This document shows positions 1-35,272 of a stretch of DNA of 35,272 nucleotides, piece after piece. Position numbers and translations under genes: made by a program. How positions within the stretch are numbered: position 1 is the first letter of the stretch; every line of letters starts with the position of its first letter. The stretch covers positions 1 to 35,272 of the IMG/VR virus record IMGVR_UViG_3300029714_000026; one strand, given 5' to 3'. Source of the DNA: a virus. The notes below the pieces were generated by a model, which had not been told where the DNA came from, ran no database searches, and saw only the letters and a program-made list of their open reading frames with translations.

Positions 1-45
1 CGTCTAAACAACGGCGCGAGGGTTCAAATCCCTCCTACTCCGCCA
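1..45 (+). tRNA. 3' part of a class-II tRNA, tRNA-Ser-like (the 5' part lies left of the window)
   Basis: T-arm GAGGG-TTCAAAT-CCCTC, acceptor 3' strand CTACTCC, discriminator G, encoded CCA at 43-45. The preceding CGTCTAAACAACGG fits the 3' side of a long variable arm. Confidence 0.7.
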
Positions 46-99
46 AGAAAATCCCTCGTAGTTTCGTGAAAACTGCGGGGGGTTTTCCATTTGTACAGA
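1..99 (+). repeat. attL: left copy of a 99-bp perfect direct repeat bounding the prophage (identical to 35174-35272)
   Basis: Base-by-base identity of 1-99 with 35174-35272. The repeat holds a tRNA 3' end plus 54 bp downstream. The integrase gene lies next to the right copy. Confidence 0.9.
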
Positions 100-225
100 A
101 TGACCCCGCGCGAAAGAAAACGGATAAAATAGAAGAACTTCCAAACTACTACCATATTTTACTACCAAACCATTATAACTACCAATGCGGGAAAATGCAA
201 CACTTTCCGACACATGGCAGCACAC

Positions 226-270
226 GCAAACAAAAACAGCCCCGAGGGCCAGACGGCTCCCGGGGCTGTT
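226..270 (-). terminator. Intrinsic terminator ending the lysis/late operon
   Basis: 10-bp GC-rich stem (235-244 pairs with 261-270). On the minus strand it is followed by TTTTTGTTTG, about 30 nt after the holin stop. Confidence 0.6.
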
Positions 271-298
271 GCTATGCTATGGACTTACAGCTGTGTGC

Positions 299-565
299 TC
301 AGTGCACGCTGTTTTTCTTCTGCTCGTAGACCTCATCGGCAGCGAGGGCGGCCTGGGTGAAGCTGTTGTTCTGCCACCAGGCCACCAGCGCGGCCACGGT
401 GGTGATGCCAGCGGTCACCAGCTGCTCCACGGTGGCGCTCTCGATGGGCAGCACGGGCTTGCCGCAGGCGGACAGAATCTGGTTGGTCAGGGCCAGCAGC
501 AGGACAGCAGTGCGGGTGATGGTACCGGCGGAGATGGTGGGTGCGTTGTAGGTGTGTGCGTTCAT
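299..565 (-). CDS. Holin (phi LC3 / LL-H-like family)
   Basis: 88 aa with hydrophobic segments and the C-terminal motif VAWWQNNSFTQAA typical of this holin family. RBS GAAAGGAA. Last gene before att, next to the endolysin. Confidence 0.75.
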   Translation of the reverse strand: MNAHTYNAPTISAGTITRTAVLLLALTNQILSACGKPVLPIESATVEQLVTAGITTVAALVAWWQNNSFTQAALAADEVYEQKKNSVH

Positions 566-567
566 AG

Positions 568-801
568 TCAGTTCCTTTCTCTTTCGTGTTCGTCTGCTTC
601 TAAATCAGCGATGCGGTGGTTGGCCACCTTCATCTGCTCTTCCAAAATGGGGACGCGGCGGGCAAAATTGTTGTGCTCCCGCACCTCGCGGGTCAGCTCT
701 TCCAGCTTGGTGTCGGTCACGGCCTGACTGCGGCTGTTGGCGATCAGCACCCCAATCAGGGTCACGGCACCGGCAAGGATAGCTGAGATGATGCTTTCCA
801 T
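568..801 (-). CDS. Small membrane-anchored coiled-coil protein of the lysis cassette (holin partner or spanin-like, function unknown)
   Basis: Internal ATG at 801 with RBS AAGGGGGTGA. N-terminal TM segment SIISAILAGAVTLIGVLIA, then a charged helix. The longer 150-aa track ORF overlaps the endolysin in an Arg/Pro-rich frame. Confidence 0.6.
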   Translation of the reverse strand: MESIISAILAGAVTLIGVLIANSRSQAVTDTKLEELTREVREHNNFARRVPILEEQMKVANHRIADLEADEHERERN

Positions 802-814
802 TGGTATCACCCCC

Positions 815-1228
815 TTACTGCGTCCATCTGCTTTTGTTGGGCCGGGTGTCCACATGCACCCAGCCCTTGGTGCGGCCTGCCTTGACCGGGTAGCGGCCAA
901 CGCCGCCCCAGCCGGGCAGCAGGCTTTCGGCGTAGGCGGCCACGTCCTCGACGGACACGCCCGCCACCTGGATGTCCGCTGCCCGGCCCAGCAGGTGCTG
1001 GCTGCTCTTGGAGCCGCCAACGGCGGTGTTATGTGCCGCGGTACGGTATCCGCTGGTAATGGTCACGGCTTTGCCGAAGTGCTCACGGATGCACTGCAGC
1101 AGCACCACAAGTGCCTCGTCAATGAGGATCGTGTCAGAGCCATCACGGCACCGAAACTCCCGGACACGGAAGCCCGGTGCCAGCTGCTTGGCGCCATCCT
1201 TTGCAAGGGAATACTGTTTAGTTGCCAT
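815..1228 (-). CDS. Endolysin, peptidase M15 (D-Ala-D-Ala carboxypeptidase-like, zinc) family
   Basis: Motifs SGYRT..HN, SQHLLGRAADI and GWVHVDTR (H-x-D-x-H zinc ligand pattern of M15). ATG at 1228 preceded by GGAGGA. Confidence 0.8.
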   Translation of the reverse strand: MATKQYSLAKDGAKQLAPGFRVREFRCRDGSDTILIDEALVVLLQCIREHFGKAVTITSGYRTAAHNTAVGGSKSSQHLLGRAADIQVAGVSVEDVAAYAESLLPGWGGVGRYPVKAGRTKGWVHVDTRPNKSRWTQ

Positions 1229-1415
1229 TGTCTTTGTCCTCCTGCCCATCATGGGCATCCAGCCCCACGGCCTCACAGGTCAACTCAATATCTTCCAGCT
1301 CTTCCTCGCACGCAACGCCGCCCAGCTGGTGGAGTTGCGTGTTTTGTCGGTGGACGATATCAAGCAGCCTGTGCAGCGTGGAGGTCAGCAGGTCGATCAA
1401 CTCAAGTTCCAGCAT
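1218..1415 (-). CDS. Hypothetical small acidic protein
   Basis: 65-aa ORF from the ATG at 1415 (GTG at 1424 is also possible). It overlaps both neighbours by about 11-14 nt, consistent with operon packing. No recognisable motif. Confidence 0.4.
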   Translation of the reverse strand: MLELELIDLLTSTLHRLLDIVHRQNTQLHQLGGVACEEELEDIELTCEAVGLDAHDGQEDKDNGN

Positions 1416-1563
1416 ACTGCTCACCGGTGATCTCGGTATATTCGGCCTCAGTCAGGCGCTGGGGCTTGCGCTGCACCAAAATTTTGAGCATGGCCTTAGA
1501 CCACCGGCCTGCCTCGTACTCTTTCTTTGCCTTGTCAAAGGCTGCACTGTGATTCTCACCCAT
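1402..1563 (-). CDS. XkdX-like small phage protein
   Basis: Manual translation (53 aa, below the track cutoff): MGENHSAAFDKAKKEYEAGRWSKAMLKILVQRKPQRLTEAEYTEITGEQYAGT. The ...LTEAEYTEITGE ending is typical of the XkdX family. Confidence 0.55.
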   Translation of the reverse strand: MGENHSAAFDKAKKEYEAGRWSKAMLKILVQRKPQRLTEAEYTEITGEQYAGT

Positions 1564-1723
1564 TGCTCATGCCCTCCTCGGTGTTGGTGGCCTCGTCCTC
1601 GGTCGGGACATCGGCCAGAATGCACAGAAAATCCACCATAGACGCAATCTGTGCCAGATCTGCGTCCCGGTTTTCGTCCTCAGTCGCGGCCTGAATGCTG
1701 CCGGGCTTGTGAAGAATTTTCAT
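1556..1723 (-). CDS. Hypothetical 55-aa acidic protein, translationally coupled to the RT gene
   Basis: Manual translation: MKILHKPGSIQAATEDENRDADLAQIASMVDFLCILADVPTEDEATNTEEGMSNG. Its ATG overlaps the RT stop as ATGA (1720-1723). Confidence 0.45.
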   Translation of the reverse strand: MKILHKPGSIQAATEDENRDADLAQIASMVDFLCILADVPTEDEATNTEEGMSNG

Positions 1724-2754
1724 GTTATCCACTCCAAAAGAGATTTAACGTATTTATCCATGCGCTGCAGCAGCTGCTTGGAGTTGCCTTTTGCGGCATG
1801 GGCTTTCCATGATTTATACTGTTCGCGCAGAGCGGTGACGGGCTTTTCGCCCGCCTTGATAAGCTGGGCCAGCCTGTACAGGCGTTTCCGCTCTGCCTTA
1901 ACGTTTTGCGGGTCAACGGTCATTATGACCTTGCCCTCCGGTGTCAGGCGGTAGATAAAGCCGAGAAAACGGAAACCATCCCGCAGCCGGACTATTTTAG
2001 TCTTGGTCGGGTGTAGTTCCATTCCCTCGGTAGCATACCGGGCCCGGATGGCCTCCCGCCACTCCACCAGCTGCTCCCTGCTATGGTGACAGATCCAACT
2101 ATCATCCATAAAGCGGACATACTTGTCCGCACGCAGGCGCTCTTTGATGTAGTGATCTATGGGGTCAGGCACCGAGATCCCGGCCAACTGCACCATCTGG
2201 CTGCCCGGACTATAACCGGCCTCGCCGGTGTATTGGCGATCCAGCACGTCACGCACACGGGCATACACGTTGTATGGCAGTTTGCGCTCAAAGCGCTGGT
2301 TTGCCACCTCGTGCGGCATCGTATCGTAATAGTGCCGGATATCTACCAGCAGACACCAGCCGTCTGGGCCGTGCTGCCGGTATTCGCGTTCTATCATCAG
2401 CTTGACCTGCTGTCGGGCCCAGTCAGTGCCCTTGCCTGTCTGACAGGCCGCATTGTGCCGGATAAAGCCCTTTGACATGGCCGGATAGACGGCATTGTCA
2501 TTGAGTGAGCGCTGATATACCCTATCCCGGAAACTGGTAGCCACCGCCACGCGGGGCTTTGGATAGGTGATTTTGACTTTTGATGTTGGCCGTGCCCTGT
2601 ATGTGCCTGTGACAAGTTCCTGATGGAGTCTCAGGATCTCGTCCATGCCAAACAGGCAATATCTGCCCACGGCAGCCTTGCGGCGCACGCCTTTGGAGCA
2701 TTTGCCCATTGAGGTATACAGGGCATCAAAGCCGATTATTTCCTCTTCTTGCAC
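1720..2754 (-). CDS. Reverse transcriptase of a diversity-generating retroelement
   Basis: RT motif A LLVDIRHYYDTM, motif C YVRFMDDSWI (YxDD-type), SPGSQMVQLAG in the motif-B region. GTG start 12 nt after AGGAG. Lies immediately 3' of a TR/VR pair and an avd-like ORF. Confidence 0.9.
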   Translation of the reverse strand: MQEEEIIGFDALYTSMGKCSKGVRRKAAVGRYCLFGMDEILRLHQELVTGTYRARPTSKVKITYPKPRVAVATSFRDRVYQRSLNDNAVYPAMSKGFIRHNAACQTGKGTDWARQQVKLMIEREYRQHGPDGWCLLVDIRHYYDTMPHEVANQRFERKLPYNVYARVRDVLDRQYTGEAGYSPGSQMVQLAGISVPDPIDHYIKERLRADKYVRFMDDSWICHHSREQLVEWREAIRARYATEGMELHPTKTKIVRLRDGFRFLGFIYRLTPEGKVIMTVDPQNVKAERKRLYRLAQLIKAGEKPVTALREQYKSWKAHAAKGNSKQLLQRMDKYVKSLLEWIT

Positions 2755-3056
2755 TGTTTTTCAGTTCTCCTCGCAAGGAGCAGCCGGGTGATAGCGGTCA
2801 ACACCCCGCAGGGTGGCCACGTCCGGCGGCTATTGTTCGCCTGCCAGAGGGCAGGCATGGCACTCGGCTCCTTGCACGGCAGTTTTCGCCCGGCCCATGC
2901 TATGCAGAGGCTTTTGTGGGTTTGCTGCCGTCCAATCCGGGGCGCTGCGATTCGCGTTGATGCCGTTCCAGTTGTTCACATTGCCGGAACTGTTGACGTT
3001 GAAGGCGTTGTTGCCGTTGCCACGATTCGCAGAGCGCAGCCGCACATTGCGGCCCA
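2755..3056 (-). ncRNA. DGR template RNA region (TR plus TR-to-RT spacer)
   Basis: The non-coding stretch between avd and RT contains the TR (2933-3056) and a 178-nt structured spacer. Confidence 0.6.
2933..3056 (-). repeat. DGR template repeat (TR)
   Basis: 124-bp ungapped match to 3556-3679. All 16 mismatches sit at TR adenines on the minus strand. In the VR frame it is rich in AAC (Asn) codons. Confidence 0.92.
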
Positions 3057-3079
3057 ATAGCCTACAGCCATTTTTTATG

Positions 3080-3490
3080 TCAGAGCGATTTATACCGCTT
3101 TGCATCATTCTCGTGCCAGTCCCGGCAGCGCTGCCGGATATCTCGCACAGTACCGCCCCAGAAAACGCACCGCTTGCCGGAGAGATGGAAACTGACTTTT
3201 GCCATGTCCATCTCAGCCAGCAGGCGGGTACACAGACGGACGGCCTGCTTCTGGAGGTCAAGCCGGGCCTTTCTGGTTTCCGGCCCGTCCACCCGGATGC
3301 TGTTGGCCTCAAAGATATCAAAATATATCTGATCGGCAGTCGCACGCAGCTGGCCGGGGAGGTGCGCGTCAATCTCCGGGTCAAAGATCTTTGCGTTTTT
3401 GGTGATCTGTCTGGTGTACAGTGCCAGATCCCGTGCATCAAGCGGCAAAGTAAATTTGTTGTCCGGGATCTCGTCTTTGCGCATTGCCAT
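3080..3490 (-). CDS. avd: Accessory variability determinant (Avd-like four-helix-bundle protein)
   Basis: 136-aa basic helical ORF located between the target gene and TR, the canonical avd position and size. Confidence 0.75.
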   Translation of the reverse strand: MAMRKDEIPDNKFTLPLDARDLALYTRQITKNAKIFDPEIDAHLPGQLRATADQIYFDIFEANSIRVDGPETRKARLDLQKQAVRLCTRLLAEMDMAKVSFHLSGKRCVFWGGTVRDIRQRCRDWHENDAKRYKSL

Positions 3491-3507
3491 GTAAAGCCCT
3501 CACTTTC

Positions 3508-3533
3508 TCACCGGGCAAGGAATTGCCCGGTGA
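3508..3533 (-). promoter_or_regulatory. Perfect hairpin immediately 3' of the DGR target gene (DGR target-recognition hairpin and/or terminator)
   Basis: TCACCGGGCAA-GGAA-TTGCCCGGTGA: 11-bp stem and 4-nt loop, abutting the stop codon at 3534-3536. Confidence 0.7.
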
Positions 3534-4787
3534 TTATGCCAATTTGGTGATTTTGCAAGCCGGGGCGCTGCGAAGCGCGTAGATGCCGCTCCAGCTGCTC
3601 ACATAGCCGGAACTGTAGACGTAGAAGGCGTAGCTGCCGCCGCCACGAATCGCAGAGCGCAGCCGCACATGGCGGCCCACAGTACGCTGTGCCAGATCGC
3701 GGGTAATGCGCAGGGGATAAGTCTGCCACAGGGCCTGCGGGGTCTTTGCGCCGGTGCGCTCTTTCCAGTAGGGCCAATAGCTGCCCTCACCGGACACCTG
3801 CGGACTGCAATAGATCTCCTGCAGGGAGGGCAGGAAAATCTTGTCATAGGTCACAACGGCGCTGCCGTCATCGGTAACGCCGTTGCCGTAGGTCACGACT
3901 TTCACGCGGGACAAAGCGCTTTTGAAGTCATCAGAGAAGCCGGACAGGAAGCCGGGCAGGGTGTCGGCCTGATCGGGTTTCATGTCCCACTTATCCTGCG
4001 GCTGCCACCATGCGCCTGCCGCTGCGTCACTGTTCAGGTACTGCCGGTACGCGGATTTCCACCACCGGTTATCGCCATAGCCAACAGGATGCAGGCCGTT
4101 CAGATCGCCGTTTTCCTTGGCAAGGAAGGTGCCGAGATTGGTGCCAGCGCTGCCAGCGGTCACGCTGCAGGTTTCCAGCAGCTCAGATTTCTGCTGATCC
4201 TTGTAGACATAGACCTTCCAGTTGGCAGGCACAACGTCCGGCGCATTATAGAAGCCGGTCAGGCGGGCACCCGCCGGGGCCGCCTTGGTCAGGGTGAACT
4301 GATAGACCGCATCGGTCTTGACATTATTGCCCCAGTTCAGGCCCATCTTGACGTTGTAGGTGCCCGCCACAAGGCCGCCGTCAGGCACCACATAGAATGC
4401 CTGATAAGCAGAAAACTGCAGGTCATACAAGGTTGCATAGTGCATCTGCAACACCATTGCCGGGACCGTGGCGCCGCTCTCGCCCTCTGCGGTATCGTCC
4501 GGCTGCACCACATCCCACGGGCAGTCGTAGGCTTTGCCGTCCTTGCCCGTGTAGGTGTTCACCAGCTGGGTGCCGGTGGGGAAGGTAATCGGGGCGCTGC
4601 CAGCGTCCACAACGGCCTTGATGGCGTTATAATCCATCTCCTCAAAAATGCCGGTCTGTGCCTTTGCCAGCACGCCCAGCGAGGCAGACACGCCCAGCAT
4701 GGTGGCATTGAGCAGATCCAGCTTTGCACCGTTGGCTTTCGCGGTTTCGTCCAGATAGATCGGATCGGTTACCATAGATTCAGCCAT
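3534..4787 (-). CDS. DGR target protein: distal tail fibre / receptor-binding protein with a C-terminal C-type-lectin-like variable domain
   Basis: 417 aa with RBS GAAAGGAG. Last of the tail-fibre genes. The C-terminus ...RLRSAIRGGGSYAFYVYSSGYVSSWSGIYALRSAP is encoded by the VR. Confidence 0.85.
   Translation of the reverse strand: MAESMVTDPIYLDETAKANGAKLDLLNATMLGVSASLGVLAKAQTGIFEEMDYNAIKAVVDAGSAPITFPTGTQLVNTYTGKDGKAYDCPWDVVQPDDTAEGESGATVPAMVLQMHYATLYDLQFSAYQAFYVVPDGGLVAGTYNVKMGLNWGNNVKTDAVYQFTLTKAAPAGARLTGFYNAPDVVPANWKVYVYKDQQKSELLETCSVTAGSAGTNLGTFLAKENGDLNGLHPVGYGDNRWWKSAYRQYLNSDAAAGAWWQPQDKWDMKPDQADTLPGFLSGFSDDFKSALSRVKVVTYGNGVTDDGSAVVTYDKIFLPSLQEIYCSPQVSGEGSYWPYWKERTGAKTPQALWQTYPLRITRDLAQRTVGRHVRLRSAIRGGGSYAFYVYSSGYVSSWSGIYALRSAPACKITKLA
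3556..3679 (-). repeat. DGR variable repeat (VR)
   Basis: Matches the TR with 16 substitutions, only at TR-adenine positions. It encodes the last ~40 codons of the target gene. Confidence 0.92.
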
Positions 4788-4801
4788 GAGATTTACTCCT
4801 T

Positions 4802-5656
4802 TCAGGTTTTAGCGTATTTCATGCAGACTTTGCCGTTTACCACGACAAAGCCGCAGGATTCGAGTGCAGCCACGCGGGCAAGGGTGTTGGTGTAGTCCTC
4901 CGGGATGGTGGCCAGCACCTCCTCGCCCTTCTTCTCCACGGCAGCGGTGGCCGTGGTCTGTGCTTTGGCCACAGCACCGGTGGCGGTGCTCTGGGCAGTC
5001 TGGACAGCCTTTGTGGCAGTGGTCTGGGTGTCGGTCACGGCCTTGACCGCGCCGTTCTGGGCCTGCTGCACGGCATCCAGAGCGTCCTGCTTGCTGGTGC
5101 CAATGGCATCCAGCGCGTCAGCCTTTGCAGATTCTGCCGCTTTCTGGGCGCTCTCTGCCCGGCCTGCGGCTGTCTCAGCTTTGGACGCGGCCTTGGCGCT
5201 CCGATTGGTAGCACCGGCAGCAGCTTGGGCGGCCTGCTGGGCCTTGTTCGTCTCGTCCTTGACAGTGCCCACCAGAGCTTCCCACGCAGGGGTGCCCGGC
5301 TCCGGCTCTGTGCCGTCCTCTGTGCCGCTGTTGGCGCTGACACGATACCGCAGATCTGCACTTGTCACGGTGCGGGTGCCGTCGCTGCCCTCGAAGGTCA
5401 CGCACCCATTGCCGGGCTGTGCGGTCACGCTGGCGGGCACGGCCACATAGCCGTCCACCACCAGCGTGGACGCCGGTGCCCCGCCGCCCGGCAGGTGCCA
5501 GAATGCGCGGATGATCAGGCCCTGCCACTCGCCGGATGCGGTGACGTTGAGTTGGTACACGCCCCGGTTCTTGGTGTAGCCCAGCGCCAGCGCCGAGGCG
5601 TGCCCCGGCAGGCATACGCTGCCGCCGGATGTCAGCGTGATGGGGAACTCGATCAT
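4802..5656 (-). CDS. Tail fibre-associated structural protein with an Ala/Gln/Thr-rich coiled-coil
   Basis: 284 aa with RBS AAGGAGGTG. The central region is a low-complexity coiled coil (AQQAAQAAAGA...TATKAVQTAQSTATGAVAKAQTTATAAV). Located between tail fibre genes. Confidence 0.6.
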   Translation of the reverse strand: MIEFPITLTSGGSVCLPGHASALALGYTKNRGVYQLNVTASGEWQGLIIRAFWHLPGGGAPASTLVVDGYVAVPASVTAQPGNGCVTFEGSDGTRTVTSADLRYRVSANSGTEDGTEPEPGTPAWEALVGTVKDETNKAQQAAQAAAGATNRSAKAASKAETAAGRAESAQKAAESAKADALDAIGTSKQDALDAVQQAQNGAVKAVTDTQTTATKAVQTAQSTATGAVAKAQTTATAAVEKKGEEVLATIPEDYTNTLARVAALESCGFVVVNGKVCMKYAKT

Positions 5657-5694
5657 AAAGCAACACCTCCTTGGTGCGTCCTTTTCCGGCCCGG

Positions 5695-5847
5695 TCAGGC
5701 GCTGGTCTTTTCAGTCAGCAGCTCGGTCAGCTCGGCATATTGCTCATCAGTCAGCTTGTTGGCGGCATAGAAGATATCCAGCTTTTTTGCCATACCGGCG
5801 GTCTTGCCACGCTCGATCATACGCTTGCAGGTGTTATAAAGTGCCAT
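5695..5847 (-). CDS. XkdX-like small phage protein
   Basis: Internal ATG at 5847 after GAAAGGAAG: MALYNTCKRMIERGKTAGMAKKLDIFYAANKLTDEQYAELTELL..., the XkdX-type ending. Directly follows a tail fibre gene. Confidence 0.6.
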   Translation of the reverse strand: MALYNTCKRMIERGKTAGMAKKLDIFYAANKLTDEQYAELTELLTEKTSA

Positions 5848-5866
5848 AGTATTTCTTCCTTTCTGG

Positions 5867-7087
5867 TCATGCGGTTTCAGTTGTTTCATCATCGGTCACG
5901 CCCAGCTCCAAAAGAGTCAGGCGGTAGTCCTGGTCAAGGTTCAGTGCGTCGGCATCGTCCTGCGCGGCCTGGGTCTCGGTCAGCAGTTCGGCAATGGTTG
6001 GGTAGTGGTAGCCGGTGACCCAAAAAGTGATACTCGCATTTGTTGACTTTTCAAACTGAAAGTGCAGAGTACCCTTCGGCTGGAACGTAGTTGTGGAGTA
6101 AGTAGCGACGCCTCCAGCGTCAAGGCTGTGATAAGTTGACCCGCCGCGTGCAATATCGACTTCGGTACCATCGCCGCGTTCCGATTTAGATTTGATATGC
6201 ACATAATCCACGCCATCGGGAATCTGGATGTCGTAAGACCGAATCATATTGTGGTTCGAGGCAGCGGCAGTCACCGTAGTGTTCCACGCCAGCCGGGGCT
6301 CCGACTTTACCGCCACGGCGGCAGCGATCTTGTCGTTGAGGGTCTTGCCGCTCAGGGTGCCGTCCTCGTCCACGTCCAGATAGTCGCCCACCTTGACGCC
6401 GCCCAGCTGGTCCGCCGTAGCGGGCGGCAGGGTGTACGGCGTGCCGAATTTCGCGTCCGCCTCTGCCTTGGTATAAAAGTTCCCGCTCTCCACCGCCGCG
6501 ATGGCGGCGTCCAGGGCGTCGAGTTTGGTGTGCAGCTCGGTGGACAACTGGGTCATTATGGCCAGCGCCTGCGCCTGCAGCTGCGCCGTGGGGATGCCGG
6601 TCACGCTGTCCCGCATGACGCCGCACACGTCTTCGTCCGCGCGGGTGTCGGTGATGTCGGCGGCGGTGATCACCGAGGAGCCTGCGGGCACGCTCACCGT
6701 GCACAGGCCCAGCTCGTACTGGTTGTGATTCTGCAGGATGGTGGGCGGCTCCGGGGCGGCGGCAGGGGTGCCGGGTTTGAGCTTGACGGCGGTCAGGTTG
6801 GCTGCGGTGTCGAACTGCAGCACCACCCGGTCGATGCGGGGCAGGGTGCTGTCGGCGTCCGGGACGATCAGGTTGACCGCCTCCCGGCTGCAGGCCGAGA
6901 CGCCCTTGAAGTCGTCGTAGTTGATCCACGCAAGGCCGGGGGCTACGGTGATCTGCCGCGCGCCGGTGACGCTGACCGCGTAGTTGGAATCTTTGGCGTA
7001 GACGCCGGAGGTGCGGGTGCACAGGTAAGTGCTCACGTCCTCCGCGTCGTAGGTGACGCCGTTCAGTGGATAAGTGATGATGCTCAT
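5867..7087 (-). CDS. Tail fibre / receptor-binding-type structural protein
   Basis: 406 aa. ATGA overlap with the upstream Tal-like gene. Call is from position after Dit/Tal, with no catalytic motifs. Confidence 0.6.
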   Translation of the reverse strand: MSIITYPLNGVTYDAEDVSTYLCTRTSGVYAKDSNYAVSVTGARQITVAPGLAWINYDDFKGVSACSREAVNLIVPDADSTLPRIDRVVLQFDTAANLTAVKLKPGTPAAAPEPPTILQNHNQYELGLCTVSVPAGSSVITAADITDTRADEDVCGVMRDSVTGIPTAQLQAQALAIMTQLSTELHTKLDALDAAIAAVESGNFYTKAEADAKFGTPYTLPPATADQLGGVKVGDYLDVDEDGTLSGKTLNDKIAAAVAVKSEPRLAWNTTVTAAASNHNMIRSYDIQIPDGVDYVHIKSKSERGDGTEVDIARGGSTYHSLDAGGVATYSTTTFQPKGTLHFQFEKSTNASITFWVTGYHYPTIAELLTETQAAQDDADALNLDQDYRLTLLELGVTDDETTETA

Positions 7088-8103
7088 GGTTTCCTCCTGA
7101 GGATCGGTGTGCCGATCTCGGTGGTGACCGTGTTCTCGCCCTTCTGGGAACTCAGGGTCACACTTGTAATGCGGGCCGCTGCCTGGATGTCGGTGCCGGG
7201 GAGGCTGGCGGCCACCACCTTGCCCACCGTGACCGTTCCGGTCGGGGTAAAGCGGAAGTTCTCAATGCGGGTGTGCTTGGCCAGTTCCTGCTCACCCAGC
7301 GCCCGCAGCGCGGCCAGATAGTCCTCCTGGCTCTGGCCGTCCTTCTTCTTTTTAGAGGTGGCGTCCAGATACAGTTCCCGCCGGGCAGAGCCGGTGTTGC
7401 CGGTGGCACCCACGGTGACGGTGCCGTCCGCGCCCGCCACGGTCACGATGTTCTTGTAGTCGGTGATGCTCTCAGTGTAGGTCAGGCCGGTCAGGTTGCC
7501 GTACTGCGGGGCGTACCGGGCGTTGGGATCCAGCTTTGGGCGGTACAGCTCAAACAGCAGCTTTTTGGCCTGCTGGTCGAACCGCACCCGGAACCCGATG
7601 TCCAGTTTCTGGCACACCTGCTCGGCGATGCTGAGCAGGCTGCCGGGCTTTACCTCGCCGGTGTAGGTGTCGGCAAGATCTGCAAGCACGCCCAGCTCCA
7701 GCCCCGGCCATGCAGCCGCACCGGACACAAGGCTGCGCAGGGTGCTTTCCACCGCAAAGCCGCTCAGGGTCTGAGTGCTGATGCGCTCGTCCAGGATGCA
7801 GGCGGCGTCTTTGGCCGAGATCACGAGCTTGTGTTCGGAGCGGTCGGTCTGCGCCGAGCAGATGCGCATGATGCGGTCGGAGCCGGTGAGCCAGAGGTAC
7901 CGGTCCGGGCGGCACAGCGCCTGCAGGGCGGTGGAGGCGTGCAGCTCCAGCTGTGCACCCTGCACCCCGCTGTACACGTTGTAGCGCTCCGGCCAGACCA
8001 GCGATACCCAGCTTTCCAGCCGGCCCAGCAGGTTCAGCTGGCCGTCGTAGACGCAGATGCTCTTGTGGCCGCCTGCGGTCAGGGTACTTGTCCGTTCAGC
8101 CAT
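7084..8103 (-). CDS. Tail-associated (Tal-like) minor structural protein / baseplate hub N-terminal type
   Basis: 339 aa directly after the Dit-like gene with an 8-nt overlap. Canonical TMP-Dit-Tal order of siphoviruses. Confidence 0.6.
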   Translation of the reverse strand: MAERTSTLTAGGHKSICVYDGQLNLLGRLESWVSLVWPERYNVYSGVQGAQLELHASTALQALCRPDRYLWLTGSDRIMRICSAQTDRSEHKLVISAKDAACILDERISTQTLSGFAVESTLRSLVSGAAAWPGLELGVLADLADTYTGEVKPGSLLSIAEQVCQKLDIGFRVRFDQQAKKLLFELYRPKLDPNARYAPQYGNLTGLTYTESITDYKNIVTVAGADGTVTVGATGNTGSARRELYLDATSKKKKDGQSQEDYLAALRALGEQELAKHTRIENFRFTPTGTVTVGKVVAASLPGTDIQAAARITSVTLSSQKGENTVTTEIGTPILRRKP

Positions 8104-8953
8104 TGCCGCCCACCTCCAGGACCACGGTGGAGAACGCCGTGCTGCAGGTCAGGGTCAGGAACAGCCATTCCGTGCCGGAATCCGCTGTGCGCTGCCATGC
8201 CTGCGTCCCGTGGCGCAAAGTCCACAGGGTGCTGCTCCCGTCCAGCGTGGACATGATGTTGTAGCCGGTGCCGTCGATGATCTGTTCCAGTTTCAGCTGG
8301 CCGCTCTCGCGGTACAGCCGGAGCTTGTCGCCGTCCTGCAGGGTGGTGACAAAGCGCAGGAACTCGCCGGTCTCCGGGTCCTTGACGCCGGGGTTTACCA
8401 CCGGGCCGCGGGCCTCCAACGTCAGCTGCCAGTCCTGGGTGGCCAGCCCGGTGTTGGCGATACGCAAATAGTTGGCCTGTTCCCGCACGCCGTAGCTGTG
8501 CACGTCGTAGCACACCGGCAGCCGGAAGGTGGGTGTTACGCTCAAGGTCGAGACGGTGAGCTCCTTCACTCTGTGCCAGTAAGGGTCCGGGCAGTAGAGC
8601 TGGAAACTGAACGTGGGCCACAGGCCGGACACGCTGATGTCCGGGGTGCGCTGCACCTCGGCGTCGCACCAATAAGCCCCGGCAATGGTCAGCCGGCCGG
8701 TGACGTAGGGGGCAAACACATCCCGCAATTGTCGCTTGCAGTAGTCCTGATTGCGCAGGATGCGCCCGGTGACCGTGCGGGTCACGCCGGAAATGCTCCG
8801 GCTCTCCACGGCGGCACCCACTTGCTGGTAACCCTGGCTGGTCTCCAGATCCACGGGCAGGTCACCCAGCGGGGTGATGCTCCACAACACGCCCGCCTTG
8901 TAGCCAAAGGAAAAGGTCAGGCCGTTGCTGGCCTTGAAGATCGCGTCAAACAC
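8096..8953 (-). CDS. Distal tail protein (Dit, siphovirus tail component family)
   Basis: 285 aa immediately after the tape measure gene with an 8-nt overlap. Call rests on size and position. Confidence 0.65.
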   Translation of the reverse strand: MFDAIFKASNGLTFSFGYKAGVLWSITPLGDLPVDLETSQGYQQVGAAVESRSISGVTRTVTGRILRNQDYCKRQLRDVFAPYVTGRLTIAGAYWCDAEVQRTPDISVSGLWPTFSFQLYCPDPYWHRVKELTVSTLSVTPTFRLPVCYDVHSYGVREQANYLRIANTGLATQDWQLTLEARGPVVNPGVKDPETGEFLRFVTTLQDGDKLRLYRESGQLKLEQIIDGTGYNIMSTLDGSSTLWTLRHGTQAWQRTADSGTEWLFLTLTCSTAFSTVVLEVGGNG

Positions 8954-11900
8954 CCTGCAGCACCGCCCTTTCCTGCTCGTACTGCGCCTCGCGCATCAGG
9001 TCGGCAGCCGTCTGCGCCTTGCTGTAAATATACTGATTGACCTCGATGTTGGGCCGCTGGGTGCGCTGCGGCAGCGGGGCGCGCTTCTCGTAATCCCACA
9101 GGGAGCCGGATGCCGTGGAGGTCGTGCTGCTGCCGGAAGTGCCGCCGGAGATGCCGGGCGTGGTCTTGCGCTTGAACGCGCCGCCGACGCCGGCCACGAT
9201 GGCCGCAATGGCGGCGGTCAGGGCCACGCCTGCCGCGATCATGAGCAGCGCCTGCGGGGCACCGAATCCGGTTGGGAACAGTGCCGCCGCGACGGCTTCC
9301 AGCATGCCCACAAAGGCGCTGCCGATGGAGCCGATCAGGGTGCCCATGGAGGCCAAAATCTCCGGGAAGCTGGAGATCAGTCCGCCCTTCAGGCCGGTGC
9401 TGATGGCAGCGGCAGCCGCAGTGAGCGGACCTTTCAGACCCTGAAAGATGCCGGTGAGGGTGGAGCCAAGGCCCTGCGCCTGCGTGATCACGTCCGCAAA
9501 ACCGCTGGTCAGGCCCTTGGCAAGGTCGCCGCCCATATCCCACAGGCCGTTGGAGACGGCACTGACGCCCTTGCCCAGCAAGCCGTTGACCTGCTGGATC
9601 AGGTTCTTGCCGAAGTCGTCAATGAGCTGCTTTGCCTGCGGGGCAAGGCCGTTGTACAGGGTGGACAGCACCCATTCGCCGACAGACTGCCAGTCCTGCT
9701 TCTTCACAGCGTTCACCAGCGTGCTGAAGGTGCCCACCACGCCCTTGTCGGCCTCGTCCTGCCAGCCCTTGACAAGGCCGTCGAAGCTATTGGCAGAGGC
9801 TTCCTTGATCTCCTCGGTGATCTGCGGAACGCCGTCGGCGGCAATGGTCTTGACCCGCTGCACTGTGACAAGCGCTCCGTCCACGATGTCGTTGTAGGTC
9901 TCGGTGATGACCTGCTTCTGGGTCGTGGTTTTGTCGGTCAAGGTCTCGGTGATGGTCTTGGTGCTGGTGGCAATGCCGTTGACGACGGAATCCGTTGTAG
10001 ACGTAACGGTCTTGGCTACAGTGGCGGCAATTTCCTCGTAGACCTTCTGGGTCTGGGCCGTGGTCTTGCCGTGGTCGGTGACATACTTGGTGACAGTCTT
10101 GTAGTTTTTCACTACGCCGTTCACCATCTCCTTGCCGGATTCGGTCACGGTGCGGGTCAGCCGGTCATACTCCTCGCTGCCCTTGCGCAGGTGCTCGGTG
10201 AGCTCGGTGGTCTGGATGGTCACCTTGCCCAGGGCGTTGGTGGTGTCGGTGTGGCCTGCGTCCTGCAGGGACCACAGCAGGGTCTCGGCGGCCTGTGCGG
10301 CGGCCTTGGTCTTTTTGGCCGCCTTGGTGGCGGCGTCCCCGGACTTGGTATAGGCCGGGACGACCACCTCCGCCATGGACTGGGCGCTGTCGGCCACGTC
10401 GGCGTTGGCGTCCGCCCAGACGGAGGACCAGTCGTTCCCGCTGGCGGTTTTAGCAATGGTGGCACCGGCGGTGGCTGCGATGGCTCCTGCACCAACCGCA
10501 CCGCCTTTGCCGGTGAGGCCGTTGATAAAGCTCTGGATAAGGTTCTTGCCCCACTGCACCGCCTGCGAGGGCAGGCTCTTGATCCAGGCAAGCGCACTGG
10601 AAAAGCCGCCCTTGAAGGCGTTCAGCAGGCTGGAGCCCATGCTCTTGACGCCGTTTGCCACACCAGTGAGGATGTTTTTGCCGATGTTCAGCCAGTTGAT
10701 GGCCGAGATCACCGACAACACGGCCTGCAGGATCTTCTTCCAGTTGGCCAGCAGATCCGGCACCGCCTTGACGATGCCCACGACCAGCTGCACGATGATG
10801 GAAACACCTTCAGCCAGGATCTTGGGCATGTTGTCGTTGATGATGCCGCAGATGTTGATGATGATATCCGGCACATAGGCGATCAGGTCCGGCAGACCGG
10901 CGATCAGACCGTTGAGCAGCTGGGTGATAAGGTTCAGACCGGCGTCCACAAAGCTGGCCGCGTTGTCCCGCAGCTGGTCCGTAAAGGCCAGCAGCTGCGG
11001 CAGAGCAGTGGAGAAGAACTCCGGGATGCCCTCGGTGAAGCCCTGTGCCAGGGAGCTTAGCAGCTCGGTGCCGGTCTGCAGGAGCTCCGGCACAAGGCTG
11101 TAAACGATTTCCGGAATGCCTGCCAGTACATTGCCGATCATGGGCAGCAGGTTATCCACAAGAAAGGTCTGTGCCGTGTCGGCCAGCGCCTGCAGCGGCT
11201 CGGTGAGGTCTGCGCCGGTGGACCAGTTGCCCATCACGTTTTCCGCAGCCGCCTTCATGGCGGCAAAGCTGCCGGTCAGGGTGGTGGCGGCTTCCTTTGC
11301 GGTGGTTCCGGTGATGTCCATCTCCTGCTGGATGATGTGGATGGCGCTGTACATATCGGCCAGATTGCCCAGATCGTACTTCACGCCGGAGATCTTGGTG
11401 GCGTCATTCAACAGCCGCTGCATCTCGGCCTGGGTGCCGCCGTAGCCGAGCTTGAGGTTGTCCAGCATGGTGTAATTCTGCTTGGCAAAGCCCTGATAGG
11501 CGTTCTGGATATCCTGCATATCCGTGCCCATCTTGTTGGCGTTGTCGGCCATATCCACCATGGCCATGTTGGCAAGCTGGGCGGCGGCGTTGGTGTCCTG
11601 GCTGACGCTGGACAGCAGGCTGGCCGCAAAGCTGGTGGTCTGCTCCATGTAGTCGTTGGCCGAAAGCCCCACGGTCCGGTATGCCTGCGCGGCGTACTCC
11701 TTGACCGTGTCGGCACTGTCCTTGAACAGCGTTTCCACGCCGCCAAGGCTCTGCTGCAGGGCACCGCCCATGTTGATGGAATCCGAGATGATCTTGCCGA
11801 TGCCGGCCGCCGCGATCACTTTCTTCAGGGTGCCGACCAGTTTCTGGCCGATGCTCTGCCCGGTCTGCTCGCCAAGGCCTTCGGTCTCTTCGTCAAACAT

Positions 11901-11981
11901 CTCGGTCAGGGCGCTTTTGATGCCCTGCGCCGAGGGCACGATCTGGACATACGCCTTGCCCAGTTCGATTCCGTCCGCCAT
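8946..11981 (-). CDS. Tape measure protein
   Basis: 1011 aa, the largest gene. N-terminus MADGIELGKAYVQIVPSAQGIKS is typical of TMPs. Gly/Ala-rich hydrophobic segments. Follows the G/GT chaperones. Confidence 0.9.
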   Translation of the reverse strand: MADGIELGKAYVQIVPSAQGIKSALTEMFDEETEGLGEQTGQSIGQKLVGTLKKVIAAAGIGKIISDSINMGGALQQSLGGVETLFKDSADTVKEYAAQAYRTVGLSANDYMEQTTSFAASLLSSVSQDTNAAAQLANMAMVDMADNANKMGTDMQDIQNAYQGFAKQNYTMLDNLKLGYGGTQAEMQRLLNDATKISGVKYDLGNLADMYSAIHIIQQEMDITGTTAKEAATTLTGSFAAMKAAAENVMGNWSTGADLTEPLQALADTAQTFLVDNLLPMIGNVLAGIPEIVYSLVPELLQTGTELLSSLAQGFTEGIPEFFSTALPQLLAFTDQLRDNAASFVDAGLNLITQLLNGLIAGLPDLIAYVPDIIINICGIINDNMPKILAEGVSIIVQLVVGIVKAVPDLLANWKKILQAVLSVISAINWLNIGKNILTGVANGVKSMGSSLLNAFKGGFSSALAWIKSLPSQAVQWGKNLIQSFINGLTGKGGAVGAGAIAATAGATIAKTASGNDWSSVWADANADVADSAQSMAEVVVPAYTKSGDAATKAAKKTKAAAQAAETLLWSLQDAGHTDTTNALGKVTIQTTELTEHLRKGSEEYDRLTRTVTESGKEMVNGVVKNYKTVTKYVTDHGKTTAQTQKVYEEIAATVAKTVTSTTDSVVNGIATSTKTITETLTDKTTTQKQVITETYNDIVDGALVTVQRVKTIAADGVPQITEEIKEASANSFDGLVKGWQDEADKGVVGTFSTLVNAVKKQDWQSVGEWVLSTLYNGLAPQAKQLIDDFGKNLIQQVNGLLGKGVSAVSNGLWDMGGDLAKGLTSGFADVITQAQGLGSTLTGIFQGLKGPLTAAAAAISTGLKGGLISSFPEILASMGTLIGSIGSAFVGMLEAVAAALFPTGFGAPQALLMIAAGVALTAAIAAIVAGVGGAFKRKTTPGISGGTSGSSTTSTASGSLWDYEKRAPLPQRTQRPNIEVNQYIYSKAQTAADLMREAQYEQERAVLQGV

Positions 11982-11985
11982 GGTG

Positions 11986-12611
11986 TCAACCTCCTTTCAG
12001 CGCCGCAAGGGCGGCGTCAAATTCTTCTGCGCTGGCGTAGCACTGCACGTTGCTGGTGTCCGCCTCGCCGCGCAGGTCGGCCAGCACGGAGGGCGGCTTG
12101 GACGTGTCGCTGTGCAGCCACCAGAGCACCTGGGTCAGGCGGTCGGCGGCATAGGCCAGCAGTTCCGTCTCAAAGTCCACCGTGCGGCCTGCCGCCTTGC
12201 GCAGGCTGCGGCTTGTTTCCGGCAGGCCTGCGGCCAGGGTGGCGGCCAGACGCAGCGGCAGGGCGCGCCAGTCCAGTACATGGTAATACTGGGCAAAATC
12301 GCAGATCAGGGCGTCCTCGTCCGATGCGATCAGTTCGGCGAGGATGCAGAGTTTTTTCCGGCCGTGAAGCTGTTCATCAGCTCGCCCAGAGCGTCCGCCA
12401 CCTTGGCCACCGGCACACGGCCGTCCGGGGTGCGCAGGTGGTCGTACAGCTTCTTCCGGCCCTCCTTGCCCAGCAGGCGCAGGGTCAGGTGGCTCATGTC
12501 AAAGACGTTGCCGTCCTGCATGCCGCCCAGGGCGTCCAGCAACTCGGCGTCGTCCAGTGCGTCCTCGCTCAGCTCAATTTCAAAGCCGTCGTTGGTTTTT
12601 GCAGTGATCAT
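11986..12611 (-). CDS. Tail assembly chaperone GT fusion produced by a -1 programmed frameshift
   Basis: The -1 frame is open from the slippery site (12351-12357) to the stop at 11986, checked by manual translation. The frame offset between the two ORFs matches a -1 shift. Confidence 0.75.
12330..12611 (-). CDS. Tail assembly chaperone (gpG-like)
   Basis: 93-aa acidic ORF between the major tail and tape measure genes. It ends just after an A_AAA_AAC slippery heptamer. Confidence 0.8.
   Translation of the reverse strand: MITAKTNDGFEIELSEDALDDAELLDALGGMQDGNVFDMSHLTLRLLGKEGRKKLYDHLRTPDGRVPVAKVADALGELMNSFTAGKNSASSPN
12351..12357 (-). promoter_or_regulatory. -1 ribosomal frameshift slippery heptamer A_AAA_AAC
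   Basis: Zero-frame reading is GCC GGA AAA AAC, 7 codons before the gpG stop. Confidence 0.75.
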
Positions 12612-13201
12612 GCCTGCACCTCCTTGGTCTTGGCAGCGGTCTGGGCGGCAGCAGTGCCGCCCAGAATGTACTCGTAATGGGTGTTGCCCTGGGCATCCGG
12701 CACGGCGGTCAGGGTGGTGTTGTAACCCACGGCGCTCTTGGCGTAGGTGATATCGCCCACGGCGGTGACGGCGGCATCCGGGATGACGATGCGCTTGACC
12801 GCCTTGTTCTTCATCACCATCTCAATGACCCAGCTGCAGTCCTTCTGCTCGGAGGAGTTTGCCTTGACCGTGATGCCGGTGTCCAGCGTGCCGGTGACGT
12901 TGTCGTCGCCGTACACGGACTTGAGCACCTCCACGTTCAGGGCCTCCAGCAGGGTGTACTGGAAGGTGTCGGGCTTCTCGGTCTGCTGGGTCAGCACGGT
13001 GTCGCCGCCCCAGGCGTTGGTGTTCTCGCTGGAGGGCGAGTTGCTGTTGGTCACGCCGTCCTCGGAGGCGTAGCCCAGGCACTTAAAAGCCTTGTCCAGT
13101 TCGGTCTTGGCGTCGGTGGGCAGCGGGGTGCCCAGCGGGGCACGCCAGATGGCACCGCCCACTTTGGGCTTTGCAGCGGTCACGTTCTTTGCATCTGCCA
13201 T
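12608..13201 (-). CDS. Major tail protein
   Basis: ATG at 13201 after GAAAGGAG, 197 aa. Lies immediately upstream of the G/GT chaperones. Composition is beta-rich and Thr/Val/Gly-rich. Confidence 0.75.
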   Translation of the reverse strand: MADAKNVTAAKPKVGGAIWRAPLGTPLPTDAKTELDKAFKCLGYASEDGVTNSNSPSSENTNAWGGDTVLTQQTEKPDTFQYTLLEALNVEVLKSVYGDDNVTGTLDTGITVKANSSEQKDCSWVIEMVMKNKAVKRIVIPDAAVTAVGDITYAKSAVGYNTTLTAVPDAQGNTHYEYILGGTAAAQTAAKTKEVQA

Positions 13202-13219
13202 AAAAAAGGCTCCTTTCAA

Positions 13220-13573
13220 TCAGTAATGCACCACGCCGAAAACGGCCTGATAGCGGGGTCGTTTTCGGGTGGTGTCGGGGAAATTGTAGTCGGAATAAAG
13301 GTCGCAGCGCACAAGCTGCGGCAGGTTGTCGGCGTCCTGCATGGCGGCCTTGACAAGCTCGTTGAGCTTGGCCGCATCCAGGGTGCCGTCGTGGCTGGTG
13401 GCGGCGGGCCCGTAGGACTGCACCGCGATGGTGGCGCTATAGATGCCGTCCTCATAGCCGGAGCCGGTCTTTTCCACCACCACAAAGCGGGCGGGGGCCG
13501 GGGTTGGCACGCTCAGCCGGACCGGCACGTCCAGCCGCTCGGCCAGAAAGTTGCGGATGGTTTCTTCGATCAT
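13220..13573 (-). CDS. Tail completion / tail terminator-like protein
   Basis: 117 aa directly upstream of the major tail gene. Positional call. Confidence 0.5.
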   Translation of the reverse strand: MIEETIRNFLAERLDVPVRLSVPTPAPARFVVVEKTGSGYEDGIYSATIAVQSYGPAATSHDGTLDAAKLNELVKAAMQDADNLPQLVRCDLYSDYNFPDTTRKRPRYQAVFGVVHY

Positions 13574-13890
13574 TTCTTCCTCTGGTAGCTCCTTACGGTG
13601 ATGACCCTGCCGTCCTTCAAGTGGCGTTTGTGCTCGTGCACGGTCGCGCCCTTCCGGCTGGCTGATGTGGCTTTGAGCAGGGTGTTGTTGGTGGAATTGT
13701 CGTCAACAGCCTGCCGGGTGGCGGTCTCCACCACGGCCACGGCGCGGGTGGCGGCCACATAGGCCTCGTACCCGTCGCCACAGCGGTCTTTCACGGTATC
13801 GGCCCGCGCTTTCAGCACGGCCTGCATCTCGGGGGAGCGCATCAGGGCACGCACCCCAGCACGGTCCAGTTCAAAGCGCACTTTACTCAT
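13570..13890 (-). CDS. Neck protein (HK97 gp10-like tail-component family)
   Basis: 106 aa with ATGA-type overlaps to both neighbours. Positional call within the connector block. Confidence 0.5.
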   Translation of the reverse strand: MSKVRFELDRAGVRALMRSPEMQAVLKARADTVKDRCGDGYEAYVAATRAVAVVETATRQAVDDNSTNNTLLKATSASRKGATVHEHKRHLKDGRVITVRSYQRKK

Positions 13891-14215
13891 CCCTTACCAC
13901 CTGCACCTTCTTGTTCCAGCACAGCGGGATCATGCGCTCGATGCCCTGCACGACGCCCCCGCAGGTGCGGAAGTGCTGGCCGAAAAACGCCACCTGCACG
14001 TCGTTCCAGTCGTGGGCGTCGCCCTTGGGGATGGCCAGCGTGTAGGCCAGCCGCCGGCCGGTCAGCTGCAGTTCGGTGGTGATCTCCTCGGCGGAGGGTT
14101 CGCCCACCAGCACGTTGTGCACGGTGACCGGCGTTTCGGTGTAGACCGGGGCGTCGGCCTCGTCTGTGCCGGACTGGGTCTTTTCGTACAGGGTGACGTC
14201 GATGCCTTTCAACAT
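13883..14215 (-). CDS. Head-tail adaptor / head closure protein
   Basis: 110 aa, second gene after the capsid gene. Positional call. Confidence 0.5.
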   Translation of the reverse strand: MLKGIDVTLYEKTQSGTDEADAPVYTETPVTVHNVLVGEPSAEEITTELQLTGRRLAYTLAIPKGDAHDWNDVQVAFFGQHFRTCGGVVQGIERMIPLCWNKKVQVVRDE

Positions 14216-14583
14216 AAGTCCTCCAGCGGGCTGCGGGCCCCCACGCGGCTGCCCACGCCCAGCAGTTTCTTTTCCAGTTTGGAAAGATACAGCTCCCCGG
14301 AAGAGCCGCCGCTCATGGTCCAGCTCTGGGAGAAGCCCAGCGCGGTGGCGGTGCCCTGGGTGGCCCCCATGGGGAAGCTGACGCCGCCCGTGCTGTCGTC
14401 CTCGCCCAACTGGCGGCGCACCATCCGGCAGGAAACGAGCTGTTTGGCGTCCGCTCCGGCGTCCGGGTTGTAGGCGTCAATGATAATGGCCGCCTCGCTC
14501 AGCAGTGCGGCGCACCGGGTCTGTTCGTCCTTTGACAGGGCACGGAACCCGGCTTCCACATCAAACACTTCGGCGTAGGTCAT
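14209..14583 (-). CDS. Head-tail connector protein (gp6-like)
   Basis: 124 aa, first gene after the major capsid gene. Positional call. Confidence 0.5.
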   Translation of the reverse strand: MTYAEVFDVEAGFRALSKDEQTRCAALLSEAAIIIDAYNPDAGADAKQLVSCRMVRRQLGEDDSTGGVSFPMGATQGTATALGFSQSWTMSGGSSGELYLSKLEKKLLGVGSRVGARSPLEDLC

Positions 14584-14595
14584 GAGGGCACCTCA

Positions 14596-15471
14596 TCAGG
14601 CTTCGGTCTTGGTCAGCTTGTTGAACACGGTGGTGTCGCAGCGGAAGCCCACCTCGATCTCGGCACGCACGGCGAACATGTTCTGCTGGAACAGGTTGAT
14701 GGTGTTGGAACCGTCGGTCAGGGTGGCCTGGTCGGAAATTGCGATCTGCACGCCCTCCACGGTGCCGTACATGGCCTGCGACCAGTCACCGGCAAAGCCG
14801 ACAACGTGCTTCTTGGCGGCAGTGGAATCCGCGATGTAGGCACCCTTGCTCTGCAGGGTCTTTGCGCCCAGGATCATGGGCACGGCACCCTCGGCCACGT
14901 TGTTCAGGAACAGCGGACGGCCGGTGGTGTCCACGGCGTTCAGCAGGGCGGCCTTGCCCTTGGGGGACAGCACCCAGCCGTTCAGGATGCCGTTGTGGTC
15001 GGAGATGTCGGCGTCGGCAGCCACAAGGCCCTGATAGGCATTGGTGCCGATCTCCTGCGCGGTGCAGCTCTTCAGGGTGTCGAAGTTGGAGCCCGGCACG
15101 GTGACGCCGCCAAACACCGTGGCGTCGAACTTCTGGGCCAGTGCCAGCGGCAGACGCTTCACCAGCTCATCGTACAGGGCCGGCACATCGCGGCGGAACT
15201 GGTTGGAAAAGGGCACGATGACGGCCAGCGTGTAGGGCTGCATGACCTTGGTGGCCAGCGTGCCGCGCTTGACGGGCTTCTTGTCGGTCTCGCCGACCCA
15301 TGCGGCCTCCGGGTCGCCGGTGATGACCGGAATGGTCACGCCCAGGCCCGGCAGCTTGATGGAGCGGGCCAGCGCCATGACGGCGGAGCTCTCCTGCGTT
15401 TTCTGCAGGATCTCGCTGGACACCTCACCGGGCAGGGTGATGGTGGTAGTGCGGTTGATATCAGTTGCCAT
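14596..15471 (-). CDS. Major capsid protein, HK97-fold family
   Basis: 291 aa. LPGEVSSEILQKTQESSAVMALA...PEAAWVGETDKKPV...LAVIVPFSNQFRRD matches the conserved N-terminal pattern of Phage_capsid-type proteins. Preceded by a scaffold gene. Confidence 0.85.
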   Translation of the reverse strand: MATDINRTTTITLPGEVSSEILQKTQESSAVMALARSIKLPGLGVTIPVITGDPEAAWVGETDKKPVKRGTLATKVMQPYTLAVIVPFSNQFRRDVPALYDELVKRLPLALAQKFDATVFGGVTVPGSNFDTLKSCTAQEIGTNAYQGLVAADADISDHNGILNGWVLSPKGKAALLNAVDTTGRPLFLNNVAEGAVPMILGAKTLQSKGAYIADSTAAKKHVVGFAGDWSQAMYGTVEGVQIAISDQATLTDGSNTINLFQQNMFAVRAEIEVGFRCDTTVFNKLTKTEA

Positions 15472-15490
15472 AGAAAAAACTCCTTTGCTG

Positions 15491-15979
15491 TTACTTGGTC
15501 ACCTGCGCGAACCAGTCAGCAAACTGCTGGCGGGTGGAGCCGGTGGGTTTGTTGCGGACTTCGCCGCCGTCCCGGATGCTGGGGTAGCCGGGCTGTGCAA
15601 ACTTGAGGATGGCCTGTGCCTGTGCGGTACAAGCCTCTTCGGTGTCGCCGGAAAGCAGTTCGGCAGGCACGCCGGTGGCGGCCGCCACCTTGCCGCGGAT
15701 GTCCCGCAGGGTGTTGGCCTTGGTCATGCTGTCCAGCTGCGCCTGCAGCTTTGCGGCCTTCTCGTTTGCCTTCTGCAGCTCGGTCTTGCCCGCTTCCTGC
15801 GCGGCATCGAACTGCTGGGCCTTGGCCTTCAGATCGTCGTAGTCGGCGTATTTGGAGCGCTCCCGGCTCAGCCGGTCGGAGATGATGGCGTTCATCTCGG
15901 CCTGGGTGAAGGTGCGCTCATTGTTCTGCTGCCCCTCGGCAGCGGGGGTGGTGGGTTCCTGGTGTACAGTTTCTGCCAT
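15491..15979 (-). CDS. Capsid scaffolding protein
   Basis: 162-aa charged helical protein (FTQAEMNAIISDRLSRERSKYADYDDLKAKA...) immediately upstream of the capsid gene. Confidence 0.75.
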   Translation of the reverse strand: MAETVHQEPTTPAAEGQQNNERTFTQAEMNAIISDRLSRERSKYADYDDLKAKAQQFDAAQEAGKTELQKANEKAAKLQAQLDSMTKANTLRDIRGKVAAATGVPAELLSGDTEEACTAQAQAILKFAQPGYPSIRDGGEVRNKPTGSTRQQFADWFAQVTK

Positions 15980-16044
15980 AGTGGTAAATTCCTTTCCCGG
16001 CTTTTCCGCAGCCGTGGCGTGTATTTGCTGCAGATCTTGCAGCG

Positions 16045-16121
16045 TGGCACCGTCTGGAGGTATCGAACCTCCCGCTTCCGGTTTTGGAGACCGGCGCTCT
16101 TCCAGAATGAGCTAAGACGGC
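16045..16121 (-). tRNA. Phage-encoded tRNA-Trp (anticodon CCA)
   Basis: 77 nt reading GCCGTCT-TA-GCTC-ATTCTGGAA-GAGC-G-CCGGT-CTCCAAA-ACCGG-AAGCG-GGAGG-TTCGATA-CCTCC-AGACGGT-G-CCA. Canonical cloverleaf with G1:U72, G73 and encoded CCA. Confidence 0.85.
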
Positions 16122-16123
16122 AT

Positions 16124-16156
16124 GAAAAAAGCACCGTGCATTTTTTGCACAGTGCT
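16124..16156 (-). terminator. Intrinsic terminator (second of a tandem pair) just upstream of tRNA-Trp
   Basis: Minus strand reads AGCACTGTGCA-AAAAA-TGCACGGTGCT followed by TTTTTT. 11-bp stem with one mismatch. Confidence 0.65.
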
Positions 16157-16171
16157 TTGAAAAAATGGGCA

Positions 16172-16203
16172 ACAAAAAACCACGGTGCGTGTGCATCGTG
16201 GTT
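16172..16203 (-). terminator. Intrinsic terminator (first of a tandem pair) overlapping the stop of the 50-aa ORF
   Basis: Minus strand reads AACCACG-ATGCACACGCAC-CGTGGTT followed by TTTTTG. Confidence 0.55.
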
Positions 16204-16355
16204 CAACTTTCAATCCAAGAATATTTTTCTTTGAGCGAATTGTAAACTTTGCGAATTTCGGGTGGTGTGTCTTCACGGAGAATGTAATTTCCGTCCTTGT
16301 CGAAGGTAAACCATTCGTCCATGGATTCGCTGCGCTTAATATCTTCGTCAGACAT
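16203..16355 (-). CDS. Hypothetical 50-aa acidic protein (candidate immunity/partner of the MuF C-terminal domain)
   Basis: Manual translation: MSDEDIKRSESMDEWFTFDKDGNYILREDTPPEIRKVYNSLKEKYSWIES. It starts 1 nt after the MuF stop and is as AT-rich as the MuF C-terminal domain. Confidence 0.5.
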   Translation of the reverse strand: MSDEDIKRSESMDEWFTFDKDGNYILREDTPPEIRKVYNSLKEKYSWIES

Positions 16356-16356
16356 C

Positions 16357-17682
16357 CTAATCATCATGGAACATATCACCTACCAGTTTCAACAGTTCTG
16401 GATCCTTTCCGGTTTGCTTGTCAGCTTGAAGCAATACATCTGCAATCAATTCGTTCAGAGAATTATACCGTTGGAGGTTTACAGCGGCATTTCCACTGAC
16501 CGTGTTACGGATGTACTTCGGGTCAGATGCAAGCTGATTCTGAACGTATTCCCGTAGGTCTGCTTCAATTTCCTGCTTAACAATATCACTGCTTTTGCCA
16601 GATGTCAAGGCCTTCGCATTGATGTAGTCCCAGTGTTTTTTGTGGTGCATTTCATGCTTCAGAATATCCTCGGCATTTTCAGCGACGAAGTAACCACCGG
16701 AAAGCTGTCCCTTGATGAAATCGGCGTTTGAAATCCGCTCATTGACGTACAGACGGTTATCAACATGGTCATAGGCTGCAATGCCGGGGATATCCTTGGC
16801 AACGATGATTTCAGGAATGGCCTGAAGCTGCTTGATTTCAGCGGCTTTGTCCGATATCAGTTGAATTGTTTTTTGAGCGTCCTTCGTATTGGTTTGAGTG
16901 AAAATGGTGTCGTGCCCTTTGACCTGATAGGCCTTGATGGAGACGATTCCATTACCATCAGAGAAATCTTTCGGTACGCCCATGAAGTCAAATTTTCTTA
17001 CTGCATACGCCGCCCTTTTCTGCGCGTTGATGCGCTCCCGGTTGGCTGCATAATCAATGCGCCGCCAGTTGTTGATATCACTGCCCGCGTCACGGTACTG
17101 CCGGAGGTATTCTTCCGGGTCATAGCCGGAAACGTCAAACTCCCGGCTGAACCGCACCGCAAACTCACAATCACAGTTGGCGTGGATGTGCTGGGCGTGG
17201 CCTTTCTTCAGCAGGTTCTTGCTGGCCCGCTGCCAGCCGTTGGAGGCCAGCATCCGGCAGAACGGGCAGGCGTCGCCGTGGGGCACCCATGCCCACTCCG
17301 CGCCGTCCCGGATGGCGTTGTGTGCGGTGGTGTCCGCTCCGGCCTGCTTTACCATGCGGGAAACGCCCTGCTGCAGGCTGGGCGGGCTGTCCTGCGTGGC
17401 CTTGACCATGCCGGTCACCTCGCCGTAGGTGGCGGTGGGTGCCGGTTCTGCGGCGGGCAGGGTGACCCCCTGCGCCTCGGCCAGGGCGTCGTACATCTGG
17501 CAGGCCAGCTCTGCGCTGCCCTCGCCGTACTTGGTCACAAGGGCGTAGGCGTAGCGGATGAGGGCGTCGGTGTCGGCTTCCGGGTGCCCGTCCATGTACT
17601 CCCGCATGAGCTGCCCGGCCTTCTGGTTCAGCTGGGAAAGCCGGGAAATGTAATCATCCCATGCCGCTTGTGTCAGTTTCAT
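16357..17682 (-). CDS. Head morphogenesis protein (MuF / SPP1 gp7 family) fused to a C-terminal HExxH zincin-like domain
   Basis: N-terminal half has AEWAWVPHGDACPFCRMLASNGW (MuF-domain Cys pattern) and follows the portal gene. C-terminal ~210 aa is lower-GC and contains HEMHH. Confidence 0.8.
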   Translation of the reverse strand: MKLTQAAWDDYISRLSQLNQKAGQLMREYMDGHPEADTDALIRYAYALVTKYGEGSAELACQMYDALAEAQGVTLPAAEPAPTATYGEVTGMVKATQDSPPSLQQGVSRMVKQAGADTTAHNAIRDGAEWAWVPHGDACPFCRMLASNGWQRASKNLLKKGHAQHIHANCDCEFAVRFSREFDVSGYDPEEYLRQYRDAGSDINNWRRIDYAANRERINAQKRAAYAVRKFDFMGVPKDFSDGNGIVSIKAYQVKGHDTIFTQTNTKDAQKTIQLISDKAAEIKQLQAIPEIIVAKDIPGIAAYDHVDNRLYVNERISNADFIKGQLSGGYFVAENAEDILKHEMHHKKHWDYINAKALTSGKSSDIVKQEIEADLREYVQNQLASDPKYIRNTVSGNAAVNLQRYNSLNELIADVLLQADKQTGKDPELLKLVGDMFHDD

Positions 17683-19066
17683 CTTCCATCTCCATCAACA
17701 CCTGTGCGCCCCGCGCCCGCTGTTCCTGCGCCTTGATGCGCCGGATGTCCGCCTGGTCAAAGCCGATCATTTCCAAAAACGTGTCCGTGCTGGCAAACTC
17801 CTGCCGGGCGGATGCGATCTTGATGGCGGCGTCCGCCGTCACGGCCACACTGGGCATGGCGGGGTTCTTGAAGTGGGCCATGATGCCGGTCTCTTCCTCA
17901 GTCAGGTCGGCCAGGCGGCAGTCCCGCGCCACGGCCTGCGCCATGCAGGCGATGGTGCGCAGGGCGTCGCCGTTGCCGGTGTTCAGCTGCTGGGCCAGAA
18001 GCACCAGCGTCTGGCTCTGGGCAAGGATGGCGTCGCTGCTGGTGGGGTTGGCGTCGTTCACCACGCCCACGTCGGTGACGGTCAGGCCGGTAGCCGCCGC
18101 AAACTGGGTGGCGGTCATCCGCATCTTCTCCACATGGGGCGTCAGGCTGCCCTGTGCCAGCTGGCCCAGGGTCGGGTTTTCGCCGGTCTCCGGGTTCGCC
18201 GTGGCGGCGATAATGGCCCCCATGTAGGTCTTGAACTTGTTGGAAATGATGGCGTCATACTGCTCATCGGTCACGCCGAGGATGTACTTCTGGGGCGTGG
18301 TGGCAAATTCCAGTGCGATGGTGGCGTTGGCTGCCGTGCGGATGTAATCGTTGATCAGAGCGCGGATGGGCTTTTTGAGCCGGGAGCGGCCGAAGGGCTT
18401 GGAGTTGGTGGCGTTCCAGATCAGCGGTTCCATCAGCGGGCGGCCCATCTTGTGGGCGTAGCGCTGCGCCGTCCAGAAGCTGCCGTTTGACTGCAGCACA
18501 ATGACCGCGTCATCCGTGTAGAAGTTGACCACGGAAGGCCGCCATGTGCCCTCGAAGTGCTCATCCTTCACGGTGTCCACGATGGCAAGGCCGCAGTCGA
18601 TGCGGCCCTTCTCGCCGCTCCAGAGGGCGGCTGCCGTGGCAGGCGAGTGGAACCGGATGCTGCAGCCGATGGCGTTGTCCCCGGACAGGGTGGCAAAGGT
18701 GCAGCCGTATTTCAGCTCGTCCCGGCAGGCCTTGGCGTACTGTGCCACAAGGCGGTTGTCGGCCACCAGCTTTGCAAGGCTGTCCAGACTGCCGCCGGTG
18801 CCCACAAAGCCGTCGAACATGGAGCGGGCCGCCAGAACATCCACGGCCTTCTGGCCCCAGCTGCAGCCCACTTCCAGGTTGCGCAGGCCCTGCGGCAGGG
18901 CAATGCCAAGGTTCACGTCCTGCAGGGTGACGTGGCCCTCGTAATATTTATCTTTCAGGCGGTTGCGGCTCTGGTGGTAGTTGTAGGCGTCGGCCAGATC
19001 CTGCAGCTGCTGCAGTTCTTCCGCGCTCAGGCCCTCCATCGGGCCAAAATTCAGGGTAACGAACAT
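17654..19066 (-). CDS. Portal protein (SPP1 gp6-like)
   Basis: ATG at 19066 after GAAAGGAG, 470 aa. Lies between TerL and MuF. The track ORF's 43-aa N-terminal extension overlaps TerL and is Arg/Ala-rich junk. Confidence 0.85.
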   Translation of the reverse strand: MFVTLNFGPMEGLSAEELQQLQDLADAYNYHQSRNRLKDKYYEGHVTLQDVNLGIALPQGLRNLEVGCSWGQKAVDVLAARSMFDGFVGTGGSLDSLAKLVADNRLVAQYAKACRDELKYGCTFATLSGDNAIGCSIRFHSPATAAALWSGEKGRIDCGLAIVDTVKDEHFEGTWRPSVVNFYTDDAVIVLQSNGSFWTAQRYAHKMGRPLMEPLIWNATNSKPFGRSRLKKPIRALINDYIRTAANATIALEFATTPQKYILGVTDEQYDAIISNKFKTYMGAIIAATANPETGENPTLGQLAQGSLTPHVEKMRMTATQFAAATGLTVTDVGVVNDANPTSSDAILAQSQTLVLLAQQLNTGNGDALRTIACMAQAVARDCRLADLTEEETGIMAHFKNPAMPSVAVTADAAIKIASARQEFASTDTFLEMIGFDQADIRRIKAQEQRARGAQVLMEMEDETDTSGMG

Positions 19067-19076
19067 GGTGCTCCTT

Positions 19077-20516
19077 TCAGCCGATGCGCATCTTGCGGGT
19101 GGGGTCGCGGCGGCAGGTCTTTGCGCCCCACAGGGCCAGCGCGCAGGCTTCCACCGGCAGGCTGTTCTCGCCGCCAAAGCCAAAGCCGCCCGCAAGGGGG
19201 CGCTTGGTGGCGGTAACAGCGCTCTCGTTCAGGGCGGTCTGGGGTGCGTACCAGGTCAGGTGCTGCTCATTCACCGCGTTGGTGAACAGGCTCACGGCGG
19301 CGATCACGTCCCGTGCTCCGGGCCGGATGACCGCGTTCTTTGCCTTCCAGACCTCCCGGATGCGCTCCACCAGCACGTCCACGCCGTTGCGCCCGTCGAT
19401 GACCACGCAGCTGGCCCTGCCGTACCGGTCGCACAGCCAGTCCGCCAGCCAGGCAAGGCCCTGCCCGGTGGGCCGCAGGTCGATGAGAGAGACGCGGGCG
19501 GGCCCCTCCTTCTGGATGACCGCCCCGCACAGGCACACAGAACTGCCGTCGGCGGCAAACTTGACGCCGTAGGCGGTTTTGCCCTCGGGCTTTTCGTCCT
19601 CGCTGGCGCAGGCTGCCCACGCCTTGCGATCGAGGGCATAGTCCAGATGTTCGGTGGCCACCGGGCTCCACCAGCCCAGGCGTTCCCGGGCGAAGGTGTC
19701 GGCGTCCAGCTGCTCGCTCTCGCCCTCAATGGTGCCGTACTGGATGCGCCGCCCCAGCGCCGGGTTGGCCGCTGCCCAGCGGGCGGGATCCTTCACGTCA
19801 CCGATCTCCGGTACGCTGAACTCGAACCACGCGGCTTTTTTGGCTTCGCCGTCCAGTGCCCGCTTGCGCAGGGCACGGAACACGGTGCCCACGGCATCCG
19901 GGCCGGGCGGGGTGCCCACATAGATGGTCTGTGGGTTCAGGCTGGCCGAAATGGCCGGGATGAAGCTGCCCTGTGCAGTCTCGTCCAGCTCCTGTGCCTC
20001 GTCGAAGATGAGCAGGTCGCCGTGCTGGCCGCGTCCGCCGTTGCGGGTACGGGCCAGAAACTTGATCTTTGCGCCGCTCTTCAGGATGATCTGCTCGCGG
20101 CCCAGCGCGGTGCGAATCTCGGAAACATACCGGCGCATTTTCGGGCCCTCAAAAAAGGCCCGCATTTCCTCAAAGGTCTCGGTGGCGGTCTTTTGCAGGT
20201 GGGCCGTGTAGATGACCGTTTCGTTGAACATGAGCATGCCGGACGCCGCCCGCCCCTGCACCAGCAGGCTCTTGCCGTTCTGGCGGGGCACGCTGCCGCC
20301 CGCCGTGGGGGCAGTCCATTTGCCGGACACGGTGCGGCCCATCCAGTCGTCCAGGATGTCGCTCTGCCACGGGTCCAGCACGGTGCCGCCCGCCCGCAGG
20401 ATGCGCACGGCATCCGGCCCGTCAGTGGCCCGGTACTCCGGCGCGATGCGTTCGGACGGCTCCTGGCTTCCCATTGCTTTCTCTCTCTGCGAGGATCTCG
20501 CCGATCTCGTCGCCAT
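19077..20516 (-). CDS. terL: Terminase large subunit
   Basis: 479 aa. Walker-A-like VPRQNGKS, Walker-B-like DLLIFDEAQE, and a C-terminal nuclease-type region. The start is ambiguous: ATG 20516 after AAGGAG, or ATG 20474. Confidence 0.85.
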   Translation of the reverse strand: MATRSARSSQREKAMGSQEPSERIAPEYRATDGPDAVRILRAGGTVLDPWQSDILDDWMGRTVSGKWTAPTAGGSVPRQNGKSLLVQGRAASGMLMFNETVIYTAHLQKTATETFEEMRAFFEGPKMRRYVSEIRTALGREQIILKSGAKIKFLARTRNGGRGQHGDLLIFDEAQELDETAQGSFIPAISASLNPQTIYVGTPPGPDAVGTVFRALRKRALDGEAKKAAWFEFSVPEIGDVKDPARWAAANPALGRRIQYGTIEGESEQLDADTFARERLGWWSPVATEHLDYALDRKAWAACASEDEKPEGKTAYGVKFAADGSSVCLCGAVIQKEGPARVSLIDLRPTGQGLAWLADWLCDRYGRASCVVIDGRNGVDVLVERIREVWKAKNAVIRPGARDVIAAVSLFTNAVNEQHLTWYAPQTALNESAVTATKRPLAGGFGFGGENSLPVEACALALWGAKTCRRDPTRKMRIG

Positions 20517-20694
20517 CGTCGTTCGCTCCTTCGATCTCTTCTATCTCCCGGATGGTCTCCCGGTACTGCTTGGTCAGCTGAGGCAGGGCGCGGCAGTCCT
20601 CGCAGGTGTCGATGCCCGCCGCCAGCACCTTGGCCAGCTGTTTGAGCTGCTCCAGCCGGGTGCCCCGCGCCGTGATGCTTTTCATGGTCGCCAT
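20422..20694 (-). CDS. terS: Terminase small subunit (putative)
   Basis: 90 aa from the ATG at 20694 after GAAAGGGGTG. Helical N-terminus and acidic C-terminus. Lies immediately upstream of and overlapping terL. Confidence 0.55.
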   Translation of the reverse strand: MATMKSITARGTRLEQLKQLAKVLAAGIDTCEDCRALPQLTKQYRETIREIEEIEGANDDGDEIGEILAERESNGKPGAVRTHRAGVPGH

Positions 20695-20801
20695 GGCCTG
20701 ACACCCCTTTCTCCGGGCCTTTGAAATTTTTCCTGTGTGTAAATCGGCGCTGGACGGCACAGGGGTCGCCGTGGGCGGGGGCGGGGGCCCCTCCCCACCC
20801 C

Positions 20802-21149
20802 TCACCAGTCGCCGTCTGAAACCTTCGGAATCCGCACGAATTTGCCCGTTTTCGGGCCGTTTTGCCCGGTTTTGTTGCCCTTTTGCGCGTTGCAGAACCA
20901 GTGTGCGGGTTGGAGGTTATTCCAATCTTCCGCTGCTGCCCGCGCGGACGGGTAACCGAACTCCCGCCAGCGGGAAACCGGCTTGATCTCGTCCACCACG
21001 AAGGATAGCGGATGCTGTGCGTCGGAAGGTTCGTCATAATGAATCGGCCCGAAACGCCCGTGACAGATGCCGCATTCGCCGCCCATCGCCCGGAGCCGGG
21101 CCCGGTGGCGGCGGCGCAGCTGGCCGTTGGCATAGCGCGGGTTGCCCAT
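20802..21149 (-). CDS. HNH endonuclease (terminase-associated)
   Basis: ATG at 21149 after GGAGGTGA. Motifs CGICHGRFGPIHYDEP...VVDEIKPVSRW...NLQPAHWFCNAQKGNK (HNH). Lies directly upstream of terS/terL, as in cos-type HNH phages. Confidence 0.8.
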   Translation of the reverse strand: MGNPRYANGQLRRRHRARLRAMGGECGICHGRFGPIHYDEPSDAQHPLSFVVDEIKPVSRWREFGYPSARAAAEDWNNLQPAHWFCNAQKGNKTGQNGPKTGKFVRIPKVSDGDW

Positions 21150-21170
21150 GCGGTTCACCTCCTGACAGAC

Positions 21171-21198
21171 AAAAAGCCTGCACATGGCAGGCAGGCTT
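21171..21198 (-). terminator. Intrinsic terminator-like hairpin between the tRNA-like gene and HNH
   Basis: Minus strand reads AAGCCTGC-CTGCCATGT-GCAGGCTT followed by TTTGTCTG. 8-bp stem. Confidence 0.5.
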
Positions 21199-21308
21199 GC
21201 ACCCCGCCGGGCACACTCCGGGGCCTTTGCAGGGGCGGGGGTGCTTTGCGGATGGGGCAGGGTACAAAATGACCCCGGGGTACAAACGAGGCCCGGGGGT
21301 GGTAAATA

Positions 21309-21384
21309 TGGAGCCGTTGGCCGGACTTGAACCGGCATCGTGACCCGCCCTGACCGGACGGTGCTCTGCTTGAGCTACAACGGC
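21309..21384 (-). tRNA. Non-canonical tRNA-like gene (76 nt, encoded CCA; anticodon position reads GUC/Asp)
   Basis: Reads GCCGTTG-TA-GCTC-AAGCA-GAGC-A-CCGTC-CGGTCAG-GGCGG-GTCACGAT-GCCGG-TTCAAGT-CCGGC-CAACGGC-T-CCA. Perfect 7-bp acceptor and 5-bp T-stem with a canonical T-loop. But the D-loop is 5 nt without GG, position 33 is G, and the variable region is 8 nt. Confidence 0.6.
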
Positions 21385-21611
21385 ATGGAATGTGCACAGC
21401 TGCCCGCAACGGCAGCTTACTGGTCAGAATGGAAGGGAAACCGCTTGGCTATGCTGCCATGCACATTGTGGGATGATGTCCAGAACCCGCGTCTATTCAA
21501 AGGCCCCGCCGGGTACAGGCCCGGACGGTGCCGCTGGATAGCAAAGCAAAATGCCCGGCTGGTACATTCAGGCTGTTGGTCGATAAAGGTTGTTCCCCTG
21601 TCGCAGCCGGG

Positions 21612-21660
21612 CAATACAAAAGCCGCAGGGTGTTGGATGTTGTCCAGCTCCTTGCGGCTT
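21612..21660 (-). terminator. Promoter-proximal intrinsic terminator-like hairpin in the late leader
   Basis: Minus strand reads AAGCCGCAAGG...(inner TGGA-CAACA-TCCA)...CCTGCGGCTT followed by TTGTATT. It begins a few nt downstream of the putative late promoter. Confidence 0.5.
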
Positions 21661-21670
21661 TCGCAGTCTA

Positions 21671-21679
21671 ATAATATCA
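21671..21679 (-). promoter_or_regulatory. Extended -10 element (TGaTATTAT) of the putative late promoter
   Basis: Minus strand reads TG-A-TATTAT with no properly spaced -35. The repeated boxes occupy the -35 and -60 regions. Confidence 0.45.
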
Positions 21680-21685
21680 CAGGTC

Positions 21686-21737
21686 AAACAGTGCAAAACA
21701 GTGCGTCTTTCATCAAAAACAGTGCAAAACAGTGCGT
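21686..21737 (-). promoter_or_regulatory. Two identical 21-bp boxes (AAACAGTGCAAAACAGTGCGT), each an internal tandem of ACAGTGC: candidate activator sites
   Basis: Copies at 21686-21706 and 21717-21737, giving four ACAGTGC cores. They start at the stop codon of the sigma-like regulator and are centred near -32 and -63 of the extended -10. Confidence 0.55.
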
Positions 21738-22157
21738 TTACTGACACTCCGGGATGTCGAGAGCCTTCACAGCACGCTTGTGCCGCCGGTATACGCGGCT
21801 TACATCCATGCCCATCTTGATGGCGATCTGCTCCCACTTCTTGCCACCGATGTACCGCAGGTACAGGATTTCATAATCCTGTATGTCCACGGTCTGGTTC
21901 ATGACGCTCAGGATCTCCTTGCAGGTCCTCTGGCACTCCATCACCTGCGCGTTGGCTGCCTGCATAGCGTCCGTAATGCGTTCCACAGAGCGGGGCAGCG
22001 CCTGACCGTCACCAGCGCCGCCGGGAACAGGGGAGAGCACCTGCGTGATATGCTCCGCGTCTGTACGGTACCGCTCTACCTCTTCCAGCTTGATCTTTTC
22101 CAGCTTTGCGGCCTTGCGGTACCGCCGTAACCATTCCTTTTTTTCTTCATAGGTCAT
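21738..22157 (-). CDS. Late-gene transcriptional regulator with a sigma-70 region-4-like HTH (RinA/ArpU/DUF1492-type)
   Basis: 139 aa. C-terminus ILYLRYIGGKKWEQIAIKMGMDVSRVYRRHKRAVKAL is a region-4-type HTH. Lies at the early/late junction upstream of the packaging genes. Confidence 0.65.
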   Translation of the reverse strand: MTYEEKKEWLRRYRKAAKLEKIKLEEVERYRTDAEHITQVLSPVPGGAGDGQALPRSVERITDAMQAANAQVMECQRTCKEILSVMNQTVDIQDYEILYLRYIGGKKWEQIAIKMGMDVSRVYRRHKRAVKALDIPECQ

Positions 22158-22180
22158 CGGGCTGCATCCTCCTTTATCCT

Positions 22181-22838
22181 CTATTCAGTTCCCCACTGTT
22201 CTGCCATAGCGTGGGCAATGCCGGGGAACGTTTTGGCCCTGTTTTTTGCGCGGTCTTTTGTAAACATTCCGCGGTGCTGATCCCCGTGCTTTGTAGAATA
22301 CGATCCAGACGGGCACCATGTGGCCACAGGTTTGACGATCTGTGTTGGTTTCAACGGGTCAAGCCCTTTCAGCCACAGACAGGTTTTCTTTGTGTACGGA
22401 TGCCCGTACTCATACGGTTGCACGGTCTGGGTATATGGCGGCAGGCAAAACACTTTGCTTGGCACCGGATTCTCTACGCAGATCTTTGGGATATCTGCCC
22501 ACCAGAACCTCATAAACAGATCGCGGCCTTGGATGCCTTTTATCACGCGCTCTTCTTGGAGTTGATGATCTTTCCAGAGATGCCTTGCTCCCGCATTGCT
22601 GAGATAGGTGCAAGGCGGGTGCGCAATGAGCAAGTCCCACTTGCCAATGTCATGCGTTACGCCGTCCATCGTCACGACTTGCCCCCCCCCTCAGAGCCAT
22701 TAGAGCGTCCCCGAAGATGTGCCACTCAGGATGCCCGCCGGACGGTTCTTGAATGTCGCACGAATACGCTTCATGCTCCAAAGCGCGAAACGCCTTGCAA
22801 ACCTCCTGTGATTCCTCGCAGGCTATAAGTACACGCAT
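22181..22838 (-). pseudogene. Small DNA cytosine-C5-methyltransferase-like gene interrupted by a frameshift at a G9 tract
   Basis: The N-terminal ORF (ATG 22838, MRVLIACEESQEVCKAFRALEHEAYSCDI...) and the C-terminal ORF (DLLIAHPPCTYLSNAG..., CVENPV) are in frames that differ by one base at 22682-22690. G8 would give one 218-aa protein. Confidence 0.7.
22682..22690 (-). repeat. Homopolymer G9 (minus strand) inside the methyltransferase-like gene
   Basis: Plus strand has nine C residues. The count is confirmed by the ORF translation ...CTG AGG GGG GGG GCA... Confidence 0.9.
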
Positions 22839-22839
22839 T

Positions 22840-23229
22840 TCAGTTTCCTCCGTATGGTTCCGGCAACTTTGCCCACGCAAGGACTTTGCGCCCGCTGGTG
22901 TGCAGATCGCCGCGCCACTTCCCGTCAATGGTGCAGTCAGTGACTACATAGCGCCTGCCGCCGGGCACCTCAATGGTGACAAGCACCTCGCCGGAGGTCA
23001 TTTCAAACATTCCGGGTCGCCATTTATCAGTGCCCTTAAATTTGTAAAAGATTGATTCGTGTTCAGGCGGTTTCCCGTGTTGCCAGTCCGGCCAGCTTTT
23101 AAGTTCAGCCGCCGGGCGTGCATCAATGACCCTCTCCACGTCCTGCAATGTGTGAATATAGCCCAGCGCGGCCTCCATGTTCAGGGTCTCTTTGAGTTCG
23201 CTGCTGTCAATCAATTTCACTTCATCCAT
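22840..23229 (-). CDS. Hypothetical protein (DUF551-like C-terminus)
   Basis: ATG at 23229, 129 aa, ending ...VLAWAKLPEPYGGN, which resembles the W..LPEP ending of DUF551 phage proteins. Confidence 0.5.
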   Translation of the reverse strand: MDEVKLIDSSELKETLNMEAALGYIHTLQDVERVIDARPAAELKSWPDWQHGKPPEHESIFYKFKGTDKWRPGMFEMTSGEVLVTIEVPGGRRYVVTDCTIDGKWRGDLHTSGRKVLAWAKLPEPYGGN

Positions 23230-23477
23230 GATCTGTCGCGTTCCTCCATCGGAATATACCTGTTTTCGCACTGGACGTTGTTGCAAAAACGCTCGGCTCC
23301 AATGACTTTCAGCGGCTTGCCACAAATCGGGCAGAATTTAGGCACCCCGCGTGTCTGGTACGGGTTTCCATCTGCCTTTGTTCCACCCGCTTGCAGCAGG
23401 TGAGCCATACACGCAATAGAGCCGGGCTCCACCACCGCCATACAGTTATGGCGTGCCTTGCAAGAACTACAACCCAT
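23217..23477 (-). CDS. Small zinc-ribbon protein
   Basis: 86 aa with RBS AGGAGG. Cys pairs CSSC...C and CPICGKP...CNNVQC. Confidence 0.55.
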   Translation of the reverse strand: MGCSSCKARHNCMAVVEPGSIACMAHLLQAGGTKADGNPYQTRGVPKFCPICGKPLKVIGAERFCNNVQCENRYIPMEERDRSWMK

Positions 23478-23519
23478 TTTTTGCTTGCCTCCTATACCGC
23501 CCCGCCGGGCGGCCTTTTG

Positions 23520-24704
23520 TTAATTTGCGGTCACACAAGTAAAGTGCTGCGTCATCTTGTCAAACTCCAGCCCGGCATTTCCCACGCGGCCCTCTTTGTT
23601 TTTGGTCAGGCGGCTGAAATAGGTGTCACCGTCAGCTGACAGCAGCAAAATGGCATCCGCGTCCTGCTCGATCTGGCCGGATTCACGCAGATCCGCGTTA
23701 GACGGCTCTGCCCGTGCAGCGTTGCGGTTCAGCTGGGCCAGCGCCACAACGAGGATGCCGGTTGTCTGGGCCAGTTCATGCAGCGCAATGGAGATCTCTG
23801 TGATTGCATTGTACCGGTCACTGCTGCCACGCTCATGGATCAGCTGCAAATAGTCCACGAAAATGATATCTGCTTTCATTCGGAGGGCCTGTGCCTTGAT
23901 CCACGCCACGCCCTTGCCAGCTGCGGAACGGATGAACAGCGGCCAGCGCTTCATATCGGCCAGCCGGTCAAGTTCGTTCATGGACAGCGTTTTATTTTTG
24001 ACCGCCGAGAGAGGAGCATACAGCTGGTTGGCAATCAGACGGGCCTGCAATGTGGCCGGGTCTGTTTCCAGCGAGAAATAACACACACGCTTGCCCTGCT
24101 TGGCCATGCCTGCAGCAAGCTGGAGGCTCAGAGCAGTTTTGCCTGCGCTTGGTCTGCCGCCGATCACGAAATAGTTGCCGGGCACGAGGTGCAGGTTTTC
24201 GTCCAGCTTGGACAGGCCGGTGCGGATGTACTTTGGTTTCTCGTCCAAATGCCGGATATAATCATCCAGCAGATCGCCCACGCTCTGAAAATCGTTCTTT
24301 TCAGTGTGGATATCCAGCGCCTGCCCCATCTGCTGGTAAAGATCCGGCAGATCATCAAAGGCGGTTGCAGCATCCACAGCCCTAAAGGCAAGGCTCTGGA
24401 AACGGGCCTTTGCGGCATCCTCCATGATGATCCGCGTCCACTCTTCCACGCGGTCACGGGTCAGCCGGATGCACTCACTCTCACAGGAGGCCACGCAGGA
24501 CAGCAGGTTTTGCTTTTGGTCTGGGTATTTTGCCGCGATCTGCATGATATCCAGCAGGCCCTTTGTGATCCAGAACCCTTGCACGGCTGCAAAGGTGGGC
24601 TGCAGTTCAGGCCGGAAATGCTCAATGCTCAACTCCGGCAGGGAATACGGTGCCAGCTGATCGTCCATCAGCAGCGCGCCGATCAATACGCTTTGCACGT
24701 CCAT
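23520..24704 (-). CDS. dnaB: Replicative DNA helicase, DnaB family
   Basis: Walker A GGRPSAGKTALSLQLA, then FSLE, IIFVDYLQL and ALAQLNR (RecA-like DnaB C-domain motifs). ATG at 24704 after GGGAGGA, overlapping the initiator stop (TGATG). Confidence 0.85.
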   Translation of the reverse strand: MDVQSVLIGALLMDDQLAPYSLPELSIEHFRPELQPTFAAVQGFWITKGLLDIMQIAAKYPDQKQNLLSCVASCESECIRLTRDRVEEWTRIIMEDAAKARFQSLAFRAVDAATAFDDLPDLYQQMGQALDIHTEKNDFQSVGDLLDDYIRHLDEKPKYIRTGLSKLDENLHLVPGNYFVIGGRPSAGKTALSLQLAAGMAKQGKRVCYFSLETDPATLQARLIANQLYAPLSAVKNKTLSMNELDRLADMKRWPLFIRSAAGKGVAWIKAQALRMKADIIFVDYLQLIHERGSSDRYNAITEISIALHELAQTTGILVVALAQLNRNAARAEPSNADLRESGQIEQDADAILLLSADGDTYFSRLTKNKEGRVGNAGLEFDKMTQHFTCVTAN

Positions 24705-25402
24705 CACAGATCCTCCCATGTACGCCCGCCATACGGGGTTGCAGGCTGTGCAGCGGGCTGGCCCCACTCTTTCCGGTTCCTCAGCCAGTTACGCGCTGCC
24801 GCTTTCCAGTCCTTCATTTTGGTTTTACCCACGATCCACCCGTTAGCCTCGTACCGATCAACGAACTTGTCAGCCTCGGTCTGAGCATCAGCAGGCGGGA
24901 CACCACGCTCCCGGAAGTACGCTCTGACCTGTTCCACCGTAGGCGGTGAAAAACGAGTTGCGGACGGCCCTTTATTCTCGCTTTTATTATTATTTTCTTT
25001 CTTGGGTGCACATTCTGCACCGGTAGAGGTGCACTTTTTGCACCTATCTGGGTGCACATTGTTCACCGGTGCATTTTCTTCACCGGTGCACTTTTTGCAC
25101 CCATCAGACGCAGAAGCACACGCCGCCGGGCGAAGCGCTGCATACCGGTTTGTGGGCCTGCCGTTTACCGGCTCAGTCCACTTGCGGATTAGACCGTCCT
25201 TTTCCAGTTCAGCCAGCAGGTTCAGCACAGCCCGCTTGCTCAGCTTGAAATACTCCACAATGTAGCTGACAGAGCCATAAAAGCAAGACTGTTCGTCTTG
25301 TGAAAAACCCCAGATCAGGGCATAGATCAGGAGTTTGTTGCCGTTGAGGTTGTAGTCTGTGACCATCCACGGCTGCACCACAACATATCCGTCTTTTCTC
25401 AT
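24704..25402 (-). CDS. Replication initiator / replisome organiser (N-terminal winged-HTH; DnaD/phage-O-like)
   Basis: 232 aa. N-terminal HTH-like SVSYIVEYFKLSKRAVLNLLAELEKDGLI. The central part is encoded by iterons. The C-terminus FSPPTVEQVRAYF...ANGW..GKTKMKDWKAA is common in Firmicutes phage replication proteins. Lies upstream of the helicase. Confidence 0.7.
   Translation of the reverse strand: MRKDGYVVVQPWMVTDYNLNGNKLLIYALIWGFSQDEQSCFYGSVSYIVEYFKLSKRAVLNLLAELEKDGLIRKWTEPVNGRPTNRYAALRPAACASASDGCKKCTGEENAPVNNVHPDRCKKCTSTGAECAPKKENNNKSENKGPSATRFSPPTVEQVRAYFRERGVPPADAQTEADKFVDRYEANGWIVGKTKMKDWKAAARNWLRNRKEWGQPAAQPATPYGGRTWEDL
25005..25101. repeat. Five 17-bp palindromic iterons GGTGCA(C)-N5-(T/G)(G/T)CACC: putative phage origin inside the initiator gene
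   Basis: Copies at 25005, 25028, 25051, 25068 and 25085 (spacing 23, 23, 17, 17). Flanked by the AT-rich run 24971-25003. Confidence 0.7.
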
Positions 25403-25420
25403 CCTGCTTGTCCTCCTGAA

Positions 25421-25876
25421 TTAAAAGGGGAGATCGTCATTGTCATCGATCACGGCAAAATCGTCCACGCCGCCGTAGTTTGCAGGCGGGTCTGCTTTCG
25501 GCCAGGCACCAGAGCGCGGGGCAGCCTCGCCGCCCTCGTCCACCGGCTTGCTGGTGCCCTTGGAGCCCGCAAAGTTGATGTTGTCCGCCACCACGGCAAC
25601 GGATGTACGGTTGTTGCCGTTCTTGTCCTGATAGTTGTTGGTCTGGAGACGGCCATTGATGGCGACCAGACTGCCCTTCTGGAAGTAGCGGCACACAAAA
25701 TCCGCCTGCTGCCGCCATGCCACGATATCCACAAAATCGGCCTGACGCTGCTCGCCGGGCTTTGCGAAATTGCGGTCACAGGCAATGCGGAAGCGGCAGA
25801 CATTCACCCCCGCCGGGGTGGTGCGGAGTTCAGGATCCGCCACAAGGCGGCCCATAATTGCGATAACATTAAGCAT
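25421..25876 (-). CDS. ssb: Single-stranded DNA-binding protein
   Basis: OB-fold N-terminus MLNVIAIMGRLVADPELRTT...FVDIVAWRQQA...LVAINGRLQTNNY, and an acidic tail ending DDDLPF. Confidence 0.9.
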   Translation of the reverse strand: MLNVIAIMGRLVADPELRTTPAGVNVCRFRIACDRNFAKPGEQRQADFVDIVAWRQQADFVCRYFQKGSLVAINGRLQTNNYQDKNGNNRTSVAVVADNINFAGSKGTSKPVDEGGEAAPRSGAWPKADPPANYGGVDDFAVIDDNDDLPF

Positions 25877-26192
25877 TGATATAGTCCTTTCCAACGGCGG
25901 TCATCCATGCAGCGTGTGCGCCGGGGCCGTTCTTCTCCTCATATTTCGCCTGTGCAACAGCTTTCAGGGTCTGGGCGCAGGTGGCGTTATAGTGCGGGCT
26001 CATGCCCGGCTCATTGTGGTGCTGGTGGCACAGCCAGACCTTGAGGCCGTGCCTCTCCGAAAAGCTGCGCAGCGGCCCATTGAGGACATGGTGCTCCTCC
26101 AGCCCGCGCGTGGTCTTTACCGCGTACCAGCGGCGGCAGATGTAGCACTCCTTTTCTGCCTGAATGATGCTTTTAGACAAGCGGCACCCCAT
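25869..26192 (-). CDS. His-Me finger (HNH-like) zinc-binding nuclease-like protein, possible junction resolvase analogue
   Basis: CYIC...LEEHHVLNG..R..SE..GL.VWLCHQHH pattern. The start is uncertain (ATG 26192, or TTG 26180). Confidence 0.45.
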   Translation of the reverse strand: MGCRLSKSIIQAEKECYICRRWYAVKTTRGLEEHHVLNGPLRSFSERHGLKVWLCHQHHNEPGMSPHYNATCAQTLKAVAQAKYEEKNGPGAHAAWMTAVGKDYINA

Positions 26193-26403
26193 CCTTTTGC
26201 GTGCTCTCATAAGCCTCGCGGTATGAGTGCACATTATCGACCTGATACTTCTGGCCGTTGAAAAGTTTAACGGTGAACCCATCAATGAAGTCATACCGCC
26301 GGGCGACGTTGATGCACTGCGCCAAGCCCCGTGCGGTGTTCCAGTTGACTCCGTGAGCCATCAGCAGCTTGCAAAAACGCTTGCGGGTCATTTTCTTGGT
26401 CAT
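26173..26403 (-). CDS. Hypothetical protein
   Basis: 76-aa basic ORF packed in the operon. No motif recognised. Confidence 0.45.
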   Translation of the reverse strand: MTKKMTRKRFCKLLMAHGVNWNTARGLAQCINVARRYDFIDGFTVKLFNGQKYQVDNVHSYREAYESTQKDGVPLV

Positions 26404-26406
26404 CTG

Positions 26407-26643
26407 TCAAGACTCCTTTCCAATAGCGCCCTGGCCTCTCTGGATCCGGGCATACATTTCGCCGTAAGGGTACAGCGTGGCCTCCGTGAAGCACTCGGAT
26501 TTTTCGTTGTAGACCATCAGGATGCCCTTGTGCCCCTCAGAGTATTGGCGCAGTTCGATGATGGTACGGACAGCCTGCCGGATATCGCGAGCCTGTGATT
26601 TGTGCTGCGAGATCATCAGCTTTTCAAAGCGTTTGCGTTTCAT
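26407..26643 (-). CDS. Hypothetical protein
   Basis: 78-aa ORF with a 4-nt overlap to the NinB-like gene. Confidence 0.45.
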   Translation of the reverse strand: MKRKRFEKLMISQHKSQARDIRQAVRTIIELRQYSEGHKGILMVYNEKSECFTEATLYPYGEMYARIQRGQGAIGKES

Positions 26644-27185
26644 GGTTCACTCCACTCCTGCCAGTAGGCAGTCACTAAGGGATCACTCACGCCCATCTCG
26701 GCAAGGCGGTCAAAGATCCCGTCTATCATGTTCTTCATTTCTTGGGTGGTAAAGGTGGAGCTGCCCTGTGTGCATTTAACCGTGCAGCGGTTGCCGTCCA
26801 GTATCTCCACCACATGGACAAGCCGATAGCAGCCGCGCAGGATATCCAGAGCGCCCGCCGGGCACTCCAGATAGTCCACCTTGGCCCCGTACTTTTCCAG
26901 CATCTCCAGATAACAGTCCTCCGGGGTCACGCCGCCGGTGCGCCCGGCGTTGTAGTGGTCGGCCATGATGGTGAGCAGCGCCCACATGAGGGCATTCTGG
27001 GCCGTTGTGCGGCCCTTGTGCTCAGGCTCCACCGTCAGGGTCAGGCGCAGCGGCTGCCCGTGGGCCAGATCATCAAGGCGCTGGAAAATCTGGGTTTCCA
27101 CAAATTCCGCGGTGTTTTCCACCTCGATGCAGTGAGATTGTGGATTGTACACCACCGGCAGCCTGCCAATCACTCGGTTTGCCAT
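26640..27185 (-). CDS. NinB/Orf-like recombination mediator
   Basis: GRTTAQNALMWALLTIMA parallels lambda Orf RSLDQNRKLWACLGDVS. GSSTFTTQEMKNMIDGIFDRLAEMGV parallels GQSTSRMRVGEFAELLELIQAFGTERGV. ATG at 27185. Confidence 0.6.
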   Translation of the reverse strand: MANRVIGRLPVVYNPQSHCIEVENTAEFVETQIFQRLDDLAHGQPLRLTLTVEPEHKGRTTAQNALMWALLTIMADHYNAGRTGGVTPEDCYLEMLEKYGAKVDYLECPAGALDILRGCYRLVHVVEILDGNRCTVKCTQGSSTFTTQEMKNMIDGIFDRLAEMGVSDPLVTAYWQEWSEP

Positions 27186-27805
27186 ACCACTTTGCAATCT
27201 CCCTGCAGGAACTGCACGCCAATAATGCGGCCATCATCGGCCCGCAGCAGCTTGTCCACGGTCAGAGCGCCGTGCAGGCGGTAGCCGGTGGGCTGATCGC
27301 TCTGCCCCTTGGCTGTCCGCTGGTATACCGGCTCAATGACAACGCCGCCCATGGTCATGGATGGCAGGGCCATCACGTCAGATCCGGCACCCCAGAGGGA
27401 TGCAGCAGCCAAAAAGCTGCCGTTTTCCTTCCACTTGTCCGGGTTGCTGATCTGCAGCTTGCCCGCCGGGGCCGCTGCATCCTTGACGGCATAGTTGTTG
27501 ATAAGCGGGTTATACACGCCCACGCCGCACCAGAGGCGGCCATCCGCGAAGTAATAGCGGCGTGTCCAGCCCAGAGGGCCAAACGTTTCATCCATCATGC
27601 GGACGATGGCGGCAGGGTCAGGCAGGCACCGGACGCGCACGGCATCAGGGCCGCACTCGCAAACTACCACCTGCACCTCCTGCGGGGCCGTCTGCCGGGG
27701 TTTTGTGTACGGCAGGGGAAACTGTACCACCTGCGCCGCCGGGCGCTCCTGCGCGTTCTGCGGGGCCTTGCGGCGGGCGGCGTTACTTTTTGTGGTTGTA
27801 GGCAT
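27170..27805 (-). CDS. Single-strand annealing protein, Rad52/Sak-like (putative)
   Basis: ATG at 27805 after GGAG. MMDETFGPLGWTRRYY resembles the conserved N-terminal motif of Rad52-family phage recombinases. Clustered with the NinB-like gene and SSB. Confidence 0.5.
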   Translation of the reverse strand: MPTTTKSNAARRKAPQNAQERPAAQVVQFPLPYTKPRQTAPQEVQVVVCECGPDAVRVRCLPDPAAIVRMMDETFGPLGWTRRYYFADGRLWCGVGVYNPLINNYAVKDAAAPAGKLQISNPDKWKENGSFLAAASLWGAGSDVMALPSMTMGGVVIEPVYQRTAKGQSDQPTGYRLHGALTVDKLLRADDGRIIGVQFLQGDCKVVWQTE

Positions 27806-27900
27806 TATGTAAACGCTCTCCTTTCTCGTTGTAGGATCTCGGATCTGCGAGAGGGTGCAGCCAGCCATATTGCAGGGCAGCCTGTGCGGCGGCCCTCTGA

Positions 27901-27908
27901 GGGGGGGG
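27901..27908. repeat. Intergenic homopolymer G8 (C8 on the coding strand), about 100 nt upstream of the Rad52-like gene
   Basis: Eight G residues, with the same CTCTGA...CA flanks as the methyltransferase tract. Confidence 0.9.
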
Positions 27909-27934
27909 CAGCTCTCCACAGATCATTCATTTCG

Positions 27935-28243
27935 TCAGCCGTCACGTTGGTGGCAATGTGTGTGGTGGGTGCAGGGCACCATGCAGATCACTGTGCCATC
28001 CTCTGCGGTAGTGTAGACCACGGGAGGCATCAGGCGGCGGATCTCGCACAGCAGCTTTGCCTGCTTGGTCGGGGTCATGGCGCAGGGCCACAGCCAATCC
28101 TCGTCAAGCATCCACACCAGTTTCCCGTCCAGTGTGGCCTGCTTTGCATCGGGCCATGCGTTGGCGTGGATCTTACGCCTGACGGTGGCGGGCGTTTTTC
28201 CGTGGATCTCAGCCCACTCCTCAACAGTGACCATCCTTCCCAT
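27935..28243 (-). CDS. DNA-binding protein (excisionase/MerR-type HTH_17-like)
   Basis: VTVEEWAEIHGKTPATVRRKIHANAWPDAK...GKLVWMLDEDWL fits the short winged-helix excisionase-like pattern. Confidence 0.5.
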   Translation of the reverse strand: MGRMVTVEEWAEIHGKTPATVRRKIHANAWPDAKQATLDGKLVWMLDEDWLWPCAMTPTKQAKLLCEIRRLMPPVVYTTAEDGTVICMVPCTHHTHCHQRDG

Positions 28244-28319
28244 GGGATCAGCTCCTTTCTTTGCGCTATGCGCTGGCAGTGGCTCTTGTTTTACCTCCTG
28301 CCACCATTGGAGGGCACGG

Positions 28320-29225
28320 TCAGCTCAGACCGTTCAGGACGGGGACGCTGCTTTCCCCGCCCACATAGGTGGGAAGCTTGCCATCCCACAGTGCATCTAC
28401 GCCGGTGATACGGTAGTATTCCAGCAGATTGCTGTCCAGACTGTCGGTCAGAGCGTCGTTGGCCTCGGCCTTTTTCTGAGCGGCATACAGCTCGGCATCC
28501 GCAGCCACCTTGGATTTTTCGGCCTCAGCCTTTGCGGCAATCAGATCCGCGTCCGCCGTTGCCTGCGCTTCCACGCGGCGCTTTTCGGCATCGGTCTCGG
28601 CCTTTTCTTTTTCCTGCTGGGCCTTCACCTTTGCTTCAACGGCATCCGTGAAGGTATCCGTGAAATCGAAATTCGTGATGCTGATGTAAGAGAGGTCGAT
28701 GTTGTACTGCGCCAAAACACTGCGCAGCTGCGCGTCCATCTGTTCTGCCACGGCATCCCGGTTGGAAATCAGACTGCTGGCATCATAGTGTGCTACAACT
28801 GCCTTGACCACCTCCGGGACACGGGGCAGGATCAGAACATCCTCGTACTTGCGGCCCACCTCTTTGTAGATGGTCATGGCATTGGCCTGATTGATCCGGT
28901 AGCCCACCGTCACGCTGGTGGCCACTTCCTGAATGTCGGAACTGAACGCCGAGAGGTCGATGCTGACCTCCTGCACCCGGTTATCCATCTTGACAATGGA
29001 CTGCCACGGTGCCTTTACCACAACGCCTGCGTCCTTGGTGCCATTTTCGACCTTGCCAAAGGTAGTCACAATGCCGGTGTAGCCGGTCGGCACGAACGAG
29101 ACACAAGAAATAACGATCAGGACGGCCGCCAGAGCGCCGGGAATCACGGCAGCGGCCTTATACTCAGACCGGAACAGGCAGAATGCTGCCAACAGAGCCA
29201 GAATGCCAAAAATAAAAAAGATCAT
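28320..29225 (-). CDS. SPFH / band-7 (prohibitin-stomatin-HflC-like) membrane protein
   Basis: Two N-terminal TM segments, then PTGYTGIVTTFGKV...VVVKAPWQSIVKMDNRVQ, and a long Ala/Glu/Lys coiled-coil: the typical SPFH architecture. Confidence 0.8.
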   Translation of the reverse strand: MIFFIFGILALLAAFCLFRSEYKAAAVIPGALAAVLIVISCVSFVPTGYTGIVTTFGKVENGTKDAGVVVKAPWQSIVKMDNRVQEVSIDLSAFSSDIQEVATSVTVGYRINQANAMTIYKEVGRKYEDVLILPRVPEVVKAVVAHYDASSLISNRDAVAEQMDAQLRSVLAQYNIDLSYISITNFDFTDTFTDAVEAKVKAQQEKEKAETDAEKRRVEAQATADADLIAAKAEAEKSKVAADAELYAAQKKAEANDALTDSLDSNLLEYYRITGVDALWDGKLPTYVGGESSVPVLNGLS

Positions 29226-29305
29226 AGGTTCCTCACTTCCACATGGTTGAAATCATTCGGCCAGCGTTGAAGTAATGTCAGAGCGTGGCAGGTTAGGACG
29301 CCATT

Positions 29306-29668
29306 TCATGGGTACGCCTCCAGACGTGTGATCTCATAGATCGAGTTATACAGGTAGTGCCGCCCGCCCCGCAGGTATTCGAGGCTTTGCAACAGCATTT
29401 CAAGATGATACAGGGCAGGCGGCGGGTTGCTGCCTTTCAGGTGGTAGTGCAGCCAGTGGATCAGTTCCCTCAGCTGCGGATCGGACAGCCGCAGCACCGT
29501 GGATGCCTGAAACTTGTGCCCGCGGTCATCCACCGCGTAATAGAGCACGCCTGCATATTGCAGGCAGTCGCAGTCTATGGTATACTCTGAGGGGAGAAAA
29601 CTGTCCGTGTTCTCTTTGGGCTTGTCCGTGTTGGCGCACGGGCAGGCCCTTTCTTTTTGCCCGATCAT
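29306..29668 (-). CDS. Hypothetical protein
   Basis: 120-aa ORF with a 4-nt overlap to the upstream ORF. No motif recognised. Confidence 0.45.
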   Translation of the reverse strand: MIGQKERACPCANTDKPKENTDSFLPSEYTIDCDCLQYAGVLYYAVDDRGHKFQASTVLRLSDPQLRELIHWLHYHLKGSNPPPALYHLEMLLQSLEYLRGGRHYLYNSIYEITRLEAYP

Positions 29669-29949
29669 AAATTGAACAGCTTAGAGAGAAAAGCTGCCTC
29701 CTTGCCGGTAAATTCTTCTTTGCGTTCAGAGGGTTTCGTTTTATAACGGGCAATGACGGCAGATTTTACACTGTTTGCAAACCCATCAGCTGCCTGCTGC
29801 AGCTGTTCGTCCGTCAGATCGGGGATAAGGCTGTCAACAAACGTTTCGATCAGGGCCACCGTGAGGAGCATAAGCCGGTCAATCCGCTGGCCCTTCCCGA
29901 TAAAACTAACTCCAACGTTATCTCCAATTTTTTCAATGACAATCTTCAT
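29665..29949 (-). CDS. Hypothetical protein
   Basis: ATG at 29949 after GGAAGGAAA. 94 aa. Confidence 0.5.
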   Translation of the reverse strand: MKIVIEKIGDNVGVSFIGKGQRIDRLMLLTVALIETFVDSLIPDLTDEQLQQAADGFANSVKSAVIARYKTKPSERKEEFTGKEAAFLSKLFNL

Positions 29950-30208
29950 GGTGTTTCCTTCCTTTTCCTCTGGTGCGTGGCGGGGGCAGTTCGGCCTCAC
30001 GGCGCTCTACGAGTTCCCGCCGCATGATGTATTTATACGGTTTCTTGGGTTTCCGGGTCTGGGTGTGGGCGTAGTGCGTGGTAAATGCGGCGGTGCTCTT
30101 GTAGCCAAGCCGCCGGGCCACCATTGCGGACGTGCCGGATGCGATCAGGTCGCCGGTCTTGGCATCCCAAACGGTGTACCAGTTGCAATAGTTGTAAAAA
30201 TCAGCCAT
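29933..30208 (-). CDS. Hypothetical protein with a possible HTH
   Basis: 91 aa. GTSAMVARRLGYKSTAAFTTHY looks HTH-like. Basic C-terminus. Confidence 0.4.
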   Translation of the reverse strand: MADFYNYCNWYTVWDAKTGDLIASGTSAMVARRLGYKSTAAFTTHYAHTQTRKPKKPYKYIMRRELVERREAELPPPRTRGKGRKHHEDCH

Positions 30209-30431
30209 TGCCGCGTTCTTCCTTCATCAGTGCTATGAGGCCGTCAAGTTCCTCGGCCACAAGGTCATAAGTTTCGGCCCGTGCCTTGCAGCTGGCCTTT
30301 ACCGGGGCAGCGGATGCGTCCAGCAGGTTTGCGCTGTTCGTGTTGCGCTGGGCAAGCCGCCTATACTGCCGGTTCAGGCTCTCCGCGTATTCAATCGCTG
30401 TCATACCCATGTCATGCACCCCGCCGGGCAT
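30201..30431 (-). CDS. Hypothetical protein (start uncertain: 30431, 30410 or 30404)
   Basis: 76-aa ORF in operon register. Confidence 0.4.
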   Translation of the reverse strand: MPGGVHDMGMTAIEYAESLNRQYRRLAQRNTNSANLLDASAAPVKASCKARAETYDLVAEELDGLIALMKEERGNG

Positions 30432-30705
30432 CGCTCCGGCTCTCGGTCGCGGTCAGACCGCTGCGCTGCTTCTGGGTGCTGTGCTCGTAGTGCTTGCTGC
30501 CGGCAAGCATCCCGCTCACGCTCAGGAACAGGCCAAAGCCCACCGCAGCAAGCACCCACGGCGCGGCCTTGACAGCCTCAGCCACTTCCCAGCCGCCCCG
30601 CATGATAAGCAGGTGGGCAATGCCGGTGTTAAGCCAGACCAGCACCCGTGCGGCACCCACGCCTGCCAGAAAAGCCACGCTGCAAATTTTAAGATACCGT
30701 TTCAT
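30412..30705 (-). CDS. Small integral membrane protein
   Basis: 97 aa with 2-3 hydrophobic helices (ICSVAFLAGVGAARVLVWL, APWVLAAVGFGLFLSVSGMLA). Confidence 0.5.
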   Translation of the reverse strand: MKRYLKICSVAFLAGVGAARVLVWLNTGIAHLLIMRGGWEVAEAVKAAPWVLAAVGFGLFLSVSGMLAGSKHYEHSTQKQRSGLTATESRSDARRGA

Positions 30706-30925
30706 TGTCCTTGTCCTCCTCAGTTTCCATGCGATCCAGCAGATCGGCCGCGTTCGTCACAATCGAAATGAGATAGCCCGCCGGGTCATCCGATCCGGCA
30801 GCGAGTGCGGCCAGCAGGGAAACGCACAGTTTCGATGTCTCAAGCCTCACGCAGTTGGTTTCAATCTGCGGGTTCCCATCCTCACCATACGATACGCGAA
30901 TATAGCTCTTGTTCGGTTTGGTCAT
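30689..30925 (-). CDS. Hypothetical protein
   Basis: ATG at 30925 forms an ATGA overlap with the upstream ORF. 78 aa. Confidence 0.45.
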   Translation of the reverse strand: MTKPNKSYIRVSYGEDGNPQIETNCVRLETSKLCVSLLAALAAGSDDPAGYLISIVTNAADLLDRMETEEDKDNETVS

Positions 30926-31185
30926 GCTGCACCATCCTTTTCTTTCACGCCGATCCGCTCCGCGTCCTCCGGTTTTGCCACCGGGCTGCGCTCTGCTGCC
31001 CACTTGGCCAGCAATGCCGGATAGATCAGATATACGTCCTGCCCGCCGGGGGCGGGTGCCTTGATGTAATCGCCAAACGGGAAAACCCGCTGCTGCAGCC
31101 CCAGCTGCAGGGTGTCCTTGCCGATGGAAAAACCCACATCCCGCAGGTAATCCACAGCCACCTGTGGCCTGACAAGTGCTTTCAT
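30922..31185 (-). CDS. Hypothetical protein
   Basis: 87 aa with RBS GGAGGA. Confidence 0.5.
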   Translation of the reverse strand: MKALVRPQVAVDYLRDVGFSIGKDTLQLGLQQRVFPFGDYIKAPAPGGQDVYLIYPALLAKWAAERSPVAKPEDAERIGVKEKDGAA

Positions 31186-31195
31186 GCTGTCCTCC

Positions 31196-31363
31196 TTAGC
31201 CGCGTGCTGCGGCAGCCTGTGCGTCCTTCATGCGCCGGATCTCTTCCGGCGTGAGGCCGGTGTCCTCGTACTGGCCGAGGCGCTGCACCAGATCGTCCTT
31301 TTTGGCGGTGCTCCAATAGCCGCTCTTGATGCCGCTGCACCGCTGGGCTGTCAGTCGTTCCAT
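31196..31363 (-). CDS. Hypothetical 55-aa protein
   Basis: Manual translation: MERLTAQRCSGIKSGYWSTAKKDDLVQRLGQYEDTGLTPEEIRRMKDAQAAAARG. RBS GGAGGA. It fills a gap otherwise covered only by an Arg-rich out-of-frame track ORF. Confidence 0.5.
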   Translation of the reverse strand: MERLTAQRCSGIKSGYWSTAKKDDLVQRLGQYEDTGLTPEEIRRMKDAQAAAARG

Positions 31364-31737
31364 GTGCCGTCCTCCATGTCAAGGCTCCAAAACTCGGCCA
31401 GCGTCTTGCACACCGGCTTTGTAAAGCCAATCAGATCCTCGCCCTTGGCAGCTGCCAGCAGCGCGTCACCATTGAGGAGGCAAATACCGCCGCCCTCCCA
31501 CAGATCGGATGCCCGGCCATTGTACGGCAGGTGGCGCAGCCGCCCCTCCTCGTTGACGATCAGGTCAATGCCATCCACCGGCTCTCGCGCCCACGTTATG
31601 CCCAGACAGCTGGGCGTTACCTCGATAGGGCCGCCCACCAGTTCCTGCATGGTTTCCAGCTTGATGCTGTCCCCATCGTCACAGGCCGCCAGTTTGCAGG
31701 GGCCCACTGCCGGGATAGAGATCATATATCTATCCAT
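31351..31737 (-). CDS. DUF3846-like protein
   Basis: ATG at 31737 after GAGGAGGG. LETMQELVGGPIEV...IDLIVNEEGRLRHLPYN matches my recollection of the DUF3846 core. Confidence 0.6.
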   Translation of the reverse strand: MDRYMISIPAVGPCKLAACDDGDSIKLETMQELVGGPIEVTPSCLGITWAREPVDGIDLIVNEEGRLRHLPYNGRASDLWEGGGICLLNGDALLAAAKGEDLIGFTKPVCKTLAEFWSLDMEDGTWND

Positions 31738-31750
31738 CAAAATTCCCTCC

Positions 31751-31951
31751 TCACGCTTTCGGCTCCCGTTCCAGCAAATAGTCAATGGAGCAATGGAACA
31801 GATCCGACATCATTACAAGTTTTGACTGTGGGATGCTGCCGTGGGCCATCCAGTTGTAAACAGTCTTTCGCGTCACGCCGAGGTGCTTTGCAAGATCTTC
31901 CACGGTCATTCCTGCCCGGCTGCGTTCTGCGTTAATATTGGGATAAGACAC
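31751..31951 (-). CDS. Cro-like XRE-family HTH regulator
   Basis: 66 aa. GTG start 7 nt after GAAAGGAGA. MTVEDLAKHLGVTRKTVYNWMAHGSIP is an HTH. Divergent from the repressor gene. Confidence 0.75.
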   Translation of the reverse strand: MSYPNINAERSRAGMTVEDLAKHLGVTRKTVYNWMAHGSIPQSKLVMMSDLFHCSIDYLLEREPKA

Positions 31952-31975
31952 CTTGAAATCTCCTTTCTGTCTTTC

Positions 31976-31994
31976 GTTACTCGTTTTGAGTAAC
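31976..31994. promoter_or_regulatory. Operator-like palindrome GTTACTC-N5-GAGTAAC
   Basis: Perfect 7-bp arms between the Cro-like RBS and -10-like TATAAT/TATACT elements of the leftward promoter. Confidence 0.55.
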
Positions 31995-32080
31995 CACTAT
32001 TATAGTATACCCGAAACGAATATTTGTAAAGAAAAAAATTACCCAATTTGAACAGCCGATTTTTGTCTAAACCGCCCAAA

Positions 32081-32110
32081 TTGAGTAAAACGCATTGTTT
32101 CATTACTCAA
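32081..32110. promoter_or_regulatory. Second pair of the same half-site: TTGAGTAA-N14-TTACTCAA
   Basis: The same TTACTC/GAGTAA hexamers in the opposite relative orientation. It overlaps the -35 region of the rightward promoter (-10 TATTATAAT at 32117-32125). Confidence 0.5.
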
Positions 32111-32147
32111 AATGTGTATTATAATAACTAGAAAGGAGTTGGTGCAA

Positions 32148-32759
32148 ATGAATCGCCTATCTCAGCTCCGTCAAGAAAAAGGGCTCAATATGAGAGAGGC
32201 TGCACGCGGACTAAATATGCCGTACACAACGTATGTGAACTATGAGAAGGGCACAAGAGAGCCAAACTCGGAAACGCTCATTGCGTTGGCAGAATTTTAC
32301 GGGGTGTCAATTGACTATCTCCTGTGCAAGAGCAGCACCCCCAACAGTGGCGAGATCCCGCCGGGATTTCAGCCAATGCCCGCCATGACAGAGGTGCCAC
32401 TGGTTGGCCGGATCGCCTGCGGCACGCCGATCACGGCAGAGGAGAACGTGGAGCGCATGGTCTGTGTCCCCTCAAAATGGCACGCCACCTTCACGCTGAC
32501 CTGCGAGGGCACCAGCATGGAGCCGCGTATCCATGACGGCGATCTGGTAGCTATCCGCAGTCAACCCACGGTGGAAAACGGCGAGGTTGCCGCTGTGCGG
32601 ATCGAGGGAGAGGCCACCCTGAAACGGGTATATTTGCACAGCAACTTTATCGAGCTGCGGGCCGAAAACCCGAACTTTGAAAGCATTATCCTTGCCAAAG
32701 AGGACATGAACACCGTAACGATCGAGGGCAAGGCCGTGGGGCTTTGCAGGGATATCTAA
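32148..32759 (+). CDS. CI/LexA-like repressor: XRE HTH plus S24 autopeptidase domain
   Basis: ATG at 32148 after AGGAG. N-terminal HTH LNMREAARGLNMPYTTYVNYEKG. C-terminal GTSMEPRIHDGDLVAIR (catalytic Ser) and ATLKRV (Lys). Confidence 0.85.
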   Translation: MNRLSQLRQEKGLNMREAARGLNMPYTTYVNYEKGTREPNSETLIALAEFYGVSIDYLLCKSSTPNSGEIPPGFQPMPAMTEVPLVGRIACGTPITAEENVERMVCVPSKWHATFTLTCEGTSMEPRIHDGDLVAIRSQPTVENGEVAAVRIEGEATLKRVYLHSNFIELRAENPNFESIILAKEDMNTVTIEGKAVGLCRDI

Positions 32760-32776
32760 AACACGGAGGTGAGAGC

Positions 32777-33334
32777 ATGAAAGGAGTAGCCAGAATCGGC
32801 GTAGTGGCAGGCGTGATGGTTCTTTGCCTGACGGCTTGCGGTGAAAGCAGAATTTCAGTATCATCGGAAACTACGTCCGCTATTTCGCAACCTGCAGAAG
32901 TGTCAACGGAGTATTTCAAATCTGATAAGGGATTGAATCATTTCTTTCAGAAATATAATGAAATTGCTGAATATCCTTTTGAAGAGGAGCAAATACAGCA
33001 GGGAAACGTAAAAGCAAAGGCTTTAATCTCAACTGGCGATTTTTATATTGAGATGGTCAATAGCCGAAACGGCCTCGAAATTCTTATAGATGATGGCCCA
33101 GAAGAATCGGTTGCGCTTTACCCTGTTTTCCGAGATTTTTTGAAAGTCATGGACGACTCGCTTTCCGATGAACAAATTAAACAGGCATGGAGCGATATCA
33201 AGAAAATTGGGACAAAATATATGTATGATGGAAACTATACTTTAAACAGTTTAAAAATGAACTACAGCAATGTGGAATTTCAAGGTTCTCGTCAAGTGAA
33301 AGTCCATATCTACGGCCTGCAATATTCGGCATAA
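32777..33334 (+). CDS. Lipoprotein (moron; candidate superinfection-exclusion factor)
   Basis: ATG at 32777 after GGAGGTGA. Signal peptide with lipobox VLCLTAC. The body of the gene is markedly AT-rich compared with the rest of the prophage. Confidence 0.7.
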   Translation: MKGVARIGVVAGVMVLCLTACGESRISVSSETTSAISQPAEVSTEYFKSDKGLNHFFQKYNEIAEYPFEEEQIQQGNVKAKALISTGDFYIEMVNSRNGLEILIDDGPEESVALYPVFRDFLKVMDDSLSDEQIKQAWSDIKKIGTKYMYDGNYTLNSLKMNYSNVEFQGSRQVKVHIYGLQYSA

Positions 33335-33355
33335 CCAGAAGAGGAGTGCAATATT

Positions 33356-33826
33356 ATGGGGTTGCGATTCAGAAAAAGCATAAAACTGGGAGGTCTCCGT
33401 ATCAATTTTAGCAAATCTGGCATCGGGTACAGTTACGGCGTTAAGGGGCTTAGATACACGAAAACAGCTAATGGAAAGGATCGCATCACGGCCTCTATTC
33501 CGGGCACCGGTATATCCTATGTGGAAGAGAGCGCCAGAAAAAAGCGAAAAGGTTCATCAACGCAGCCAGTTGTACCGGAGCCAAAGAAAAATTATCGAAT
33601 TCCGCTGGCAATAAAAGCACTTGCCGTTTTGTGCGGCATCGGATTTGTTGCCTATTATATGGTGCAGGGGTTGGAAATGGTCACGGCGTTGTGTTCCGGC
33701 GCGCTCATGGGCGGTCTGAGCTATCTCGCTCTTTCCTTTCTGTATGGAGCGGCGGCGGAAGCAGTTGGCTCCTTGCTACACAAGGACGTCTCACCTGCGC
33801 AGAATGATGATCCCGAGGAAAAATAA
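33356..33826 (+). CDS. DUF4236-like protein with C-terminal transmembrane helices
   Basis: MGLRFRKSIKLGGLRINFSKSGIGYSYGVKGLRYT is the characteristic DUF4236 opening. It has 2 C-terminal TM segments. Confidence 0.7.
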   Translation: MGLRFRKSIKLGGLRINFSKSGIGYSYGVKGLRYTKTANGKDRITASIPGTGISYVEESARKKRKGSSTQPVVPEPKKNYRIPLAIKALAVLCGIGFVAYYMVQGLEMVTALCSGALMGGLSYLALSFLYGAAAEAVGSLLHKDVSPAQNDDPEEK

Positions 33827-33972
33827 AAAACAAAAAACCTCCCCCAGTGCGCCAACACCGGGAGAGGTTCCGATCAGGATGCCTGCGGTAGCATCGTAGA
33901 TCTCAAACAAGCCAAAACTTGCAGATCTATAATACCACCGCCGGGCAAAGTATTCAAGCGGAGGTATAAATA

Positions 33973-35100
33973 TTGAAATGTCAGAGAACCGCCTGCGGGC
34001 GGGATATCCCAGAGGACGCGCTGTTTTGCCCCTACTGCGGGAAAAAGCAGCAGCGCACGGCAGCGCCAAAGCCGCGCAAGCGTGCCAATGGCAAAGGCAG
34101 CGTGTACCGCCGGGGAAAATCATGGTGCGCGCAGTCGCGTATATATCGCGGCGGCGTTCTGGTGTTTGAGCGCATAAAAGGCGGCTTTCCCACACGGGCG
34201 GCAGCTGAGGAATATCTGGACGGATACACCCGCACCGGTGTGGCACCCAGATCCATGCGCCTGATTGACTGCTGGATGGCCTTGCAGGAAACAAAAAAGT
34301 GGCAGGCCCTCAGCAAGGACAAGCGCAGCCATTATGGCACCGCATGGCGCAGGCTGGAACGGATTCAAATGCAGGTCGTTGGGCAGATTCCCTTTAAGGT
34401 ACTGCAGGAACTGACGGATGCCGCGCCCGGTGACTACTATGCCCACAGGGATATAAAAACGCTTCTGGGCAAGCTGTATGAGGTAGCCGTTACCAGCGAG
34501 GCGCTGGACATGGCGCAGGACAAAACGGCCCTGATCGAACTGCCACCGGTGCCAGACAGCGAGAGGGACGCTTACACCGTGGACGAGGTACACGGGATGT
34601 GGATGGCATACCGCGCCGGGGACGATCTGGCCCGGTATGCGCTAATCCTGTGCTATACCGGCATGAGGCCGGGCGAGTTGATGCAGCTGGATCTCTCCAA
34701 CATCGACTTGCAGCGGCAGCGCATTGTGGGCGGTATTAAGACGGCAGCGGGCAAAAACCGGGAGATCCCCATAGTCACGGCCATTGTGCCGCTGGTGGCC
34801 GAGGCCATGCAGGTGGCCACCCACGGTCTGGCCGATGGCTGCCGTGAGCACTTCTATGATCGCTGGTGTCCGTCCGTGGAGCGCTGGGGAGGAAGGCCAC
34901 ACATGACGGCCCACAGCTGCCGTCACACGCTGGCAACGGCTATGGAGGCCGCCGGGGTGTCGGTGCTGCTGCAAAAGCTGATCCTTGGGCACGCTGTCAA
35001 GGATATCACGCAGCATTACAGCCGCCACCAGCCTTTTGAGGATAAGCTGGCCGCCGTTGAGCGTGCAACGGCCATTTTTAACGAGGATGCGGGTAGCTGA
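33973..35100 (+). CDS. int: Tyrosine integrase with an N-terminal zinc-ribbon
   Basis: TTG start 8 nt after GGAGGT. CQRTACGRDIPEDALFCPYCG. Catalytic pattern YTGMRPGEL (R), HSCRHTLAT (H-x-x-R), LGHAVKDITQHY (H...Y). Adjacent to attR. Confidence 0.88.
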   Translation: MKCQRTACGRDIPEDALFCPYCGKKQQRTAAPKPRKRANGKGSVYRRGKSWCAQSRIYRGGVLVFERIKGGFPTRAAAEEYLDGYTRTGVAPRSMRLIDCWMALQETKKWQALSKDKRSHYGTAWRRLERIQMQVVGQIPFKVLQELTDAAPGDYYAHRDIKTLLGKLYEVAVTSEALDMAQDKTALIELPPVPDSERDAYTVDEVHGMWMAYRAGDDLARYALILCYTGMRPGELMQLDLSNIDLQRQRIVGGIKTAAGKNREIPIVTAIVPLVAEAMQVATHGLADGCREHFYDRWCPSVERWGGRPHMTAHSCRHTLATAMEAAGVSVLLQKLILGHAVKDITQHYSRHQPFEDKLAAVERATAIFNEDAGS

Positions 35101-35156
35101 CCGGGTTGCCTGCAAAGCCCGATTTCTGCAACGATTCAACGCGGTTTTTTCTGGCT

Positions 35157-35218
35157 CTGCTAAGGGCGTAGGTCGTCTAAACAACGGCGCGAGGGTTCAA
35201 ATCCCTCCTACTCCGCCA
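35157..35218 (+). tRNA. Phage-borne 3' half of tRNA-Ser(GCU) (fragment, not a complete gene)
   Basis: CTGCTAA anticodon-loop-like heptamer, GGGCG, a long variable arm (GTCGT-CTAAACA-ACGGC), then T-arm, acceptor 3' strand, G73 and CCA. No matching 5' acceptor strand (GGAGTAG) upstream. Confidence 0.65.
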
Positions 35219-35272
35219 AGAAAATCCCTCGTAGTTTCGTGAAAACTGCGGGGGGTTTTCCATTTGTACAGA
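35174..35272 (+). repeat. attR: right copy of the 99-bp direct repeat
   Basis: Identical to 1-99. The window ends with the repeat. Confidence 0.9.

Follow-up and report, generated by a model that had tools for sequence, protein, structure and literature searches.

Evidence for a BPP-1-type diversity-generating retroelement with a DUF6273 target in a temperate Faecalibacterium prophage

A temperate, siphovirus-like Faecalibacterium prophage of ~35 kb very likely carries a bona fide diversity-generating retroelement (DGR) of the BPP-1 type, with its target probably at the tail tip. This reading draws on the anatomy of the cassette, its adenine-specific pattern, the homology of its parts, conserved structures in the RNA and the DNA, and the diversification seen among natural populations, all of which were observed. 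The element lies in a 35,272-nt stretch of DNA (the window; IMG/VR record IMGVR_UViG_3300029714_000026). An earlier note on this DNA had described a complete DGR on the minus strand in the order target, avd, template repeat (TR), and reverse transcriptase (RT), and all of these parts were found. This copy is apparently working. The host is a gut Faecalibacterium, and the prophage is integrated in a tRNA-Ser gene with defined att sites. Its 99-nt terminal repeat maps to the host tRNA-Ser in locus L001, and a reading of that repeat as the sign of a circular genome was therefore rejected. A megablast search of positions 1600 to 4900 against the phage collection gave no match, and the best relatives of the target protein by tblastn had ≤41% identity. 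The features of the cassette are as follows.

1720..2754, minus strand: DGR RT, 344 aa, GTG start (RVT_1 at 2.4e-13; PHROG 1423 at 9e-68)
2101-2112, minus strand: catalytic FMDD of the RT (alignment)
2188-2208, minus strand: motif B variant PGSQMVQ of the RT (alignment)
Within 2323-2346, minus strand: motif A D138 of the RT (alignment)
2551-2562, minus strand: fingers PKPR of the RT (alignment)
2755..2932, minus strand: spacer (Sp) of the DGR RNA, 178 nt, from TR to RT, with predicted nested helices (RNAalifold)
2839-2856, minus strand: further predicted Sp hairpin (RNA structure)
2933..3056, minus strand: TR, containing 30 adenines and, in the frame of the variable repeat (VR), 13 AAC/AAT codons
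2933-2945, minus strand: TR end, putative IMH* counterpart, GCGCCCCGGATTG, compared with the VR end
3058..3066, minus strand: conserved motif TGTAGGCTA directly 5' of the TR, candidate upstream element of the DGR RNA
3080..3490, minus strand: gene for a 136-aa Avd-like accessory protein (match over aa 5-134 to PHROG 3206, "Avd protein of DGR," E = 5.6e-7)
3508..3533, minus strand: hairpin/cruciform after the target stop codon, 11-bp stem and 4-nt loop, candidate target-recognition structure
3534..4787, minus strand: DGR target gene, 417 aa, whose C-terminal DUF6273 domain carries the VR
3556..3679, minus strand: VR, a gapless match to the TR, encoding aa 371-411, with diversified codons 373-405
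3556..3568, minus strand: IMH-like GC-rich 3' end of the VR, GCGCCCCGGCTTG, with one fixed A/C position that differs from the TR end

A gapless comparison aligned TR 2933-3056 with VR 3556-3679 at an offset of 623 over 124 nt, and an independent repeat search returned the same pair as the longest direct repeat of the window (87% identity). All 16 mismatches fall where the plus strand has T, i.e., A on the coding minus strand, which has 30 such TR adenines; the probability of 16 of 16 mismatches landing on 30 of 124 positions by chance is P = 2.7e-12. These counts reproduce exactly those of the earlier note, which had proposed this tabulation of mismatched bases and whose quoted TR and VR translations are also correct. 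In the VR frame, the 30 adenines occupy codon position 1 (16) or 2 (14) and never position 3, within 13 AAC/AAT Asn codons together with AGT, ATC, AGC, and GAT. No second VR was found within the window. A 203-aa open reading frame at 2830-3441 and a 92-aa gene placed over the TR in public annotation were rejected as genes, as both arise from reading the TR in the VR frame. At 2936/3559 (TR GGATTG, VR GGCTTG), almost every related locus has the same fixed A/C difference, even where the RT is only 50% identical, so by its behavior this mismatch appears to be the IMH/IMH* distinction and not a diversified site. A difference between IMH and IMH*, as described for DGRs (PMC3240598), is found here as the fixed difference between GCGCCCCGGCTTG in the VR and GCGCCCCGGATTG in the TR.

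The target protein of the window belongs to a 90%-identity cluster of 1,779 sequences. An identical VR variant was seen on several contigs, which may represent the same sample re-assembled. Ten cluster members with the window's backbone showed 114 residue differences from the window protein, 110 of them within aa 373-405 and 108 at codons with a TR adenine. Backbones with 0 to 1 substitutions outside the VR had 9 to 14 inside it, which indicates very recent activity in this exact lineage. Among 54 related loci with 52 distinct VRs, 836 of 902 TR/VR mismatches were at TR adenines. The earlier note had held that a lack of adenine-restricted VR heterogeneity in relatives would speak against a DGR; the relatives strongly show such heterogeneity, and their diversification is recent. 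In 25 loci with an identical TR, per-site diversity was 0.58 at A sites versus 0.004 at non-A sites, on a baseline restricted to the VR plus the preceding 96 nt (indels break the fixed-offset register upstream of approximately -97 nt), and 58% of adenine cells were substituted. The latter value is near the 52% misincorporation of Bordetella phage RT (bRT) in vitro (PMC7826257). Distant relatives, with RTs 45 to 50% identical, share this layout, and their mismatches are A-specific too. Ordinary duplication with mutation and selection, or recombination among fibre alleles, would need no retroelement and would be supported by the bare existence of the repeat and nothing else; the chance probability given above, the A restriction across the 54 loci and distant relatives, the difference in VR diversity between A and non-A sites, and the RT and Avd homologue adjoining the repeat leave this explanation a vanishingly small likelihood.

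It is also very unlikely that a real DGR persists here as a silent relic, its VR/TR differences recording past activity of the lineage and diversification having ended. The recurrence of one VR variant on more than one contig would fit such a relic, as would the fact that four of six Faecalibacterium DGR-bearing (pro)phages gave no clear read-level signal when sequenced (PMC11792537). However, the full-length RT with FMDD, the uninterrupted avd, the TR with its 30 adenines, the IMH-like end, and the hairpin are all intact, and the concentration of substitutions in the VR on otherwise near-identical backbones argues against a relic. Approximately one-quarter of related contigs had a "TR" lacking some adenines, with losses only at adenine positions, and these adenine-depleted "TRs" often contained blocks identical to the VR of the same contig. 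If such contigs are not assembly chimeras, VR-to-TR conversion or homing into the TR may sometimes occur, although we consider this backward flow of information distinctly doubtful. If true, it would erode the template and offer a natural route to the freezing or death of a DGR, whereas the TR is usually regarded as invariant and protected by IMH*.

The RT with motif C FMDD described in the earlier note is present, and its best solved relative is bRT (8ub7; E = 3.4e-16, 62.5 bits, full length), whereas group II RTs reached 39 and 29 bits in the same PDB comparison. PHROG 1423 matched the RT at 230 bits. Alignment with bRT showed that R74 (in PKPR), the catalytic aspartates, and Q187 are conserved. 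Kinship with group II intron or retron RTs, which the note had named as grounds for doubting its reading, did not hold up: against a group II intron stand a score of 79.8 bits to model TIGR04416 (cut-off, 300) and the absence of an Rfam match to group II intron RNA in the window, and against a retron stand PADLOC retron RT models at ≤16 bits and no match to a retron RNA family. Judged by match scores, the RT is assigned to the DGR clade. A caveat is that it lacks the canonical [I/V/L]GxxxSQ: its motif PGSQMVQ retains the G and final Q, with P at residue 1 and V at residue 6, and PGSQ[IML][IV]Q was found in 118 of 119 RT homologues, down to 48% identity. The final Q of the motif separates DGR RTs from group II RTs, which have QGxxxSP. 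The canonical form is the RT domain-4 signature of DGRs (PMC3521204, PMC7826257). Since functional DGRs with VQ endings have been reported, with the SQ motif in 90% of DGRs (Schillinger et al.), SQ is typical but not obligatory.

The 136-aa protein, which the earlier note had called Avd-like, was modeled by AF2 as a four-helix bundle (pLDDT 65) and is basic (pI 9.27). The top fold matches of the model were 2gsc and 2rld (probability 0.99 to 1.0; E = 0.04 to 0.4), which we take to be members of the 23S-IVS/S23 family, to which Avd belongs. Searches with this protein returned nothing in Pfam, nothing useful in NCBIfam, and no meaningful match among PDB sequences (single-sequence and profile searches), and bAvd was absent from the top 50 fold matches of the model. 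Taken together, the PHROG match, of modest HMM score, and the fold of this medium-confidence model suggest that the protein is Avd.

Structure is predicted for both the RNA and the DNA flanking the repeats. RNAalifold analysis of eight loci gave six helices for the TR-Sp RNA, with 28 pairs, 15 of which have compensatory changes; 95% of cells were paired, versus 35 to 40% with the partners slid. The TR 3' end GCCCC is predicted to pair with the invariant Sp motif GCAAGGAGCCGA (2864-2875) and thereby to close the nested Sp helices. This first helix (TR GCCCC with Sp GGAGC) is invariant and hence yields no covariation signal of its own. Overall, the prediction is of a structured, covariation-supported TR-spacer RNA. 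Directly 5' of the TR, the core GTAGGCTA of motif TGTAGGCTA was found in five of five other lineages examined. A "cPRT-stop"-like duplex was also considered, as GGCUAUUG 5' of the TR can pair with CAAUAGCC of the spacer in the window; this complementarity is lost in locus L008 and in distant lineages, and the duplex is not claimed. The hairpin immediately after the target stop codon, 22 nt away from where TR/VR homology ends (DNA fold z = -3.56), is kept in relatives, one of which, the distant L059, has a hairpin of other sequence in the same place. DGRs with a GC-rich hairpin or cruciform with a 4-nt loop 4 to 34 bp after the VR have been described (PMC3240598), and the 3508..3533 element agrees with that description, although its loop reads GGAA/GGGA (GRNA consensus) on the antisense and not the sense strand. 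By analogy, the hairpin may have a role in target recognition.

The steps by which this copy would act are modeled on the Bordetella phage, and both its priming mechanism and its activity are proposed on that analogy. A transcript of the TR and the 178-nt spacer would fold with its GC-rich TR 3' end paired to the conserved spacer motif, and the RT and the Avd-like protein would make cDNA from the TR, starting just upstream of the TR:spacer duplex. The RT would copy C, G, and U faithfully and insert any base opposite adenine approximately half the time. The cDNA would then replace the VR at the target 3' end, guided by the IMH-like GC-rich end and the post-stop hairpin. Because TR adenines are confined to the first two positions of 13 Asn codons plus one Ile codon, each round would re-randomize ~13 to 14 residues on a β-strand and loop surface of the C-terminal, putatively C-lectin-like DUF6273 domain. 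The scaffold would stay intact, and AAC/AAT codons cannot yield a stop codon. Considering that the tail-tip module ends with the target gene, the likely benefit would be altered virion binding on Faecalibacterium or in the gut.

The 417-aa target, an open reading frame with the VR at its C terminus as the earlier note had it, was modeled by AF2 (pLDDT 91.4) as a low-confidence N-terminal helix, a β-sandwich (aa ~74-221), and DUF6273 (aa ~225-417; Pfam match at 1.5e-11). It has 1,618 representative relatives. Among solved structures, only 9qa6 is significantly similar to the VR-bearing domain; its DUF6273 domain matches target aa ~213-401 (Foldseek E = 6.6e-7, profile E = 6.4e-7); a single-sequence search of the target against the PDB gave no match. 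Canonical C-type lectins were weak fold matches, and the fold search does not independently show a C-type lectin fold in the target. The putative "tail fibre" label derives solely from gene position, and a receptor-binding role is suggested on that basis. An unlikely alternative is that the DGR is real and diversifies something other than a tail fibre or receptor-binding protein, namely another virion-surface or secreted adhesin, e.g., a head-decoration or "tentaclin"-like protein that binds mucus or host-gut molecules. In its favor, PHROG matches to the DUF6273 region include PHROG 10993, "Hoc-like head decoration," DUF6273 is also the N-terminal domain of a secreted IgA protease, and published DUF6273 DGR targets include Ig-domain tentaclins, proposed binders of intestinal or immune cells (PMC10743442). 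However, the target ends the TMP-Dit-Tal-...-target run directly before the XkdX/holin/endolysin genes, and its AF2 model has no Ig-like or Fn3 repeats. Its module at aa ~50-413 is also the C terminus of relatives' proteins of up to 1,287 aa, as in modular fibres, and in a related target, that of phage Pioen, the N-terminal domain resembles the A511 tail fibre (PMC11792537).

The cassette shares with the BPP-1 DGR (mtd-avd-TR-brt) its gene order, strand logic, VR at the target 3' end, adenine-only TR/VR differences, adenines in AAC/AAT codons, GC-rich IMH-like end with a TR/VR difference, and hairpin with a 4-nt loop soon after the VR. Also alike are the Avd-like four-helix protein, the RT (alignable over its full length, with R74, catalytic Asp, and Q187 kept), and the pairing of the TR 3' end with a spacer segment, predicted here and present in the bRT-Avd RNP. 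In contrast, the target here carries a DUF6273 domain in which sequence and HMM comparisons detected no similarity to Mtd, the RT has PGSQMVQ in place of IGSLTSQ, the Avd has diverged beyond the reach of Pfam and PDB sequence searches, the 11-bp hairpin has its GRNA-type loop on the antisense strand, the spacer is 178 rather than ~140 nt, and the host is a Gram-positive gut anaerobe.

DUF6273-targeting DGRs of Faecalibacterium prophages were published in 2024 (Microbiol Spectr, PMC11792537), and the system here is already described in kind. That work covered the (pro)phages Roos, Pioen, Lelie, and CP11 and found read-level DGR activity in two Faecalibacterium prophages. These phages have the same host genus and DUF6273 targets with the VR at the domain C terminus, and VR variation across cognate IMG/VR genomes was likewise evidence of activity (PMC11792537). 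They differ in size (52 to 54 kb versus ~35 kb), and Lelie and CP11 have two VRs rather than one. There is little conceptually new in this element, since DGRs are well understood and common in gut temperate phages and DUF6273 targets in Faecalibacterium are already described. Its value is as a clean, compact case (a 35-kb prophage with tRNA-Ser att sites and a single VR), with a large natural set of VR variants whose backbones are nearly identical, a covariation-supported spacer RNA, and an RT clade that would carry out adenine mutagenesis without the canonical I181-equivalent residue. It may serve as a comparator for mechanistic bRT work and in the study of how binding proteins are retargeted by phages whose host, an important gut commensal, is hard to culture.

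Outside this genus, the Thomasclavelia ramosa IgA protease N-terminal DUF6273 (9qa6; EMBO J 2025, PMC12402451) is alike in fold but is a domain of a bacterial secreted peptidase, is not DGR diversified, and has 19% identity. In the tentaclins, DUF6273 is N-terminal and Ig-like domains come after it (PMC10743442), whereas the window target has a C-terminal DUF6273 after a β-sandwich and lacks Ig-like repeats. The DUF6273/C-lec DGR targets described for the gut phages nd4 and nd12, tentaclins among them, carry the VR as a β-hairpin-rich surface (Int J Mol Sci 2023, PMC10743442), and the nd4 and nd12 genomes gave weak tblastn matches to the target.

The template repeat (TR) and variable repeat (VR) of the diversity-generating retroelement (DGR) form the longest direct repeat that an independent repeat search returned for the window. 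TR (2933-3056) and VR (3556-3679) align without gaps over 124 bases at an offset of 623, with 16 mismatches, and all 16 fall at T on the plus strand, i.e., at A on the coding minus strand, of which the TR holds 30 (P = 2.7e-12 for mismatches confined to TR adenines; hypergeometric). Both the match and the adenine-only divergence claimed in the earlier note were thus reproduced. In the frame of the 417-aa target open reading frame (ORF), TR adenines occupy codon positions 1 or 2 exclusively, and the codons holding them are 13 AAC/AAT plus AGT, ATC, AGC, and GAT; retranslation in this frame returned the TR and VR peptides already reported. A search of both strands of the window recovered no further copy of the repeat skeleton. 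The cassette is laid out as follows.

4787 to 3534, minus strand: target gene (Pfam DUF6273)
3508-3533: post-VR hairpin directly after the target stop codon (11-bp stem, 4-nt loop)
3490 to 3080, minus strand: avd-like gene (PHROG 3206 and fold)
3056 to 2933, minus strand: TR, followed by a 178-nt spacer
2754 to 1720, minus strand: reverse transcriptase (RT)

Reading the TR in the VR frame yields an ORF at 2830-3441 (minus). Public gene calls give a 92-aa protein of this kind (11680-11958 in L001, a 173-kb gut metagenome scaffold), and the database protein P0146 joins Avd and the TR reading frame in one chain. We rejected such TR-frame ORFs as genes; because the TR copies coding sequence, they are by-products of it.

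Among solved structures, the nearest to the RT by sequence was that of Bordetella phage BPP-1, bRT (8ub7; E = 3.4e-16, residues 6-333 aligned to 12-320), with group II RTs scoring far lower. The RT scored 230 bits against PHROG 1423, 79.8 bits against the group II equivalog model (below its cutoff of 300), and at most 16 bits against retron models. The RT keeps R74 of bRT (PKPR), the catalytic aspartates, and Q187. The signature [I/V/L]GxxxSQ reads PGSQMVQ (2188-2208, aa 183-189), and the form PGSQ[IML][IV]Q is shared by 118 of the 119 homologues of this RT, with identities as low as 48%, from gut Faecalibacterium and Lachnospiraceae sources. Endings in VQ have been recorded in functional DGRs, and the (L/I/V)G part has been called almost invariant (Schillinger et al., PMC3521204). 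Proline occupies the position equivalent to bRT I181, a residue that promotes adenine mutagenesis in vitro (PMC7826257); the RT clade with this proline clearly mutagenizes adenines nonetheless. The 136-aa product of the avd-like gene, so called in the earlier note, matched PHROG 3206, "Avd protein of DGR" (E = 5.6e-7). It belongs to a narrow sequence family (28 matches), has a pI of 9.3, and was modeled as a four-helix bundle (pLDDT 65) for which 2gsc and 2rld topped the fold matches.

VR heterogeneity restricted to adenine sites was found among relatives; its absence would, by the earlier note, have refuted the DGR reading. The exact target protein belongs to a 90%-identity cluster of 1,779 sequences. 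The window shares its backbone with 10 of the 14 other members read, and these ten differ from it at 114 residues, 110 of them within aa 373-405; 108 of those 110 lie at codons with a TR adenine. Scanning IMG/VR with the RT yielded 68 loci, 54 of which had a recognizable TR/VR pair. Across these 54 loci, 836 of 902 TR/VR mismatches were at TR adenines, and 52 distinct VRs were present. In the 25 loci with one identical TR, 58% of adenine cells were substituted, and diversity was 0.58 at adenine sites versus 0.004 at the other 95 VR sites. Distant relatives (RT 45 to 50% identical) had the same layout and A-specific mismatches. At the population level, these sequences show diversification of the DGR lineage, and this particular copy is probably active too.

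Among the TR adenines that lie outside Asn codons, a few were left unchanged in all or almost all VRs. In the 25-locus lineage, the AGC codon at offset 68 of the TR had a diversity of 0.0, and the codons for S392 (AGT) and S407 (AGC) of the window target also belong to this group. Such codons are presumably under purifying selection on scaffold serines; alternatively, the constancy of S407 may reflect proximity to the cDNA start. In the natural VRs of the same 25 loci, the bases at TR adenines were A (42%), G (31%), T (16%), and C (12%), making G the commonest replacement. For bRT in vitro, by contrast, the misincorporation reported to predominate is that of dATP, which yields T in the sense strand; the natural and in vitro spectra may differ through selection on codons.

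In about a quarter of the related contigs, the "TR" is depleted of adenines, and its changes lie almost solely at adenine positions.

About 3696-3820: TR copies with 3 to 17 adenines lost (L013, L022-L024, L041, L046, L047, L049, L050, L052, L053, L056, and L058)

The changed block equals the contig's own VR in five of these contigs (L024, L053, L058, L022, and L046) and differs from it in two (L047 and L041). The likeliest source is chimeric metagenome assembly joining TR with a mixed VR population; conversion of TR by VR sequence is an improbable reading that we rank below assembly chimerism.

The VR ends in GCGCCCCGGCTTG and its TR counterpart in GCGCCCCGGATTG. The A/C difference between them is fixed in nearly all related loci, including L059, whose RT is merely 50% identical, which argues for a distinction of the IMH/IMH* type (the GC-rich VR end and its TR counterpart) instead of a diversified site. 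Close relatives keep the hairpin past the VR (z = -3.56; DNA fold); at the same position in L059 there is also a hairpin, of a different sequence. Homing in BPP-1 requires such a hairpin, with a GC-rich stem of 7 to 10 bp and a 4-nt GRNA loop, 4 to 34 bp past the VR (Guo et al., PMC3240598). The loop here reads TTCC in the sense and GGAA in the antisense direction (GGGA in relatives), so the GRNA-type loop lies on the opposite strand from the consensus described for phage DGR hairpins.

For the TR 3' end plus spacer, RNAs from eight loci of three lineages were aligned, and RNAalifold predicted 28 pairs in six helices, with compensatory changes in 15 pairs. Paired cells made up 95%, versus 35 to 40% when partners were slid by 1 to 3 columns, and 0 shuffles gave covariation as high as observed. 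The outermost predicted helix joins TR GCCCC to an invariant spacer motif, GCAAGGAGCCGA (2864-2875); since this helix never varies, covariation speaks neither for nor against it. If cDNA synthesis begins immediately 5' to this duplex, the fixed A/C position in GGATTG would stay uncopied, which would account for its constancy. Directly 5' of the TR, TGTAGGCTA (3058-3066, minus strand) is conserved; every lineage examined, including those whose RT is only 45 to 50% identical, shares its core, GTAGGCTA. A conserved pairing partner for this motif was looked for and not found; it is probably part of an upstream DGR RNA element.

AlphaFold2 modeled the target with a pLDDT of 91.4 (72-sequence alignment). 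The N-terminal helix is poorly defined; it is followed by a beta-sandwich (aa ~74-221) and by a C-terminal domain of mixed alpha/beta structure, whose final four to five strands are spanned by the VR. The target family is large (1,618 representatives at 50% clustering), and the module at aa ~50-413 is often the C terminus of relatives of up to 1,287 aa. Residues ~213-401 (window 3534-4200) are a binding module common to gut bacteria and their phages. The gene is preceded by genes for TMP, Dit, Tal (Sipho_Gp37), a 406-aa protein, and a 284-aa protein, and followed by XkdX-like, endolysin, and holin genes. The earlier "tail-fibre" label is a positional one.

The element is like the BPP-1 DGR in every structural respect tested; the initial observation was confirmed and its interpretation as a DGR supported. 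It is mechanistically ordinary and of a type known from Faecalibacterium prophages, which were described as DGR rich in 2018 and 2024 (2024: PMC11792537). DUF6273 is found in the targets of phages Roos, Pioen, Lelie, and CP11, and the VR there lies at the C terminus of the domain (PMC11792537). These Faecalibacterium phages are larger than the window phage, for which the phage collection searched held no close sequence relative.

The window, a temperate phage genome, carries integrase, S24 repressor, DnaB helicase, terminase, capsid, and tail genes. The same prophage occurs in L001 at 99.9% identity, and a Faecalibacterium metagenome-assembled genome carries a copy 95 to 97% identical. The window ends (1-99 and 35174-35272) are an identical 99 nt containing a tRNA 3' end (T-arm, acceptor stem, and CCA), with the tyrosine integrase gene (33973-35100, plus strand) adjoining the right copy. 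In L001 (15390-15529), the sequence matching this repeat is the 3' part of a tRNA-Ser(GCT) gene; the two copies are therefore the att cores of a prophage that has tRNA-Ser as its integration site. Within the window, two phage-borne tRNAs were predicted at 16045-16121 and 21309-21384 (minus strand): tRNA-Trp(CCA), confirmed by Rfam (58.6 bits), and tRNA-Asp(GTC), called by ARAGORN alone and below the Rfam gathering score. In place of window positions 1-364, L001 has a different segment of ~970 nt (14424-15389), running from the holin to the att site and including a gene for a 116-aa protein with a Spo0A_C domain; this differing prophage end looks like a swapped moron.

Follow-up and report, generated by a model that had tools for sequence, protein, structure and literature searches.

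The window, that is, the whole 35,272-nt stretch of viral DNA that was analysed, carries on its minus strand a terminase-position ORF followed by a portal-position ORF, a 441-aa ORF, a scaffold gene and a capsid gene. The same terminase/portal/MuF-like/scaffold/capsid order is found in the loci L001, L039 and L040 and in the Javan phages. The features considered here are the following:

19077-20516, minus strand: terminase-position ORF, preceding the portal-position gene
17654-19195, minus strand: portal-position gene, 513 aa (ORF list), overlapping the start of the 441-aa ORF by 29 nt
16357-17682, minus strand: 441-aa MuF-like ORF (ORF list), 3' of the portal-position ORF
16993-17682, minus strand: N-terminal domain, MuF-like VG15, residues 1 to ~230, ending in INAQKRAAY
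16357-16992, minus strand: zincin-like metalloprotease domain predicted from model and motifs, residues ~231-441 plus stop codon
16642-16656, minus strand: HEMHH, residues 343-347, part of an invariant HExxHKxH(W)(D)
16438-16455, minus strand: NELIAD, residues 410-415, in which Glu411, opening a predicted helix, is the candidate third zinc ligand
16203-16367, minus strand: small partner ORF, 54 aa (MMIRMSDEDIK...WIES), with an 11-nt overlap with the upstream stop
16207-16992, minus strand: exchanged low-GC cassette (protease domain and small ORF), with limits from the L039 alignment
~16177-16204 and 16128-16158, minus strand: two tandem terminator-like hairpins with U-runs (RNA folding)
16045-16121, minus strand: tRNA-Trp (CCA) gene (ARAGORN), between the cassette and the scaffold gene
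15491-15979, minus strand: scaffold-position gene, whose L040 counterpart is PF06810 Phage_scaffold
14596-15471, minus strand: HK97-type major capsid protein (PF05065 Phage_capsid, E 8e-29)

The portal-position ORF has no Pfam match of its own, and its counterpart in L001, with 72% nucleotide identity, is a PF05133 SPP1_portal protein. At the other end of the locus, the two tandem terminators that the initial annotation had read behind the small ORF are recovered by RNA folding (MFE of the pair -34.2 kcal/mol; z = -4.59 against shuffles), despite the fact that a simple consensus terminator scan missed both hairpins. They are kept in L039 and L005. A tRNA-Trp gene, absent from the initial annotation, lies 3' of the hairpins, and it is present in L039 too. 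As judged from these alignments, terminators and tRNA-Trp are conserved backbone and stand outside the acquired block described below. Because the window encodes a tyrosine integrase (33973-35100) and an HTH and S24 repressor (32112-32759), the phage is, by its gene content, temperate; its host, from the source-named homologues, is probably Faecalibacterium. The setting of the phage is the gut.

The N-terminal half of the 441-aa protein had been described as being of the MuF/SPP1 gp7 type and as following the portal gene. This placement holds, whereas the type is approximate, as the Pfam family recognised over residues 3-199 is VG15 (PF25310, E 9.7e-47) and not Phage_Mu_F. Neither PF04233 nor PF06152 matched the protein in a Pfam scan taken up to an E-value of 1, which returned VG15 and a sub-threshold AdeT1_2 alone. 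In PHROGs, the N-domain matches families 193, 13257 and 1752. When VG15-type and Phage_Mu_F-type alignments were compared with hhalign, a CxxC...HxxC(R/D)C core was aligned with weak statistics (prob 9%, E 0.0036), and a relative from the Rothia phage Spartoi (28% identity) is annotated as a 'MuF-like domain protein'. Across proteins with differing C-termini, the N-domain alignment is invariant through Y226.

The C-terminal half bears the HEMHH zincin motif that the initial annotation had placed there. In the domain alignment (A1), H119, E120, H123, K124 and H126 are invariant, as are N186, E187 and A190 (domain numbering). HExxH is found in every full-domain homologue, in 22/22 aligned proteins and at 22/22 genome loci, down to ~28% identity, and also in the Streptococcus phages Javan59 and Javan489; the second motif, NExxA(D/E), is likewise present at 22/22 genome loci, with N186-E187 opening a predicted helix (186-197, domain numbering). 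An AF2 model of the domain (pLDDT 92.2, pTM 0.88) shows a zincin core of a strand sheet and two helices, and the PDB structures that it matched were, among those listed, zinc metallopeptidases only. The best of them was anthrax lethal factor (TMq 0.45-0.47, prob 0.6-0.8), with all PDB E-values above 0.03. In BFVD, matches with E-values from 2.8e-5 to 1e-3 are labelled 'Metalloprotease', 'Lethal factor', 'Minor capsid protein' and 'head morphogenesis', and the neighbours also include polyvalent and internal-core proteins and an 'endopeptidase family M34'. At the level of sequence profiles, the domain has no model in Pfam, NCBIfam or PADLOC, and matches phrog_4728 'head morphogenesis' alone in PHROGs. 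No curated peptidase family (e.g., Pfam M34/ATLF) was matched in Pfam, NCBIfam or PDB sequences at E-values up to 1-10, and PDB chain searches with the whole protein and with the domain profile returned nothing meaningful. According to the model, then, the C-domain is a metalloprotease fold, and it is predicted to be proteolytically active; zinc would be bound by His343, His347 and Glu411, with Glu344 as the catalytic base.

The initial annotation had regarded the last ~210 residues as AT-rich within a GC-rich operon, and the small ORF as equally so. The discontinuity is real. GC content falls to 0.41-0.47 over 16100-17000, against 0.60-0.72 in the flanks on both sides; by parts, it is 0.450 in the C-domain and 0.405 in the small ORF, versus 0.650 in the N-domain, 0.642 in the portal gene and 0.643 in the capsid gene. 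Within the 441-aa ORF itself, GC3 drops from 0.83-0.97 (residues 31-180) to 0.40-0.63 (residues 211-441). The 786-bp block 16207-16992 has a GC content of 0.444 versus a mean of 0.595 (sd 0.053) for the window, i.e., z = -2.9, and 16 of 1317 non-overlapping scan windows are as GC-poor. The lowest value (0.412) belongs to a scan window that begins at 32851, within an AT-rich island of the lysogeny module. The composition of the cassette is foreign.

The limits of this foreign block can be placed by comparison with near-identical phages. L039, which is 96% identical, aligns solely to positions 21690-16993 and 16206-13669 of the window, and in place of 16207-16992 it carries an unrelated DUF6883 C-domain and an unrelated 61-aa ORF. 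The two phages differ only in that interval, and their alignment directly shows, as far as DNA comparison goes, that C-domain and small ORF were acquired together as one block, as had been suggested from their shared composition. DNA identity stops at 16993 in L039 and at 17003 in L041. More broadly, at least eight unrelated C-termini are found on N-domains of 72-98% identity, splitting after INAQKRAAY / Y226; those on N-domains of 94-98% identity comprise CdiA_C-like, PBECR2 nuclease and DUF6883 domains and several unknown ones. The C-terminus is thus not an ordinary conserved part of MuF proteins, and the architecture first envisaged, a MuF protein with a swappable C-domain and a small gene downstream, is supported both by L039 and by the variety of C-termini. 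Not every variant of this locus comes with a partner: in L040, the PBECR2 form, no obvious partner ORF was seen.

These exchanges also bear on a purely structural role for the domain, in which the HExxH peptidase would act in cis on the MuF fusion, the scaffold or the capsid during maturation and would have no target in a recipient cell. Such a role would suit the label 'head maturation protease' given to some N-domain relatives in PHROG and GenBank, and the interval from portal to capsid, which in the ORF list holds no separate prohead protease gene; autoprocessing MPTases, e.g., P1 DdrB, have moreover been discussed (Iyer et al. 2017, PMC5512222). Nevertheless, DUF6883, CdiA_C-like or PBECR2 nuclease domains occupy the same position in phages whose scaffold and capsid genes are 96% identical, so the protease is not needed for assembly. 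The domain is also terminal, with no downstream payload to free, and a dedicated, co-swapped partner gene would be hard to explain. A morphogenetic protease was accordingly rejected as the main explanation, and we consider it improbable.

The small gene was initially described as a 50-aa acidic ORF after the stop of the larger one. The ORF exists and its product is acidic here (pI 4.65), but its start had probably been set four codons short: ATG 16367 (54 aa) is most likely the start, and not ATG 16355 (50 aa), because AGGTGA lies 8 nt upstream, the N-terminal MMIRM is invariant among homologues and, on public contigs (431 of them), the gene is called in its 54-aa form. Acidity was rejected as a trait of the partner family, in which pI ranges from 4.4 to 9.4. 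What is conserved, at all loci examined, is a W, a (F/L)(K/R)xD(T/A)P motif and the overlapping position. A homologous overlapping ORF of 52-66 aa lies behind the HExxH domain at 22/22 assessable genome loci and at every further locus examined, these being L001 (twice), L002, L003, L005, L008, L011, Javan59 and Javan489; it follows the type of C-domain and not the family of N-domain. The gene sits in the late operon and is translationally coupled to the 441-aa ORF. A TTGACA-17-TATTGT sequence at 16608-16580 is a candidate internal promoter. AF2 models its product as a helix, a beta-hairpin and a helix (pLDDT 75). The fold search that had been proposed for it gave no recognisable match, Foldseek against the PDB yielding E-values that were all above 1 and unrelated chemokines and similar proteins, and Pfam, NCBIfam and PADLOC hold no family annotation for it, with a marginal phrog_20195 in PHROGs. 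Its strict linkage to the protease domain makes it a candidate cognate inhibitor or immunity protein.

The HExxH domain is not tied to one kind of head protein. The N-domains to which it is joined are of the VG15, Phage_Mu_F and Phage_min_cap2 types, and it is C-terminal in every case among 266 representative clusters; the 10/10 full-length representatives checked were MuF-type, with no T5SS, T6SS or T7SS carriers seen. Relatives of the cassette occur mostly in low-GC Firmicutes (Streptococcus, Lachnospiraceae, Gemella and Granulicatella), and Streptococcus pyogenes and S. mitis also have prophages with the protease/partner pair. The exact 441-aa protein is carried by 207 contigs from human gut metagenomes and is annotated as 'hypothetical' on all of them. 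Some relatives are reduced. The Phage_min_cap2 derivatives P0034, P0038, P0033 and P0039 retain the C-terminal half of the domain alone, without HExxH, and P0033 and P0039 count more than 200 member sequences each; such derivatives are common, and catalysis is therefore dispensable in some lineages. L001 contains a tandem orphan array of promoter-less copies carrying a 257-nt homology arm, and remnants made of a truncated MuF, the protease and the partner stand isolated among host genes, some of them beside tRNA-Tyr. No second or orphan cassette copy lies within the window, nor does the window contain the 35-nt repeat found between the cassettes of L001.

That truncated and orphan copies are common, and that the composition of the cassette is unameliorated, would be expected of a recent selfish or decaying passenger without current function for the phage, next to which the small ORF would be unrelated or spurious. 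The catalytic-type residues, however, are invariant even among the most distant homologues, the small ORF keeps both its sequence and its overlapping position at all loci examined, and the 441-aa protein is intact on every one of its 207 contigs. We therefore hold the passenger explanation to be very improbable.

It seems fairly probable that the 441-aa protein is a two-part MuF-like head protein with an exchangeable, injected zincin effector, which the partner would inhibit. If Mu F and SPP1 gp7 are a guide, the MuF-like module would bring the fusion, in a few copies, into the capsid and close to the portal. The last ~210 residues of the protein would be a lethal-factor-like zinc metalloprotease gained horizontally, and recombination at the INAQKRAAY junction would exchange the cassette for other pairs of effector and partner. 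When the late genes are expressed, the small protein, translated together with the protease, would bind it and leave the producer cell unharmed, while the fusion would be packaged via its MuF part, to be ejected with the DNA at the next infection. Once injected, the protease would cleave a cytoplasmic bacterial target, and lysogens, or cells keeping an orphan small gene, would be protected.

The same architecture and mode of delivery could nonetheless serve another end. Instead of a competition toxin, the protease may be an early host-takeover or anti-defence effector that cleaves a host defence or regulatory protein, so helping the phage in its own infection or in its choice between lysis and lysogeny, with the small protein acting as a producer-cell inhibitor or packaging chaperone and not as an 'immunity' protein. 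This has been raised for peptidase payloads (Iyer et al. 2017, PMC5512222; Jamet et al. 2017, PMC5576092). Translational coupling of the small gene within a late operon would suit a safeguard of the producer cell better than immunity of a lysogen; tolerance of HExxH-less derivatives, and the polyvalent and internal-core proteins among the BFVD neighbours, point the same way. On the other hand, orphan arrays such as that of L001 and chromosomal remnants keeping the small gene are a classic toxin/immunity signature, and the 54-aa protein occurs on 431 contigs versus 207 for the 441-aa protein, a surplus that would be expected were the small gene worth keeping by itself. We judge host takeover to be the less likely use of the protease, though a credible one. 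Since a protease injected for host takeover or against host defences would account for the data just as well, the label 'toxin' may be too narrow for the injected effector that we propose.

Zhang et al. (2012, PMC3482391) were the first to propose MuF as a route of capsid-based toxin delivery, and MuF polymorphic toxins of temperate phages were later described by Jamet et al. (2017, PMC5576092), with metallopeptidase payloads making up 20% of them. The present locus is a real MuF-type polymorphic effector/toxin cassette, of an already known design. It shares with the MuF toxins a temperate phage, a gene right after the portal, a small ORF (under 150 aa) behind it, and a head-morphogenesis N-domain joined to a variable enzymatic C-domain that is common to several N-domain families. 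Unlike them (PF04233, PF06152), its N-domain is VG15; and unlike what is described in the main text of Jamet et al. (PMC5576092), in which the word 'orphan' is absent, tandem orphan cassettes and chromosomal remnants are seen here. The supplement of that study gave no text match to metallopeptidase domain names. The experimental work on MuF toxins that we found in the literature concerns nucleotide-pyrophosphokinase domains; no experimental test of a MuF metallopeptidase, and neither a name nor a test for the protease/partner pair, was found there.

Phage polyvalent proteins are known to include LF-like MPTases, and MuF is a frequent fusion partner of LF-like HExxH domains in virion-associated proteins (Iyer et al. 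2017, PMC5512222). The 441-aa protein resembles these in its LF-like HExxH domain, its MuF partner and its predicted delivery with the DNA; but where polyvalent proteins combine 2-15 effector domains (PMC5512222), it joins a MuF-like domain to one payload within 441 aa, has a dedicated small partner gene and matches no peptidase or polyvalent Pfam model. With anthrax lethal factor and the M34 zincins it has in common an HExxH on a long helix and a Glu on a later one (the NE motif). It differs from them in showing no detectable sequence-profile kinship (no Pfam or PDB sequence match), in the ~210-aa length of the domain, in the extra invariant K348 and H350, in a spacing of 68 residues from HExxH to Glu, and in being joined to a phage head protein instead of being secreted. 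Like the CDI/Rhs cassettes, finally, the locus has a demarcation motif (INAQKRAAY here, VENN in CdiA) followed by a variable toxin and its partner, and the promoter-less copies and 257-nt recombination arm of the related locus L001 recall CDI/Rhs orphans. The vehicle, however, is a phage capsid and not a T5SS or T6SS, and the window lacks an orphan copy.

Near-identical Faecalibacterium phages, set apart by nothing but a 0.8-kb cassette whose limits are known to the base pair, constitute a natural experiment, and the Streptococcus pyogenes and S. mitis prophages with the same pair provide tractable hosts. Given this clean cassette swap, a confident model, a strict 54-aa partner and such hosts, three questions become answerable: work on this system could show whether particles inject an active protease, which targets are cleaved, and whether the partner represents a novel type of zincin inhibitor. 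Going further, it is conceivable, though rather unlikely, that the small proteins form a family of new zincin inhibitors, that the target is Firmicute-wide and that orphan pairs persist as anti-effector immunity. If this were true, the protease target would be conserved across Firmicutes, from Streptococcus to Faecalibacterium, and what looks like prophage debris would be anti-effector immunity, the small gene shielding the cell from the proteases of incoming phages.

The late operon of the phage is encoded on the minus strand in the order terminase, portal, 441-aa ORF, small ORF, hairpins, tRNA-Trp, scaffold and capsid (positional assignments from the ORF list, hairpins from folding):

21309-21384, minus strand, tRNA-Asp(GTC), upstream of the terminase region
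19077-20516, minus strand, ORF in the terminase position
17654-19195, minus strand, ORF in the portal position
16357-17682, minus strand, 441-aa ORF, between the portal-position ORF and the small ORF
between the 441-aa ORF and tRNA-Trp, minus strand, small ORF followed by two hairpins
16045-16121, minus strand, tRNA-Trp(CCA), between the exchanged cassette and the scaffold gene
15491-15979, minus strand, ORF in the scaffold position
14596-15471, minus strand, HK97-type capsid gene (PF05065, E 8e-29)

Comparison with a 96%-identical phage, L039, demonstrates directly that the 441-aa protein's C-terminal domain and the small ORF are exchanged as a single unit. L039 aligns with the window solely over 21690-16993 and 16206-13669, which leaves 16207-16992 as the non-homologous block; it begins at codon ~230 of the 441-aa gene and ends one base past the small ORF's stop. 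In its place L039 carries a DUF6883 domain and an unrelated overlapping ORF of 61 aa; both phages share the hairpins, tRNA-Trp and the scaffold and capsid genes as backbone. L039 keeps tRNA-Trp(CCA) as well as tRNA-Asp(GTC), and in the related L040 a tRNA-Thr(CGT) occupies the tRNA-Trp position. Exchange as a unit explains the composition break at this site, where GC is 0.41-0.47 across about 16100-17000 versus 0.60-0.72 on both sides. Within the 441-aa ORF, GC is 0.650 in the N-domain versus 0.450 in the C-domain, and GC3 drops from 0.83-0.97 to 0.40-0.63 toward the latter. The block lies 2.9 sd under the mean GC of all same-size windows; among 1317 non-overlapping windows, only 16 have GC that low, and the lowest of these lies in the island of the lysogeny module. 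The initial annotation had described an AT-rich C-terminal half within a GC-rich operon and had proposed its joint acquisition with the small ORF, and both points are borne out.

The relatives of the N-domain also show the C-terminal region, already described as foreign-looking, to be swappable. At E <= 1e-10, a search with its 224 residues returned 3603 relatives. The nearest of these (94-98% identity) have a total length of 335-389 aa and end in CdiA_C-like, DUF6883 or unknown C-termini, while those at 72-75% identity carry PBECR2/3 nuclease C-termini; the HExxH domain is absent from the best 120 of the 3603. When relatives with differing C-termini are aligned, the N-domain columns are largely invariant to Y226 (…RRIDYAA…INAQKRAAY), and all sequences diverge completely beyond it. 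A morphogenetic or autoprocessing role of the protease is unlikely, because non-protease domains occupy the same position in phages whose backbone DNA, including the scaffold and capsid genes, is 96% identical. Another phage, the 95%-identical L041, has at 4001-6470 a 351-aa MuF-like gene with another unknown C-terminus, directly followed by a 476-aa opposite-strand gene that reaches the contig end and may have inserted into this same hotspot.

Residues 3-199 of the 441-aa protein belong to Pfam VG15 (PF25310, E 9.7e-47), and the Pfam scan of the protein gave no match to PF04233 (Phage_Mu_F). The N-terminal half has PHROG relatives annotated as 'head maturation protease' and a remote relative, in Rothia phage Spartoi, annotated as 'MuF-like domain protein'. 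In a profile-profile comparison with Phage_Mu_F-type proteins, the CxxC...HxxC(R/D)C core aligned weakly (prob 9%, E 0.0036). The earlier description of this half as MuF/SPP1-gp7-type thus agrees with synteny, common motif and annotation but does not correspond to a formal family hit, and 'MuF-like' is used here in that qualified sense.

The C-domain matches no Pfam, NCBIfam or PADLOC model and has no sequence relative among PDB chains. A word-index search recovered 44 homologues; in an exhaustive profile search, E <= 1e-3 was reached by 266 representative clusters and E <= 1e-30 by 77 of them. In carriers of full length (440-880 aa) the HExxH domain lies without exception at the extreme C-terminus; the N-domains of ten such representatives are of the VG15, Phage_Mu_F or Phage_min_cap2 type, with an intein present in one protein. 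In that protein (P0055, 882 aa), the intein-splicing domain separates Phage_Mu_F from the HExxH domain. The zincin motif HEMHH, correctly recognised at the outset, occupies residues 343-347, and the invariant residues are H343, E344, H347, K348, H350, N410, E411 and A414 (H119, E120, H123, K124, H126, N186, E187 and A190 in domain numbering). They form the motifs HExxHKxH(W)(D) and NExxA(D/E), spaced by 68 residues, both of which occur in all 22 assessable genome loci, from Lachnospiraceae, Oribacterium, Fusobacterium, Faecalibaculum, Gemella, Granulicatella and many Streptococcus, as well as in the Streptococcus phages Javan59 and Javan489. A confident AF2 model (pLDDT 92.2, pTM 0.88) consists of strands, a long helix with HExxH and a later helix beginning at NE. 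Among the Foldseek matches listed against the PDB, all with weak E-values, zinc metallopeptidases are found exclusively: anthrax lethal factor reaches the highest TM-score (0.45-0.47, prob 0.6-0.8), and M1 aminopeptidases, selecase and lugdulysin are present as well. The best matches to viral models (E 2.8e-5 to about 1e-2) are labelled 'Metalloprotease', 'Lethal factor', 'Minor capsid protein', 'Phage head morphogenesis domain', 'endopeptidase family M34' or polyvalent proteins. We conclude that the C-domain, whose catalytic signature is intact, is a divergent zincin of the lethal-factor-like type, presumably active as a protease.

A counter-indication to a polymorphic-toxin reading comes from common derivatives (P0034, P0038, P0033, P0039 and P0044) in which Phage_min_cap2 is joined to no more than the protease domain's C-terminal half. 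Their junction, ...FYPFY|KEHWDY..., leaves them without HExxH, and some of these clusters have >200 member sequences. L011 still has the small partner ORF downstream.

A small ORF does follow the 441-aa gene, but its start is probably not the 16355 first assigned (50 aa). It is most likely ATG 16367, which yields a 54-aa product and makes the ORF overlap the gene before it by 11 nt, since AGGTGA lies 8 nt upstream, the MMIRM N-terminus is invariant among homologues and the 54-aa form is the version called on 431 public contigs. Its acidic character, also remarked upon, is not a family trait, as net charge varies among homologues. A homologous 52-66-aa ORF lies behind every HExxH-domain copy examined, overlapping the upstream gene end in nearly all: it is present in 22/22 genome loci and in L001 (twice), L002, L003, L005, L008, L011, Javan59 and Javan489, tracking the C-domain regardless of N-domain family. 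The family conserves one Trp and the segment (F/L)(K/R)xD(T/A)P. AF2 predicts with moderate confidence (pLDDT 75) a helix, beta-hairpin, helix mini-fold, for which no informative structural neighbours were found. Folding also supported the predicted tandem terminators, giving two terminator-like hairpins 3' of the small ORF (-34.2 kcal/mol, z -4.6). Upstream of the small ORF, inside the part that codes for the protease, lies a near-consensus sigma-70-like promoter (16580-16608, minus strand; TTGACA, 17 nt, TG-n-TATTGT), which could allow independent expression of the partner gene; it is kept in L005, though within conserved coding sequence.

Related loci contain orphan copies. L001 (2800-7200) is a tandem array with three modules: a full VG15 (MuF) protein with a CdiA_C-like C-terminus; an orphan starting inside VG15, with a 257-nt homology arm of 95% identity, the HExxH domain and a partner; and a truncated HExxH orphan with its own partner. 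A 75-nt repeat (hairpin, then CCCGGAGAACCCCTCCGTCAGCGCAGCTGACACCTCCC), present three times, separates them; it was not found in the window. In addition, chromosomal remnants lie among host genes in four or more independent contexts (L002, L005-7, L008-10 and L011-12), each reduced to the truncated tail of a MuF protein, the HExxH domain and the partner:

L005, 6947-8086, beside a host tRNA-Tyr(GTA)
L011, 2886-3690, beside a host tRNA-Tyr(GTA) and adjoining a serine-integrase prophage
L002, 5001-6157, among ordinary host genes
L008, 5001-6028, among ordinary host genes

The end of the L005 remnant falls within a tRNA-Trp fragment that matches the window backbone at 86% identity. The exact 54-aa protein occurs on 431 contigs versus 207 for the exact 441-aa protein.

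The phage is temperate, since it encodes a tyrosine integrase (33973-35100) and an HTH/S24 repressor (32112-32759). Close protein relatives with a named source come from Faecalibacterium, and the DNA matches uncultured human-faecal phages and, over short stretches, Faecalibacterium phages. A second AT-rich island (31800-33600, GC 0.42-0.52) covers the repressor/DUF4236 region of the lysogeny module, and the minus strand at 28320-29225 codes for an SPFH/Band-7 protein. A diversity-generating retroelement spans 1720-4787 (minus strand):

1720-2754, minus strand, reverse transcriptase ORF (Pfam RVT_1)
2933-3056, minus strand, template repeat, 124 nt, 87% identical to the variable repeat
3556-3679, minus strand, variable repeat, 124 nt, at the C-terminus of the DUF6273 protein
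3534-4787, minus strand, DUF6273 protein, 417 aa, carrying the variable repeat

All 16 mismatches are an A in the template and another base in the variable copy, and the 417-aa protein is probably a receptor-binding protein.

Architecture, exchange as a unit and conservation are observed here. The overall picture that we regard as reasonably probable is that of a capsid-delivered, partner-restrained protease effector, for which packaging, catalysis, target and partner inhibition are what we infer. The N-domain would place the fusion protein in the capsid, by analogy with what is well established for Mu F and SPP1 gp7 (summarised in Iyer et al. 2017, PMC5512222). The protease would then be ejected with the DNA and cut a cytoplasmic target in the recipient, and the co-translated 54-aa protein would keep it inactive in the producer cell and may shield lysogens or cells with orphan copies. 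The main alternative, in which the same route delivers a payload for host takeover or anti-defence and not for competition, seems less probable.

The locus fits the MuF polymorphic-toxin family, and the initial reading of a MuF protein with a swappable C-domain and a downstream small gene is supported at the architectural level. Capsid-based delivery was proposed by Zhang et al. (2012, PMC3482391). Unlike those toxins, the locus has a VG15 N-domain and a protease and partner outside every curated family. The main text of Jamet et al. (2017, PMC5576092) lacks the word 'orphan', whereas orphan arrays and remnants are found at the related loci here. The C-domain resembles the LF-like MPTases of polyvalent proteins (PMC5512222); by contrast, the window protein has a simple two-domain organisation. 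The principle of a MuF-type toxin is already published. Even so, the cassette swap resolved to the base pair and the uncharacterised protease/partner pair, together with the pair's abundance in gut metagenomes and its occurrence in tractable Streptococcus prophages, make it directly testable whether phage particles inject active proteases, and which targets these cut.
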